A stretch of 64,000 nt of DNA from a virus. The position numbers and the translations under genes are program-made. The notes below the pieces were generated by a model. It did no database searches, was not told the DNA's origin, and worked only from the letters and a program-made list of their open reading frames with translations. Positions 1 through 64,000 of this stretch are shown here, piece by piece (position 1 is the first letter of the stretch; the number at the start of each line of letters is the position of its first letter). Location: IMG/VR virus record IMGVR_UViG_3300020183_000010; one strand, written 5' to 3'.

Positions 1-2
1 GG

Positions 3-1214
3 ACCCCCAGGAAATCCCATACCTACCGCAGTTTGTTGTATTCTTATTTCAGGAGTTAAAAATTGTCCATAATCAGAACCAACGGATAAAATATTAGTCA
101 TTAGATCCAAAAATAAAAGCTTGGAATTAACCTCGCCTGCAGATCCCAATGTGTAATGAAAGTTTAATGTAAAAGGATTTGTACCTCCAGAAAATCCTTG
201 CTGTCTAACAGCTACCTGATTTACTGTATTTAGGTTAACGAATATTTTTTTAGAAAGCGGTCCCTCTGCAGTTACGGCCTCGTCTAAAAGAGCTCTTTCC
301 AACCTATTTATATTTTTTTCTGGAGCTATAATAGTACTAACTAAATTGTCTAATGCAGTTATATCATCTACTCCTAAAGTACTATTACTCCCACTAGTTA
401 TAGCGGCTTTTATTAAATCTCCATAAGGTGTATTCATTAAACCAGGATCACCTGTCTGTTCATTTTTTAAAGGCTCCTGTGTCTGTAGTCCAAAATTTAA
501 TCCAGTGTCTATTCCTAATATAGTATTAAGCGTATTTCCTGTATCTCCTCCAAAAAATGTAACAAGCTGGGCAACAGGAAGAGAAGTATTATTTTTTGCT
601 TCTATGTCCTGCAATGTACCCAATTGTTCAGATAATCCAGTAGAAACCTCATATTTTATTTTTTTGTCTTTCCCCTGTACAAAATCCCCTACTTTATCGT
701 TAGCAATTACCCTTAATGAATCTAGGGTTGGGTGGGCAAATCTTCTTAGAGTAATCATCCTATTATTAGGAATTACCCCATAGTATTTACAAAATATAAA
801 ATCTTTTACGTTGTATATCTGACCCCTAAAAGGACTTGCTGGGTTTAAATAATTAGGTATACCCCCTTGTCCTCCTGAAACTGTGTCTATTATCTGTTTT
901 GCAGTGGGATTCCTAGATCCCTTAGGTGTTATTTTTTCTAATCCGGAAGTGAGCTCAGATTGGTGATATTTAACTCTTTCAGTTCCCCCACCTAAAACAT
1001 AATAAGCGAAAAGACCTCTATATACACCATCGGATGTTGCCGCATCATAAAATAAACTCTTAGGTAGGTATCTTAATTCTGAAAGTTCATAAGTAGCAAA
1101 AGCTTTGTCACCTGGAAAAGCATATATCCCGCCAGGAAAGTATTGAACGTCAGAAACCGTAGTACCCGGTGATTCAATATTGTTTAATGTGTTTGGCCTA
1201 AATACTCTACTCAT
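3..1214 (-). CDS. Large hypothetical, probably structural, protein running off the left window edge (absent from the ORF track)
   Basis: ATG at 1214 reads MSRVFRPNTLNNIESPG...KDFIFCKYYGVIPNNRMITLRRFAHPTLD. I read it open for the first ~170 codons; its absence from the ORF track fits a frame with no stop inside the window. A GGTATATA late-type motif lies just upstream. Confidence 0.75.
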   Translation of the reverse strand, partial: MSRVFRPNTLNNIESPGTTVSDVQYFPGGIYAFPGDKAFATYELSELRYLPKSLFYDAATSDGVYRGLFAYYVLGGGTERVKYHQSELTSGLEKITPKGSRNPTAKQIIDTVSGGQGGIPNYLNPASPFRGQIYNVKDFIFCKYYGVIPNNRMITLRRFAHPTLDSLRVIANDKVGDFVQGKDKKIKYEVSTGLSEQLGTLQDIEAKNNTSLPVAQLVTFFGGDTGNTLNTILGIDTGLNFGLQTQEPLKNEQTGDPGLMNTPYGDLIKAAITSGSNSTLGVDDITALDNLVSTIIAPEKNINRLERALLDEAVTAEGPLSKKIFVNLNTVNQVAVRQQGFSGGTNPFTLNFHYTLGSAGEVNSKLLFLDLMTNILSVGSDYGQFLTPEIRIQQTAVGMGFPGG

Positions 1215-1233
1215 ATAGTATATACCTACTTTT

Positions 1234-1560
1234 TTATTCCTCTGTTAAAACAATATCGCAAAAATCATATTCTAGAATTTCTATGATTTTTTGTTTTAAA
1301 AGATCAATAAAAAGATCCGTAGGACTATCATAAACTATAACTAGTTTAGATCCAGTAGAAACTTTAGACTTGGAGCTTGTTATTTTTTTATGAAGCCATT
1401 CTTCAAAAATATATTGCCTTATTTCATTCATAGAGGATGGTGTAAGATTATTATTCTTAAACCATAAATTAACATCGATCACATGGAACGTATCACAGGA
1501 ATCCTGATTAAAGGTTTTTAACTTATCAGCTTTAGGAATTATAAAAGATTTACTCGACAC
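1234..1560 (-). CDS. Hypothetical protein
   Basis: 108-aa ORF (GTG start) in operon orientation; no recognised motif. Confidence 0.6.
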   Translation of the reverse strand: MSSKSFIIPKADKLKTFNQDSCDTFHVIDVNLWFKNNNLTPSSMNEIRQYIFEEWLHKKITSSKSKVSTGSKLVIVYDSPTDLFIDLLKQKIIEILEYDFCDIVLTEE

Positions 1561-1566
1561 TATAAA

Positions 1567-1734
1567 TCAATTATCTTTTTTTCTATTTCTTTGCTCAGTC
1601 AAATTTCTAAGCATAATAAGATTCCCCATTACCTTAGATCTCTCTTTAGACTCTTCGTTAATTTCTTTTTTCTTTCCAAGGAGCCCCATTTCTTTAGCCA
1701 TTCTCCTTCTTTCTTTTCTATTTGGTAGATTCAT
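1567..1734 (-). CDS. Small basic hypothetical protein, 55 aa (below the ORF-track cutoff)
   Basis: Manual translation MNLPNRKERRRMAKEMGLLGKKKEINEESKERSKVMGNLIMLRNLTEQRNRKKDN*. It fills the gap between two co-oriented genes. Confidence 0.65.
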   Translation of the reverse strand: MNLPNRKERRRMAKEMGLLGKKKEINEESKERSKVMGNLIMLRNLTEQRNRKKDN

Positions 1735-2281
1735 CTTCTTCCTCTTTACTGTTAAAAATATCTTTAAAAGTTTTTATGAATAGGGTGCTTACTAGAGAGT
1801 CTTCTAAATTCAAAGCCTCATCTATTGATACTAATTCGAATTTAGTATCTTTTTCTGATTTAGATCCGTCTGTTTTTTTCTCCCCTGATACTAATCCAGT
1901 AATATTTACTGCAAAACAAGGATTAGAATTAATTACCATTTTGGAAGTATATAAACTTCCTAAAAAACTCCATCTTTTGAGATCCTCTACAAGAAACCCG
2001 GACTCTTCCTCCATTTCTCTAACTGCAGTTTGATATATGTTAGAATCTTTATCGTCTTGTGATCCTGTTATAAGTGTCTTTGCCATACCTCCTGGTCTTT
2101 GGTCTAAAACCTCAGAGATTATTCCTATTTTATTAGGAAACCCCTCTTCGGTAAGAGTATAGGGCATTATTATAACACCGGGATTTATTTGTCGAATAAA
2201 TAGATGTCCGTCTATTTCTACGACCTCTCTATTCCTCGTTTTTTGTATTACCGTTTGATCCGCCTTTTCGTAAAGTTCCAT
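1718..2281 (-). CDS. NUDIX hydrolase
   Basis: Nudix box variant GSQDDKDSNIYQTAVREMEEESG. Confidence 0.8.
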   Translation of the reverse strand: MELYEKADQTVIQKTRNREVVEIDGHLFIRQINPGVIIMPYTLTEEGFPNKIGIISEVLDQRPGGMAKTLITGSQDDKDSNIYQTAVREMEEESGFLVEDLKRWSFLGSLYTSKMVINSNPCFAVNITGLVSGEKKTDGSKSEKDTKFELVSIDEALNLEDSLVSTLFIKTFKDIFNSKEEEDESTK

Positions 2282-2852
2282 TTGATTTATATATATCTTT
2301 TATATTTATCCTTAGGCTCTCTTTTATTATTTCGATGTCTAAGTCTCTAACAACAAATTCTATAATCTCCTCCTCAGCATCTTCAAAAGAAGAGGTAAGA
2401 ACATTGTAAAGACTTTTCGTTGGTAAATTTAGCTTAAGGTTTATTCCAACCTCCACCCAATTGGGTTTTTGTTTTTGTAAAAGAGAAACTATAGGATTTT
2501 CCAAATCTGGAACTTTAGCTTTAGATTCGGAAAGCATTACATTTTTAATAGGTAGATTGCTTTGTACTACTGGCTCATTATGGACAATAGATGATGAATC
2601 TATCTGCATCATATATTCATTTAACAAAGAATAATTTATTCTAGTTCCGCCTTTAAAGTTTATCCATAAAATTCCTGTAGTAGGGTCTTTAAAAACGCTT
2701 TCATATTCACAAACAGTACCTGAGTTATCTCCCTTTGTCCATTTATAAAGAAACGGTTTAAGTTCTCTGTCGAGTGTTTCAACATCTATCTCTTCTATGT
2801 TTTCCATATTATCCTTTTTTCTTTTTAATATTCTTTTTAGGAGATTCCACAT
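2229..2852 (-). CDS. Hypothetical protein (probable true start 2807, MENIEE)
   Basis: 207-aa ORF; the ATG at 2807 follows directly after the upstream gene's stop. Confidence 0.65.
   Translation of the reverse strand: MWNLLKRILKRKKDNMENIEEIDVETLDRELKPFLYKWTKGDNSGTVCEYESVFKDPTTGILWINFKGGTRINYSLLNEYMMQIDSSSIVHNEPVVQSNLPIKNVMLSESKAKVPDLENPIVSLLQKQKPNWVEVGINLKLNLPTKSLYNVLTSSFEDAEEEIIEFVVRDLDIEIIKESLRINIKDIYKSNGTLRKGGSNGNTKNEE
2290..2297 (-). promoter_or_regulatory. GATATATA late-type promoter motif
   Basis: 8 nt before the NUDIX ATG; the same octamer recurs before many structural genes. Confidence 0.55.
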
Positions 2853-3072
2853 CCTCTATTGTTTTTATCTTTGTAAATCCCTCTCTTTCTAATGTCGAAA
2901 GCCAAGCATTTAAATCTTTCTCTATTATCCAAGTTTCTTCATATCTCGTGCTTCCAAAACTATTTATTATGAGTATATTATCCATATAGGAAGTTTTATG
3001 TCTGGTTATCTCTACATAGGTCTTGCCTTTTTCTTTAGAAATAACCATTTTATAGCCTTTCTCTATACTCAT
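2809..3072 (-). CDS. Hypothetical protein
   Basis: 87-aa ORF preceded by a GAAATC-N16-CTATAA motif. Confidence 0.6.
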   Translation of the reverse strand: MSIEKGYKMVISKEKGKTYVEITRHKTSYMDNILIINSFGSTRYEETWIIEKDLNAWLSTLEREGFTKIKTIEDVESPKKNIKKKKG

Positions 3073-3112
3073 AATATATTTTATAGGTACTTATCTATAA
3101 ATGATTTCAAAA

Positions 3113-3733
3113 CTAAACAGTTTTATAAGCAGGATAGATTTCTAAAAATTCTTCGGGGCTTACTAAATATAGTATTTGATGTCTATTTAAAGTAAAATAA
3201 TCCCATGTAGTAGCTTCACTAGGAAAAACATTCAACGTTTCACTTATACCTCTAGTTAAGATTCCTACTCCCCAATCTGTATCAACAGTTACAAGTTTTA
3301 AATCATTCTTATATAGGCGCAGCTTTATTAATGAAAGATAAACAGTTCCGTTCCAATTTCCGTTTGCAGGAGCAGTAAAAACAGGGCTTTCCGCTGCGTG
3401 GTGTTTAGTAGGGGGATTACAATCATGTAAAACTATAGTACCGTTTTCTGATAGATGTTTTAAAGAATTTTCAATATCTTTATCTACTTGGTGGTCCAGG
3501 TGTAGACCATCAATAAAAATGATATCAAATTTCTGATCCTCTTTTATTCTCTCAAAAAAAGAATCAGACGTCATAACATGTGTTGTGTGAGAAGATACCG
3601 GGGCAGGATCTACACCAATTTTATTTTCACAACAAATTTCTTTAAAGCATTCTCCGTCTCTTACTCCAATTTCAAGATAATTTTTATATCCCTTAGCTTC
3701 GATTATTCTGTTTATTATATCGTATCTAGTCAT
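3113..3733 (-). CDS. Class I SAM-dependent methyltransferase (Methyltransf_24-like)
   Basis: YLEIGV, IGVDP, FDIIFIDGLH and IVLHD motifs. Confidence 0.85.
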   Translation of the reverse strand: MTRYDIINRIIEAKGYKNYLEIGVRDGECFKEICCENKIGVDPAPVSSHTTHVMTSDSFFERIKEDQKFDIIFIDGLHLDHQVDKDIENSLKHLSENGTIVLHDCNPPTKHHAAESPVFTAPANGNWNGTVYLSLIKLRLYKNDLKLVTVDTDWGVGILTRGISETLNVFPSEATTWDYFTLNRHQILYLVSPEEFLEIYPAYKTV

Positions 3734-3742
3734 AATTATATT

Positions 3743-4453
3743 TTATAAATTCCATTTTTGTTTAAATATAGGGTAAGAACCACTAGTCATATTATACATA
3801 GTTTGTTGGTCTTTAACCACCCTTTCTGTTGTTTTTCCTATGTTCTTATCATGATGAACAACTATAGAATTAGTAACCAATATGTGTCTAATCCTATTTT
3901 TCATTAATTCCATGGAGTAGTCATTATCACAAAACCAATGGTGAAATCTCTCGTCTAAATCTCCTATAATATCATAGATCTCTCTCTTGTGTACTATACA
4001 CCATCCAGATATTTGCTTTCTTATTTCGTATCCTTCAATCAGGCCAACGTTTTCATTTATTCCGTACAGTGACTGTGTCCTAGGACACAAAGGAGAGAAA
4101 GATAAATAATCAGGCACTACAGAAGAAGCTTCTAATATATTAGTAAACCATTTATTTTTAAACTCCAAATCATTGTTACAAAGTGCTACCCAAGGAGAAC
4201 TTCCTTTTTTTCTTCCGAAGTTTAAAAATTTATGATATCCATAAGGAAGTGGAGCCTCGTAAGTAGATACATTTACTGCCATCCAATCCCAATTAACCCC
4301 TGCCTCAGATTCAACAACTATTATATTAAAATCATCTACAGCATTTTCCTCTGAATTAAGCAGGGAGAATATACAATTCTTGGTTAGATCCTTACAGTAA
4401 TCATCTTTAGCATAACTAACTATAACAACGTCTAATATTTTATTATCTCGCAT
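3743..4453 (-). CDS. GT2-type glycosyltransferase
   Basis: DVVIVSY start, LCNND, GDLDERFHHWFCDND motifs. Confidence 0.8.
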   Translation of the reverse strand: MRDNKILDVVIVSYAKDDYCKDLTKNCIFSLLNSEENAVDDFNIIVVESEAGVNWDWMAVNVSTYEAPLPYGYHKFLNFGRKKGSSPWVALCNNDLEFKNKWFTNILEASSVVPDYLSFSPLCPRTQSLYGINENVGLIEGYEIRKQISGWCIVHKREIYDIIGDLDERFHHWFCDNDYSMELMKNRIRHILVTNSIVVHHDKNIGKTTERVVKDQQTMYNMTSGSYPIFKQKWNL

Positions 4454-5246
4454 CGTAAATTTTTCTAGCTTTTCCTATTATACTTTCTAAATTAGAAAGC
4501 TCTAACATATTTTCGGAATCAGATGGAGAAAGATGCGGATACGGATGTGTTTCTATAAATAATCCGTCAGCATCCATAGCTGCACCGAATCTAACCATGT
4601 CCTCTATTAAATCACTCCTCCCTTCGGTTTTTCCGTGTATTCCATTAGGTCTTTGCAAACTGTGAGTACAGTCCATTATTATTTTAGATCTATTACAAGA
4701 TTTTTTTAATCTAGATATAGAAGTTGCATCAACTATTAAATCATTATAGCCAAAGCTGTTGCCTCTCTCGCCTATCATTAATTCTTTCCCCCCAAACTTA
4801 TAAAACTTATCCTCTATAAATCTACAAGCCTCTGGGGATAAAAACTGTCCTTTTTTAATTAAAACAGAGAGTCCTGTTCTAGCACACTCTTCTATAAGAT
4901 CCGTTTGTCTACAAAGAAAAGAAGGAATCTGTAAATAATCAACCACTTCGGAAACTCTTTCGACTTGAGTGGTTTCATGAACATCCGTTATAATATTAAT
5001 ATTTAATCGTTCCTTTATTTTTCTTAAAACTTCTAATCCTTTTTCTAGACCTATTCCTCTGTATCCCTCAGCCGAGGTTCTGTTAGCTTTATCAAAGCTA
5101 GCCTTAAAGATTGGATAAAAATTATGTAAAAGCCCACACCTCCTAACTTCACTAGCTATCTCAAAACAAGTATCCCAGCTTTGAATAACACAAGGCCCCC
5201 CAATAAGTATTCTAGTTTTTTGATTTACGACCGAGATATCCACCAT
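4443..5246 (-). CDS. kdsA: 3-deoxy-D-manno-octulosonate 8-phosphate (KDO8P) synthase
   Basis: GPCVI, FKASFDKANRTS, TDVHE, QIPSFLCRQTDL, KKGQFL, ERGNSFGYNDL, DCTHSLQ, FIETHP. Confidence 0.95.
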   Translation of the reverse strand: MVDISVVNQKTRILIGGPCVIQSWDTCFEIASEVRRCGLLHNFYPIFKASFDKANRTSAEGYRGIGLEKGLEVLRKIKERLNINIITDVHETTQVERVSEVVDYLQIPSFLCRQTDLIEECARTGLSVLIKKGQFLSPEACRFIEDKFYKFGGKELMIGERGNSFGYNDLIVDATSISRLKKSCNRSKIIMDCTHSLQRPNGIHGKTEGRSDLIEDMVRFGAAMDADGLFIETHPYPHLSPSDSENMLELSNLESIIGKARKIYDAR

Positions 5247-5790
5247 GGTGAAGCTTTGAATATTTTTCTTTGTTAAAATTGTTACTCCTCATCAGACCAA
5301 CAACTATCAAATCTGATATCACAGACATACAGGTGGTTGATGTAGTAGGGGTTAATCCCATGGGACATATTTCTTCTACTGGGCCAAACTCTATATAGTC
5401 TGCACATTTTATAGATATATCTTCCGTTTTGGTTCCAACGATAGCGTATATGTAATTGTTGTATCCTAGATTATGAATTAGATCTATTAGTTCTATAACC
5501 TCTCTAGTCTTACCTGAATTACTAAAAACTATAATTATATCACCAGGCTGTATTATTCCCAAATCTCCGTGTTGAGCTTCTGAGGGATGTAAAAAGAAAG
5601 CTGGGGTTCCTGTAGAAGAAAGAGTTGTTGCAAAAGTGTGAGCTATTTGTCCAGCCTTACCCATTCCAGAAGTAATTATCCTACCAGAAGTTAAATTCCA
5701 ATGTATGTGTCTAATAATATCACCTACCCTTTCGACTGGTATTTTTCTCAGAGCTTCTATTTCTTTTTCTATCAGTGAATTATAATTCAT
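5212..5790 (-). CDS. kdsD: Arabinose-5-phosphate isomerase, single SIS domain without CBS domains
   Basis: [54 protein letters not shown]; the protein ends before any CBS pair. Confidence 0.9.
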
Positions 5791-6802
5791 ATGATTTTAT
5801 TTTATCGTCTATCATTTCATCTATTATATTAGATAGAGAGAGTTTTGGTTCCCATCCTAATATTTTTTTAGCCTCTGTGGCATCACCTATTAATAGGTCA
5901 ACTTCCGATGGTCTAAAGTATTTAGGATCAATCTCAACTATTTTTTTACCATCCTTTTTTCTAATACCAATTTCATCAGTACCTTCTCCTTCAAAATAAA
6001 TCTCCATTCCTAGCTTAGATGCAGACATCTCTACTATTTCTCTTATCGTGTAAGAAACTCCTGTTGCTAATACGAAATCCGTGGGGGATTCTTGTTGAAG
6101 CATCCTCCACATACCTTCTACATACTCTTTAGCATGTCCAATATCTCTTGAGGAGTTTAGGTTTCCTAATTTCAATATCTCACTCTTACTAAGTTTAATA
6201 TCAGCCAGTCCATCAACAATCTTTTTTTCTACAAAGTTTTCTCCTCTCCTTGGTGAAGTATGGTTAAAAAGAATCCCGTTACAAGCAAATATATTATAAG
6301 CTTCCCTGTAGTTTTTTATTATCCAAAATCCGTAAAGTTTTGCTACTCCATAAGGACTTCTAGGATAAAAGGGGGTTTTTTCAGTTTGTGGAATCTCTTG
6401 AACCTTACCATAAAGTTCAGAAGTTGAAGCTTGATAGAGTTTAGTACTAGGAGAATGAGTTCTTATCGCTTCTAATACATTTAAAGTCCCTATAGCATCA
6501 ACCTGACCTGTATAATAAGGTATTTCAAAAGAAATCTTAACATGACTCTGTGCAGCTAAGTTATAGAATTCATCAGGTTTGATATTGGATATTAAATTAC
6601 TAATAGAAACAGGATCAGTTACATCAGCATAGTGCCACTTAAACATTGGATTATTTCTAATATGATCTATTCTCCACGTATTAAAAGAAGAAGACCTTCT
6701 AATTGTACCGTGAACCTCGTAACCCTTATCTAAGAGAAGTTCCGCTAGGTATGATCCATCTTGACCATTAACACCAGTTATAATTGCTCTTTTAATTGAC
6801 AT
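5780..6802 (-). CDS. gmd: GDP-mannose 4,6-dehydratase
   Basis: [51 protein letters not shown]. Confidence 0.97.
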
Positions 6803-7722
6803 ATTGTATTTTTATAATAATCATAAGTTTTTTCAACCCCCTCCCTTATTCCAGTTTTAGGTCTCCATCCGGTTTCAAAAATTTTAGATACGTCCATTAC
6901 CTTTCTGTACGTTCCGTCGGGATATTTGTAATTGAATTTTATCTTTCCTCCATATCCCACAACTTCTGATATTAACAAAGAAAGATCTAATATTGAGATA
7001 TCACTTCCTGATCCAACATTTATAATATCATCAGAGGAATAATTTTCAGATAAATGAATTAAAGCTTCAGCTAGATCTTCAATGTATAAGAATTCTCTCA
7101 TAGGTTTTCCAGATCCCCATATTTCAACATAGCTAGAATCATTCTCTTTTGCTTCATGAAATTTTCTTATTAGGGCTGGTAGAACGTGGCTTGTTTGTAA
7201 ATCAAAATTGTCTCCAGGACCATATAAATTACAAGGCATTACTGATATGTAATCGTTTCCGTATTGCTGTCTATAAGATTGACACATCTTAATACCAGCA
7301 ATCTTAGCAATAGCATAGGCATCGTTGGTTGGTTCTAGATGTCCAGTCATTAAATATTCCTCCTTTATAGGAATTTGGGATTCCTTGGGATATATGCAAG
7401 AGGACCCCAGAAATACTAATTTTTTGACGTTGGATAGATGGCATGCTTCTATAACATTAGTTTGTATTTTTAAATTACTAGTTATAAAATCTGCCTTATA
7501 ATCGTTATTAGCTTTTATACCTCCAACTTTAGCAGCACACATAAAAACCAGATCCGGCTTATTCTTAATAAAATATCCGATAACTTGTGATCTATCCTCC
7601 AAATCCAATGTATATCTTTTTGGTGATAGTATATTAGAATCTGGATATTTCTCTCTATATTTTTTATATAGATTAGATCCCACAAGTCCATTGGATCCTA
7701 ATATCAATACTTTATTCTCCAT
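6778..7722 (-). CDS. fcl: GDP-L-fucose synthase
   Basis: [59 protein letters not shown]. Confidence 0.95.
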
Positions 7723-7728
7723 GTAATT

Positions 7729-7755
7729 TTATAGAACAAAATAATATTTAGTTCC
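7729..7755 (-). promoter_or_regulatory. Bipartite promoter-like motif GGAAC-N16-CTATAA upstream of fcl
   Basis: The same architecture recurs at several operon heads. Confidence 0.55.
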
Positions 7756-7801
7756 ACTCAAAATAAAAGTAATATATAGTATAGCAAAAAAAGAAAATGA
7801 A

Positions 7802-8392
7802 ATGAAGGAGGTTCTAAAAAAAGCAATAGAAAAAAATTCAAATTTTAACTTCTATCAAACAATAGATTTTAAGGGCGAAGTTATAAAGAAAGGAATAAGG
7901 GTACAGGATAGAAGAAATTATGTAGATCTAGAGGATATACTAAATAAAAAGATAGTTGATTTTGGTGCTTCGACTGGAGCAGAGGGAATATGGGCAATAT
8001 CAATGGGAGCGGAGTCTGTTGATATGATAGAGAAAGAAACAGAGCAATGCAAAATAATAGGGGATTTCATAGACGAAATACAAAAAACAGATTACAAAGA
8101 TAAACTATTTCTACATAGTCATAATCTTTTAGAAGGTATTCCGGAAAAAATCAAAGATAAAAAATTCGACACAGCTTTTTGTTACGCTATATTACAGTAC
8201 ATAAAATATAGAAAAATATGGAAAGAGCTATCAGACGTAAAAACAATATACTTAGAAACAGGTTCAGATGCTCATATGTCAGAAGATATATTAAGTTACG
8301 AAGATTTTATTGCTAATAAAATATGTATCATAGAAGAAACAATAAACAACATCAATTACAGGAGAGCTCTTTACAAGATAGTGAGAAGATAA
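7802..8392 (+). CDS. Putative SAM-dependent methyltransferase, opposite strand to its cluster
   Basis: IVDFGASTG glycine-rich motif I, acidic residue at MIE, FDTAFC. Confidence 0.65.
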   Translation: MKEVLKKAIEKNSNFNFYQTIDFKGEVIKKGIRVQDRRNYVDLEDILNKKIVDFGASTGAEGIWAISMGAESVDMIEKETEQCKIIGDFIDEIQKTDYKDKLFLHSHNLLEGIPEKIKDKKFDTAFCYAILQYIKYRKIWKELSDVKTIYLETGSDAHMSEDILSYEDFIANKICIIEETINNINYRRALYKIVRR

Positions 8393-9087
8393 ATCGCGAT
8401 TTTTTAATAATAAATAAGATGTCTCTCCTAACTTATAAGGTTAGTAGTAAATTAGATAATAAAAAAATTGAAATAATAAAAAACTACGAAGGTAGATTTA
8501 ATAATATTTCAGTATACAACGAGATGGTTTATTATTTATTTGCTGAATTTATATTAAAAAAAGCAAGAATAAAGAATACCATACCAAAAAGAGAAATATT
8601 AAATCCTCCTTTGAATTTATGGAAAGGCAGACACAAAAAAAAGATACAATCAGTATCATGTTTAATTGAATATCTCGGAGATCATTCTAGGGTAACCATG
8701 GAAAACGAAAAAAAATATACATCCGCTTTTCCCTATTGGATTTATTTTATAGATGTATGGCTTGGTAGACTAGACTGTAACGGTGATTCCAATATGATAT
8801 ACACTTCAGAAAGAAAAGTAATCCCTATAGACTTTAATTTAATTTGCACATGGTACGATAGAGATCATCCTTGGTTTATAGATCATAAAACATTCAATTT
8901 CGAACATTTTATAAAAATAAAAAATAAAAAAAATTACAGGATACTTAAAATAATAAAGAAGATTAAGGAAAGTAAAATAAGAGAGATATTAAACATCCCC
9001 GATCCGGATCACAAAATAATCCCTCTAGATATAAAGGAAAAATATCTAGAGGGACTCTTATATAGGAGAGACAATTTATTAATTTAA
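8323..9087 (+). CDS. HipA/CtkA/PI4K-like atypical kinase-fold protein (probable start 8419)
   Basis: NEMVYYLFAE...IP, IDVWLGRLDCNGDSN, IPIDFN and C-terminal LLYRRDNL resemble the HipA-like kinase pattern. Confidence 0.5.
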   Translation: MYHRRNNKQHQLQESSLQDSEKINRDFLIINKMSLLTYKVSSKLDNKKIEIIKNYEGRFNNISVYNEMVYYLFAEFILKKARIKNTIPKREILNPPLNLWKGRHKKKIQSVSCLIEYLGDHSRVTMENEKKYTSAFPYWIYFIDVWLGRLDCNGDSNMIYTSERKVIPIDFNLICTWYDRDHPWFIDHKTFNFEHFIKIKNKKNYRILKIIKKIKESKIREILNIPDPDHKIIPLDIKEKYLEGLLYRRDNLLI

Positions 9088-9770
9088 TATACCGACATAG
9101 ATTTATTACTAGGTCTATGTCCTCTTATCATACGAATTTCCGATAATTCATATTTTTTAAAATAATCGGATAAATCTTTCCTACAATAAAAAAGATTTAA
9201 GCATTCTGTATATCCCACTAAAACATAGCCTTTCTTTTCAGCTAACTTATTAAATGCACCAGGGGTAGCTCCAAAAAAATCGTCATCCTCATGCCTGTGA
9301 TTTTTATCATAAGGAATGGTCAAAGAATCCTCTGTTGGAAAATTGGAATTATATTCTACTATAACTAATTTAGGAGAATAATTCTCTAAAGAATCCCATA
9401 TCCATAGATCATTCCCATCAACATCTATAGATAATAGATCAATATCTACAGGGGCTGGTGTTTTAGCTATTATCTCATCAAGTTTTTCTCCATCCTCGCA
9501 GGATACATATTTTTCAAAAGAATATATGTTAGGATCATTCCCAAAATTTTTATCAAGCTGATAAAAAAATTCGGGATTTCCTTCTATTAATATGCCCTTC
9601 CAATTTTTTTCTCTAAGACACCTTGTATTAGGAACCATATTTCCATCAGTTGCCCCAAATTCACAATACCAACCTTTTTCTATACCTAAAACAGAAAAAA
9701 ACTTTTCTATAATACCGTCTTCACCATCTTGGGAATAAATTCTTTTTTTATATAAATTTAAATCTATCAT
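9084..9770 (-). CDS. FkbM-like methyltransferase
   Basis: YSQDGEDGII, EFGATDG, WKGILIE, DLLSIDVDGND, IVEYN. Confidence 0.8.
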   Translation of the reverse strand: MIDLNLYKKRIYSQDGEDGIIEKFFSVLGIEKGWYCEFGATDGNMVPNTRCLREKNWKGILIEGNPEFFYQLDKNFGNDPNIYSFEKYVSCEDGEKLDEIIAKTPAPVDIDLLSIDVDGNDLWIWDSLENYSPKLVIVEYNSNFPTEDSLTIPYDKNHRHEDDDFFGATPGAFNKLAEKKGYVLVGYTECLNLFYCRKDLSDYFKKYELSEIRMIRGHRPSNKSMSVY

Positions 9771-9778
9771 ATAATTTA

Positions 9779-10351
9779 TTATTTAGGAAATATAAAAACA
9801 CAGCCTCTCATTGCTCCGGTGGCCTCAGTGTTATACTCTTTTCTGTACCCCTTTTTTCCATAAATGTCCTCTATATATTTTTCGATCCATTCCCAATTAT
9901 ATATAATATCCTGCTCTGGATATATGTCATATCCAAATTCTGGGTGATCAGGTACCATGAAGTCATGTATTGCAAGTATAGGTTTTTTTCCAGATTCTTT
10001 TATTGCTACTAATTCGTTAAGAACAGGATTAGTGTACCAATGTGCATCAAGAAAGATTATAGTATTAGAATCATCCACTAAAGGTAATACTTCTTTCAAA
10101 AAAGCAGGGCTATCTTGTAATTTTCTAGTTACATTTCTAAGATTTCCCATGTTTTCACCAGATTCTTTAAAATAAGTTTCATTGCATTCTACAGTGTATA
10201 CTTTATTAAAATTTTTAGAAAACCATATTGTAGTTGCTCCGTGAAATGTTCCAGTCTCTATGACAGTATCTAAATTATTGTCATTCTTGATTTTTAAAAA
10301 CTTCGCTTCTAAATATGTGTCAGCATTAAAAGGTGTTAATTTTTTTTCCAT
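9779..10351 (-). CDS. Putative class I methyltransferase
   Basis: IETGTFHG, VYTVE, DS, FLDAH, AIHD. Confidence 0.7.
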   Translation of the reverse strand: MEKKLTPFNADTYLEAKFLKIKNDNNLDTVIETGTFHGATTIWFSKNFNKVYTVECNETYFKESGENMGNLRNVTRKLQDSPAFLKEVLPLVDDSNTIIFLDAHWYTNPVLNELVAIKESGKKPILAIHDFMVPDHPEFGYDIYPEQDIIYNWEWIEKYIEDIYGKKGYRKEYNTEATGAMRGCVFIFPK

Positions 10352-10353
10352 TT

Positions 10354-11202
10354 TTATTTTTTTATTTTAGTAAAAACATCGGAATAAAATTCATACGATG
10401 CTTCTATATGTTTATTAAGATCTATATAAGAATTTAAGGATCTACTAATAACTTCGTTTAAATCAGATCTATAAAGATCCCTTAGATCCATTGGATTGTA
10501 ATTAGGATAACTTTTATAGTCTTCCAGATGTGCACTAAAGTAATCTCTAAATTTAAAACCATTTCCTATAACTCTATCGGAAAATTCAACCCAAAGAGAA
10601 GGAACATTATAAGAATGAGATAATATTAAACCATGAAGACTTGATGATATCGTAGATTCACAGCTACTTATTTCATTTATTATCCTTTCGAGGTCACTGC
10701 TATTATTATTACATTTTAAACTTATGATTTTTATTTTTTTACCAGTGGTTCTTGAATAATTATTAAAGAACATAGTTACTGATTCCTCATCTATAATATG
10801 AGGGATAACTCCTAGTTCATATTTTTTTTCATATGATGCCTTGTATATCTTAGGTAATAAAATTCCAGGATCACCTATATAAACATCTTTTTTTCCATAA
10901 AGCCCATTTATTTTATCTAGAGTTAATCTTCCTCTAACTGATATAAAATTAGGTTCCTCTATACATTTACTGTTTTCGGAAGGAAACCCTGCCCCTATAA
11001 CAGTTGTATTTTTATTAGCCTCGTTCAATATACTACCGAGCATCATAAAATGAGTATCTTCTAAATACTCGTGAACCCCCATTCTCTCGTTCCATTTCTC
11101 ATATTTTTCTGGATAAAAATCCAAAAAATGGCTAATCAGGTAAGGGTTTAACTGGTCTCCGAAATTTATAGATCTATGCCAATTTATTCTAAAGTCTTTC
11201 AT
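10354..11202 (-). CDS. Polysaccharide pyruvyl transferase family protein
   Basis: NFGD, GSIL, SVRGRLT, GDPGIL, IPH, SSSLHGLI, FKFRDY. Confidence 0.85.
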   Translation of the reverse strand: MKDFRINWHRSINFGDQLNPYLISHFLDFYPEKYEKWNERMGVHEYLEDTHFMMLGSILNEANKNTTVIGAGFPSENSKCIEEPNFISVRGRLTLDKINGLYGKKDVYIGDPGILLPKIYKASYEKKYELGVIPHIIDEESVTMFFNNYSRTTGKKIKIISLKCNNNSSDLERIINEISSCESTISSSLHGLILSHSYNVPSLWVEFSDRVIGNGFKFRDYFSAHLEDYKSYPNYNPMDLRDLYRSDLNEVISRSLNSYIDLNKHIEASYEFYSDVFTKIKK

Positions 11203-12047
11203 TATAATATAGTAGATATTTTTTTAAATAACAAATCATCTGCTGATTCTATAATACTAACTTTATATAGATTATTTCTAACTGATCCTATCATACTATT
11301 ATAAAGATCCGTGTTTAATATGGAAGGATCAAAACTATCATCCCATAGTATAATCCCGCCTAAATCGAATGATTCACCTATCCTAGGATCTCCCCAATAA
11401 ACCGGGATAGTACCATTAGCAAAGCAATCGGTTATTTTTTCTGTGTAGTAATTATCATAAGAAGCATTCTCAAAAACAACAGAAAACATATAAGGAGCTA
11501 GGGATTCGTCTCTAGATCTCCACCAATCTCCTGAAGGACCTATTCCACTCCCTGATCTAGGGCTTCCGTGTGCTCCTCCAAAAAGATCTATTTTTTCTTT
11601 GATCTTTGATGCTACATTTAATCTTAGTTTATGTCCAGTAGTCATATCTTTAGGACTACATACCATGGAACAAATTTTACTCTTATTATGTAAAGAGTAT
11701 TGTTCAGGTTTAGTCCAAGGGAGATTAGATCCAGGAGGATTAAATATAAAAAATGAAGGATCCTTATTTATTATCTCGGAATCACAAGTAAATATATTCT
11801 GAAAATGATTTTTAAGAACTCCATGATTATTCATTAAGTTCTTTTTTAATTCAGGTAGTATTTCAGAAGACTCACAGAACCATCCAAAATTACCATTTTT
11901 ATCTCCTCTATGATTTAATAAGTTATTGTCTATCCAAACATTTGCTATTCCTTCTGTATTAGACCATTCAAAAGTTTTAGGTTTTAAACTAGAACATGAA
12001 GAATATTCTACAGGAAAAGGAGCCCATGTTGCTTTTAATTTTTTCAT
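11202..12047 (-). CDS. GT10-like (alpha-1,3/4-fucosyltransferase-type) glycosyltransferase
   Basis: Alpha-1,3 motif YMFSVVFENASYDNYYTEKITDCFANGTIPVYWG. Confidence 0.8.
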   Translation of the reverse strand: MKKLKATWAPFPVEYSSCSSLKPKTFEWSNTEGIANVWIDNNLLNHRGDKNGNFGWFCESSEILPELKKNLMNNHGVLKNHFQNIFTCDSEIINKDPSFFIFNPPGSNLPWTKPEQYSLHNKSKICSMVCSPKDMTTGHKLRLNVASKIKEKIDLFGGAHGSPRSGSGIGPSGDWWRSRDESLAPYMFSVVFENASYDNYYTEKITDCFANGTIPVYWGDPRIGESFDLGGIILWDDSFDPSILNTDLYNSMIGSVRNNLYKVSIIESADDLLFKKISTIL

Positions 12048-12907
12048 ATTATATTAAAATCTTTATTAGTATAATTAAATGGCCTTATCGCATTTATTCT
12101 ATTCATATAGACATGAATTTGATTTTTTAAAGGAACCCTAGAATTAACATTCTCTAGTATATCCCCCTGGTTGTATTGATTATCAAATAATCTTATCTTA
12201 ATAGATTTTCTAAACCTAGGTATTACTGAATGTTTTAAAGCATCATGATCTAATTCACATAATCCCTCTTTTATTTTTTCAGTACAATGATTATCCCAAG
12301 CTGCTACCAATTTTCTAGTCTCCTCCGTATTTTTTAATAATAAAGGAGAGGCAAAAAATCCATCTATACTTCCGTTATGTGAGACCAGTCCTAAATCAAA
12401 TTCGTAAGAATCGTCAGAGAAAAGCTTTAGCTCTTTTTTTAAATTAGTATCAGCATCTATCCAAACTAAATTTTTATTAAACTCCTCCATCACGGACTTT
12501 ATAAAATATGGTTTAAAACAGCAGTTCTGGTGATAGTTCCTATCTCTTGGATATTGTCTTATTAAATAATCATACCCAAACTCGTCTAGTTTTTTAACTA
12601 ATCCATCTATTTTGGATGAATAAAAATCGCTATCAATAGGATCGGATATAAAAGATACAAATATAGTTTCCTTGTCGCTTATATTCTTCCATTCTTTTAT
12701 ATGTACTCTTTCTCTTGGATTTTCTATAGGTCTAAATAAATTCATATCTAAATTAATATCATTTTCTTCAGCTTTGCTATCTGGTTTATTCTCCTTTTTT
12801 TCGCTTTTATCACTAAGAATCCTAGCAATTGGATTAAATCCTCTGTTTATTAATTGTCTAGTTACTTTAATACCCCTTTTCATATTGAAAAATCTTTTAA
12901 AGTGCAA
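12044..12907 (-). CDS. DxD nucleotide-diphospho-sugar transferase (probable start 12883)
   Basis: FKPYFI...LVWIDAD...ASPL...DHDALK; paralogue of the next gene. Confidence 0.7.
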   Translation of the reverse strand: MHFKRFFNMKRGIKVTRQLINRGFNPIARILSDKSEKKENKPDSKAEENDINLDMNLFRPIENPRERVHIKEWKNISDKETIFVSFISDPIDSDFYSSKIDGLVKKLDEFGYDYLIRQYPRDRNYHQNCCFKPYFIKSVMEEFNKNLVWIDADTNLKKELKLFSDDSYEFDLGLVSHNGSIDGFFASPLLLKNTEETRKLVAAWDNHCTEKIKEGLCELDHDALKHSVIPRFRKSIKIRLFDNQYNQGDILENVNSRVPLKNQIHVYMNRINAIRPFNYTNKDFNII

Positions 12908-13518
12908 GAATCAAATTCATTGCTTCTTTTGATATTTTTTCTTAACACGTCTCTGGTGTAAACGTGTTTGTCTCTAACTCTAGATATCCCGTTACTTATA
13001 ATTTTTCCGTCACTGAAATCATTACTAGTAAAATCTTTATCTTTCATAACGTCTATCCATATTTTACCTCTAAATCTAGGAAGTAAAACATACTTAAGAA
13101 CATCGTGATCGAAATCTATATCATTACTTATTATCTTTTCTAGACAGATATCTTTTAAAGATTCCAAAAACATTAAACTTCTCTCGTTATATTTTATACA
13201 AAGGGGAGATGCTTTTATACCTTGAAGATCCCCAGTGTGACTAGCAAAAAGAATATCAGAATCCCATTTTTTAAATACATCGTGATATTGGGATATTTCA
13301 GTATCAACATCTATCCATATTAAATCCCTTCTTAGGGTAATTAATTTGTCATAAATAAAAGATGGTTTATGTAGGGTGTTCTTCCAATATTCTCTATATC
13401 CTCCTGATTTCTCTATCTCTATCTCTATACCCAATGATTTACACATAAAGTGAAGATTATTTGAACATTTTTCGTAATACGAATCACCAGAATAGAAAGA
13501 TATAAAAATAGGATTCAT
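12880..13518 (-). CDS. DxD nucleotide-diphospho-sugar transferase
   Basis: FISFY, HKPSFI, LIWIDVD, ASPL, DHDVLK. Confidence 0.7.
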   Translation of the reverse strand: MNPIFISFYSGDSYYEKCSNNLHFMCKSLGIEIEIEKSGGYREYWKNTLHKPSFIYDKLITLRRDLIWIDVDTEISQYHDVFKKWDSDILFASHTGDLQGIKASPLCIKYNERSLMFLESLKDICLEKIISNDIDFDHDVLKYVLLPRFRGKIWIDVMKDKDFTSNDFSDGKIISNGISRVRDKHVYTRDVLRKNIKRSNEFDSCTLKDFSI

Positions 13519-14255
13519 TAATCTATATTCAGTTTATTAAATAATATGTCACATAGGTTTCTATTGCTGGAGTAAGGTCTAGGCAAATGACAATCTATAT
13601 ATTCCCCTACGTTATAGTCAGTTTTAGGCCAAATAGCCTTATCTAATCTACGATCTGCATATTTTTCTTCTATCCAACCTCTTTCAAGATGTCTAATATA
13701 GTATCTGGATTTTCTTAGGGTTTGGTTGTAAAAAAACTTCTGATCTGTGCCACTTCGCATATTCATTCTTTTTAATCTTAGAAGAAAATCTAAATGGCTT
13801 TCTTCATTTAAATCTAACAGATCTGAAAAACTTTTCGGATCACCAGCAAGATAACACATTGGATATTGGGGGTTAGTCCTATACCATCTATATTTAATGA
13901 TATCTGAACTATATGATATTAATCCAGTGTCCCCTATGTACTCAGCGTTATTTATATAATAATCCTTGGAGATAGGAAGCATATCCATATCTGATATGAT
14001 GAATGGTTTATCCAGGAGGTTTGCTGCCCAGAACCTAATACATTGTGCCTGCTGTGCAATGTCCCAATCACTTCTTGCTTCTAGATAAAACACCTTACCG
14101 TGTTCGTAAACCCAAGCAGGAGGTGCCGCATTGTCTATATAAAGAAGAACAGGTTCTAATCCTATTAAATTCTTCCATGCTCTAGCTACATAGGGCCAAA
14201 AATCTAGATATTCTGGGTTTGAGTTAGAGCTAACTACTGCATATTCTAATTTCAT
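13518..14255 (-). CDS. Putative glycosyltransferase-like protein
   Basis: YLDFWP, ISDMDMLP (DxD), YPMCY, GTDQ, IDCHLPRP; lies inside the glycan cluster. Confidence 0.55.
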   Translation of the reverse strand: MKLEYAVVSSNSNPEYLDFWPYVARAWKNLIGLEPVLLYIDNAAPPAWVYEHGKVFYLEARSDWDIAQQAQCIRFWAANLLDKPFIISDMDMLPISKDYYINNAEYIGDTGLISYSSDIIKYRWYRTNPQYPMCYLAGDPKSFSDLLDLNEESHLDFLLRLKRMNMRSGTDQKFFYNQTLRKSRYYIRHLERGWIEEKYADRRLDKAIWPKTDYNVGEYIDCHLPRPYSSNRNLCDILFNKLNID

Positions 14256-14879
14256 CTATCTTCTTAGTCTGGAATTATAATTTGTATTCAATTTTTTATG
14301 TACATTTCTTGATTCTTGATAATGCTCTATAACGGGGGATGTCCTAGGATACATTATCTTCATATGATCATATATGAAAGTATACTCGGGAGGAAGATTA
14401 TAATATGAAAGATCCGTCATTTCTCTTTGAGCCCTTTGCATATTTTTTTGTTCCCACGTTTCGGGTTTCATTCTTTCTGCGGGGGTTGCCTTGTTTAATT
14501 GTATCCACCTGTCTACAAATCTTTTTACCTTATCGTTGTTCTTTAAAAATAATGTACCTGATAAAGCCTCATCTGACCTCCATTTAAAGTCTTGTGTTCT
14601 ATATGCTATATCGCAATCAAGATTTGGTATAAGATCTGGATATTGTTTAAATTGAGCATCCACATCAACATATAGTACGTCCTGATTTCTTGAATTTAAA
14701 ATATCTCTTATAAAATATGCTTTGTGGTGTGTATTCTTTTCCCATGAACCAAGATCATCAATTGCTTCTATATAATGAGGCAGACTAAAATTGTTTAAAG
14801 ATCTCCTAAGATTTTCAGCTAACACCTCGTATGATGTGCTTTCTGTGTAATATGCTATAACTAAAAACTGGGGGCTCAT
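14256..14879 (-). CDS. DxD nucleotide-diphospho-sugar transferase
   Basis: IAYYT, WEKNTHHKAYFI, VLYVDVDA, LSGTLF, WEQ, LPPEY, IEHYQESR. Confidence 0.7.
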   Translation of the reverse strand: MSPQFLVIAYYTESTSYEVLAENLRRSLNNFSLPHYIEAIDDLGSWEKNTHHKAYFIRDILNSRNQDVLYVDVDAQFKQYPDLIPNLDCDIAYRTQDFKWRSDEALSGTLFLKNNDKVKRFVDRWIQLNKATPAERMKPETWEQKNMQRAQREMTDLSYYNLPPEYTFIYDHMKIMYPRTSPVIEHYQESRNVHKKLNTNYNSRLRR

Positions 14880-15016
14880 AGGATTAAAATAAGATAGTAT
14901 TCATAACCTGGGATTTACTTCGTAAAAATTTTAGTCCCCGTTCGCAGGATAGTTTCATCTTTTAAGAAATATTTTTTTATGATGAATAATTTAATGTTTT
15001 TCTATATATAATATAA

Positions 15017-15748
15017 ATGGAAAAGACCTCAAACATGATAGAGATGAGACCTTATTGGTTTTTGGAGGACCCTATAGATTTCGAGTATAAATATTATGTA
15101 CTTATGGCTTATTTAATGAGGGTTAAAGAAAATTTTAATAAGCCAGGATTTGAGAGGTATTTTAAAACACTTATTTCTATTAAGAAAGATTTGGAAAGCT
15201 TTATAAAAAACACGGAGTTTAGTCAAAAAACATTGGCTAAGATGACGGAGGAAGACAAGGATCATTTCTATAACATGCTAGATAAGAATCTTGATCATAT
15301 AGGAGAAATAGAGGAGATTGCAAAAAATTCGGTGTCAACGATAGATAAATTTTTAGAAGAAAATAGTGAATTCTACGAGAAATATGACTCTTTAGTTGAG
15401 GTTGAAAGCTATTGCTCTAAATATAATATATGGGATCAGGGATTTTTAGTTATAAGAAAAAAAGGGGAAAAGACGATGAGAATATTTACATGGTTTTTTT
15501 CCATAGTAAAAATCTCACAAAAAGAAAACGTAGCACTTCTTATGACTGAGCTCTTGGATCCTCTTTGCGAAACAACAAAGGACATAAATAAGATAAGGAG
15601 GTTTTTAAAAAATAATATTAGGGACTTTTCCGATCAGTACGACTGTGTATTAGTTTCAGAGATATCTAAAGAAATTGATATGGAGATAGGGACGGAATTA
15701 AGTAAAGAAAAATCCATAGATATGATAATGAATAGGTTTAAGAATTAG
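15017..15748 (+). CDS. Hypothetical protein
   Basis: 243-aa ORF with PIDFEYKYYVLMAYL N-terminal block; function not recognised. Confidence 0.7.
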   Translation: MEKTSNMIEMRPYWFLEDPIDFEYKYYVLMAYLMRVKENFNKPGFERYFKTLISIKKDLESFIKNTEFSQKTLAKMTEEDKDHFYNMLDKNLDHIGEIEEIAKNSVSTIDKFLEENSEFYEKYDSLVEVESYCSKYNIWDQGFLVIRKKGEKTMRIFTWFFSIVKISQKENVALLMTELLDPLCETTKDINKIRRFLKNNIRDFSDQYDCVLVSEISKEIDMEIGTELSKEKSIDMIMNRFKN

Positions 15749-16295
15749 CCCTTCTCTTATCTATAAGATCTTCTGTTTCTTTCTTTTCTTCTTCAGTAAA
15801 ATTAAATCTCCCATAGGGAAATTTATCAGATTTAAACATGTAGACTTTTTCTTCTCCTGAGCCATCTTCAGTAACTACCTCTATTTTAGTACCTAATCTA
15901 TTAAGATAAAAATCTGCACCAAATCCATTTTTTAGGATTTTATTTCTAATAAAAAGAATAGCTCCTCCTGGCATTTCCTCCTCTGGTTCATATTCTCCTG
16001 CTTCTATAATTCTTTCTATTTCTGGGATTATTTTGGCTATATCAGAGAATGGTCTAGTAGATAACTGGTCTATTGATGATATTTTCATAGTTGTTGCTAT
16101 GAATTTAGTTATCTCTTTTTTAAGTTCTGGTTTTTCTACGAATATTGATTCAAGATCATCTACGAAACTCTTGCTATTATATCCCTCCTTAGGATCATGT
16201 GAAGAATATGCAAATGGTACCTTGTAGGTCTTATCCATATTTCCGGCTGCACTACTCTCGTTTATGAATTCATTAAAATTAAATATCCTTCTCAT
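15738..16295 (-). CDS. Putative internal head protein with capsid-targeting-like N-terminus
   Basis: Starts MRRIFNFNEFINES, similar to the T4 capsid targeting sequence MKTYQEFIAE. Confidence 0.55.
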   Translation of the reverse strand: MRRIFNFNEFINESSAAGNMDKTYKVPFAYSSHDPKEGYNSKSFVDDLESIFVEKPELKKEITKFIATTMKISSIDQLSTRPFSDIAKIIPEIERIIEAGEYEPEEEMPGGAILFIRNKILKNGFGADFYLNRLGTKIEVVTEDGSGEEKVYMFKSDKFPYGRFNFTEEEKKETEDLIDKRRANS

Positions 16296-16696
16296 ATTCT
16301 AGCAACTATTAGTTTACTCCTCTTCTCGAAGGACATAGGCTTTGAATTAATAATATCTTTTCCTATTTTTCTTAGCATTTCTTTAGAAAATCTATCAAAT
16401 TTTGGCTCTCCTTCCTTTGAAAGATTCTCTGGTCTACATTCTATAAACCCGTCATAATCTTTTAATTGAACAAAGCATCCTCCATTTGAAGAGCTTATTA
16501 CATCATTTTGTAATAGTTTTATCTTAGTCCAAACCGGCTTAACTTTAGCAGGTTTGCCTAGTTCTTCTATTTCATAGGAAGAAACTATCTCTACATAGAA
16601 AGGGTTTTTTACTATATAGCAAGATCCATCTGAATCTAGACCGTATTCTGTCTTAAATTCTTTTTGAAATTTGTCTATGTTTAAAATTCTAGGCAT
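16292..16696 (-). CDS. Hypothetical late protein
   Basis: Starts MPRILNIDKF; GATATATA upstream. Confidence 0.6.
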   Translation of the reverse strand: MPRILNIDKFQKEFKTEYGLDSDGSCYIVKNPFYVEIVSSYEIEELGKPAKVKPVWTKIKLLQNDVISSSNGGCFVQLKDYDGFIECRPENLSKEGEPKFDRFSKEMLRKIGKDIINSKPMSFEKRSKLIVARI

Positions 16697-16705
16697 TACT
16701 TCATA

Positions 16706-16740
16706 TATATATCAGATTCCTAGAGATAAAACGATATATA
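16706..16740. promoter_or_regulatory. Divergent pair of GATATATA motifs
   Basis: Minus-strand copy at 16706-16713 and plus-strand copy at 16733-16740, each facing a start codon. Confidence 0.7.
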
Positions 16741-16759
16741 CTATAAAAAGTAGTACCAA

Positions 16760-17497
16760 ATGGTTATTCGTAGTTATTCAAAATTCATATCAGAGTCTAA
16801 GAACGAATCTAGAGGTCGTAATTTAGGTATTAGTCATTATAAAGAAGAAATGGCAATGCTAGAAAACGAATATCTTAGAATGCAGTCAGAGGGACTTTCA
16901 GAAAACGAGATAAATGAAAATATATTTACCTCTTTCTTTAGCTCTTTAGGTGGAGGTTTCACCGATACTTTCAAGGATTACATTATAGACTGGGCAGCAC
17001 AAAAATTTGGTATTAACACGATGGATGAAAACGGTCAGCCTACATTCTTTTACCAAGTAATAAGAAACGTAATCGAGCAGGTACATTGGACAGATCTAGG
17101 AAAATATTTTGGCTCTGGGTCATGTAAAAACTGGTCTGTAGCTATAGTAGAAGGTTTATCTGAAACATTACAAGAAAGAGGAATAGAATATTTATTACCC
17201 CGATTAGGTATGCAATTAGATATGAACAGTGGAATGGGAGGAACAATAGCAGCAGGATTAAGAGAGGCTTTAACTAATGCTATTAATAATACTAACTTCA
17301 TGAATAACATAGAGAAAATGATCTCTGATAAGATATGTGGATTTAAACTGGGTGATGTTTTATCTGGTGGTAATGTTACAACCTCAGATAAACAAAAAAT
17401 ACAAAATGAAATAGAAGCAGCAGGAGAAAGAAATCCAGATGTATATACAAAAGCAATGAAAACTGGTTTATCCAGTATTCTACAATTCAATAAGTAA
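16760..17497 (+). CDS. Putative internal head protein
   Basis: Starts MVIRSYSKFISES; INE followed by amphipathic NIFTSFFSSLGGGF; GATATATA upstream. Confidence 0.55.
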   Translation: MVIRSYSKFISESKNESRGRNLGISHYKEEMAMLENEYLRMQSEGLSENEINENIFTSFFSSLGGGFTDTFKDYIIDWAAQKFGINTMDENGQPTFFYQVIRNVIEQVHWTDLGKYFGSGSCKNWSVAIVEGLSETLQERGIEYLLPRLGMQLDMNSGMGGTIAAGLREALTNAINNTNFMNNIEKMISDKICGFKLGDVLSGGNVTTSDKQKIQNEIEAAGERNPDVYTKAMKTGLSSILQFNK

Positions 17498-17499
17498 GT

Positions 17500-17751
17500 A
17501 TGAATCAAAGAAACGTAAAAAAAAGAGAAATACTAAGCTACAAGGACTTCATGAAAGTAGCGAGCGATCCGTGGAATCCTGATAATCTTAGTAAAGAAGA
17601 CAGAACTGGATTTCATAAGATCACTCCGGAGTCTGCATATGACTATGTAGGATATAAAGATGCGGTTTTTAATAAAACATCTAAAATAGACTATCCTGGA
17701 TACGGTGCAACTGAATCTGGGAGTGGTGCTTCTATAGGAATAACGGAATAA
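17500..17751 (+). CDS. Small hypothetical protein, possibly an internal head protein
   Basis: Contains ILSYKDF near the N-terminus; co-oriented between two similar genes. Confidence 0.55.
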   Translation: MNQRNVKKREILSYKDFMKVASDPWNPDNLSKEDRTGFHKITPESAYDYVGYKDAVFNKTSKIDYPGYGATESGSGASIGITE

Positions 17752-17767
17752 AAAAATAAAAAAAACA

Positions 17768-18472
17768 ATGGATAAGAAAATATTATCTTTCGAAGAGTTT
17801 AAACATAAAAAGCCTCAAGAGTTACCAGAGGATAACGATTTCTGGAATGATCTAGAGATAGAAGAAGAGGAAGAAGAGGAAGACTACGAAGACGAATCTG
17901 ACGAGGAAGAGGAAGACTACGAAGAAGAGGACGACGACTCAGAAGAGGAAGACGAATCTGACGAGGAAGAGGAAGACTACGAAGAAGAGGAGGACGACGA
18001 CTCAGAAGAGGAAGACGAAGAAGACGAATCTGACGAGGAAGAGGAAGACTACGAAGAAGAGGAGGACGACGACTCAGAAGAGGAAGAAGACTACGAAGAG
18101 GAGGACGACGACTCAGAAGAGGAAGAAGACTACGAAGAGGAGGACGACGACTCAGAAGATGACGAGGATGAATCTGAGGAAGAGGCCGAAGATGAGGAAG
18201 AATCTGATGAGGAGGAAGAAGACTTCGAAGACGAAGATGAGGACGAAGATGAGGAAGAATCTGATGAGGAGGAAGAAGAGGACGAAGACGAGGAAGAATC
18301 TGATGAGGAGGAAGAAGAGGACGAAGACGAGGAAGAATCTGATGAGGAGGAAGATGAAGAAGACGAAGAAGAGGAGGAAGAAGAAGTAGAGGAAGAGGAC
18401 GAGTCTGACCTAGGAGAGGATGAAAATACAGAAACTGAAGTTATAAGATTCGATAATTTCTTCGGAAAATAG
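17768..18472 (+). CDS. Extremely acidic Asp/Glu-repeat protein
   Basis: About 190 central residues are almost only E/D, with S and Y; N-terminal ILSFEEF and C-terminal VIRFDNFF; followed by a terminator. Confidence 0.8.
   Translation: MDKKILSFEEFKHKKPQELPEDNDFWNDLEIEEEEEEEDYEDESDEEEEDYEEEDDDSEEEDESDEEEEDYEEEEDDDSEEEDEEDESDEEEEDYEEEEDDDSEEEEDYEEEDDDSEEEEDYEEEDDDSEDDEDESEEEAEDEEESDEEEEDFEDEDEDEDEEESDEEEEEDEDEEESDEEEEEDEDEEESDEEEDEEDEEEEEEEVEEEDESDLGEDENTETEVIRFDNFFGK
17860..18430 (+). repeat. Degenerate coding tandem repeats (EEEEDYEEEDDDS and EEESDEEEEEDED units)
   Basis: Recurrent gaagaggaagactacgaagaagaggacgacgactca and gaggaagaatctgatgaggag blocks. Confidence 0.9.
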
Positions 18473-18499
18473 GATCTAGAATTAAATTACTATAAAGCG

Positions 18500-18530
18500 A
18501 AGCCCAGATTTTAAACTGGGCTTTTTCTTT
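18500..18530 (+). terminator. Rho-independent terminator
   Basis: AAGCCCAG-attttaaa-CTGGGCTT hairpin followed by a T-rich tract. Confidence 0.8.
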
Positions 18531-20049
18531 GTTTATCGATATATACATTATGGATTCTTCATTATTGGAAAAGTTTGTTTTTAAAGGCGTAAAAGGAAAG
18601 GAAAGACCTCTGACTGTTGTTATATTAACTACAAAATTAGGAAAAAGTTTAAAGAATGCTCCTAGCACGGATAAAATCATGAAAATATGTGAGGAAAGGG
18701 GGGTTAGATGTATCATAATAGATACTGAAAAAGGAGCAATACAGAAAACAAACAAGGGTACTTTTCTTATCTCTAGCAGGGGAGGAAAACAACAAGAAAT
18801 ATATCTAGACAGAACTATAGTTCTAACTAGAAGATCCTCGATTAAAAATAATGCAGCCAAAGGATTTTTTAAAAAAATGGAAGATCTAGGATTTCCTTGT
18901 GTGAATTCCTATGAATCTGTTATTATATGCGAGGATAAATTACAAACTACGAGAAAACTACAATTAGCTAAAATACCTGTTCCTAGAACAGCTTTAATAT
19001 CTTCTGAAGCAGACATTGATAAAGCTGTAGAGGAAGTTGGCGGGGAATACCCAGTTGTTTGTAAATTTCTTTCAGGAACTAAAGGAATTGGAGTATTTAT
19101 GATAGATTCCAGACCTTCTTTAGTATCTACACTCCAAGCTCTTTGGTATTTAGCTCATGGAACTGAAATAGTACTACAAGAAAAAATAGATGCTGATTAT
19201 GATTTAAGGATTCACGTAGTTGCAGAAAGTGATGGTATGGCTGGTAGAGAATACAAGGTCATAGCAGCTATGAAAAGAATAAAAATAAAAGGGGATTTTA
19301 GAACTAATTTCTCTCTAGGCGGTGATACAGAAAAAGTTAAACTTTCTAAAGAAATAGAAAAAATAGCTATAGAATCTGCAAAGGCAACAGGATGTCTTTG
19401 GTGTGGTGTTGATATAATAGTACAAAAAAATAAAAACGGGGACGGAGAGGAAAAACCTTATGTGTTAGAGGTTAATGCTTCTCCTGGAACAACAGGAATA
19501 GAAAAAACAACGGATATACCAGTTACTGATATGATCGTAGATTTTCTTTTAGATAAGAAAAACTGGGTCAAACCTAAAAAGATCACAGGATTTAGAGAAA
19601 TGATAACGGTATCTGGAATAGGAACATTCGTAGGAAAACTAGACACGGGAAACGGTGCAACTTCTTGTAGTTTACACGCTGATAGTATAGAAGAAGTTGA
19701 TGGAAGTGTTCACTGGAAATTAGGAAACGAGGAATTTGTAAATAAAATCGTAGGACAATCTAAAGCTGAGGTTGGTGAAAAAATTCATCATAGAGCGGTT
19801 GTTAATTTAGATGTTGATTTTAACGGTGTTGTTTATAAGAAAGTTAAATTTTCTCTAGTTGATAGGACAGAAAAGAGTACACCTCTTCTATTAAATAGAG
19901 ATTTCTTAAGCGCTGCTGGTCTTGTGGTTGATCCTTCAGAGGATTTTGTACTTACTGACAGGCCTGAGGGATATTCTCCTAAGGACGCTAAAGGAGATCC
20001 TATAGCTGGAGTTAATGTTATAAAATCAAATGGTAGCTCCTATAAATAA
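18529..20049 (+). CDS. RimK-family ATP-grasp ligase fused to a RimK-associated retropepsin-like protease (probable start 18550)
   Basis: DKLQT, IPVPRT, YPVVCK..SGTKGIGV, LQEKI, DLRIHVV, FRTNFSLGG, GVDII, VLEVNASPG; C-terminal KLDTGN...SLHA...LVDR...LLLNRDFL. Confidence 0.85.
   Translation: MFIDIYIMDSSLLEKFVFKGVKGKERPLTVVILTTKLGKSLKNAPSTDKIMKICEERGVRCIIIDTEKGAIQKTNKGTFLISSRGGKQQEIYLDRTIVLTRRSSIKNNAAKGFFKKMEDLGFPCVNSYESVIICEDKLQTTRKLQLAKIPVPRTALISSEADIDKAVEEVGGEYPVVCKFLSGTKGIGVFMIDSRPSLVSTLQALWYLAHGTEIVLQEKIDADYDLRIHVVAESDGMAGREYKVIAAMKRIKIKGDFRTNFSLGGDTEKVKLSKEIEKIAIESAKATGCLWCGVDIIVQKNKNGDGEEKPYVLEVNASPGTTGIEKTTDIPVTDMIVDFLLDKKNWVKPKKITGFREMITVSGIGTFVGKLDTGNGATSCSLHADSIEEVDGSVHWKLGNEEFVNKIVGQSKAEVGEKIHHRAVVNLDVDFNGVVYKKVKFSLVDRTEKSTPLLLNRDFLSAAGLVVDPSEDFVLTDRPEGYSPKDAKGDPIAGVNVIKSNGSSYK
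18538..18545 (+). promoter_or_regulatory. GATATATA late-type promoter motif
   Basis: Lies between the terminator and the ATG at 18550. Confidence 0.65.
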
Positions 20050-21441
20050 TCTAACAATATCTTTTCTATAAGATATTTGATCTTCTACTATTTTATTATT
20101 TTTTAATGGAAGCTTTTTTCTTTCTATTACTGAATCAGGAACTAATCCTTTAAAAGTATCTTTTAATATCTTTTTGTTTTTTCTCTCTTCAAAAGGAAGA
20201 CTAATTGCAAATCTAACTATATCATGATTCAAAAAGGGGCTTCTTAATTCCAACGTATGAGCCATAGATAGCTTATCAAGTCTAGGTAAATGATAGTATG
20301 TTAGCTCGTGAAAAATATCTGATTGTTGTGAATCGTATTCGTTTATTCTTCTATATCCACCAAATAGCTCATCCGCTCCATCTCCTGATATTACTATTCT
20401 CGTATTGGAACCTTTTTTAATAGCATCAAATAAATGATATTGGGGTACAACGCTTCCCATGTCAACAGGGGATTCGTTCCATTTTTGATATATCTCTATT
20501 AGATTTTTCTTACCATCCTCGCTTCCCATATCTATATTATAATCCAATCTCTTAGATTTTACGTCCCAATAATACTCACAAGCTTTGACGTATTCCTCAT
20601 CCTCTCCGTTAGATATCGAATAAAAACTTACATCGGCTCCTAATTTTAATAAAAGACCCGCAATTATTGATGAATCTAATCCGCCTGAAAGAAGTAAAGA
20701 AGTTGGGTAATTTTTAGACAACAAACGATTTTCTACGGATTTCTCCATTTTCTCAAATAGCCATTCGCATCTATCGTCATATGTTCTTAGTCCGGCATCA
20801 AAGAAATGAAAATTGTAGTACGGATCCGATACCTCTATTACTGATGGGTAATCCAGGCTCCATTTATAGAATCTATTAGGTTCTAATTTTTTTATGTTCA
20901 CAAATGGAGTCTGTTCCGTTGGTACATATCCAGATTTTATTACGCCAGAGAAAAAAGAATGATCTATTTCTATTTTTTCATTCTTTTCATATAGTCCTTT
21001 TATTTCTGAACATATTTCTCCTTTATCGTTACGGTATAAGCATTTCTTACCTAATGGATCTGTAAAAGCATATATGTCTCTAGTTTTAGTATCTACAAGG
21101 ACAATTGCCCAAAACCCATCCCAAGAAATAACATGTGAATCGTATAGTGATTTAAGTATACCTAATCCACCAAAACGAAAAGTTGAGAATAAATTTTGTA
21201 AATATGCAGTGTCTGAATCATAGTCGCCGTAGTTAAATATCTCGCCATTAAAAAGCAAGAATTTATCGTCCCCTATAGGAATAGGCTGTGACCAAGAATC
21301 TCCATCTACTGTTTGGATAGGTAATCTGTGATGTACCAAACATATATCATCTTTATAAACAACATTATGTTCTATTCCTCTATGAGCTATAGAAAGTATT
21401 CTTTCTTCACTGGGTCTTTTTGCTACTAATATTCCACACAT
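20026..21441 (-). CDS. Asparagine synthetase B-like glutamine amidotransferase
   Basis: N-terminal MCGI, HRG, HHRL, FNGEIFN, LLSGGLDSS, SGDGADELFGGY, RLDKLSMAHTLELRSPFL. Confidence 0.9.
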   Translation of the reverse strand: MCGILVAKRPSEERILSIAHRGIEHNVVYKDDICLVHHRLPIQTVDGDSWSQPIPIGDDKFLLFNGEIFNYGDYDSDTAYLQNLFSTFRFGGLGILKSLYDSHVISWDGFWAIVLVDTKTRDIYAFTDPLGKKCLYRNDKGEICSEIKGLYEKNEKIEIDHSFFSGVIKSGYVPTEQTPFVNIKKLEPNRFYKWSLDYPSVIEVSDPYYNFHFFDAGLRTYDDRCEWLFEKMEKSVENRLLSKNYPTSLLLSGGLDSSIIAGLLLKLGADVSFYSISNGEDEEYVKACEYYWDVKSKRLDYNIDMGSEDGKKNLIEIYQKWNESPVDMGSVVPQYHLFDAIKKGSNTRIVISGDGADELFGGYRRINEYDSQQSDIFHELTYYHLPRLDKLSMAHTLELRSPFLNHDIVRFAISLPFEERKNKKILKDTFKGLVPDSVIERKKLPLKNNKIVEDQISYRKDIVRLFIGATI

Positions 21442-21445
21442 ATTT

Positions 21446-21982
21446 TTAAATATTCCTAATTTGTTGTTTAAAGCGCACTACGGACTCTAAATCGAATTTA
21501 TTATCAAAGATCTTAATATTAACTCCAAGGTCTTTTAAAAGCAAATAAAACCTATCAAAAAGCATCTTTTCCTCGTCACCTCTTGAGTCGTCTTGATCCC
21601 AAATATCCTTAGTTCTTTTTTCTTGACATTGGCCATTAACTAAAATAATAGATACCCCATTAAAAAGTCCTCTCCTATTAAAATTTATTAAATCAGTTTC
21701 TGCTTGTTTTATAGTTACTCTTCCTTGAAAAACCCCCCAAACAGAATTAGTAAGTATCCCTCTGTCAACTAACATTTTGGGTATAAACCCTCCACTGTTT
21801 AATTCGTGGAGCATCACTTCTTTTCCTAATCCGAACCAATGTATTTCCTCTGATTGTTTTCCAAAATCCCAAGCGCTAAAATTCGAATTGAAATCAAATT
21901 TAAAAACCGGAAGCTCATTTTGGTTTTGCAGCAAATAAGATTTTCCTGACTTTCTAGGTCCTTCTACAATAATAAGGGGCAT
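21446..21982 (-). CDS. P-loop nucleoside-monophosphate kinase-like protein
   Basis: IIVEGPRKSGKS Walker A and LVDRG, as in thymidylate kinases. Confidence 0.7.
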   Translation of the reverse strand: MPLIIVEGPRKSGKSYLLQNQNELPVFKFDFNSNFSAWDFGKQSEEIHWFGLGKEVMLHELNSGGFIPKMLVDRGILTNSVWGVFQGRVTIKQAETDLINFNRRGLFNGVSIILVNGQCQEKRTKDIWDQDDSRGDEEKMLFDRFYLLLKDLGVNIKIFDNKFDLESVVRFKQQIRNI

Positions 21983-21997
21983 AACCTTTGTTTATGA

Positions 21998-22024
21998 TTA
22001 TACCCCTAATTTAATAAAAATTTC
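21998..22024 (-). promoter_or_regulatory. Bipartite promoter-like motif GAAAT-N16-GTATAA upstream of the kinase/AsnB pair
   Basis: 16-nt spacer counted by hand. Confidence 0.5.
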
Positions 22025-22035
22025 GAATATTTCTA

Positions 22036-24141
22036 CTAGAAATCTGTATCTACGTTATAAGATTTAGTAGTTCCGTCGCTCTTATAGATTGTCCATCTGT
22101 AAGTGTCATTCGATGTACTTCCATAAAGTTTATTGATAAGCTTATCAAATTGGAATCTGTCGCTTGCTGTGGTATTTTTAAGAAGGTTTGTTTTTGCGTT
22201 AGAATTAGATAATTGCTTTATTCTATTTATTGCTGGATTATAATAAGCATCCTCTATAGTTTTACCATACCATTTACTAAAAGCAGCCACTGCTGCATCT
22301 TCATCATCATTAAATGTTCCTTTAAAAGGCTTCCAGAAACTAGATTCCCCAAATTTAGAAACTATCATTTCTGACATTTTAACTAATAATTCGTTGGCTT
22401 TCTTAACCTTATCGAGACTTTCTTTGTCCATAGATAAGCTTTCTGTTATTGTACATTTAACAACATACTCTAGCTTCCAAGCTTTTCCTCCGGGGAAAGT
22501 AACCATTTCCTTAGAAGGATCATATGTACCAGTCCATTGTTTTTTGCCTCCGTCCGTGTTAGTGTAAATAACTTGGTAGTTATTATATAAATGTCCGTAT
22601 GCTTTACCGGAATAGAAAAGTATAACAGGTTCCCCAGTTGCGGTTGTTAACTGAAGTTCTACCTTACTGCTATATTTTTTAAGTTTGGCAAGAAGCGTGT
22701 TCATTTCTTTACCGTCCATCTTCTTAACAGTAGGTGCAGAGGTTGCTTTGCTATACTCGTCCCCATATTGTACATAAGCTTTTCTGATGTATGAGTTGTT
22801 CTCAGATCCTGAAGCATCTAGATTATTCTCCTTAGCCCAATCTGGATATTTTTTATTTACCCATTCTCTAAACTTGTTTCCTTCCTCTTTTGTTTTAAAA
22901 GGCGTTGCAGGAACTGAAGGAACACTACTTTTTGCTGATGATGAAGATTTAGATGATTTAGATGATTTAGATGATTTATCAGGTGAGCTTTCTTTTGCTT
23001 TTTGTATAACTTCAGAAGCTTTCGAAAGATCTATAACAATTTCATCACCGTTTTCCTCATTTATTCTAGATTTCATAAATGAATCAAAAGTTAAAAGCTT
23101 ACTCCAATTATTATCCACGCTTTCTTTTATAGTTATATTTCCTTTTTTTAATTTTCTATAAAAAAGAGGGCTAATATCAGATGTTTTATCTTCCGGAAGT
23201 ATATAACCTTTAATTGATTTTATCAAAAGACCTGTATTAGGCCCGAAAATAGCAGTTATGTTAGGATAATTTTTATAAACCTCTTTCCAGAACTTTTCTG
23301 ATGTAAAAACTTTAGCTTTACCTAACTTGTCGTATATTAATTTCTTAACCTCTATTACTATTTCTGCATCCTTTCCTTTTGGAGTTGTACCTTGTTTAAT
23401 TGTAGATGTTATCTCATCACCAGTGGTTGTATTAGATGAATCATCTTTTTTATCCTCCTTCTTCTTAGGTACGAATTGGGAAAAACTAGCTGCGAAATCA
23501 GTTTGTGCCTCTAAGAAAAATTTCTTTGCGACATTTAATGATTTTTCTATTTTTTGATTAGCTGCAATTACTGGCTGTTCTGCTTGTTCTTTAATTTTAG
23601 CATCGCTCCATTTTTTTAGCATTTCTTCATACTCAGATTCATATTTAGAATAAGAATCTCTAAAAGTTTGTATCTCAGCAGCATTTTCTGATGGTTCTAG
23701 TCTTGATCCTTCAGATTGAGCAGTTTTTTCTGCGTTTCTTTTTAGGCTAATAACTAGTGCTAATAGGGTATCTGCAGATCTAAGTATAGGATCTCCGTAT
23801 TTGGCACCTGCCATTTTATTTTTTATAGTATTAAAGATGTCAATTCTTGTTGCTAATACCTGCCCCCTAAGTAAATCTACCGCTTTAATATATGAATTTA
23901 ATATAAATCGATCTCCTTTATCCCCGACGGTGAATCTACCCTCTAGGCGGTTTTCTCTTCTATCAGATCTGGTCTGTGACTTCCCTGTTGATGTTCTATC
24001 TCCGAAAAGACCTCTTTTCTCTTTTTTTGTTCCTCCTTCTGTGCCGGAACCATCCTCCATTATACGATTGGAAGATTTCATACTTTCTAGAATAGATAAG
24101 AAACTTTTGCTAAAATTTGCCATTTTATATTTTTTTATCAT
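22036..24141 (-). CDS. Large putative virion/internal head protein
   Basis: FLSILES N-terminus, internal LLTFDSF...RINEE, SKS linker, possible peptidoglycan-binding-like segment (IFGPNT). Confidence 0.55.
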   Translation of the reverse strand: MIKKYKMANFSKSFLSILESMKSSNRIMEDGSGTEGGTKKEKRGLFGDRTSTGKSQTRSDRRENRLEGRFTVGDKGDRFILNSYIKAVDLLRGQVLATRIDIFNTIKNKMAGAKYGDPILRSADTLLALVISLKRNAEKTAQSEGSRLEPSENAAEIQTFRDSYSKYESEYEEMLKKWSDAKIKEQAEQPVIAANQKIEKSLNVAKKFFLEAQTDFAASFSQFVPKKKEDKKDDSSNTTTGDEITSTIKQGTTPKGKDAEIVIEVKKLIYDKLGKAKVFTSEKFWKEVYKNYPNITAIFGPNTGLLIKSIKGYILPEDKTSDISPLFYRKLKKGNITIKESVDNNWSKLLTFDSFMKSRINEENGDEIVIDLSKASEVIQKAKESSPDKSSKSSKSSKSSSSAKSSVPSVPATPFKTKEEGNKFREWVNKKYPDWAKENNLDASGSENNSYIRKAYVQYGDEYSKATSAPTVKKMDGKEMNTLLAKLKKYSSKVELQLTTATGEPVILFYSGKAYGHLYNNYQVIYTNTDGGKKQWTGTYDPSKEMVTFPGGKAWKLEYVVKCTITESLSMDKESLDKVKKANELLVKMSEMIVSKFGESSFWKPFKGTFNDDEDAAVAAFSKWYGKTIEDAYYNPAINRIKQLSNSNAKTNLLKNTTASDRFQFDKLINKLYGSTSNDTYRWTIYKSDGTTKSYNVDTDF

Positions 24142-24677
24142 TTTGCTGTACCAGCAGGTAAGGACTGATCTAAAGCTTGTGAGCTAAAAGAAATGAAGTC
24201 ATTAACCGCCTTCTTAACTTCTGGTGATGTATATTCTGTTGAGTACTGTTTAGTATATTCCTCCATAGTTACATCCTTTAATTCGTTTTTTCCCTGCTCT
24301 ATTTTATCGTAAATAGATTGGAGCTTTTCAAAATTCTCTAAATTTCTAATAGCTTGATTTCCTGATATTTGTTTTACTAGATCTTCCATTTTTGATATCA
24401 TTCCATCAAAAAAAGTTTTAATATCTAGACCTTTGTCCTTTTGTTCTTTTAAGTAAGTTGAGAGGCTAGTTAAAAGAGTAGTTTTAACTGTAGCATCTGG
24501 AACAGAATTTACAAAGTATACATATTGGCTATAACATGTTTCCATTATTCTCCTAGCATACTCAACTGCATATTTAATCTTATCAGGAGTACTCTGTTCA
24601 ACGATTCTTTCGTATCTTCTTGCGGAATCTGCAAGAGATTCGAAAAGAGGGTTATATTCTAATCTTCTATTATTCAT
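24138..24677 (-). CDS. Putative internal head protein
   Basis: N-terminal YNPLFES matches FNPIFES of the 869-aa protein; duplicated GATATATA upstream. Confidence 0.55.
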   Translation of the reverse strand: MNNRRLEYNPLFESLADSARRYERIVEQSTPDKIKYAVEYARRIMETCYSQYVYFVNSVPDATVKTTLLTSLSTYLKEQKDKGLDIKTFFDGMISKMEDLVKQISGNQAIRNLENFEKLQSIYDKIEQGKNELKDVTMEEYTKQYSTEYTSPEVKKAVNDFISFSSQALDQSLPAGTAK

Positions 24678-24682
24678 TTTTA

Positions 24683-24720
24683 GATTTTTTATTATATATC
24701 TTATTTTTTATTATATATCT
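24683..24720. repeat. 19-bp tandem duplication carrying two copies of the late-type promoter motif
   Basis: (g/t)attttttattatatatct occurs twice in tandem. Confidence 0.85.
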
Positions 24721-25010
24721 TATTTTTTGACAGATTCCATCTTCTTAAAAGCAACTGCTTTTTTCTGAAATTCTGCAACTTTTTTTTGCATCTCTATTGC
24801 TTGTTGGTTTAAAGACTCACTTTTTGATAAAGTGCCGTCTTTCTCTCTCTTTTGGAGATTAGCAATAGCTAGATCGATATCAGATATTCTTTTATCTATA
24901 TCCATAATCTGTTTTTCTGCATCGGTTTTTACCTGAAGCTCTTTTGTCTTTTGTTGTGTGCTTTCTTGCTCAAAAACAAATTCGTTAATTCTAAAGAGTC
25001 TGTGTGGCAT
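24720..25010 (-). CDS. Small coiled-coil putative head protein
   Basis: Starts MPHRLFRINEFVFEQ; heptad pattern. Confidence 0.55.
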   Translation of the reverse strand: MPHRLFRINEFVFEQESTQQKTKELQVKTDAEKQIMDIDKRISDIDLAIANLQKREKDGTLSKSESLNQQAIEMQKKVAEFQKKAVAFKKMESVKK

Positions 25011-25872
25011 ATCTTCGGTTTTTCATTTCTCTTTCAATGGTATTTACCCTACCACGAAGTTTGTCTATATTTTTTCTAAGATGATATCTTACGTTCATCT
25101 CTTCTTTTTCTAAAGAAGATAAGATCCAGTCTTGGCCCTGTTTCTCTGCCATTTTTTTATCCCTTCTGATTCTTTCTATTGCTGTTGAATATTTGTCTTC
25201 TAGATCAAAGAAAAAGTCCCTAATTTGTACATAGTACTTATTTAGATTAGTTTCGTCTAGAGATCTAGTAAATGATGCAGCTTCTTTAGAAGGCATATTA
25301 AGAAAACTTAAAACATCGTCGGTCATTTTAGCAGGAACCTCTACGGATGGCATATAAGAAGGTCTTTCTTTATACTCCTCATAAAATGCCGACTTTCTAT
25401 TAGCATCCTTAACCAAAGAATCAAATTCAGCATTTATCTGATTAAGAAATCCTGAATCTGATATTCCTCCCAGATTTTTAAGAAGCTTCTCTTTGGTCTC
25501 TACCTCTATTTTAGCCATTTCGGAAGCAAAAAAAGCTTCTAACTTAGGATCCTCTTCTATTATCGATCTTGCTTCTTTTGCTAAAGAATTTATTTCTTGC
25601 CCTTTAAGAGCAGAATATGTTCTATTTTGTCTTCTTAAATTAGTTAAAGTAAACCTATATTCTGGGCTATTATCTCTAGGTAGGCCTTGTATTTCTTTCT
25701 CTATTGAAATAGTATTAGATACCTCCTCGTGTCTAGCATCTCTTATTTTTTTAAGTATATTTTCGACCTTACCTTTTTTTGATGTAAAAAAGTTTTTAAC
25801 ACCACCCAATAGGGATGAAAGAATCCCTTCATCTAGCCTATCAAATTCTTCTATTTTTTTTATAGATTTCAT
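24991..25872 (-). CDS. Coiled-coil putative head protein, paralogue of the upstream gene
   Basis: Starts MKSIKKIEEFDRLDEGILSSLLGG. Confidence 0.6.
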   Translation of the reverse strand: MKSIKKIEEFDRLDEGILSSLLGGVKNFFTSKKGKVENILKKIRDARHEEVSNTISIEKEIQGLPRDNSPEYRFTLTNLRRQNRTYSALKGQEINSLAKEARSIIEEDPKLEAFFASEMAKIEVETKEKLLKNLGGISDSGFLNQINAEFDSLVKDANRKSAFYEEYKERPSYMPSVEVPAKMTDDVLSFLNMPSKEAASFTRSLDETNLNKYYVQIRDFFFDLEDKYSTAIERIRRDKKMAEKQGQDWILSSLEKEEMNVRYHLRKNIDKLRGRVNTIEREMKNRRYATQTL

Positions 25873-26921
25873 TTTTTTCTAGACGTTATTTTTTTAGCAG
25901 CATCTTCAGCTTCCTCTGCAGTGATTCTTTCCTCTTTGGTTTTCACTAGATTTTTAATTTGCGATGTTAATTCGTTAGACATTCTAATTAGTTCATCTCT
26001 TACATCTTTTCCTAGATTTCCTTGAGGATTTTCACTGGTGATATTTTTGTTGTCGTCTGTGATAACATCAACTATCTCGTGCTGTAAATCCCCTAGTTTT
26101 CTTATTTTAGTATAATGTATATCCCCAGGGAAAGACATTATATCATCCATTCTTTTCTTAAATTTTTGTGGTAATGAAGAGGGATCGTCGTGATCGTGAG
26201 GATTATCGTTGGACGTAACTGTTTGCTTCCTTAGTTTTTCCTCTTGAGCTTTAGCTTTTTTCATAGCTTCGTCTCTTTCTTTTTCTAAATCGCTAAGACT
26301 AACATTAAAGAAATCCTCCAGTTCTTTAGATCTTACTGAGCTCCTAGCAGTTATTGCTTTCTGTTTTTCATATCTGTCAGTTCTAGTCTCTAGTACATCA
26401 TTAGCTCTTTGAGCATTAAAGTATGTTTTTTTCCTGTTACTGTCTTTTGTTAAATCCCTTACTCTCTGTTCTAAAGCGTTAAATATTTCATTATGTGTCT
26501 TTGTTAGTTCCTTCATTCTAATATTTAAAGCATTTCTAGATTGCTGTAGTTCCCTGCTTAGAGATTGGTAGTTAGGATTTTCTCGATCCTTATCTAAAGC
26601 TTTTTGGTCTTCTAACAATCTATAGAACTCTTCGTATATTTGATACTCTTCTCTATTAAATTTAAGCTCTTGTTCTTTCATCTGGGTTAACACAGTTTTT
26701 AATTTACTGATGTCCCCACCAAAAGCTCCACTTAAGAAATTCATTATAGTATCACCTAATCCTTCGTTTAGCTCTGTTAGCTGAGATATTAATTCACCTT
26801 CAGACAAATCATTGAATAGTGGTGATTTAACTAAAATACGAGCAGTTTTATTTACATCTCTTTCGTTTTCCAGAAGTGTTTGTTTTGCTTTTTGGAATTG
26901 GGCTGCATTTTCAAACAACAT
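25869..26921 (-). CDS. Coiled-coil putative head protein
   Basis: LNEGLGDTIMNFLSGAFG; helical region aligns by eye with the 293-aa neighbour; GATATATA upstream. Confidence 0.6.
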   Translation of the reverse strand: MLFENAAQFQKAKQTLLENERDVNKTARILVKSPLFNDLSEGELISQLTELNEGLGDTIMNFLSGAFGGDISKLKTVLTQMKEQELKFNREEYQIYEEFYRLLEDQKALDKDRENPNYQSLSRELQQSRNALNIRMKELTKTHNEIFNALEQRVRDLTKDSNRKKTYFNAQRANDVLETRTDRYEKQKAITARSSVRSKELEDFFNVSLSDLEKERDEAMKKAKAQEEKLRKQTVTSNDNPHDHDDPSSLPQKFKKRMDDIMSFPGDIHYTKIRKLGDLQHEIVDVITDDNKNITSENPQGNLGKDVRDELIRMSNELTSQIKNLVKTKEERITAEEAEDAAKKITSRKK

Positions 26922-26937
26922 AGTTTATCTTTTATTC

Positions 26938-26945
26938 TATATATC
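26938..26945 (-). promoter_or_regulatory. GATATATA late-type promoter motif
   Basis: Lies between the capsid terminator and the next ATG. Confidence 0.7.
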
Positions 26946-26963
26946 CAAAAAACTATCTAAAAT

Positions 26964-26993
26964 AAAAAAGGGTCTTCCGAAGAAGACCCTTTT
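26964..26993 (-). terminator. Rho-independent terminator with cUUCGg tetraloop after the major capsid gene
   Basis: Minus strand AAAAGGGTCTTC-TTCG-GAAGACCCTTTT-TT. Confidence 0.9.
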
Positions 26994-27018
26994 GAGTATG
27001 TATCTGTTACAGTTACTA

Positions 27019-28809
27019 CTAGATGATAGCAGTAGCAGTTCCAGTGTTAACGTGGAAGCAGAAATACATTGTTTCTGGGTGGTGACCAGCCTCAACTAAA
27101 GAGTAACGAGATTTAACCGCGATTTTAGGAGACATAGTACCCTCAGAGATAGTCTGAATTGACTCAGCCATCATGTAAGGCATGAACTTCATACCTGGCT
27201 CATCATCAGCACCTTTTCTACCAACTAATACTCTAGTGTCACCGAATGACATGTTTTGATCAACATATACTGTCATACCAGCAAGTGAACCTACAGGGTA
27301 TAAAGTACCGTTGTTTTGAGTAAGTGTGTTAGTAAACGGAGCGAATGTAAACTGACTGATGTCTTGTAAAGCAGACGCGATTTGAGAGTTAGTAACGATG
27401 AAGTTAGCAGGACCTCTACGACCTCTGTTAGCAACTACGTTAGCAGCAGCTAAGATACGAGAGTAAAGTCTTCTTTGAACTGTTGATAAGTTCTCAAAAG
27501 TACCTGAAGCAGGACCAGCAACTGCACCTGGTTTAGAACCACCTGTAACAGCAGTACCTTGTTTACCGATGTATTCAGGAACTGTATAAGTAGCAGCACC
27601 ACCAATTACTAAGTTTAAGTTAAGGTTAGTACCTTCTGTTACTAAGAACTGAGAGTGGTTAGACCATCCAAGAGCGTATGCTCTAGATAAGATGTGCTTG
27701 TTAATAGCTTGAGAAACCTCGTTAACAAGTGCGTTCTCGATCATAGAAACTACGTCGATACCGAACTGCTTGTTAAGGTCTTGGATTTGCTCAGTAGTAA
27801 CAGAAGCAGCAACTTGGAAAGTACCAGCTTCTACGAACTTAGTGAAAGTAGAAAGACCTAATGACTTATAGTAACTAGTCTCACCTACTCCTCTTAACAT
27901 AGGATCGTAGTTTTTAGTACCGTCTACGTATGGACCTTGAAAATCGTTAGTGTTGTTAGGACCAGCTCCAGAGAAACCTTGGATATGATCTTCTAACGTT
28001 TTAACTAATACAGCTGAACCAGCAGTAGAAGCAGCAGGAGTAGCTGAAGTTACAGTAACGATGTTAGTTGCAGAAGCAAAAGTAGCGTTAAAGATATCAG
28101 CTGTACCAGCAGCAGGAATTGCATCAGAAACTGATTTACCTTTGGTGATACCCATTACTCTAAAGATTGGGAAACCATCGATACGTGAGTTACCGATAAA
28201 TTCTGCATAAATAACTGAAGTTGCTGTAGAGTCTAAGTCATAAGTTATAGCACTTAAAGCAACACCAATTGCATAAACATTACCTACTGTAAGACCAGTT
28301 GCTGGAGAAGCAATAGCCGTAGGAATTTTTACCATGTCTGGTGTGTTAGCAGTGTAAGTAGTGGTAGAATCTTGAGATGTACCAGCTAATGTACCACCTG
28401 CATATACGTAGTCTAAGTAAGATAATACTCCTGTAGGACCAGCCATAGGGATAACAGGAACGATGTCAAAACCAACGGTTTTAGCAGCTACCTGAATAGC
28501 CAATGGAAGTAATGATGGGAATTTATCACCAGAACCAACGTATGGACGACCAGCGTCATAAGTGTTGTTGTAGTAGAAACCAGCAGGACCCGCACCAGCT
28601 GCACCACCTTGGTAGTTACCAGCAGGAAGTACGTTACCCATACCGTTTAATACGCCTAGAGAGTTATAAGCTCCGGCAGATTCGTTTAATGAATGGAAGT
28701 GGCAATATTTAGATAACCACTCTACCTTTGAACGATCCGTCATACCGGTCTTACTCTCGATAATTGGAGACCATGTTTCGTAGATCTCGTTTTCGTTTAA
28801 GAGTTGCAT
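27019..28809 (-). CDS. gp23: Major capsid protein (T4 gp23-like)
   Basis: W.PI.E N-terminus, GFDIVPVIPMAGPTG, EQIQDL, ANVVANRGRRGPANFIVT, GRKG, FMPY, TMSPKIAVKSRY. Confidence 0.92.
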   Translation of the reverse strand: MQLLNENEIYETWSPIIESKTGMTDRSKVEWLSKYCHFHSLNESAGAYNSLGVLNGMGNVLPAGNYQGGAAGAGPAGFYYNNTYDAGRPYVGSGDKFPSLLPLAIQVAAKTVGFDIVPVIPMAGPTGVLSYLDYVYAGGTLAGTSQDSTTTYTANTPDMVKIPTAIASPATGLTVGNVYAIGVALSAITYDLDSTATSVIYAEFIGNSRIDGFPIFRVMGITKGKSVSDAIPAAGTADIFNATFASATNIVTVTSATPAASTAGSAVLVKTLEDHIQGFSGAGPNNTNDFQGPYVDGTKNYDPMLRGVGETSYYKSLGLSTFTKFVEAGTFQVAASVTTEQIQDLNKQFGIDVVSMIENALVNEVSQAINKHILSRAYALGWSNHSQFLVTEGTNLNLNLVIGGAATYTVPEYIGKQGTAVTGGSKPGAVAGPASGTFENLSTVQRRLYSRILAAANVVANRGRRGPANFIVTNSQIASALQDISQFTFAPFTNTLTQNNGTLYPVGSLAGMTVYVDQNMSFGDTRVLVGRKGADDEPGMKFMPYMMAESIQTISEGTMSPKIAVKSRYSLVEAGHHPETMYFCFHVNTGTATAII

Positions 28810-28818
28810 TTTGTTAGA

Positions 28819-30912
28819 TTATTTTTTAAATCTTTTTTCTAACTCTGCCGCTATATTCTGCATGTAAGAATTACTTACTCCATTATTAGCATTAGGGTTA
28901 GTGTTTTGAGATTCGTTTAAGAATTCAGTTGATGATTCTGGTTTTACAGAAGCCATTCCTCTAGTTCTCCAGAAGTGATTGATCTGATAAGGAGTGTCTA
29001 ATCTGTAGAATTTGCTTTGAGCAACAATAGATGCTCTTTGCGATTCGTTTAGACCTTCCCAAGTAGGAATCAAATCAGTAGGAATCATATCAAGGAATTT
29101 CTCTCCAGATTCAACTTGTTCAGTTAAAGCGGATCCCATAATTTGAACTACATCCGTACCCGAATTATAGTTCTGCTCATTAAGAGCCTTAACGACCTTT
29201 TGTTTTTCGGCCTCGTTCAAGGATAAAAATCCTTTCTTAGTTCTGTCATCGACAAGTTTTAAGAAAGAGAATTTATTTTCGTTTATAATCTCGTCTGTTT
29301 TAGCAGTGCTAACAGATTCGATAAGTTTATCAACTTTAGAAGAAAGATCTGTATAATCTCCAGAGAAACCTGAAGTTCTTTTTCCTTCATTAATAGATTC
29401 GTTTACGTTTTGTGCAAGATTTTTTCTTGTGTTTCCTCCTCTATTAATAGACTCTGCTAAATATTCAGTATAGTCAATTCCGGATTTAACTTTTTCAGCA
29501 ATGTAATCTGAATAGTTAATGTTACCGTTTAATTTTTCCCCTAAATAATCAGAGTAAGAAATATTTTGATCTAATTTTTCTCCTAAGTAATCAGAATATG
29601 TAATGCTCTTATCTAAGTTTTCAGCTAGATAATCAGAGTAAGAAATATTCTTGTCTAAGTTCTCAGCTAAATATTCAGAGTAAGAAATATTCTTGTCTAA
29701 GTTCTCAGCTAAATATTCAGAGTAAGAAATATTTTTGTCTAGGTTTTCTCCCAGATATTCAGAGTAAGAAATATTCTTGTCTAAGTTCTCAGCTAAATAT
29801 TCAGAGTAAGAAATGTTTCTATCTAAATTCTCAGCTAGGTATTTGCTATAAGCTATATTGTTATCAAGATTTTCTGCGATATATTCAGAGTAAGAAATAT
29901 TTCCGTCAACGTGCTCAGCTAAATATTTAGCATAAGTAATAGCATTGTCTAAATTTTCAGCTAGATATTTGTTGTAAGAAATAGATCCTTCTAAATTTTC
30001 AGCTAAATAATCTCCGTATTTAATAGCAGATTCTAAATTTTCAGCTAAGTATTCTGAATATTTTTCTAATCTTTGGATTCTTTCTTCTAAACCTGAATCA
30101 TCAGAATTAGATGATAAATTAAAATTAGAAGATCCTCTAGAAATAGATTTCATTTCATTTTTCAATGAATCCATCTCTCTCTTAAGAATCAATGAATATT
30201 CGTTTAGCTCCTCTGCAGTGACAAAGTTATTGTCCATGTTTCTTGAATTATTTATGTTTTCTTTTAAAAGCCTAGAGATTTTCTCCGTGTCTTTTATTCT
30301 ATATATCTGAGTGTTAGAATTTTTTCTAAGCCCAAAACTTTCATTTATGTTAGTTAATGAATAAATAATTGAATCTTTTACTGATTCCGAAGGTAGATGA
30401 GATCCTAAACTTTCATAAACTCTCTCTAATTGAGCATTTTCGAATCCAGGATCAGCAACTAAGTCATATGTAAATATTTTCTTAATTTCTACTTTTTTAT
30501 TCTCTTTAACATTACCAGCTGCTCTAGATGATATAGAAACAGGAATACCTGCATCGATCAAGCTCTTAGCTATTTTACCTGCTGGTGTATCTAGAAGCTT
30601 AACCTTGATTTTTACGTTTCTGTTTCCTTTATCATAAGAAAGATCTGTAATAACGTGTGATATGTTTTTAAGAGAAACATCAAACTCTTTAGGGTGATCT
30701 AATTCACCAACTAAACGATTCTGATCTATTTTCTTTTTAAGATAATCTAAGTGAGGAAGATATTCATTTTCCTCATAGATTCTGTGATTAGAGTTTTCAA
30801 CTCCAAATACAGCAGCGATCCCTTCAAGAAAATAATCACCACCTTCTTTTTTAGTAGTAAGGTTGTGAGACGATTTCTCTAATATCAGTACGTAATCTAG
30901 GTTATTTTCCAT
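28819..30912 (-). CDS. gp21: Prohead protease (T4 gp21-like) fused to a scaffold-like coiled-coil region
   Basis: LEGIAA..N.N.RIY, GELDHP, SHVI, LDTPAGKIAKSL, SISSRAAG, TYDLVADPGF in the N-terminal ~170 aa, then a repeat-rich helical region; directly upstream of gp23. Confidence 0.9.
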   Translation of the reverse strand: MENNLDYVLILEKSSHNLTTKKEGGDYFLEGIAAVFGVENSNHRIYEENEYLPHLDYLKKKIDQNRLVGELDHPKEFDVSLKNISHVITDLSYDKGNRNVKIKVKLLDTPAGKIAKSLIDAGIPVSISSRAAGNVKENKKVEIKKIFTYDLVADPGFENAQLERVYESLGSHLPSESVKDSIIYSLTNINESFGLRKNSNTQIYRIKDTEKISRLLKENINNSRNMDNNFVTAEELNEYSLILKREMDSLKNEMKSISRGSSNFNLSSNSDDSGLEERIQRLEKYSEYLAENLESAIKYGDYLAENLEGSISYNKYLAENLDNAITYAKYLAEHVDGNISYSEYIAENLDNNIAYSKYLAENLDRNISYSEYLAENLDKNISYSEYLGENLDKNISYSEYLAENLDKNISYSEYLAENLDKNISYSDYLAENLDKSITYSDYLGEKLDQNISYSDYLGEKLNGNINYSDYIAEKVKSGIDYTEYLAESINRGGNTRKNLAQNVNESINEGKRTSGFSGDYTDLSSKVDKLIESVSTAKTDEIINENKFSFLKLVDDRTKKGFLSLNEAEKQKVVKALNEQNYNSGTDVVQIMGSALTEQVESGEKFLDMIPTDLIPTWEGLNESQRASIVAQSKFYRLDTPYQINHFWRTRGMASVKPESSTEFLNESQNTNPNANNGVSNSYMQNIAAELEKRFKK
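29450..30065 (-). repeat. 42-bp (14-aa) tandem repeat, about 14-15 copies, consensus YLAENLDKNISYSE
   Basis: Counted from the translation; near-identical DNA copies at ~29620-29830. Confidence 0.92.
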
Positions 30913-30923
30913 TTTTGTTTTTT

Positions 30924-30931
30924 TATATATC
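30924..30931 (-). promoter_or_regulatory. GATATATA late-type promoter motif
   Basis: 11 nt before the prohead protease ATG. Confidence 0.7.
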
Positions 30932-30934
30932 TAA

Positions 30935-33544
30935 TTATGCTTCGGATTCTTCGCCACCCTCAGATCCTGCATTTGAATTTATTTCATCAGCTACACCATC
31001 TGTTATTTCTTCCATAGCTGATGAAAGCATTTCTAAATCTTCTTCTGTTATATTTTTAAGATTTTCAGAAAGCTTAGCTTCGTTAGAATTTAATTTACCC
31101 GTTGCTGCCACGGAAGCATCTTTAGCATCTTCGAATTCTATAGCCATACCGTTAGTAGGATTTTTAGTTTTAAATGATTTAGGGAATCCTGGAATAGTAT
31201 CCATATCAGTAACCATATCTTTAAAGAATCCTCCAATTCCACCGGAAGTAATAGAAGCTATATCTCCTTCTAGACTTCCTCCATCAAATGAAGCATATTG
31301 TCTTTTAACTAAGTTCCAAACTGAAACTGCTTTACCGTCTCCAGTATCTGTAAATGTTCCTCTACAAAGAATAAGCGTAGAGAATATAGCTAGCATGTCT
31401 TGAGATGAAACCGTACCACCTAAGCTGTTATATAAACCTCTAGCCATAGCTCTAACTGCTACGTCTTCTATAAATCCGTTGTATACCATTATCGTTACAG
31501 GTTTTCTGTCGTCACCTATCCATTTAGCTACAGATGCACCTCCTATTGCTCCTGTTACTACGGTTAGCGTTCCTGCTCCTATCGCACTCACTGCCCCCGC
31601 TCCAATTACTGCGGTAGCTCCTGTTCCAACTGCTCCAACTGCAGCAGCTACTCCAGGTATTGCTATTCCTCCTGATCCCACAGCAGCAACTACTCCACCA
31701 ACAATAACTCCTGTTACTAAAGCTCCTTTACCTATATCTCCCCACCAGTCTGCCCAACTTTCATCGTAGTAAATAGTATATGCTCCGTCAACAACAGGTT
31801 TTAAACCTTTCCATTTTATCTGTTCTCCTGTTCCGCCTGTTTCTCCTGTGCCTCCAGTACCTCCTGTGCCTCCAGTACCTCCTGTTGCTCCGACACAATC
31901 TAATACTTTACCTTGCTCTAAAGATTTCTTAACACAGTTGTCTACAATTTTCTTTTGTGCAGGTGCAGGTGCAGGTGCAGGAGCTGCAGTACCACCAGTA
32001 GCGGCTGCATCTGCTTTATCGTCCTTAGCTCTAAGTCTATCAAATACGTTTTGCTCGTCAAGTTTTTTGAAAGAATAAGATTCTTCTATCACCGAGTAGA
32101 AATCTTCGAATGATAAAACGGAAGATCCTTTTATTTCCTCTCTTTCTTGTATTTTTTGGTCAACGTCCATTTCTTCGAAATCGTCGAAGTAATAAGTATT
32201 GTTATAACCTTCTATAATTATTGAAGTGACATCAACATCAGCATCAGTTAGAGCCATTATTGCATCGTACATAGGTTCACTAAGTTCGGAAGTTAGTGCC
32301 TGCCCACTTTGTCCAGATAAATAACCCCAAACAATATTACTTACTGCTGCTGTTCCCTTTCCGTATACTTTATCTTGTCCACCGAATTTTGCTAAATAAG
32401 TTTTAGCCGATGGGATAAGATCCATTAGTTTTTTCTGTAATTCTCCTACTTGTGTACATTTTTTATTCAATACAATAGGGAATGTACATTCTTTAACAGG
32501 AGTAGGAGTAGGAGTAGGCTTAGGCTTAGGCTTATTTTCTTGCTTAACTACATCAACACATTTTCCTAGTGCTTTATCGTAAACTTGTCCAGGTCCACAC
32601 ACTGGATCAGTAACAACCTCCTGCGCTGGTATTTTTAATAAAGATGCCTTAAGTCTTTCATATTCTTTTTTCTGACGAATAATCTCATTTATAAGATCAT
32701 CTTGCTTTCTTTTATATTCTTTTGCTTTAAATTCACCTGTTGGTGTAACTATTTTACCTCCAAGAGCTCCAGCTCTGTCGATCATTTGTAAATCTTGAGA
32801 TTTTTTATATAATGAATCTGCTATCTCTTTATATCTTTTTACGTCAGAGTTGTCTTTTAGTGTAGGAACATACTTATCTCTATCAACCATACCAACAAAA
32901 GAATTAGCAGCATCTAAAGACTCTTTTGATTTATTAAAAGCTTGACCTCTAAATTCTGCATCAGTTGTGTCAGTTTCGTCTCCGGTTTTTCTTTTTTCTG
33001 ATAACCCCTCTTTTACAACCAATCCTTTTTTAACAACTTCACCAAAAAGTTTAGGGTTTGTTTTTTTCATCTGTGCTTCCCTATCTCTAAGGTCATTAGT
33101 AAAGTTTTCAAGAATTTTAGCTATTGTATCATTCTTTAAACTTTTAAACATTTTAGGATCTCCTAAAACTGCCTCGACGTCTCCGCTTAATATTGAGTTA
33201 ATCATTTTTATGTTTCCTTCGTAAGAAACCTTTTGAGCTGGATCAAGAACAGATAACGATTCAATAAACGAAAGAACATATTGTCTGAAAGCTCCAAAAT
33301 TGTCAGCGCTTAATATCTTATTTTTTATAGATTCAAAACCCCTTACCGTTTTAGCATCTTCCATTTTAGATGAAAGTAGTAAACTAAACATAGTATTTAG
33401 TGTGGTAACAACAGCAGTTATTGTGTCTATTGCTCTCTCTTTTCTGGATGATCTGTCCTCTTCGTTTAGAAGAGAATTTTTCATGCTTTCGAAAATGGGA
33501 TTAAATCCCCCGTAGATGTCTTTTTTCATGTTATTATTATTCAT
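30935..33544 (-). CDS. Large putative head/ejection protein with hydrophobic hairpin
   Basis: FNPIFES...LLNEE N-terminus, KP/TP, AP and GGT linkers, PG-binding-like VGELQKKL...DKVYGKGTAA, internal VLSFEDF, and a ~65-aa uncharged Gly/Ala/Val stretch. Confidence 0.6.
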   Translation of the reverse strand: MNNNNMKKDIYGGFNPIFESMKNSLLNEEDRSSRKERAIDTITAVVTTLNTMFSLLLSSKMEDAKTVRGFESIKNKILSADNFGAFRQYVLSFIESLSVLDPAQKVSYEGNIKMINSILSGDVEAVLGDPKMFKSLKNDTIAKILENFTNDLRDREAQMKKTNPKLFGEVVKKGLVVKEGLSEKRKTGDETDTTDAEFRGQAFNKSKESLDAANSFVGMVDRDKYVPTLKDNSDVKRYKEIADSLYKKSQDLQMIDRAGALGGKIVTPTGEFKAKEYKRKQDDLINEIIRQKKEYERLKASLLKIPAQEVVTDPVCGPGQVYDKALGKCVDVVKQENKPKPKPTPTPTPVKECTFPIVLNKKCTQVGELQKKLMDLIPSAKTYLAKFGGQDKVYGKGTAAVSNIVWGYLSGQSGQALTSELSEPMYDAIMALTDADVDVTSIIIEGYNNTYYFDDFEEMDVDQKIQEREEIKGSSVLSFEDFYSVIEESYSFKKLDEQNVFDRLRAKDDKADAAATGGTAAPAPAPAPAQKKIVDNCVKKSLEQGKVLDCVGATGGTGGTGGTGGTGETGGTGEQIKWKGLKPVVDGAYTIYYDESWADWWGDIGKGALVTGVIVGGVVAAVGSGGIAIPGVAAAVGAVGTGATAVIGAGAVSAIGAGTLTVVTGAIGGASVAKWIGDDRKPVTIMVYNGFIEDVAVRAMARGLYNSLGGTVSSQDMLAIFSTLILCRGTFTDTGDGKAVSVWNLVKRQYASFDGGSLEGDIASITSGGIGGFFKDMVTDMDTIPGFPKSFKTKNPTNGMAIEFEDAKDASVAATGKLNSNEAKLSENLKNITEEDLEMLSSAMEEITDGVADEINSNAGSEGGEESEA

Positions 33545-34331
33545 TATATATATTTGAATATGCTTTAGAGATTAACTCTATTATCTTTTCTATATATCCT
33601 TCGTTTCTTAATTTTTTAAATGCTAAGTTTTCGACTGAAAATTCGCCTTCTCTTTCTAATCCCTCTTTTCGCATCCTCATTATTTTTTTCTTTATTTCTA
33701 AAGCATGGTTGTAAATTTCAATCTCTGTAGCTGTTGAAAAATCAGATGATGCCATTATATTTTCCATTTTTAGTATATCGGATACTATTCCTTGGAATTT
33801 TAGATCTACGTCTTTATAATCTATCTCAGGCGGATTGTATTTAGGTACTCTTATCCATTCATTTTTTAATAAAGAGTATAGTCCGGATGCAGTATGAGGC
33901 TCATTGATATCCTGAACATATAGTTCTACATCATATCCTCTTATTTTTATTTTGTGTCTAAGATTCCATATAAATCTTACCCCATCAACAGCTTTTTTAA
34001 CAAGCGGAAAGTTTTCGTCTATTTCAGTAAAATCTATTAAGACGTGGACATCTAGATCTGATTTGTCAGTCCAATTATAATTAGCTAAAGAACCAGTTAA
34101 TTGGATATCACTTATTTCTGGTTCAAATCCTAGAGATGAATAGAAATCTTCTGCTAATTCTAGAAGTTTTTTTCTTAGTTCCGGATCAAATTCGTAATTC
34201 TCTGCTCCTGCGCTTTCTGGTAGATCATCACTAATTTTTTTCCAGAAGGATGTATTTAATTCTTTCTTGTAAAAATCGTCTCTTTCCTCTTTCTCTAAGA
34301 CCCAAGAGTAAAAATTTAAAATATTCTTCAA
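33537..34331 (-). CDS. Pol-beta superfamily nucleotidyltransferase
   Basis: LTGSLANYNWTDKSDLDVH (GS...DxD) plus DVELY; TTG start. Confidence 0.8.
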   Translation of the reverse strand: MKNILNFYSWVLEKEERDDFYKKELNTSFWKKISDDLPESAGAENYEFDPELRKKLLELAEDFYSSLGFEPEISDIQLTGSLANYNWTDKSDLDVHVLIDFTEIDENFPLVKKAVDGVRFIWNLRHKIKIRGYDVELYVQDINEPHTASGLYSLLKNEWIRVPKYNPPEIDYKDVDLKFQGIVSDILKMENIMASSDFSTATEIEIYNHALEIKKKIMRMRKEGLEREGEFSVENLAFKKLRNEGYIEKIIELISKAYSNIYNE

Positions 34332-34364
34332 ATCTGGATATTACTTTAACGTATATATCCAGAT
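34332..34364 (-). promoter_or_regulatory. GATATATA motif overlapping a perfect 10-bp inverted repeat next to the start codon
   Basis: atctggatat (34332-34341) and atatccagat (34355-34364); motif at 34352-34359. Confidence 0.65.
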
Positions 34365-34374
34365 GTGATATCTA

Positions 34375-35070
34375 TTACGACGTCATTCTCTTAAAACAAT
34401 TCATAGTACAAACTACATCTTGCTCGCAATATGATTTTATTTCTTCAGATCTTCCTTCCCAATAAAATTCATGAACTTGAGAACCCTCCATATTATCCTT
34501 AGAAGTTGGTATACCTAAAACATGAGATATTAGATCTAGGGATGAAAAAGTTTGTCCCCAAGCTCCAAATGCAAATATTTCAGCAAGGTCCAAAAATGAT
34601 GTCTCCCATGGTTTTTTATTCCAGGTCTGTATTATAGGGTCTGGTGTTAATCCATTTATTATCATTCTTTTTCCTAGATACGGGACGTCAAAGTTTTTTA
34701 TATTTTGGCCTGCTAGTTTATAAGATTTAGATCTGGAATTTGCTAAAACTTTATTTGTTTTTTCTAATATATCTTTCTCGTCGTCTCCATAAAAGCTTGT
34801 TAGTCTTTCTAATCCCTCTGGAGTAAAAACTCCGAAAGTTACGCAGACTACTCTTCCAAACTCAGGATGTAAAGAAGACCTGTTGATCCATAAATCGCTG
34901 GGATCAGTTGATTCACCAGGTTCCACTTGCTTTTGAAGCCATTTACATCTTTTAATCCATAATTCTGCTAAATGTGGATCTTTGTTTTTTAGCTCGTCTA
35001 ATGTGGGGTGTAGTCCAGCTGTTTCAATATCGAAAAAGATGGATCCATCTAGTATTCCTTGGTGTAACAT
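34375..35070 (-). CDS. Stand-alone DEDD 3'-5' exonuclease (PolB proofreading-domain-like)
   Basis: FFDIET (ExoI), GQNIKNFDVPYL (ExoII), YCEQDV (ExoIII). Confidence 0.85.
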   Translation of the reverse strand: MLHQGILDGSIFFDIETAGLHPTLDELKNKDPHLAELWIKRCKWLQKQVEPGESTDPSDLWINRSSLHPEFGRVVCVTFGVFTPEGLERLTSFYGDDEKDILEKTNKVLANSRSKSYKLAGQNIKNFDVPYLGKRMIINGLTPDPIIQTWNKKPWETSFLDLAEIFAFGAWGQTFSSLDLISHVLGIPTSKDNMEGSQVHEFYWEGRSEEIKSYCEQDVVCTMNCFKRMTS

Positions 35071-35084
35071 GATATATAGTTTAT

Positions 35085-35351
35085 ATGGAAAAATACGGTT
35101 ATAAAAACATAAGCTCTAGAAACGAGTTTGAAAAAGCTGCTAAGGGAGACGGTCGAGTAGATCATGGTCCTGTAGTGGGGGACGAGCTTACAACTTATGA
35201 TTTTGTAGATCTTAAGAAAAAAGGTGACTGGGGAATGCCAGGACAAACTAGATACTATGTTAAAACCATCGAGGATCTCATAAAAGCAAATGATAAAATG
35301 AGTAAATCTATTACTAATCAAAGAAAGCCTAAGGGTTATGTTGCTTGGTAA
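35085..35351 (+). CDS. Small hypothetical late protein
   Basis: 88-aa ORF with GATATATA at 35071-35078 just before the ATG. Confidence 0.65.
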   Translation: MEKYGYKNISSRNEFEKAAKGDGRVDHGPVVGDELTTYDFVDLKKKGDWGMPGQTRYYVKTIEDLIKANDKMSKSITNQRKPKGYVAW

Positions 35352-35383
35352 AAAGTAATACATATATCAAAAATAATAATATT

Positions 35384-36136
35384 CTATTTAGGTTCTGGTA
35401 AATTGTTATCGAAAGCAACGTCAATTATTAAATTGTAGGGATTAAGATCCTTGATAGTTATCGTTTCCTCTTGATTGGAAGGACAATAAAACATAATAGG
35501 ATTGGATCTTTCAGCCCAAGTAGAAGCAGCAAGAAAGAGACTTTCTTTATATGTTAAACCTCCTTGATTAGTTCTGTGTGATCCGGTTCGGAATATTATA
35601 GGAATCTTCTTTTCTATGTAAGTAACAGAAAGCAAATCCTTAACAGAGAAAAGACTAGGTTTTTCATCATTTATTATTGCTATTTGTTTTTGTATCCTCC
35701 ACGGAAGGGTATCAAAGAATTTGCAGAAATCATACATACTTTTTCTTCTATTCCCATTTGCTCCCCCTATGTGGCATATAAGGGGGATATCAAATCTTCC
35801 GGCGTCTATCTCCTCTATGAATTTACCTATTCTTATAATTTCATTTTTAGCATTTTTTCTTGATTCTGAATCGTTAGAAACTATATGATTTTTACTTTTT
35901 ATATAAAAAGCTATCCTTATATTTAAATCATCCAAATAATGAAAAAATCTTTCCTTTTCTGATTCTGTAACTTCAATTGAAAATTCTATATCTTTTTCCG
36001 ATAGTTCTACTATAAAAAGCTTATATCCAACGCTTAAATAACTTTTAATTCTGTCACATATAATTCTAGCTAAAGAATTTTCTCTTAAATTTCCCTCTGG
36101 AATTCTTATGACAAATCCGTTTCTTATTGTCTCCAT
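35384..36136 (-). CDS. Degenerate UvsE (UV damage endonuclease)-like TIM-barrel protein
   Basis: ICHIGGANG, AIINDEKPSLFSVKDLL, IPIIF, LAASTW follow the UvsE pattern, but several metal ligands appear replaced. Confidence 0.6.
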   Translation of the reverse strand: METIRNGFVIRIPEGNLRENSLARIICDRIKSYLSVGYKLFIVELSEKDIEFSIEVTESEKERFFHYLDDLNIRIAFYIKSKNHIVSNDSESRKNAKNEIIRIGKFIEEIDAGRFDIPLICHIGGANGNRRKSMYDFCKFFDTLPWRIQKQIAIINDEKPSLFSVKDLLSVTYIEKKIPIIFRTGSHRTNQGGLTYKESLFLAASTWAERSNPIMFYCPSNQEETITIKDLNPYNLIIDVAFDNNLPEPK

Positions 36137-36168
36137 ATTATTTTTATAGATAAAAATGAATAAGTTTC

Positions 36169-36960
36169 TTATAGGGGATCAAATTCCTCTAAGCCCATTT
36201 TAGGCCAAGATGATAGAAGACTTATAGGAGAAAGATTTGCAACTTTTACTCCTCTGCTCTCCAAATTATTTTTTAGAACAAAATACTCCTGGTCTATATT
36301 TTTTACGTGTTTAGAAAGCTTATGCGAACCTGTATTTGCAAAAAAATGGTCCTGAGTAAAGTCTACTCCAACCATTCCAATTTTAGTAGCACCCAATTGA
36401 TATGCTATTATAGCAGCCATGTATGGTGAGTTCATAGTGTAATCCACTACTGTAAGATTGTCTAGGTTAGGACTGTTTCTAGATCCTGTTTTTATTTTTG
36501 CTATATGTGAAGACCTTGTAATTGGACCAGGATCATCTAAATGTGTAAATATAACAGGACTCATTGATTCTCTAACATACTCCCATCTACCTCTCATGAA
36601 TGTTCTATAGTCATTTACAACTACTAAAAAATCAGGGGTTAATATTCTTTCTATATCATTAACTCCTATTACGTAGTATTTACTAAAATCATCGTATAGA
36701 TTAATAGATGATCCACATCCTGCTACTATAAAAGTAGATCCTCTAAATTTGTTTATGTAACTAGGATACAAAGAATTGCCAAGATATGATGATTTTATCT
36801 CTGTTTTTATCCTCTTATCATTTGTGTAATTAACCTCTTTTTTTTCCTCTTCTTCAAGGGTAACTTTAATATCGTTTTTTTCGTTTCCTTGAGGCTTTAT
36901 TGCGTTTATAAATCTTTCTCTGCTAACCCTTAACAAATTTCTTTTTCTTTCTATAGACAT
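36169..36960 (-). CDS. Maf/DUF115/GT29-like putative ulosonic-acid transferase
   Basis: IVAGCGSS, IGVND, PDFLVVVND, NSPYMAAIIAYQLGATKIGMVGVDF, HFF, VANLS. Confidence 0.55.
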   Translation of the reverse strand: MSIERKRNLLRVSRERFINAIKPQGNEKNDIKVTLEEEEKKEVNYTNDKRIKTEIKSSYLGNSLYPSYINKFRGSTFIVAGCGSSINLYDDFSKYYVIGVNDIERILTPDFLVVVNDYRTFMRGRWEYVRESMSPVIFTHLDDPGPITRSSHIAKIKTGSRNSPNLDNLTVVDYTMNSPYMAAIIAYQLGATKIGMVGVDFTQDHFFANTGSHKLSKHVKNIDQEYFVLKNNLESRGVKVANLSPISLLSSWPKMGLEEFDPL

Positions 36961-37832
36961 TACAAAAATCGGTTTATGATTTCCCTTGCTTTTTCTATAT
37001 TTTCGTCTTTCGATTCTCCATAAGACTTATTACAAAGTGAAGGGAAATGTTGTATGACATGTTTTTTAGGTTCCAATTCATTTTTTAATTCTAAAAATAA
37101 AATTGAAAGGAGTGCTTTTAGATCCATGGGTTCTTCAGAAAGTTCTGGGTGATAACAGAAATAACAGAATGCCTCTGCTGCTTTTAAAATGTCTTTAAAA
37201 GCATTATTCATAGCAGATCTAGAGAAATGTATAATATTACCTTCTGGTGACGGTAAAACTGAATTAAATAGCAAATCCTCTTCTGGTAGATCCTCTGAAA
37301 ATTGGATCTTCCATCCCGTTCCCATTGGTCCCTCAACTGCTTCCCCGTCTAAATCTAGATATGGATGTTCTAATACCTTATTTTCCAAAGAACCCCATAT
37401 AACATTTCCCCCGTTATACTTAAGATTCTGTGCGTTCTTTTCTCTTGAGTCTATCCCCATTCCCATAACATTCTTTGAATTACCTCTATCTTCACAGAAC
37501 TCTATAGATCCTGGGATTAGCGTGTAATTTTTTTTATTTTTTAGAGATTGTATTTTTATTATATAAGATTTCCCATCAGTAGATTTGGATGTCTCTATTA
37601 TCTCACCTTCTATCTTTTTGGTTGATCCTTTAACTTTTCCCTTTACTATATCACCAACTTGAAAAACTGAATCTTTTACTAATAAACTAGGATCTGCATC
37701 TCTACCTACCGCAATAGAAAGATCTGAGTATGCCTTATAGTTAACCTTAAAAACACCATTGGAGCTATTAAAACCATCTCCGTTTAATGATTGTGCAAAC
37801 TGTTCGTTTATTAGTTTAATTCTTCTTTTCAT
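36960..37832 (-). CDS. Hypothetical protein
   Basis: Starts MKRRIKLINEQF; SH3-like FQVGDIVKG segment. Confidence 0.6.
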   Translation of the reverse strand: MKRRIKLINEQFAQSLNGDGFNSSNGVFKVNYKAYSDLSIAVGRDADPSLLVKDSVFQVGDIVKGKVKGSTKKIEGEIIETSKSTDGKSYIIKIQSLKNKKNYTLIPGSIEFCEDRGNSKNVMGMGIDSREKNAQNLKYNGGNVIWGSLENKVLEHPYLDLDGEAVEGPMGTGWKIQFSEDLPEEDLLFNSVLPSPEGNIIHFSRSAMNNAFKDILKAAEAFCYFCYHPELSEEPMDLKALLSILFLELKNELEPKKHVIQHFPSLCNKSYGESKDENIEKAREIINRFL

Positions 37833-38371
37833 TTTTGTTTCTTATATACTTCAATCAGATCTCTAAGTTTTGAAGCTAACTCATAATTCTCGTCGCTTAA
37901 AGCTTTTTCTAATTGTCTTTGAAGGTCGACGGTTTCGGGTTTTTCGTCTACTTCATCATCAGTTAAAACCGTTTCTCTTGAAACAACTACCATTGGTGAA
38001 AAATAAACCTCTAACATTGACTCAATTATAGGAATAAATGTGCTTTCTCCGTTTTCTATCTCTTCCCCATTCTCGTCAGTCTCTGGTATTTCCATTTCCC
38101 ATTCTCCGTTAACCCATATAACATTCCATGGACCATACATGAATTGTGAGATGTCATTTTCAACCACGTGATTTACTACATGGAGGACCTCTTCCTTTAT
38201 GTGGTCGTCGGTCATTTTTGTTTTTTTGTCGAGTTTTTTTATTCCTGGGATCTGAGTAGTTTCAGTCCCTATTGTCCTTCCCACTAACTTATAAAACTTA
38301 TGGATTAAAGGCCAATCGATAGTATCTATTACCCTATTTATTAGCACCTTGTTCTTTTCCGATATTACCAT
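37829..38371 (-). CDS. Hypothetical protein with C-terminal UVR (UvrB/C) motif
   Basis: LQRQLEKALSDENYELASKLRDLI. Confidence 0.7.
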   Translation of the reverse strand: MVISEKNKVLINRVIDTIDWPLIHKFYKLVGRTIGTETTQIPGIKKLDKKTKMTDDHIKEEVLHVVNHVVENDISQFMYGPWNVIWVNGEWEMEIPETDENGEEIENGESTFIPIIESMLEVYFSPMVVVSRETVLTDDEVDEKPETVDLQRQLEKALSDENYELASKLRDLIEVYKKQK

Positions 38372-38425
38372 TTGTCCTTTATTATTTTTAGAGTGTTTCT
38401 TTATAAATGTTCCATCGATATATTA

Positions 38426-38926
38426 TCACAATCTATTTATGGAATCTGCTATGGACTTTACTCCTTTTATTTCTTGGTAATAGTCAAGGTTTTTTCTACC
38501 GTATGAGTTTTTAATCTCCTCGTGCAAAAATCTTTTTTCGACCATTATTTGTATAATAATAGATAGGCTAGATCGTCCATCTGAAGGGGCCTTTGCTTTC
38601 GATTCCTGAGAAATTTCTTCGCTGGCTTTTCCTTTTAGTTCTGATATTATTTTTTCTGTTATCCCACCTTTAGTAATGGAATCATTATAATTTAGATACT
38701 CTTTATTTTTATCATCTATATTTTGTCTTAGAACATCTATTTTTTTTTTGTCATTCTCGTTATCACTATTTTTTAAAGAATTTATTTCTCTGTTTATCGA
38801 GTTAATAGATTCGGTAATACCCCTAAATTCTTTAACTTTGGAATTTATTGATTTTTCTATCAGTGAAAGCTGTATAAGATCGCTTGATATGTTTGCGTAA
38901 CTGTGTATTTTTCTAGACTCTGCCAT
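38426..38926 (-). CDS. Hypothetical coiled-coil protein
   Basis: 166-aa ORF downstream of the fibre gene. Confidence 0.55.
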   Translation of the reverse strand: MAESRKIHSYANISSDLIQLSLIEKSINSKVKEFRGITESINSINREINSLKNSDNENDKKKIDVLRQNIDDKNKEYLNYNDSITKGGITEKIISELKGKASEEISQESKAKAPSDGRSSLSIIIQIMVEKRFLHEEIKNSYGRKNLDYYQEIKGVKSIADSINRL

Positions 38927-38940
38927 TTTTTAATTTATTT

Positions 38941-41900
38941 CTATTGTAAAGGATCTACTATTTGTATTGAAGGAGCTGAATCAACAAACATGAGTTTTAA
39001 ATTACCATTCTCGTCTCCTATTATAGTACAGGTGTAAGGTTTATAAACGTGAGTTGGATAAGGACTTAAATTAACGAAATCTACTCCTAAAACTGGATAT
39101 TGTGAAGTGTTGTACTGAAAATCTGGTCCTATGGTATTTCCTGAAAAGTCTACTGATAGATTATTGTTATTAAACCCGGTGTCTATTACGTTCCCTGAAG
39201 CGTGATCAGAAAATTTGTTATCGTAAGCCCCATCAGCTATTGTATTTCCACCAAAGAAAAAATCACCAAAGAAATTTCCACATTTATTGTGATTAAAATT
39301 AACTCCTATTTCATTAAACCAAGATAGATCTCCTATAGTATTAGAGGATGAGTTATCTCCTACAATATTTACGTTAAAGAAAAATCCTATGTTGTTAGAC
39401 GAAAAATATGAACTTAAAACGTTGTATTGAAAAAGGTCTCCAATCCTGTTATAATTAAATCCATCAGCTATTATATTATTATTAAAAGCCCATCCTATAG
39501 CATTGTTGTAGTATCCCCCTCCTGACGTATCCACTGTAGTATTATATGTAAAACTGTCACCTATATAATTTTCTACAAAATTACTTCTTATTATGTTACC
39601 ACCCTCCGCTAATGAAGGCGTCTCCGCATCTATACCAAAGTAGTTACCTATAACATTTCCTCTAAAGTCATCTAAAATAATATTAGATATTCCATCAGCT
39701 CCAGTATTACCGAAATAGTTGCCTATCTTATTATTATTAAAATTTAATCCTATTTGATTATTTATGAAATAATCTCCTATTACATTATTTAAAAAATTAG
39801 ATTCTTTCGCAGGTAATGTGTCTATATAATCGAAAATCGCATCAACACCGTTTCCGTTATCTAGTGTGTCTCCAAAAGTAAATGATCCTATTAATACATT
39901 TACTGTCATGGAAGAAGAACCAGGATCATCAACAAGAACCTCACAGGTATCTCCTAGCCCATTATCTAAGACGTCTCCTGGGTTGAATGAATTTATAGTG
40001 GAAATATCAAAGGTAGCATCGTTTCCTCCCCCCGATATGATTATACTATCACCGACACTGTAATAAGTACCAGGGGTATTAATTGATATTGACGTTATTA
40101 AACCAAATCCATCAGTAACAATATCAACAGTTAATCCAGATCCAGATCCGCCTACAGTAGCAACATTGGTAGTGTCTGAATAACCGCTTCCTCCGTTAGT
40201 TAAAGATATTCCAGATGGTATCCCTCTCAACGTATTATAATATATAGTATTTTCTACACCTATATTGTTACCCCCTTTACTTTTACCAAGATCGCAACCA
40301 AAGAAATCTCCTATTTTGTTATTTTTAAATGAACCTCCTATTATATTAGGAATAGACCCGTTCCCAAAGAAATTACCTATATCGTTGCTCTGAAAGTATG
40401 GACCTAATATATTTAATTTAAAATCATTTTTTATGTAATTGCTGGCGAATCCTACATCTATGATATTTTTATCCATTCCATTTCCTATAGAGTTGCTCCA
40501 GAAATTATTGATAATTGTGTTGGAATAAAATTCATCACCAATTACATTACCTAATAAAATTTTACCATCTGCCCCAAAGTTATCTCCTATTACATTACTA
40601 TCGAAATTATTACCTATTTTGTTATAGCCAAAATTTTGTCCATGATTTCCTGTTGTGTATATGGAATTCCATTCAGTATTTGCTGGACTAGTTGAGCTCC
40701 ACGATCCTTCAACAGCAGAATTATAAATTCCGCCGCTGTTATCTCTAGATATTTCTAATATCCCTGGTATTATTATATCGACCTCGTTTCCGTAGTTTGT
40801 TCTTGTGAAATAGATATCTGGTCCTATATCATTACCTGCTGAATCTATTTCAGTTCTTCTATACGAAAATGCTCCACCTCCAGTTCCCGCAGGGGTCCAT
40901 TGTAAAAAAGTTATTCTAAAGAACATTTCAGGACTCCCCTGGAATCTCATAATAAGAGGCATTTCTAATATTAAAGATTCCGATGATATGGAGTTATACA
41001 TCGTATCATAAGATCTATCCAATAAGGTAGATAAATCATTAAAAGAAAAATATTGGTAATTATATGGTTGGTTGGCATTAAATCCAGAGCCTATTTGATT
41101 ATTAAAGAAATTATTAGCAGTAATGTTACCAGAAAAATCTGTTCCTATATTATTATAATAAAAATTATCATAAGTGTAATTTTTTGAAAAATGACCTGAT
41201 ATATCGTTTCCGTAAAAATTGTAACTTATTATATTATATGAAAAACTGTACCCTATCGTGTTTTGGTAAAAATCTCCATTAATTAAGCATCCTACAAAGT
41301 TGTTAGCTATTTGATTCTCGTAAAAATCCCTTCTTATTATGGTTTTCTGTAGGGAATTATTTATAGTATTATTAAAAAAACTGAAGCTATTATCTATATT
41401 AGAATAATCGCCTATAAAATTACCTTTAAAATAATCTCCTATAGCATTTTGGTAAAAATTCATATAGATGGTATTGCTATTAAAAGAATTTTCTATTCTA
41501 TTATCAGAGAAAGAATTTCCGTTTTCCGATAGTAATGAATTACTATCAAATCCATTACCTATATTATTATTCTGTAAATTCGTGTTTATGATATTTCTAG
41601 TAAAATAATCCCCTATAAAGTTTTCGTCCATGTCATTAGACGATGCGTTTTCGTAGCAAAAATTCCCGAATGTATTGTTTGAATTATCTGTTCCGAATGT
41701 ATTATTATAGCAAAAATTCCCTAGTTTATTGTTTTGATATTCACCCTCTAAAAATACATTATTAGACAACATAAACGTAAATCCTTGGTTGGAGTAATCG
41801 TTTACATAATCTCCTACATAGTTGTTTACTGCATAGTTTGATAATAGAGCATCCCCGAATGTGGTATATTCTTGGTAGTCGTCAGTTTTAACGTTAGTCC

Positions 41901-42699
41901 TTTTATAGCTAAAATATCCACTTCCGTTAGTAATCTCTATAGTTCTAAAAAAGTTAGCCCCTGTTGCCGGAGATATAACGTCCCCTATAACGGTCATTGT
42001 GGAATCGTCTGTTATATTAGATATCTCATAGTAACTTGGTGTGGTGTCTATATAAATAATGTCTCCCACAGATAGATCGGTAAATTTTGTGTCTGTACCG
42101 TTTACCGTACCATCAAAAAGAAGATCTACTGTTCCGTTTATTCTTAAGCTGTTTTCTAGAGTGCATGTGTATAATCTATATCTCTTAAAAAGAATATTTC
42201 TATGGTCGTAATCTGTTCTATTGTTCCATTCATCTATTCTTTCCTTTATCCTTCCGTAAGCATCCCCGCCTGTTACCTCGGTAGTAGAATATGTCCAGTC
42301 GTATTTTATTTTATCGCTGGGATAATCTGGTTGATAAGCATCTTCACTTATTGTATTAGAGCTAGTTGCAAAAACCATTATAGGTTCAACTGAAGAATCT
42401 TTATAGTTACTACCTGTTATAGGATTATTGTCATAATCAAAATCTGGTTGATCGTAACAGGTCTTAAAATCTGTTATTAGATAATAGGATCCCTCTATTA
42501 AAGAGTTTGATCCTATATCAGAAACTAATTCTGCATAAGTAACATTGGTAACTCCAGCACCTGCTGGACCAGTGGGGCCAACAGCATAATCAGGACCTAT
42601 AAAATCCCAAGCATATCCATTCCATTCCCATTTTTTTCCGTTGGGAGCTGTGTATATTTCACCTATATATGAAGGTATCGGCCAATTTATCTGAGACAT
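38941..42699 (-). CDS. Putative tail fibre/spike with long Asn-rich beta-helix repeats
   Basis: N-terminal WP..YIGEIY...WEWNGYAW, short GPTGPAG, many N-x-I-G-x-x-F-x-x-N units, inserted ISLTNGGSGY module. Confidence 0.7.
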   Translation of the reverse strand: MSQINWPIPSYIGEIYTAPNGKKWEWNGYAWDFIGPDYAVGPTGPAGAGVTNVTYAELVSDIGSNSLIEGSYYLITDFKTCYDQPDFDYDNNPITGSNYKDSSVEPIMVFATSSNTISEDAYQPDYPSDKIKYDWTYSTTEVTGGDAYGRIKERIDEWNNRTDYDHRNILFKRYRLYTCTLENSLRINGTVDLLFDGTVNGTDTKFTDLSVGDIIYIDTTPSYYEISNITDDSTMTVIGDVISPATGANFFRTIEITNGSGYFSYKRTNVKTDDYQEYTTFGDALLSNYAVNNYVGDYVNDYSNQGFTFMLSNNVFLEGEYQNNKLGNFCYNNTFGTDNSNNTFGNFCYENASSNDMDENFIGDYFTRNIINTNLQNNNIGNGFDSNSLLSENGNSFSDNRIENSFNSNTIYMNFYQNAIGDYFKGNFIGDYSNIDNSFSFFNNTINNSLQKTIIRRDFYENQIANNFVGCLINGDFYQNTIGYSFSYNIISYNFYGNDISGHFSKNYTYDNFYYNNIGTDFSGNITANNFFNNQIGSGFNANQPYNYQYFSFNDLSTLLDRSYDTMYNSISSESLILEMPLIMRFQGSPEMFFRITFLQWTPAGTGGGAFSYRRTEIDSAGNDIGPDIYFTRTNYGNEVDIIIPGILEISRDNSGGIYNSAVEGSWSSTSPANTEWNSIYTTGNHGQNFGYNKIGNNFDSNVIGDNFGADGKILLGNVIGDEFYSNTIINNFWSNSIGNGMDKNIIDVGFASNYIKNDFKLNILGPYFQSNDIGNFFGNGSIPNIIGGSFKNNKIGDFFGCDLGKSKGGNNIGVENTIYYNTLRGIPSGISLTNGGSGYSDTTNVATVGGSGSGLTVDIVTDGFGLITSISINTPGTYYSVGDSIIISGGGNDATFDISTINSFNPGDVLDNGLGDTCEVLVDDPGSSSMTVNVLIGSFTFGDTLDNGNGVDAIFDYIDTLPAKESNFLNNVIGDYFINNQIGLNFNNNKIGNYFGNTGADGISNIILDDFRGNVIGNYFGIDAETPSLAEGGNIIRSNFVENYIGDSFTYNTTVDTSGGGYYNNAIGWAFNNNIIADGFNYNRIGDLFQYNVLSSYFSSNNIGFFFNVNIVGDNSSSNTIGDLSWFNEIGVNFNHNKCGNFFGDFFFGGNTIADGAYDNKFSDHASGNVIDTGFNNNNLSVDFSGNTIGPDFQYNTSQYPVLGVDFVNLSPYPTHVYKPYTCTIIGDENGNLKLMFVDSAPSIQIVDPLQ

Positions 42700-42729
42700 C
42701 TATAATACTTATATGTACTATATATCCTC
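42693..42729 (-). promoter_or_regulatory. GATATATA motif inside an imperfect hairpin covering the fibre gene AUG
   Basis: Minus strand GAGGATATATAGTAC-atataa-GTATTATAGATGTCTC. Confidence 0.6.
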
Positions 42730-43212
42730 GACCTCTGATCTTAATATAGACATTATAATGGAATCTACATATCCATCTTTTTTTAGTATTTCCTCTCTCT
42801 TTATACCTTCTATTTTAAATCCCAATTTTTTGTAAAGATTCAATGCAATCTGATTTGTAGAAAGAACCTCTAAGCTTATCTTATTTAAAAATCTTTCCCT
42901 AAATAAAATACCCATGAATTCTTTGTAAGCATTAGAAGCTAAACCATTTCCCTTAAATTCTGGATGTATATCTGCTCCTATATACAGATTTTTATTTTCT
43001 TCTGAATAGTTAGATATTCTAAAATATCCTATTTTTTGGTCGTTGTAAAATATTATATGATAGTCAGGAGAGTATTTTTTGAACCACTCGATAGTTTGTG
43101 AAATGCTGAATTGTCTGGAGTCGTGTAAAAATTCTTGTGCGTATTGATTTCTTATAGAATTTAAAAATTCCAGATCCTCTAATTGTATTTTTTTAAATCT
43201 ATACATTACCAC
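42718..43212 (-). CDS. GNAT N-acetyltransferase (PseH/RimJ-like)
   Basis: IHPEFKGNGLA, LEVLSTNQIALNLYKKLGFKIEG. Confidence 0.85.
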   Translation of the reverse strand: MVMYRFKKIQLEDLEFLNSIRNQYAQEFLHDSRQFSISQTIEWFKKYSPDYHIIFYNDQKIGYFRISNYSEENKNLYIGADIHPEFKGNGLASNAYKEFMGILFRERFLNKISLEVLSTNQIALNLYKKLGFKIEGIKREEILKKDGYVDSIIMSILRSEVEDI

Positions 43213-44357
43213 CCCTTCTTAATACAATCTACGATGTATTCTCTATCTTCCTGGTTTACCCACCACCCAACAGGAATAGAAACAACATTAGGTATAGTTC
43301 TGTCTAATGTTGGTAATGGCGATACGTGGTCTTTTACACAAGTGTGCTTATCATTTCTTTCGTGGACCTGGCTTACTGATATTCCCTTTTCTTTCATATA
43401 TTTCATGAAAGAATCTCTTTTCTCTACTAATATACTATAAATCCAGAAAGATGACTCGAATCCATCCTCTCTTACTAAAGGGGTTAAACCTTGTATATCA
43501 TTTAGATTGGAATCGTAGTAATTCCCATTTTCTTTGTGTGCACCTATTATTTTTTCTACATCTTTTAAATTTTCTATACCTACGGTAGCAGAGACGTCGT
43601 TCATATGAAATTTAAATCCCCATTCTTCCACGTCTGCTTCGCACCTGAAATCTTTTCGGTCGCCCTCTCTGTCTATTCCATACCACCTTAAGAGTTTACC
43701 CCTATTAAATAGATCCTTATTAGGTACCATTAAAACCCCTCCGTCAACCGATGTAATGTGTTTTATTGCTTGTAAGCTAAAAGTGCATATATTTCCATGA
43801 TTTCCTAATAATTCCCCCTTGTACTTTGTTCCAAACGAGTGTGCACAATCTTCTATTACTGCAGGACTAAATCCATACAGATCTTTACATTTAGCTTGTA
43901 TCTTTTTTATTCTATCTAGATCATTAGGATATCCTCCCCAATGGACAAGCATTATAACTTTAGTTCTGTGAGATATTTTTCTTTCAAGATCATCTAGATC
44001 CATGTTGAGTGTTCTACTATCTATATCAACCCATTTTATCTTCATCCCATTAGCTAAAATAGGCCAATTAGATGCTGTACACGTTAAAGAAGTGCAAAGA
44101 GCTTCGTCGCCATCCTGTATACCTGGCCAGCTATCTTTTTTCTTTTTTAACATATGAATAGCTAGATGCTCTGCTGATGTTGCAGAATTAAGCGTCATTA
44201 AATAATCCTGATTAAAATAATCTCTAAGATTACTTTCAAACTCTTCTACTTTAGGTCCTTGTCCTATGTAACCGCTGTTAAGAACCTTAGCAACCTCAGG
44301 TGCTGCATTAGGTGACATGTAAACTTTAAATAACGGTATATTCTTTACGTTTTTCAT
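43206..44357 (-). CDS. DegT/DnrJ/EryC1/StrS sugar aminotransferase
   Basis: GPKVEEFE, NSATSA, VHWGG, IEDCAHSFG, FSLQAIKHITSVDGG (PLP lysine). Confidence 0.92.
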   Translation of the reverse strand: MKNVKNIPLFKVYMSPNAAPEVAKVLNSGYIGQGPKVEEFESNLRDYFNQDYLMTLNSATSAEHLAIHMLKKKKDSWPGIQDGDEALCTSLTCTASNWPILANGMKIKWVDIDSRTLNMDLDDLERKISHRTKVIMLVHWGGYPNDLDRIKKIQAKCKDLYGFSPAVIEDCAHSFGTKYKGELLGNHGNICTFSLQAIKHITSVDGGVLMVPNKDLFNRGKLLRWYGIDREGDRKDFRCEADVEEWGFKFHMNDVSATVGIENLKDVEKIIGAHKENGNYYDSNLNDIQGLTPLVREDGFESSFWIYSILVEKRDSFMKYMKEKGISVSQVHERNDKHTCVKDHVSPLPTLDRTIPNVVSIPVGWWVNQEDREYIVDCIKKGW

Positions 44358-47300
44358 TTTCTATAATTCTTTGCGTTGGTACTATTATTTCATCCTTATT
44401 ATCTGTAAATAGTTTTTCGTATCCGCCATCAGGATGTAGATGGTAAATAAAATAATAATCTCTTATATCAAAAACAGAAAATCCCATATTATGTATTACG
44501 TGAGTCTGATCTATCTGTCCGTTGCTTTCTTCATCTCTGTATTCTCCAAAGTTTTCCTCATTATGTGGTAACTTATTATATTTAGAAAAAACAGCTTCTA
44601 GAGCTAAAGAAGATGCAACACCTATACTGTTTCCTGCATGAACAGGAAATCCTTCTTTTTCGTCTCTTACTATTCCGCAAAGATATCCTGGATTATCTTT
44701 AGTGTTTAATATATGGATCATCTCCGAATCGAAATAATCAATATTAAATAAATAATCATCCTCTACAAAGAAATAGTAGTCAAATTCTTTTCTATATTTT
44801 TCGTAAACTGAAGAGAATGCACCATAACTCATTCCAATATTTTTTCTTAGCATTATTTCAGTGGTTGCATTTTGAATCCTGTCTGGAATAATCTCTTTTG
44901 CTTTTTTTATTAGTTCTATATAAGGTACCGTATTATCCATATTTATTGAGAAAATAATATGGTCGATGTTATGTTTATTTTTAGAAAGATATTCTATTTG
45001 TTTTTTAATAAAAAATAGTTTATCTCCTTTATATTCGTCCATCATAATTCTTCTCTCTCCGAAGTAGTTGTGTATCATCATACAGGATTTATATTTTTTA
45101 TTTTGTATAAATCCGATTCCCCCGAAGTTTGATTCTTCATCTATAAAATCGATCTTATTGCCTTTCATTTCATTCCATAGCTTGTCAACTCTACAGTTTG
45201 CGTTTCTGTGATATTCTGTGTCTTTAGTATCGTGAAATCCTATCCATCCTCCATCTTTTACAAATTCCTTATACATGTGGTAATCCTTCTTAACGCCTTC
45301 ATAGGTATGATCCCCGTCTATAAATAAAAAATCTAGAAGGTCCCCATCTAATATCGATTTAACATTTTCTTTTATGTTTTCATCATGAGAACTCCCGTGA
45401 ATTGTAGTAACATTATTTCCTAGGGATTTCAGGTAGAAATCTCTTTCGTTTACGTTATAAGTATTAACGCCATATGGTCCGTGTGGAAGATCAACAGATA
45501 TTCTTTTTCCATTCTCCGATAATTTACTCCAGATCGCAAATGTACCTCCTTGATCTGTTCCAATCTCCATAAAATTTTTGACTCCTAATGTTTTAAAGAA
45601 TTTAGCTGCTTCGTATATCTCTTTATGGTTTTGTACCATCCCTAGTGAGTATGATTCCCTAACAGCTGCATCAATATCGATGTTTTCATTATCCTTCTCT
45701 AGATATTCCTTAATTTTTTCTATAACATAGCTAGATGATATAGATTTAGTGCATTCAAATTGTCTATCCGTACCTTTTAGATCTGGACACCAATTCCAGT
45801 CACCGGCATCTAATCTTTCTCTATTAAAGCAACTGTTACATACATTTGAATTGAATATTCTAATTACGTTATCACCAGAAAATTCAGTGGTCGGATTGCT
45901 GAATCCTGATATAACAACAGTTGGTACATCCAATGACCACGAAAGCCAGCTTAAACCGGATCCTATACCTATGAACATCTCGCAGTTTTTTAAATAAGTT
46001 ATTGCCCTATCTAATGTTTTTTCTCCTTCCACGTATATTACACCTTCCGGATTTTTGTTCCCCATGTATCCATTTTCTTCTAAGCTAAGTAAAACTACTT
46101 TATTACCTGATTCATTAAGCCATTTAACAAGATCATTCCATCCTTCAGGATTATTCCAATATTTAGCTTGTGCTGTGGAGTGTACTGCTATACAAACATA
46201 TTTCTCTTCTATTGGTCTATCTGTTTCTTTAACTACTATATCAGCTCTTAGATCCGTATGAGGAAGTCCTAGTATATCAGTAGTTGTTGCCTGCATCGGA
46301 ATGTTTTTAAAATCCCTAGGATGACAGTCTTTATTAAATTCATTACCATTGTAAAACCATCCTATTCTATAAATAGCATACAGGTTATTTACTATTTGAC
46401 CAGGAGTAACGAATCTTATTTCTGGATAGTTTTTTTCGAATAGTTCATTTTTAAATGTGCTAACTATAACTTCACATCCATGTTTTTTTCTGAATTTTTC
46501 TATATGTGGAAACCAAGCAATAGAATCTCCTAGTGACGAGGACTCGAGAGATATTAATACTCTCTTCTCTTTTAGATCAATACTCTCCTCATACGTCTCC
46601 CCTGTTGATTTATCAATTATTTTTATTAGCCAATCCTTATAATATTTTATTGAGCACCTTGCCCATGTATTATTTTCTAACTCGCACGAATAATAAACAT
46701 TATTGTTAGATTTGTCTATAAATAAAACATCAAAGATTCTACCCTCAGCATTTTTTATTTCTATAAATGCACCGTCGATAAAATTAATATTAAAAGTAGG
46801 CCTGGCTGATTGTTTGTTAAGATTTAGAATAAGATCCTTATTTCTTATTATTATTGATGCCTTTTTAGTTTTTTTATCGTATTTAAATATCTGATTGTAT
46901 TTAGGGATCATTACTACAACCCCCCTATCCAGTTCAGAATCACTTATAGGATAAAAATTCATAGGATATGCTCCAACGGAGAAATCGAAAGATGAATCAC
47001 CTTTTATTATTTTTCCTTCCAAAGGCTCTTCGTTTCCTATAGCACATATATAATTTTTTCCGTCGTTAAGTTCTGTTCCTAAATACAGGTAGCTATTTTT
47101 TCCGTTCTTAGTTTTTATTTGTGGATAAGTTGGAAGTGTTATAGAGTTAAGTATATTCTTTTTAGAAATGTCGTGAGACATCCTCGTGTACATTTTTAAT
47201 CCTCCCTCATCAAAGCATTCATATAGGAAATCCTCCAATATAACAATACCTGGATATTTAAAATAGCTTTGTTTTGAATTTATTGGTTCGATTACTCTTA

Positions 47301-48999
47301 AGATGTCATCACTTAAACCAGAAAAGAATGCGGAGTTTATAGATTTTTCCTGATTCCATTTGTATGCAACTATTGAATTTTCGTTCAATAATTTTGAATG
47401 CTCTAAGAGTGTGTTTTCGTCGTCTATAACGTAATCATAGTTAACAAAATGTGTTTTATTAAATCCACACGATTTAGCTACTCTAGCACCATTTAAAATT
47501 AGTCTAAGAGCAGCGTATCCGTGATTAAAATCGAAAGAATAAGAAACCTCAAAATCAGGATATCTTAAATAGTGAACAGGAACTGTGTTCGATAAACTAC
47601 CATACTCTTCATGTGTAACTATAGGATTGTCGGTCTCGCATATAAAGTAATCGCATATTTTTAATATGTCTTCTGGTATTGAGATATGTGATGATATTAT
47701 TGTGAAATATCCCTGTCTTTTTAATGCTAATAAGCTTCTTTTTAGTGTTGATATCTTATCTGGTGTATCTGCGTGTGATAATATAACTGCTGCATCTTCC
47801 TTGTCATATTTTTCGAGTTGTAAATCACTAACACTTAATAAAGCTTTGTATCCTTGCTTTCCTATATTTTCCCATGAATAATTTTTTATTATTTCTTTAG
47901 CCTTTTCTTCTGCAGATATTTTTTTAGACTCGTAATTAAAATAACAATCCCTTAAAACTTCTATTAGATTGTCATAATCAGGTTCTGCATAAAGTCCTGG
48001 TGTACGTCCAGCAAATCCCAAGTCTGCTCCTATCGAAGCTGGTAATTCTTCCTTTATTCTAACTGGAGATCCTTTACCACTTGCAAACTCTAACTGAGCT
48101 CCCCAGTTAGAGTATATTGTAGGAGTACCCGCTGCCATTGTCTCTATTAGAGGTATGTTCCATCCTTCGCTTCTTGCGCAGGTAACAAGTACATTTCCTT
48201 TCTTTATATAAGAAATATACTCATCCCTAGATACAAAATGCTTTACCTTTATTCTTGGGTCATTAAATCCATAGAATGATAGTCTTTCTTCTGTGCTATT
48301 CATTCCGTCTACCGAATATGGGTTGTCTGCACTTAGTATAAGATCTATTGGTTCATTATTAGGAAAAGCTTTAATAAATGAATCTATTATTTCGGGGACA
48401 GATTTTCTATAATCCCATCTTCCAAAGAAAATAAATTTAAATCTATTGTTTCTATATTCTTCTGGTTCGTTTCTCTCTAATCCATCAAAGAATTCCTTAT
48501 TTACTCCTTCGTTTACTACAAATATCCTATGATTGGGATATCCTTGTTTCATTGCCATTTCTCTGTGCCATTCAGTAACGACCCATAGATAGTCAAATTT
48601 TAGTAACTGATTAAAGAAATTTTCAGGTAGCTCTGTACTTTCCCATACTGTATATGCTATCTTTATCTTTGAATTGTATTCTTCGTAAAAATAATGATGA
48701 TCCATATCCATTAGAACTATATCAACATCTGGGTTAAAATCGTTATTTATTTTTTTCCATTTGATGTTCGGAAATGAATGCGATATAGGATAATCTGAAG
48801 TTCCTCCGTCGGGATTAGTTAGAGTTATTTTGTCTATTATATTGGTATCCCTTTCGTCTAGATATTCTGGATTAGAATCCCACGTAAAATTCCGTACCCT
48901 TAAATCTACGTGATTTGAAAGTTCCCTAAAAAATTCTCTTGCGTGAGATGAGTATCCTGTTTTACCTAAATAACAAGTGTGTGCTCTTACTTTTAACAT
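44326..48999 (-). CDS. Multidomain glycosyltransferase: GT4-like + unknown + TibC/Aah-type (BAHT) protein O-glycosyltransferase + methyltransferase + DxD domain
   Basis: GT4: TGYSSHAR, TVWEST, GRWDYRK, EGWNIPLIE. BAHT: SLGDSIAW, YVCIAVHSTAQAKYWNN, FIGIGSGLSW, ISGFS, CNSC...WCP...EC. Methyltransferase: EIGTDQGG, FIDGDHTYEGV, GFHD. C-terminal FVEDD. Confidence 0.85.
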   Translation of the reverse strand: MLKVRAHTCYLGKTGYSSHAREFFRELSNHVDLRVRNFTWDSNPEYLDERDTNIIDKITLTNPDGGTSDYPISHSFPNIKWKKINNDFNPDVDIVLMDMDHHYFYEEYNSKIKIAYTVWESTELPENFFNQLLKFDYLWVVTEWHREMAMKQGYPNHRIFVVNEGVNKEFFDGLERNEPEEYRNNRFKFIFFGRWDYRKSVPEIIDSFIKAFPNNEPIDLILSADNPYSVDGMNSTEERLSFYGFNDPRIKVKHFVSRDEYISYIKKGNVLVTCARSEGWNIPLIETMAAGTPTIYSNWGAQLEFASGKGSPVRIKEELPASIGADLGFAGRTPGLYAEPDYDNLIEVLRDCYFNYESKKISAEEKAKEIIKNYSWENIGKQGYKALLSVSDLQLEKYDKEDAAVILSHADTPDKISTLKRSLLALKRQGYFTIISSHISIPEDILKICDYFICETDNPIVTHEEYGSLSNTVPVHYLRYPDFEVSYSFDFNHGYAALRLILNGARVAKSCGFNKTHFVNYDYVIDDENTLLEHSKLLNENSIVAYKWNQEKSINSAFFSGLSDDILRVIEPINSKQSYFKYPGIVILEDFLYECFDEGGLKMYTRMSHDISKKNILNSITLPTYPQIKTKNGKNSYLYLGTELNDGKNYICAIGNEEPLEGKIIKGDSSFDFSVGAYPMNFYPISDSELDRGVVVMIPKYNQIFKYDKKTKKASIIIRNKDLILNLNKQSARPTFNINFIDGAFIEIKNAEGRIFDVLFIDKSNNNVYYSCELENNTWARCSIKYYKDWLIKIIDKSTGETYEESIDLKEKRVLISLESSSLGDSIAWFPHIEKFRKKHGCEVIVSTFKNELFEKNYPEIRFVTPGQIVNNLYAIYRIGWFYNGNEFNKDCHPRDFKNIPMQATTTDILGLPHTDLRADIVVKETDRPIEEKYVCIAVHSTAQAKYWNNPEGWNDLVKWLNESGNKVVLLSLEENGYMGNKNPEGVIYVEGEKTLDRAITYLKNCEMFIGIGSGLSWLSWSLDVPTVVISGFSNPTTEFSGDNVIRIFNSNVCNSCFNRERLDAGDWNWCPDLKGTDRQFECTKSISSSYVIEKIKEYLEKDNENIDIDAAVRESYSLGMVQNHKEIYEAAKFFKTLGVKNFMEIGTDQGGTFAIWSKLSENGKRISVDLPHGPYGVNTYNVNERDFYLKSLGNNVTTIHGSSHDENIKENVKSILDGDLLDFLFIDGDHTYEGVKKDYHMYKEFVKDGGWIGFHDTKDTEYHRNANCRVDKLWNEMKGNKIDFIDEESNFGGIGFIQNKKYKSCMMIHNYFGERRIMMDEYKGDKLFFIKKQIEYLSKNKHNIDHIIFSINMDNTVPYIELIKKAKEIIPDRIQNATTEIMLRKNIGMSYGAFSSVYEKYRKEFDYYFFVEDDYLFNIDYFDSEMIHILNTKDNPGYLCGIVRDEKEGFPVHAGNSIGVASSLALEAVFSKYNKLPHNEENFGEYRDEESNGQIDQTHVIHNMGFSVFDIRDYYFIYHLHPDGGYEKLFTDNKDEIIVPTQRIIENEKRKEYTVI

Positions 49000-49027
49000 A
49001 AGGATAATAAGATTTCATTTATCTAAA

Positions 49028-49054
49028 TTATAGAATGAAATTTGATTATGTTTC
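49028..49054 (-). promoter_or_regulatory. Bipartite promoter-like motif GAAAC-N16-CTATAA upstream of the multidomain glycosyltransferase
   Basis: 16-nt spacer counted by hand. Confidence 0.55.
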
Positions 49055-49061
49055 CCTATTT

Positions 49062-52000
49062 TTAATCAGGAACCCCGTTTGATAATGCTAAAAATTCAAG
49101 CTTACTTACCCAGTTTATATTAGTTGCAGCTACACCTGTTACTCTAAGCAATATATTAGCCCCACTTTGACCAAATGAAACTGTAGGAGTACCTGTCATA
49201 CCCTCTTGTGCAACCAAAGAAACTGTAACACCTTGCTGAGTAAGAGCCCCTGCGTTATTAGTAAAAACTGCTGATATTTCCCATCCCCCTCCAGTACTTG
49301 TTACTGAAGTAGGTGTTGCAACTACTATACCTTTAACGTAATAAGTGTATGCTGTATTTGTAGCTAGAGTTATAACTGTAGTAATTGTAGCATTAGTTGT
49401 TTGTGTTATTGTTGTCCCTCCTATAGTAGTATAAGTTCCATAGGTATTGTATCCAGTACCACCTATTACCAAAGCGCTATTTACTGAATCTACTTGGACA
49501 TATGATTCTCCTTGTATTAAACCAGAAGTACCAGTAGCAGTTAGTACGTAGTTATTTATGTTATTGTTAATAGATAATATTCCTGATGTTCCTGAAGATC
49601 CACTAGTTCCTGAAGTTCCATCCTTACCGTCATAAACCCATGATATTGTATATGTTTTACCCGAAGTAAGAGTACCATTAGCAACAACGTTAGTAACTCT
49701 TAAGTTATAATATGTTGTATTATTTACAGCAGATCCAGCTGAAAAGATACCTATAACATTATTACTTCCTAATTCTGTTATTTGTAAATAAACAACATTA
49801 CCGTTACTTATAATAGTTGATAATGCAGAAAGCCACGGTGCATAGTTAGTACCTGCATAGTCTGTTACGCTAATATTCATATTGGCGATAGCAGATATAG
49901 TGGAGCTTGCAGCGTTAAAGTCGTTTGCTGTAGGGTCACTAGGGTAAGCTGGTGAAGTTGTATAGAGCCATCTACCACTATTTGATCCGTCGTTTCCTGC
50001 AGTTCCACTAGTTCCAGAAGATCCAGATGTTCCAGAGCTTCCACTAGTTCCTGAAGTTCCCCTAGTTCCTGAAGATCCCGAGGTTCCCGAAGATCCACTG
50101 GTTCCTCTAGTTCCAGAAGATCCAGATGTTCCAGAGCTTCCACTAGTTCCTGATGATCCAGATGTTCCAGAGCTTCCCCTAGTTCCTGATGATCCAGATG
50201 TTCCAGAGCTTCCACTAGTTCCTGAAGTTCCCCTAGTTCCTGAAGTTCCAGAAGATCCACTAGTTCCTGAAGATCCACTAGTTCCAGAAGTACCATGTGT
50301 TCCTATTCCGCTAGTACCTGAAGTTCCCCCTGTTCCTTGATCCCCTGTTTTACTGAATACTAATACACAAGGCTCTGCATTAGAAGGTATAGTACCCGAT
50401 AGATACGTTACACCAAAAGTAAACCATCCAGTATTGTTAGTTACTGATGTTATTGCGAATGATGTAAATGTGGTATCTGTATTATTATTAGAATTAACTA
50501 GTAAATATCCTTTAATTGAATTAGTACCAGTTCCCCAACTTGTGAACGTTGCCGAGAAATCAACCGAGTTTATGTCTAATATGTCTATGTATATAGAAGT
50601 AATAGAACCAGGAGTTGCAGAATTGTATCTAAATAATCCAGTACCTGGATCTGCACTTAGAGTATTTGTGTCGAAATTATATCTTAATCCAGCACCATCT
50701 CCTTGTAATCCGCTGGTACCCGATGTTCCGTGAGTACCTATTCCGCTTGTTCCAGAAGATCCTGATGTCCCTCTAGTACCTGACGTACCTGATGTTCCAG
50801 AAGTACCAGCATCACCTTTATCACCAGTTCTATAGAATGTAATAACACATTCTTCTAAGTTTGTTGGAATTGTACCACTTATACCAATAACTGTAAGACT
50901 AAACCAACCAATATTTTGAACTAAAGATAATAATTGGAATTGATTGAATGTTGTATCAGAATTTAAATTTGATTTAATCTCAATAATACCCTTAACTGTA
51001 CTAGTACTATTATCCCAAGAACCAATTGATGTTACAAAACCTTGACCATTAACATCTGATGAACTAATAGCAATTGTTGCTGTAGTACCAACACTTGTTG
51101 TATCATATCTAAAATTACCTTGACCTGGATCAACAGAAACCCCTGTTGATGAATCAAAATTAAACCTAATACCTGCAGATTCTCCTTGTGCACCTCTAGT
51201 TCCACTTGTACCGGATGATCCCGAAGTTCCTCTTGTACCAGATGATCCAGATGTGCCGGATGATCCAGATGTACCTGAAGATCCACTAGTTCCTGATGTT
51301 CCACTGGTTCCTCTAGTTCCAGAAGATCCTGATGTTCCAGAAGATCCACTAGTTCCAGAAGATCCACTAGTTCCTGAAGATCCTGACGTTCCTGAGCTTC
51401 CACTAGTTCCAGAAGATCCTGATGTTCCAGAAGATCCTGATGTTCCACTAGTTCCTGACGTTCCACTAGTTCCTGAGGATCCACTAGTTCCAGAAGACCC
51501 TGACGTTCCACTAGTTCCAGAAGATCCACTAGTTCCAGAAGATCCACTAGTTCCTGATGTTCCATTTCCACTAGTTCCTGATGTTCCATTTCCACTAGTT
51601 CCTGATGTTCCAGAAGATCCACTAGTTCCTGATGTTCCAGAAGATCCTGATGTTCCAGAAGATCCACTAGTTCCAGAAGATCCACTAGTTCCTGATGTTC
51701 CATTTCCACTAGTTCCTGATGTTCCAGAAGATCCACTAGTTCCTGAAGATCCTGACGTTCCTGAGCTTCCACTAGTTCCAGAAGATCCTGATGTTCCACT
51801 AGTTCCTGAAGATCCACTAGTTCCAGAAGATCCACTAGTTCCCGAGGTTCCATTTCCGCTAGTTCCTGAAGATCCTGACGTTCCACTAGTTCCTGAAGAT
51901 CCACTAGTTCCTGAAGATCCTGACGTTCCACTAGTTCCTGAAGATCCTGACGTTCCACTAGTTCCAGAAGATCCACTAGTTCCAGAAGATCCACTAGTTC

Positions 52001-53333
52001 CTGATGTTCCACTAGTTCCTGATGTTCCAGAAGATCCACTAGTTCCTGATGTTCCATTTCCACTAGTTCCTGAAGATCCACTAGTTCCTGAGGTTCCATT
52101 TCCACTAGTTCCTGAAGATCCACTAGTTCCTGAAGATCCACTAGTTCCTGAAGATCCACTAGTTCCAGAGGTTCCATTTCCACTAGTTCCTGATGTTCCA
52201 GAAGATCCACTAGTTCCTGATGTTCCACTAGTTCCTGATGTTCCACTAGTTCCTGATGTTCCACTAGATCCACTAGTTCCCGAAGATCCACTAGTTCCTG
52301 ATGTTCCACTAGATCCACTAGTTCCTGATGTTCCACTAGATCCACTAGTTCCTGATGTTCCACTAGATCCACTAGTTCCCGAGGTCCCACTAGATCCGCT
52401 AGTTCCTGAAGTACCATCTATTCCACTAGTTCCTGAAGTACCACTAGTCCCCGCTCCTCCACTACCTGAGCCCTGAGCTGGATAAAGATATGATCCTGTA
52501 TTATCGCTAATTTTTATGTATACCGGAATTGGATTGGTTAAAGGTTTTATGTTAGTTACATAGGAAGGTGCCTGTGTGTTGTCAAAATATAAAACATCTC
52601 CAATGCTACCAGGAAGAACAAAAGGAGTAGTAACTATTCTTCCAAAGGGCCTGACGTTTATATTGCCTATCTCAGGCTCATCTATTGATGTAATAACACC
52701 AAATGCTTTTTCAACCTCTGTAGTTATAGAAGTGTTTACTATATTAAAAACCCCGTAAGGATCTAGATAAACTACCTGTCCTATGTTGTATGTAGAATAA
52801 ACCGTATTAGGTGAGTAGATATTAGCATAGCTAGATTTTACTATATTTCTGTATTGGAACCTAGCAAAAGCATCATCTATCCAATAACCGTTATCGTCCA
52901 AGTTTGAGGATAAAGCAGTAGCGATAAGAGCAGGTATCGGTGCTCCATCTTCAGATATCGGTATTGTTATACCATTTATTCCCTCTGTTGGGTAATTATT
53001 ACCTGAAACCGTATAATCGCTTATAAGATTATATAGATCAATATCTTTTAGTGTTACAGAAGCTTCTAAATTATTATTTACAGTAATTGAGGTAATTAGA
53101 AAAGCATTTCCGTTAGGCTGTAAAAGCCACATTCCCTCTTGTAAATCGTTTGCATCGAATAAAAAGTCTGGCTCCTGTGACGTTGGGGTAGCAATTATAT
53201 CCAATATACAACTAAAGGAATATGGATAATTGTTCCATACACTCGAGGGATTATTATAATAACTATCAACAACAACTGACCCAGTCCTCACTCTGGCAAT
53301 CATTGTTATTGGTAATAATGGGATTTGAGCCAT
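49062..53333 (-). CDS. Ser/Thr-rich collagen-like virion fibre protein
   Basis: Extensive G-T-S/G-S-S triplet tracts in four blocks separated by related beta-rich globular modules. Confidence 0.8.
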   Translation of the reverse strand: MAQIPLLPITMIARVRTGSVVVDSYYNNPSSVWNNYPYSFSCILDIIATPTSQEPDFLFDANDLQEGMWLLQPNGNAFLITSITVNNNLEASVTLKDIDLYNLISDYTVSGNNYPTEGINGITIPISEDGAPIPALIATALSSNLDDNGYWIDDAFARFQYRNIVKSSYANIYSPNTVYSTYNIGQVVYLDPYGVFNIVNTSITTEVEKAFGVITSIDEPEIGNINVRPFGRIVTTPFVLPGSIGDVLYFDNTQAPSYVTNIKPLTNPIPVYIKISDNTGSYLYPAQGSGSGGAGTSGTSGTSGIDGTSGTSGSSGTSGTSGSSGTSGTSGSSGTSGTSGSSGTSGTSGSSGTSGSSGTSGTSGTSGTSGTSGTSGSSGTSGTSGNGTSGTSGSSGTSGSSGTSGSSGTSGNGTSGTSGSSGTSGNGTSGTSGSSGTSGTSGTSGTSGSSGTSGSSGTSGTSGSSGTSGTSGSSGTSGSSGTSGTSGSSGTSGNGTSGTSGSSGTSGSSGTSGTSGSSGTSGSSGTSGSSGTSGSSGTSGTSGNGTSGTSGSSGTSGSSGTSGSSGTSGTSGSSGTSGTSGNGTSGTSGNGTSGTSGSSGTSGSSGTSGTSGSSGTSGSSGTSGTSGTSGTSGSSGTSGSSGTSGSSGTSGSSGTSGSSGTSGSSGTSGSSGTRGTSGTSGTSGSSGTSGSSGTSGSSGTRGTSGSSGTSGTRGAQGESAGIRFNFDSSTGVSVDPGQGNFRYDTTSVGTTATIAISSSDVNGQGFVTSIGSWDNSTSTVKGIIEIKSNLNSDTTFNQFQLLSLVQNIGWFSLTVIGISGTIPTNLEECVITFYRTGDKGDAGTSGTSGTSGTRGTSGSSGTSGIGTHGTSGTSGLQGDGAGLRYNFDTNTLSADPGTGLFRYNSATPGSITSIYIDILDINSVDFSATFTSWGTGTNSIKGYLLVNSNNNTDTTFTSFAITSVTNNTGWFTFGVTYLSGTIPSNAEPCVLVFSKTGDQGTGGTSGTSGIGTHGTSGTSGSSGTSGSSGTSGTRGTSGTSGSSGTSGSSGTRGSSGTSGSSGTSGSSGTSGSSGTRGTSGSSGTSGSSGTRGTSGTSGSSGTSGSSGTSGTAGNDGSNSGRWLYTTSPAYPSDPTANDFNAASSTISAIANMNISVTDYAGTNYAPWLSALSTIISNGNVVYLQITELGSNNVIGIFSAGSAVNNTTYYNLRVTNVVANGTLTSGKTYTISWVYDGKDGTSGTSGSSGTSGILSINNNINNYVLTATGTSGLIQGESYVQVDSVNSALVIGGTGYNTYGTYTTIGGTTITQTTNATITTVITLATNTAYTYYVKGIVVATPTSVTSTGGGWEISAVFTNNAGALTQQGVTVSLVAQEGMTGTPTVSFGQSGANILLRVTGVAATNINWVSKLEFLALSNGVPD
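51190..52450 (-). repeat. 9/18-bp coding repeats (GTSGSS)n, main block
   Basis: Recurrent ccactagtt, cctgatgtt and ccagaagat units on the + strand; shorter blocks near 50700-50810, 50000-50330 and 49580-49625. Confidence 0.95.
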
Positions 53334-53349
53334 CTATTTTTTTTAATTT

Positions 53350-56020
<2,671 letters not shown>

Positions 56021-56022
<2 letters not shown>

Positions 56023-56057
56023 CCCGGAATATTATGTTTAGAATATATATCCGGAAT
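56021..56057 (-). promoter_or_regulatory. GATATATA motif inside a hairpin reaching the collagen fibre AUG
   Basis: Minus strand ATTCCGGA(T)ATAT pairs with ATATTCCGGGAT. Confidence 0.6.
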
Positions 56058-56069
56058 TTAATTATCAAT

Positions 56070-56471
56070 CTAACTTATAAGCGTTTCGATCTCCTTATAA
56101 AAATTATTGAATTTAGTTGGATAAAAGGTTTTTAGCTCCTCTATTTCTCTATTTGATATCTGATACCTGTCTTTTATAAAGTTTATTACTTCCTCCTTAT
56201 ATTCTTTTTTCTTTTCATCTTTCTCTTTCTTTTGAGTCTTTGTCCATATCCAAGGCGGAACAGTTTTATGCTTACTGGTTATAAAAACTTTCCAAAAATC
56301 AACAACCTTATCCGGATTTATCTTTATGTTATTAAAAGAATTTGCTTGTAAAGGATAAGCTATTGAACATATCCTGTTAATCATAAATAAATTTCTAGAT
56401 TTGTCCCTATCGTTTATTTTATTCCACGATTTAGAATAAAAAGATTTTATTATATCAAATGGATTATTCAT
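56070..56471 (-). CDS. Probable clamp-loader small subunit (T4 gp62-like)
   Basis: FMINRICS...AN..N, PWIW.K, RYQISNRE pattern; same operon as the clamp-loader ATPase. Confidence 0.55.
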   Translation of the reverse strand: MNNPFDIIKSFYSKSWNKINDRDKSRNLFMINRICSIAYPLQANSFNNIKINPDKVVDFWKVFITSKHKTVPPWIWTKTQKKEKDEKKKEYKEEVINFIKDRYQISNREIEELKTFYPTKFNNFYKEIETLIS

Positions 56472-57601
56472 TAGTTAAATAGTTCAAATGGATCAAATCC
56501 TTTAGGTGGCTTAGCTTCACTAGCCCATGGTGATTTTTCAATCATTTCTTTTTTATCCATATTTAGCAAAAGTCTTTCCTTTATATCTAATTCCTGTACA
56601 TGATTTCTTAATCCCTCTACCATATTTCTAGGCAGTGCTCTTGAATTTAGCCAAACCAATCTAGCATTCTCCTCATAGAATTTTTTAAATTTCTCCCTGT
56701 TTTCTGAATTATCCGTTTGTGAAACAAGTCTCAATGATAATCCAGATATCCAGCCTAGAAAGTCGTCATTATCCCAAAGATACTCCATGGAATAATCTCT
56801 CCATTCAGACTCTAGGTAAAGCCCCCATATTTTATTAGCTTTCCCTTCTGCTATGTTAGAATTTTTACCATTTTTAGTTTGGTGAGGAAATACTCCAGGA
56901 ACATCATCCTTTTTATCTCCCATTAGGATTTTCTTAAAAATATATTCTTTTGTGTTGATCTTTTCCAAAGTACACGAAGATAATAGTTTTTCCATTTTTG
57001 ATGAATTAGAACCAGACATAGGATCCACATCAAATATAGTGGTTTCTGTTTCTAACTCACCTTTCCAGTTTTCAGAAACTATTAATTTGTTGTTTTTGGA
57101 ATTACTGTTCCATATACCCACCCACGATGAATCATCGTACCTAACAAGTTGGTGCATATCCTTGTCACCACTTATTACTATTACAGATTCTCCCTTTTCT
57201 GATAGGTGCTCGCACCATGCCCATATCAAGTCATCCCCCTCCGCTCCTTGGTACGAACTATAAATAAAACCATTAGATTCTAAATATTCAGAAAATTCAT
57301 CCATGAGTTTAAAAAAAGATCCCCAATCTACACCTTCTCCTTTTACTCTGCTTTCTTTATATACACTCCTGGTAATTTTATAATCTTTTCTCCATGATCT
57401 AGAGTCTTTACAAAATATCACTTGCTTTACATCAGGTATCTGTTTTAAAGCATAACACAAGTCTGTAATTACTTTTCTTACAAACATATTTCTTTCGGCA
57501 TCTGATGATAAAATGTCACCCGGATTCTTTGATCCAAATCCTGAAAATATTCCAAATGTTTTATGGAAAATATAGTTTCCATCTACACAAACTGTTATCA
57601 T
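56471..57601 (-). CDS. rnh: 5'-3' exonuclease / T4 RNase H-like flap nuclease
   Basis: VDGN, SWRK...YKESR, EGDDLI, SGDKDMHQL, LMGDKKDDVPG. Confidence 0.88.
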   Translation of the reverse strand: MITVCVDGNYIFHKTFGIFSGFGSKNPGDILSSDAERNMFVRKVITDLCYALKQIPDVKQVIFCKDSRSWRKDYKITRSVYKESRVKGEGVDWGSFFKLMDEFSEYLESNGFIYSSYQGAEGDDLIWAWCEHLSEKGESVIVISGDKDMHQLVRYDDSSWVGIWNSNSKNNKLIVSENWKGELETETTIFDVDPMSGSNSSKMEKLLSSCTLEKINTKEYIFKKILMGDKKDDVPGVFPHQTKNGKNSNIAEGKANKIWGLYLESEWRDYSMEYLWDNDDFLGWISGLSLRLVSQTDNSENREKFKKFYEENARLVWLNSRALPRNMVEGLRNHVQELDIKERLLLNMDKKEMIEKSPWASEAKPPKGFDPFELFN

Positions 57602-58098
57602 TAAAAATCTTCGTTAGTTATCATTATATCATAGTCAGAAAATTGAAAAAAATCCTCCCGGTCTGCTATTAATCTTCTTTCGACGCTATCAGCATCATTT
57701 CTGCTTTTCAATCTCTCTATTCTTGTTTCTTCTGAAGGATTCAAATAAATAACAAAAGATTCATCTCTAAATGATTTAGGTAAGCTTCTAAGACCTGCAG
57801 GACTAAGAATAAAAAGATTTTTTACCGAGAATTCATCTTTAGATATTCCGTACTCCCATCCATTAAATTCTTGGAGCTCTAGAAAAATATCGGAATTAAA
57901 ATTGAAGAAATTCTCATCTCTGTAGTAATAATCTACTCCTTCCAACTCTCCATCTCTAGGAGGTCTGCTAGTAAAAGATACTCCATATTCGAATCCCCTC
58001 TCTGCCATTTTTTTTCTTAAGAAGTCTTTTCCTGATCCTCCGGGACCTACTATGATTATCTTTGCCTTCATGTTATTATTGTATATTATATTAAGCAT
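57601..58098 (-). CDS. gmk: Guanylate kinase (probable start 58071)
   Basis: GPGGSGKD, SFTSRPPRDGELEGVDYYY, FNGWEYG. Confidence 0.88.
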   Translation of the reverse strand: MLNIIYNNNMKAKIIIVGPGGSGKDFLRKKMAERGFEYGVSFTSRPPRDGELEGVDYYYRDENFFNFNSDIFLELQEFNGWEYGISKDEFSVKNLFILSPAGLRSLPKSFRDESFVIYLNPSEETRIERLKSRNDADSVERRLIADREDFFQFSDYDIMITNEDF

Positions 58099-58135
58099 TA
58101 TGTATAATTTACGTATTAAATGCCTAGTATACTTA

Positions 58136-59083
58136 TCATTTATTTACTATTTGTTGTAGAGAAAATATACAAGCAGATAGACTAAGTGCTGGATCTATAA
58201 CAAGGTTTCTTTCAGATTGATACTTAGCAACGGTAATTATAATAGCTGGTATTGTATTCATCTTATCTGGACGTTTTTCAGATATCCAGTTTATAAATTC
58301 AGATCCAAGAGAAGATAGGACCTCATCCACTTTACCTGAATATTGACCCATGATTAAGCTATAGTTTTCCATAGGTCCTTTAGAATTAAATATTATATCA
58401 AATATCTCTTCATTATTCCAGACAACCTCATTTATTTTTTGTTCAGTAAGATCTGTAACACCATCTATATTCCATCTTTGTATAGTGTTCAAAACTGATC
58501 TCATATCGGGGAAGTATTTTTTAGTAAAACTCTCCAGAACATGAATGTCATGATTTATTCCCATAAGATCTAATATTTTACCAACTCTATCCTTCCATTG
58601 AGATTTTATTTCGTTTTCCTCGCCTTTATCAATAGGATCAAAATCATATGTTTGGAATCTTGATCTGATAGCATCAGGAATTTTATTAATATAATTGCAC
58701 GTAGCTATAAATCTGGTAGTCTTTGCATATTTCTCTATAGTTCCTCTTAAAGCTTTGTAAAACTGATCTGATGCTCCGTCAAACTCATCTAGAACAACTA
58801 TCTTTATCATATTTTCTCCGTCTAGTATAGAAACGGTAGAACAGAAGTCATGTATTTTTGTTCTTATTGTTTCAACTGAACTTTCGTCAGATACATTTAT
58901 AAATATGTGCGGATGTCCTTTTATTAGAATTTTAGCCATACTGGTTTTACCAGATCCAGGAGATCCCGATAATAATACATTTTGTTGTAGACCATCATCA
59001 AAGGAAGCCTTTATCCTTTGTGGAAGTATCATATGTTTTAATTCCCTCGGTCTTAATTTTTCAGTTAATAGTTCTTGTATCAT
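58136..59083 (-). CDS. gp44: Clamp-loader large subunit (T4 gp44/RFC-like AAA+)
   Basis: EKLRP, GSPGSGKT, INVSDE, LDEFD, ALRG.IE, FIATCN, IRSRF, PDMR. Confidence 0.9.
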   Translation of the reverse strand: MIQELLTEKLRPRELKHMILPQRIKASFDDGLQQNVLLSGSPGSGKTSMAKILIKGHPHIFINVSDESSVETIRTKIHDFCSTVSILDGENMIKIVVLDEFDGASDQFYKALRGTIEKYAKTTRFIATCNYINKIPDAIRSRFQTYDFDPIDKGEENEIKSQWKDRVGKILDLMGINHDIHVLESFTKKYFPDMRSVLNTIQRWNIDGVTDLTEQKINEVVWNNEEIFDIIFNSKGPMENYSLIMGQYSGKVDEVLSSLGSEFINWISEKRPDKMNTIPAIIITVAKYQSERNLVIDPALSLSACIFSLQQIVNK

Positions 59084-59655
59084 TTTATATTTTTTAATAT
59101 TCTTTCCATCTCAGCATTAACAACTACCTGAGCTATCTTTTTATACTCATCTCTTATTATAGATTTCTGTTGTTCCGTTGCAGAGCGCATGTTATGAGAC
59201 TTAAGATGCCTCCATTTGACCATTACGGAAGCTCTATATATTTCATAACTTTTTAGTTCATTCCTTTTTGCATTTATAAGAATTTTAAATATTTTTTCCT
59301 TTGTAGGATTTTCTATTTTTATAAGTTTAGTGGGAATTTTTTTAAGAGAAATTTTAGATACTATTTCTTCTATGTATGTTCCAAAATTTTTATTGAAATT
59401 TTCATTTCTCTCTATAGTTTTTTGCCTACTAATTTCCTTTGCTCTTTCTGAGTGGTATTTTATCTTCTCTGGATTTTTTGCCACATACTCAATCTGATAC
59501 TTTCTTGTTTTTTCTCTGTTATTAGATTTCCATTCTTTTGATTTTTGTTTAGCACATATAACACACTTATAAGGCTTTAACCCATCAATATAGAAATCGA
59601 TATACCCATGAATTTTACATTTCCATTTAACAAATTTTGTTTTCTTTACCTCCAT
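59080..59655 (-). CDS. Basic protein with N-terminal zinc ribbon, possibly derived from a homing endonuclease
   Basis: CKIHG...CVIC followed by a K/R-rich helix (WKSNNREK, YVAKNPEK); no nuclease motif seen. Confidence 0.5.
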   Translation of the reverse strand: MEVKKTKFVKWKCKIHGYIDFYIDGLKPYKCVICAKQKSKEWKSNNREKTRKYQIEYVAKNPEKIKYHSERAKEISRQKTIERNENFNKNFGTYIEEIVSKISLKKIPTKLIKIENPTKEKIFKILINAKRNELKSYEIYRASVMVKWRHLKSHNMRSATEQQKSIIRDEYKKIAQVVVNAEMERILKNIK

Positions 59656-59672
59656 ATATTACTAAAATTAAA

Positions 59673-60998
59673 CTATTTACACAAACCACTCATATCATCA
59701 CCCAGGTCCTTATCATTTCTTATTTCTATAAATCTAGGTAAGAACAAAGACCAATTATCATTTTTATCGTTAATAATAACATTATACTGTATAGCACACA
59801 CTTTACCAATCTGAGAATCTGGATTATCGCTAAGATCCTTAAGATCCTGATCTGTAAAACCTGCACCCACCTTAACTTTAACTGTCCCAGATGAATCTTC
59901 ACAATAAAATCCGCCAATAAGTCCTTCCCTCTTTCCCTCTCCTGGATACCAGCCAGTAATTATTAGATCACAATCGTTAACCTCCTTAAGTTTTATCCAA
60001 TTTTTTGATCTTTTACACTCGTATACATGTTCGGGATTTTTGAGTATTACTCCTTCTCCACCTCTAGCAACTATTTTATTATAGTAAGCGTAGATGTCTT
60101 CTTTTTCAGTAGTCAAGAAAGAATCTGCAAGCGTAAGGGAAGTCGTGTTATATGTACTAAAAACACCTTCTAATGTACTTCTTCTCACATCAAAAGGTAT
60201 GATTCCTTTTCCAGTTTTTAGTGTGTCTGCATCCTCGAGATCAAAAACGTTATAAAGAAGATCGTCTCCAATAGAATCAGAAGGCTTACCTTTTAGCATT
60301 TGTGTCACTTTACCAGAAACACTCTTTCTATTTAGGTCCGTAAGTTCTCCATCAAAAAACCATTCTCCTTTTAACCCCGAATTTTTAATTAGGGTCAAGC
60401 ATTCGTCTGAAATCTTCTTTAAATATTGATTAGGTATCTCGTTGAAGGCTCTTGTGTAAAATTTTACCTCCTCACCAACAACAAATGCAATTACCCTTAC
60501 TCCGTCATATTTTTCTTCACAGACTATAGAATCCCATTTTTTTATCTCGTCTTCGTCGTCTTGTGCAAGCATCAAGCTAGGATCTGGTATGACCTCTTTG
60601 TTAAAAGATTTGTTTATTAACTTAGCACCAATTCCTATATTTAATCTTTTCGTTAAAACCTTAGCAAGTATTTTTCTTTCGTCCTCCGATAGGGGATAAC
60701 AGTTAATAATTTCAAAAGCTTCTTCCCTTAATTTGTCATTTGCAGCTGGAGCATAGAAAAGTTTTTCTGTTAGATTTTTAAATCTATCAAAAATATCTTC
60801 GCTTTCTACAATGTAGGGAGATTCAGAAAGTATTGGAAGTTTATGTAATTTAGTTGTTAGAAAAGGATCTAGTGCGACTTTTAAAAGATACTCCAATTCC
60901 TTAGAGTAGTTATTTTTTATAAGATCCTGTTTTATTTTTTGTGATCCATTGCCTGTCGTGTTCTCTATTTCTAATAGAATCCTTAGTTCTTTTTGCAT
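59673..60998 (-). CDS. gp30: ATP-dependent DNA ligase
   Basis: EEKYDGVR (motif I), FDGEL, VFD, EGVILK, YECKRSKNWIKLK, VGAGF, FLPRF..IR.DK. Confidence 0.95.
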   Translation of the reverse strand: MQKELRILLEIENTTGNGSQKIKQDLIKNNYSKELEYLLKVALDPFLTTKLHKLPILSESPYIVESEDIFDRFKNLTEKLFYAPAANDKLREEAFEIINCYPLSEDERKILAKVLTKRLNIGIGAKLINKSFNKEVIPDPSLMLAQDDEDEIKKWDSIVCEEKYDGVRVIAFVVGEEVKFYTRAFNEIPNQYLKKISDECLTLIKNSGLKGEWFFDGELTDLNRKSVSGKVTQMLKGKPSDSIGDDLLYNVFDLEDADTLKTGKGIIPFDVRRSTLEGVFSTYNTTSLTLADSFLTTEKEDIYAYYNKIVARGGEGVILKNPEHVYECKRSKNWIKLKEVNDCDLIITGWYPGEGKREGLIGGFYCEDSSGTVKVKVGAGFTDQDLKDLSDNPDSQIGKVCAIQYNVIINDKNDNWSLFLPRFIEIRNDKDLGDDMSGLCK

Positions 60999-61055
60999 GA
61001 ATGTATTTTTAGCTAATATAGAAATCCATTTTAAATAATAAAAAGGATTCTTATA

Positions 61056-61083
61056 TTATACTAAATAAAAGTAATAAGTTTTC
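61056..61083 (-). promoter_or_regulatory. Bipartite promoter-like motif GAAAAC-N16-GTATAA upstream of DNA ligase
   Basis: 16-nt spacer counted by hand. Confidence 0.5.
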
Positions 61084-61085
61084 GA

Positions 61086-62753
61086 TTAGATTTCCGCTGC
61101 TGCTTCCCCGCCTGCTGCTGCGTCTCCACCTGCTGCTGCGTCTCCGCCTGCTGCTGCGTCTCCACCTGCTGCTGCTGCGTCTCCTCCGGTAGCTCCGGTA
61201 GCTCCAGCTTTTCCTTCCTCTTCCGCTTTTTTCACATAGGACTTATTTAACTGTATATCCTCATAAGATAGATCTAGCCATCTTTCTATCATAAAGTCCT
61301 GGTCGAAGAACTGAACCTCTTCCTCATTTACTGTTTCTTTGACTTCCCCTAGTGCAGTAATAAAATCAATTCTTTTTATTAACTGCTCTATCTCTCTTGA
61401 TTCACCAAATAAATTATCGCTTTCAAACTTAACACCTATTTGACTTCTAAATTCAGAATCATTCTTAAGGTCTGGAAAATCTAGACACATTTGAATCCAA
61501 AGAGGCTTAACTATTATTTCTTGGAATATTGATCTTAGCCTAGTTATAAACTTAGCAAATCTTACCTCGTCTCTTTCCGCTCCGTCAGCACCTGTTTTAA
61601 AAACGTTATTTGATCCAACACCAAATCTAGAAGAAAATCTGTTGTAAGGTATTTTAGAATCTTGTCTTAACTTGTTGTAAAAATAAACAACTGAATCCAT
61701 AATGTTTAAATTCGGACCTTGTGCGTTAAGTGTTTCGATTTTAACAGATTCACCTCCCTGCTGCGGGAATAAATAATTTTTATAAAATTGTATATCCGGC
61801 CTACCATTTATTGATAATTCACCGGAAGTTGTATCTAATTTAATATCTTCTTTATACACAGACATTAATTCCCCTAAGGTTTCTTTAGCTTTTTGTGGTG
61901 CTTTGCTACCAATAGGAACAGTCATTTTAATTCTGTATTGTGCATTCATGACATTCCATATTATTCTAGAATGCTCCATAATTTTTAGTAGGTTATAAGA
62001 TCTTATTAATCTTTCTGTATAAGAAACCCTAGATACGGTGTTTGCTTTAGCATATGATATGTAGATAACCTGTGCATCTAAAAGTTTTCTTTGTCTAACA
62101 GTTTCTCCGTAATACTGCCACCAAATTGTTTCTCTAGTTCCGCCCGGTTTCTTTTCGACCGCTGGGGTTAAACTCACTGGGTCTAATTCCTTAAATCCTA
62201 TTATTTCTTTCCCGTCGTTTGAATAGATTATTTCAAAAGCTAAAAATCCCTCTACTACTAATTGTCTAAAGTATTGCCAAGCAGTTAAGCCATTAGCAAA
62301 ATTGTGTAAAACATATAGCTTTCTGAAATTTTTTCTCATAGCTTTTATGACGTCATCTTTGAGATCCATGCTCATTAGAGCTGGATGACAAAAGAAATTC
62401 TTTTCGTCATAAACTATAGCTTCGTCACATATTGTATCTAAAATATATTCGATCTCAGCGTTTAAAGCAAAGGTTCTAAGAAAATCTCTCTTGAATGGGT
62501 AATCCTTATCGAAATATGCTATATATTTTCTATTAGATGTATCCTGTGCTGCTATACTGTATATAAAATCCTCGTCCGAATCTGTAAATCCGAACCTTTC
62601 TCTCATATTAGCTTCAGATACACCTATTGCCATAGAGTCTTGGATAACCATATCCTTATACTCCATACCAAAAGATCCAAGACCACTAATAGTTTTTAAT
62701 ATCCTTGAGATATTGGGATTTATTTTTCCTAAGTTGTCTAAAAATCCAGCCAT
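61086..62753 (-). CDS. gp20: Portal protein (T4 gp20-like), paralogue A
   Basis: EIEYILDTICDEAIV, GFKELDP, SYTERLIRSYNLLKIMEH, FYNKLRQDSKIPYNRF, RDEVRFAKFITRLRSIF, F..DN.F.ESRE.E. Confidence 0.88.
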   Translation of the reverse strand: MAGFLDNLGKINPNISRILKTISGLGSFGMEYKDMVIQDSMAIGVSEANMRERFGFTDSDEDFIYSIAAQDTSNRKYIAYFDKDYPFKRDFLRTFALNAEIEYILDTICDEAIVYDEKNFFCHPALMSMDLKDDVIKAMRKNFRKLYVLHNFANGLTAWQYFRQLVVEGFLAFEIIYSNDGKEIIGFKELDPVSLTPAVEKKPGGTRETIWWQYYGETVRQRKLLDAQVIYISYAKANTVSRVSYTERLIRSYNLLKIMEHSRIIWNVMNAQYRIKMTVPIGSKAPQKAKETLGELMSVYKEDIKLDTTSGELSINGRPDIQFYKNYLFPQQGGESVKIETLNAQGPNLNIMDSVVYFYNKLRQDSKIPYNRFSSRFGVGSNNVFKTGADGAERDEVRFAKFITRLRSIFQEIIVKPLWIQMCLDFPDLKNDSEFRSQIGVKFESDNLFGESREIEQLIKRIDFITALGEVKETVNEEEVQFFDQDFMIERWLDLSYEDIQLNKSYVKKAEEEGKAGATGATGGDAAAAGGDAAAGGDAAAGGDAAAGGEAAAEI

Positions 62754-62759
62754 TTTATT

Positions 62760-63998
62760 TTATAGTGTAAATTCGTCTCCTCCTGTAGCTCCTTCAGCTC
62801 CTGTAGCTCCCTCTGCTCCGGTAGCACCTGCTTCAGCTTCAGCTGCTTTTTTCTTTTCCTCAGCTGCTTTTTCTTTAAATTTCCTGTTAGTTGTTAAATC
62901 TTGTCCTTTAACACCTAACCATCTATCTACTAAGAAATCCATACTGAAGTATTTTTTCCCTTGAGAGTTCATTAGAGCAGATATTTTAATTATTTGATCC
63001 TTTCTAGCTGTTAGAACCTCCATTTCTTTTGCTTCTCTGAACATGTTCTCTTTAACATAATCCAAACCAAACTCTGACTTTATTAAATAATCTTTTTTAA
63101 GATGTGGAAAATCCAAACAGAATTGAACCCATAAAGGCTTCATTAGTATCTCTTGATATATTGATCTTAACCTGTTTATAAATTTACCGAACCTAACCTC
63201 CTCTTGATCTAATCCCTCTGCGGTAAAAGTAATTGTTCCTTCGGATCCTGACTCCTCTCTACCGAATCTAGTAGCAGGTATTTTTGAATCCATTCTAAGT
63301 TTATTTGCAAAGTACTTAAGAACTGTTGTATCAGAGAATGCTGTAGCATCTCCTCCACCTGGTAAAGGTTGTATATCTGGGGTTCCGTTAGGAGAGGAAG
63401 GCATTAAATAGTTCTTAAAAAATTGAATCTTTGGTCTTCCGTCTACACTTAATTCCCCACTATCTGTATTAAGTCTTATATCCTCTTTATATATGGACAT
63501 TAGTTCTCCTAATGTCTGTTTAGCTTTTTGTGGGGATCTCGTACCAATAGGAACCGTCATTGCCATCCTGTATGATGAGTTCATTACGTTCCATATAATT
63601 CTGGTGTGCTCCATTATTCTAAGTAGATTAAATGATCTAATCATTCTTTCACAATAACTAACTCTGGATGATGTTCCTCCACCTTTAGCATAACTTATAT
63701 AAATTATCTGCGAATCATATAATTTTCTAGTTAATGATGGATTATCCGGATATTGTATCCATATATCGGTAAAACTCCCGTCAGGTTGTGATTCTACTGT
63801 TGGTATTAGTGACCAGGGATCTAATTCTTTAAACCCTACAATATTTTTACCTTTCTTGTCAAATACTATCTCAAAAGCTATATTTCCGTCTACTAGAAAT
63901 TTTCTGAATAAATGCCAAGCTGATATATCTTGATTAAATCCGAAAAGATTGTAGATCTCCTTATATCTTTTTTGGACTTTCTCATATGTTTCATCGTC
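62760..63998 (-). CDS. gp20: Portal protein (T4 gp20-like), paralogue B, 5' end outside the window
   Basis: The frame extends upstream of the annotated ATG (63644) to the window edge: DDETYEKVQKRYKEIYNLFGFNQDISAWHLFRKFLVDGNIAFEIVFDKKGKNIVGFKELDP. It is collinear with paralogue A. Confidence 0.88.
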   Translation of the reverse strand, partial: DDETYEKVQKRYKEIYNLFGFNQDISAWHLFRKFLVDGNIAFEIVFDKKGKNIVGFKELDPWSLIPTVESQPDGSFTDIWIQYPDNPSLTRKLYDSQIIYISYAKGGGTSSRVSYCERMIRSFNLLRIMEHTRIIWNVMNSSYRMAMTVPIGTRSPQKAKQTLGELMSIYKEDIRLNTDSGELSVDGRPKIQFFKNYLMPSSPNGTPDIQPLPGGGDATAFSDTTVLKYFANKLRMDSKIPATRFGREESGSEGTITFTAEGLDQEEVRFGKFINRLRSIYQEILMKPLWVQFCLDFPHLKKDYLIKSEFGLDYVKENMFREAKEMEVLTARKDQIIKISALMNSQGKKYFSMDFLVDRWLGVKGQDLTTNRKFKEKAAEEKKKAAEAEAGATGAEGATGAEGATGGDEFTL

Positions 63999-64000
63999 GA

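Follow-up and report, generated by a model that had tools for sequence, protein, structure and literature searches.

Tandem, anciently diverged portal protein paralogues in a group of uncultured lake jumbo phages, and the possibility of a mixed portal ring

No machine of tailed phages and herpesviruses is more conserved than the portal, and tailed phages normally use one homododecameric portal. To our knowledge, every portal solved to date is a homo-oligomer built from twelve copies of one protein. The locus described here raises the question of why a phage should carry two portal genes side by side, and whether their products serve one ring or two. The genes, designated A and B, occupy the last positions of a 64,000-nucleotide stretch of viral DNA (IMG/VR virus record IMGVR_UViG_3300020183_000010), the whole of which is referred to as the window. 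The closest known system is T4 gp20 (PDB 3JA7, 6UZC, 9MKB and 9LU6/9LU7). Encoded by a single gene, gp20 forms a homododecamer, whereas the present proteins are two 50%-identical paralogues that are conserved together.

A reading of the bare sequence, made before this analysis (the sequence-only reading), had described two gp20-like genes 6 nt apart, collinear yet clearly diverged, with low-complexity tails of the (GGDAAA)n and (GATGAE)n types. The spacer, the tails and the peptides quoted from each gene were all found as described, and both genes matched the Pfam family Portal_T4 (PF07230; curated cut-off, 22.9 bits). Protein A covered profile positions 9-431 of 433 (E 7e-61, 206.7 bits), and the part of B that lies in the window also scored strongly (E 1e-53, 183.1 bits). 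Both proteins matched PHROG 213, the portal family, with an E value of 2e-59 for A, and A matched T4 gp20 in the PDB by sequence (E 7e-18). Aligned with each other, A and B were collinear and 50% identical over 377 residues (E 1e-133). AlphaFold2 monomer models of A and B were of low confidence (pLDDT 53.7 and 56.0) and shared the same order of secondary-structure elements; their best Foldseek matches were T4 gp20 chains (E 1e-14 to 1e-10), with TM scores of only about 0.3. The two proteins fit PF07230 end to end and match gp20 by sequence; by fold search the resemblance is tentative. Unlike gp20, both have C-terminal tails that are long and of low complexity, and a conserved peptide closes one of the two.

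Table 1. Positions of the two portal genes and their parts in the window
Feature	Position	Strand	Basis
Portal paralogue A, complete, 555 aa	61086..62753; stop 61086-61088	-	ORF; PF07230, phrog_213
A low-complexity tail, (GGDAAA)n type; lacks the end peptide	61089..61226	-	
A stem helix alpha-5 equivalent, residues ~249-272	61938..62009	-	phmmer alignment to gp20 and domain limits of PMC4493910
A/B spacer AATAAA, 6 nt, from B stop to A ATG	62754..62759	-	sequence
Portal paralogue B, 3' 412 codons and stop	62760..64000; 5' ~127 codons past the window end	-	open frame, PF07230
B end peptide GDEFTL ([DES]-F-[TKN]-[LI]-COOH)	62763..62780	-	comparison across portal pairs
B low-complexity E/A/G/K/T linker, (GATGAE)n type	62781..62882	-	
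B stem helix alpha-5 equivalent	63573..63644	-	alignments

The B frame, which closes with TAA at 62760-62762, stays open to the end of the window, leaving 412 residues visible. As the sequence-only reading had noted, homology in B begins well upstream of its first in-frame ATG (63644), so A and B are paralogues rather than the halves of one gene; a split gene was rejected since the homology of the two overlaps over their full length. The same reading had named truncation of B as a reason to discard its proposal. B was found to be full length in relatives. With B as the query, IMG/VR yielded 80 contigs that were 76-97% identical, and in every one that spanned the region B was a closed ORF of 527-549 aa with the N-terminus MAGF, followed after 2-11 nt by an A of 517-561 aa. 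In the closest relatives (96-97% identical) B measured 537-543 aa and began MAGFTD, and one full-length orthologue (L007:9620-11230; 537 aa) covered PF07230 positions 8-431 of 433 (E 2.4e-59, 201.6 bits).

More distant contigs were added by two further searches, one with a profile of A and B and one with the most distant A-type copy as the query. In a six-frame census of the resulting loci, the order B then A was found in 201 of 201 related contigs that span both genes, which removed the concern that the duplication might be restricted to this contig. At the 21 loci with one copy, the partner was always lost to the contig end. The genes lay on one strand and 2-23 nt apart at the 169 loci where both ORFs were closed. 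Read-through fusion was considered and rejected, as the gap was in frame in only about half of these loci and a stop codon was present. Instead of the canonical single portal gene, each of six long records contained exactly two PF07230 genes genome-wide. These records include a complete 430-kb genome with terminal repeats; the others are 153-245 kb long at 53-86% estimated completeness, implying genomes of ~270-290 kb. When the present query was run against a collection of 50,697 phage genomes, no record contained a second full portal copy. All 24 sequencing runs that contained the stretch were lake or freshwater DNA runs. Judged from these contigs and from the trees described below, the pair is a property of a group of uncultured lake jumbo phages, and has been kept since one old duplication.

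Phylogenies were built with a quick IQ-TREE search. In trees of representative pairs, A and B together formed one clade (SH-aLRT 99-100). Larger trees separated an A group (SH-aLRT 89-93) from a B group (89-98) with mirrored internal branching; in a smaller third tree the support was 79 for A, which was drawn unresolved, and 98 for B. The nearest outgroups, each with a single full portal, were LR756500 with its IMG/VR relatives, and also LR756501, LR756502 and LR756504. A candidate second portal in LR756501 was rejected, being only a 101-aa fragment. The single clade, the mirrored topologies and the single-portal sister lineages point to one old duplication as the source of both A and B, in line with the old separate clades that the sequence-only reading had proposed to look for. 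The four LR phages, which are uncultured and huge (462-735 kb), and the Lak phages had the portals closest to A and B in the phage collection (35-46% identity). Like the present proteins, these portals start with MAGF or MASY and have a low-complexity tail, and they end in an aromatic motif. Each of these phages differs in that its full portal gene and its tail-tube gene are both single, as against two and two here.

Both copies were found to be under strong purifying selection. Among unsaturated orthologue pairs, the median dN/dS (Nei-Gojobori) was 0.026 for A and 0.033 for B; relaxed selection on B, which had been raised as a possible objection, was not seen at these values of about 0.03. 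Within one genome, the synonymous differences that separate A from B were saturated in every 40-codon window, including the stem, where the proteins are 79% identical. Recent gene conversion in the core was rejected on this ground, and the likeness of A and B is best ascribed to selection. Copy-specific conserved sites were few and symmetric, and neither copy was nearer to the outgroup state. The Pfam scores of A and B (207 and 202 bits) both fell slightly short of the 239-259 bits of the nearest single portals, and neither copy looks degenerate. By these several measures, A and B are old, intact and equally constrained, and neither has been lost in contigs that span both.

We compared A and B of the same genome domain by domain, with the limits defined for gp20 (Sun et al., 2015; PMC4493910) transferred via the phmmer alignment. 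Stem helix alpha-5 was the most conserved block (79% identity), followed by the wing (52-58%) and clip (56%), the N-terminus (42%), the tunnel loop (34%), the crown (28%) and the tail (20%). In T4 gp20, the clip forms the sole main-chain sheet between subunits, and the tunnel loops contact neighbouring subunits (PMC4493910). Read against these contact roles, the identities indicate that the contact-forming parts have stayed alike and the interior-facing parts have diverged.

The pair sits in a head-morphogenesis module. The gene order in relatives was a gp55-like late sigma factor, a gp4-like head closure gene, a gp2-like DNA end protector, B and A, after which came DNA ligase, clamp loader, guanylate kinase and 5'-3' exonuclease genes. 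The window itself contains a gp23-type capsid gene and a gp21-type protease gene, as well as collagen-like tail fibre genes and a sugar-modification cluster; no tRNA genes were found in it. T4 has a like head module, with its own counterparts of the gp2-like, gp4-like, protease and capsid genes.

A further difference between A and B was found at their C-termini. After the low-complexity linker, one of the two proteins ends in the peptide [DES]-F-[TKN]-[LI], as in GDEFTL and GESFTL, and which of them does so depends on the subclade. In the subclade of the window, all 43 unique pairs that have the peptide carried it on B and none on A, and in the sister subclade all 44 carried it on A and none on B, a distribution that reflects one or two evolutionary events rather than many independent ones. 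In contigs of 430-434 kb, A and B both ended in EEKPPQVTL, so that a VTL version was present on both copies. These 430-kb phages are sister to the A-only subclade in the A clade as well as in the B clade, and on this placement the simplest history would be that both copies of the ancestor had the peptide, which was then lost reciprocally. The single-portal outgroups had an aromatic C-terminal motif, such as NFDF or EFEF, after a similar linker. No other ORF in the window ended in the peptide. In two contigs, L024 and L028, the tails of A and B hardly differed, a sign that the paralogues have exchanged tails there. The presence of the peptide on B only, on A only or on both, according to the subclade, indicates that either copy is able to supply it.

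An all-against-all comparison within a 245-kb relative revealed only two structural paralogue pairs, the portals and the tail tube. The tube genes were tandem and unfused (190 and 192 aa, 52% identity) and lay directly after a gene for the tail sheath (phrog_34521, E 1e-113). They matched the tail-tube families phrog_45, phrog_3629 and phrog_4542 (E 7e-6 to 3e-4), and also phrog_32623 (E 1e-27 to 1e-31). Both their family similarity and their position after the sheath gene are those of a myophage tail tube; the Pfam gp19 tube model gave no match anywhere, the controls included, and was hence uninformative. The tail-tube gene was a tandem pair in six of six two-portal records and single in five of five one-portal relatives, a co-occurrence that reflects one or two evolutionary events and not many independent ones. 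Tube copies of the two-portal genomes formed one clade (94/93), in which the inner branching was unresolved and did not separate one duplication from two. There are precedents for the doubled tube. Phage T5 pb6 carries two tube domains in each chain and forms trimeric rings of pseudo-six-fold symmetry (PMC10038345), although its domains are fused in one chain and the present pair is unfused and 52% identical. Phage G has adjacent tube genes, gp179 and gp180, with both products detected by proteomics; it is described with a single portal (gp14), whereas the tube pair here co-occurs with a portal pair. Nor do we know of a second portal in T5.

Taken together, two portals and two tubes suggest a DNA channel formed from two kinds of subunit. 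A heteromeric ring fits best, given the reciprocal retention of the end peptide and the co-duplicated tail tube. The sequence data leave us about evenly poised on the full proposal, in which A and B would form one mixed portal ring, probably alternating, with the interior functions divided between the two subunit types. A switch in the owner of the peptide is what would be expected if both tails hang from one assembly. A precedent in T4 is gp23 and gp24, the major capsid protein and its vertex paralogue, a duplicated structural gene with products at different positions of one capsid. That precedent concerns the capsid shell and not the portal, and gp24 forms its own pentamers and is not mixed with gp23 in one ring. 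A search of the literature for two, paralogous, duplicated or heteromeric portals found nothing relevant. As far as we know, three points are new here: an end peptide that switches owner, the exact agreement of portal doubling with tube doubling in ingroup and outgroups alike, and the lack of gene conversion.

A second arrangement, which we consider unlikely, though the best of the alternatives, is that each particle has two separate homo-oligomeric rings, i.e., a classical portal and a second ring that is stacked inside or placed at a second vertex, for example one for packaging and one for exit. The complete portal architecture and the equal constraint observed in both copies are what any role in forming a ring would demand, and if each ring had its own partners, the crown, tunnel loop and tail would be expected to differ most, as they do. 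Mimivirus, which is reported to use distinct packaging and exit portals (PMC2430901), makes two DNA gates in one capsid conceivable. However, it is hard to fit rings in different places and with different jobs to an end peptide that has changed paralogue between subclades, and the most conserved blocks of A and B are those that form the subunit-subunit contacts. We also know of no tailed phage with two portal vertices.

It is rather improbable that A and B are alternatives, with each particle containing a ring of twelve A or twelve B and the two particle types differing, for example, in head size, host or conditions. Variant forms of a structure can be encoded by paralogous genes, and both copies look fully competent, but a gap of 2-23 nt, free of regulatory signals, separates the two within a single operon, and neither copy has been lost in 201 contigs across deep divergence. 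Neither a terminator nor a promoter was found between B and A. In the relative L007, no forward-strand terminator was detected, the T4 late-promoter motif TATAAATA was not enriched (4 matches against 4.45 expected), and a sigma-70 scan was below the shuffled expectation. The switch of the peptide is as hard to fit to alternative homomeric portals: if the peptide is needed for assembly, each homomer would need it, and in two large subclades one copy is always without.

Slightly less probable still is a role for one copy outside the virion, as an assembly factor, a packaging regulator or a decoy for portal-sensing host defences. What can be cited for it concerns B. Among close pairs its dN was somewhat higher than that of A, and in 3 of 169 contigs it was broken by a single lesion (two in-frame stops and one frameshift), with A broken in none; these lesions may have arisen in assembly, or may hint that B is the more dispensable copy. 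Against such a role, both copies have kept all of their domains (the MAGF N-terminus, stem, clip and long flexible tail) under strong purifying selection, and the sister subclade lost the peptide from B and not from A, so that neither copy is consistently the lesser one. Finally, it is scarcely credible that the pair is an artefact, or a recent duplicate in decay that is confined to this contig: nothing speaks for this beyond the cutting of B by the window end, and the pair occurs in more than 200 independent contigs from many samples, and the copies are only 50% identical, saturated at synonymous sites and both constrained.

Returning to the mixed ring, we propose the following working model, in which A and B would be essential, non-redundant portal-vertex subunits of T4-related jumbo phages with genomes of ~270-430 kb. 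The genes would be transcribed together, B first, within a late head operon, and similar amounts of the two proteins would be made. These would assemble into a single mixed ring of 12 subunits, most simply an alternating A6B6 ring of six-fold symmetry. It would be the base on which the prohead is assembled, the channel through which the terminase packages DNA, and the site to which the neck and tail attach. The regions that form the channel wall and the contacts between subunits (stem, clip and wing) would have stayed alike, and those that face the capsid interior or act as the DNA valve (crown, tunnel loop and C-terminal tail) would have diverged, their jobs seemingly divided. The C-terminal F-T/K-L peptide, borne on a flexible tail, would be needed on only one subunit type. 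The doubling of the tube appears to fall on the branch that also doubled the portal, so the symmetry of the DNA conduit may have been halved throughout. In its strictest form, which we put forward tentatively and hold to be less probable than the mixed ring as such, the model has an obligate A6B6 hetero-dodecameric portal feeding a hetero-hexameric tube with three of each paralogue, at half symmetry and with the functions of valve loop, crown and tethered peptide split between the subunits.

If the model is correct, these phages would possess a hetero-oligomeric portal, of which we found none described in the literature. The group would then represent a natural experiment on how homomeric rings turn into obligate heteromers, and would offer a handle on how phages manage the mismatch in symmetry of a capsid (5), a portal (12) and a tail (6 or 3).

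The sheath gene of the two-portal phages, whose genomes carry portal B followed by portal A, is directly followed by a tandem pair of tail-tube genes, encoding proteins of 190 and 192 aa that are 52% identical to each other. This tandem pair was present in every two-portal genome checked (G001, G002, G003, G004, G005 and G006), and the tube gene was single in all one-portal relatives checked. In G002, a close relative of the window phage with portals 93-95% identical to its own, ~17 kb separate the tube pair from the portal pair. Judged from this spacing, the tube pair of the window phage would fall past the window end.

Features of the window, of the 245-kb relative G003 and of related loci (L numbers)
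Feature	Position	Strand	Match or remark
Tandem tail-tube gene pair	L252:3828-4988 (G003 123828-124988)		
Two adjoining nucleotide-sugar epimerase genes	window 5780-7722	-	phrog_540
Three neighbouring ORFs, ~210-290 aa each	window 12044-14900	-	
506-aa ORF	window 18529-20049	+ (opposite strand)	phrog_2599, E 2e-17
1557-aa ORF	window 44326-48999	-	N-terminal glycosyltransferase match
Two tail-fibre genes with collagen repeats, both very long (1423 and 890 aa)	window 49062-56022	-	
Radical-SAM paralogue pair (461 and 481 aa; 36% identity)	L249:9830-13235 (G003 69827-73235)		
gp4-like "head closure" gene	L007:8530-9027		upstream of portals
Portal B lesion, in-frame stop	L053:1542-3164		
Portal B lesion, in-frame stop	L185:2361-3986		
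Portal B lesion, frameshift	L148:1-1059		

G+C is raised across the collagen-repeat tail-fibre stretch (0.40-0.42 versus ~0.32 elsewhere). The 1557-aa ORF also contains a methyltransferase-like stretch near residues 1204-1288. Its neighbours are an aminotransferase gene (43206-44357) and other genes for sugar enzymes, and this may be a module for glycosylating the virion or DNA. The window has two adjacent epimerase genes of phrog_540, versus three in G003, where the radical-SAM pair adjoins a second pair of paralogues (470-480 aa) with a weak glycosyltransferase match. The three neighbouring ORFs are mutual paralogues (~31% identity), and the phrog_2599 family is RimK-like and bears the name "ribosomal protein S6 glutaminyl transferase". 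The gp4-like gene matched PF08722, a TnsA-like endonuclease N-terminal domain (E 1.5e-14).

Among 169 related contigs with the portal pair that were checked for lesions, portal B carried a single lesion in each of three, and no broken portal A was found. These three lesions may be assembly errors, or else rare defective or B-less variants. In two related loci, L024 and L028, A and B have almost the same C-terminal tail, ending in GGDMGTI on both portals, which suggests that the paralogues have recombined within their low-complexity tails.
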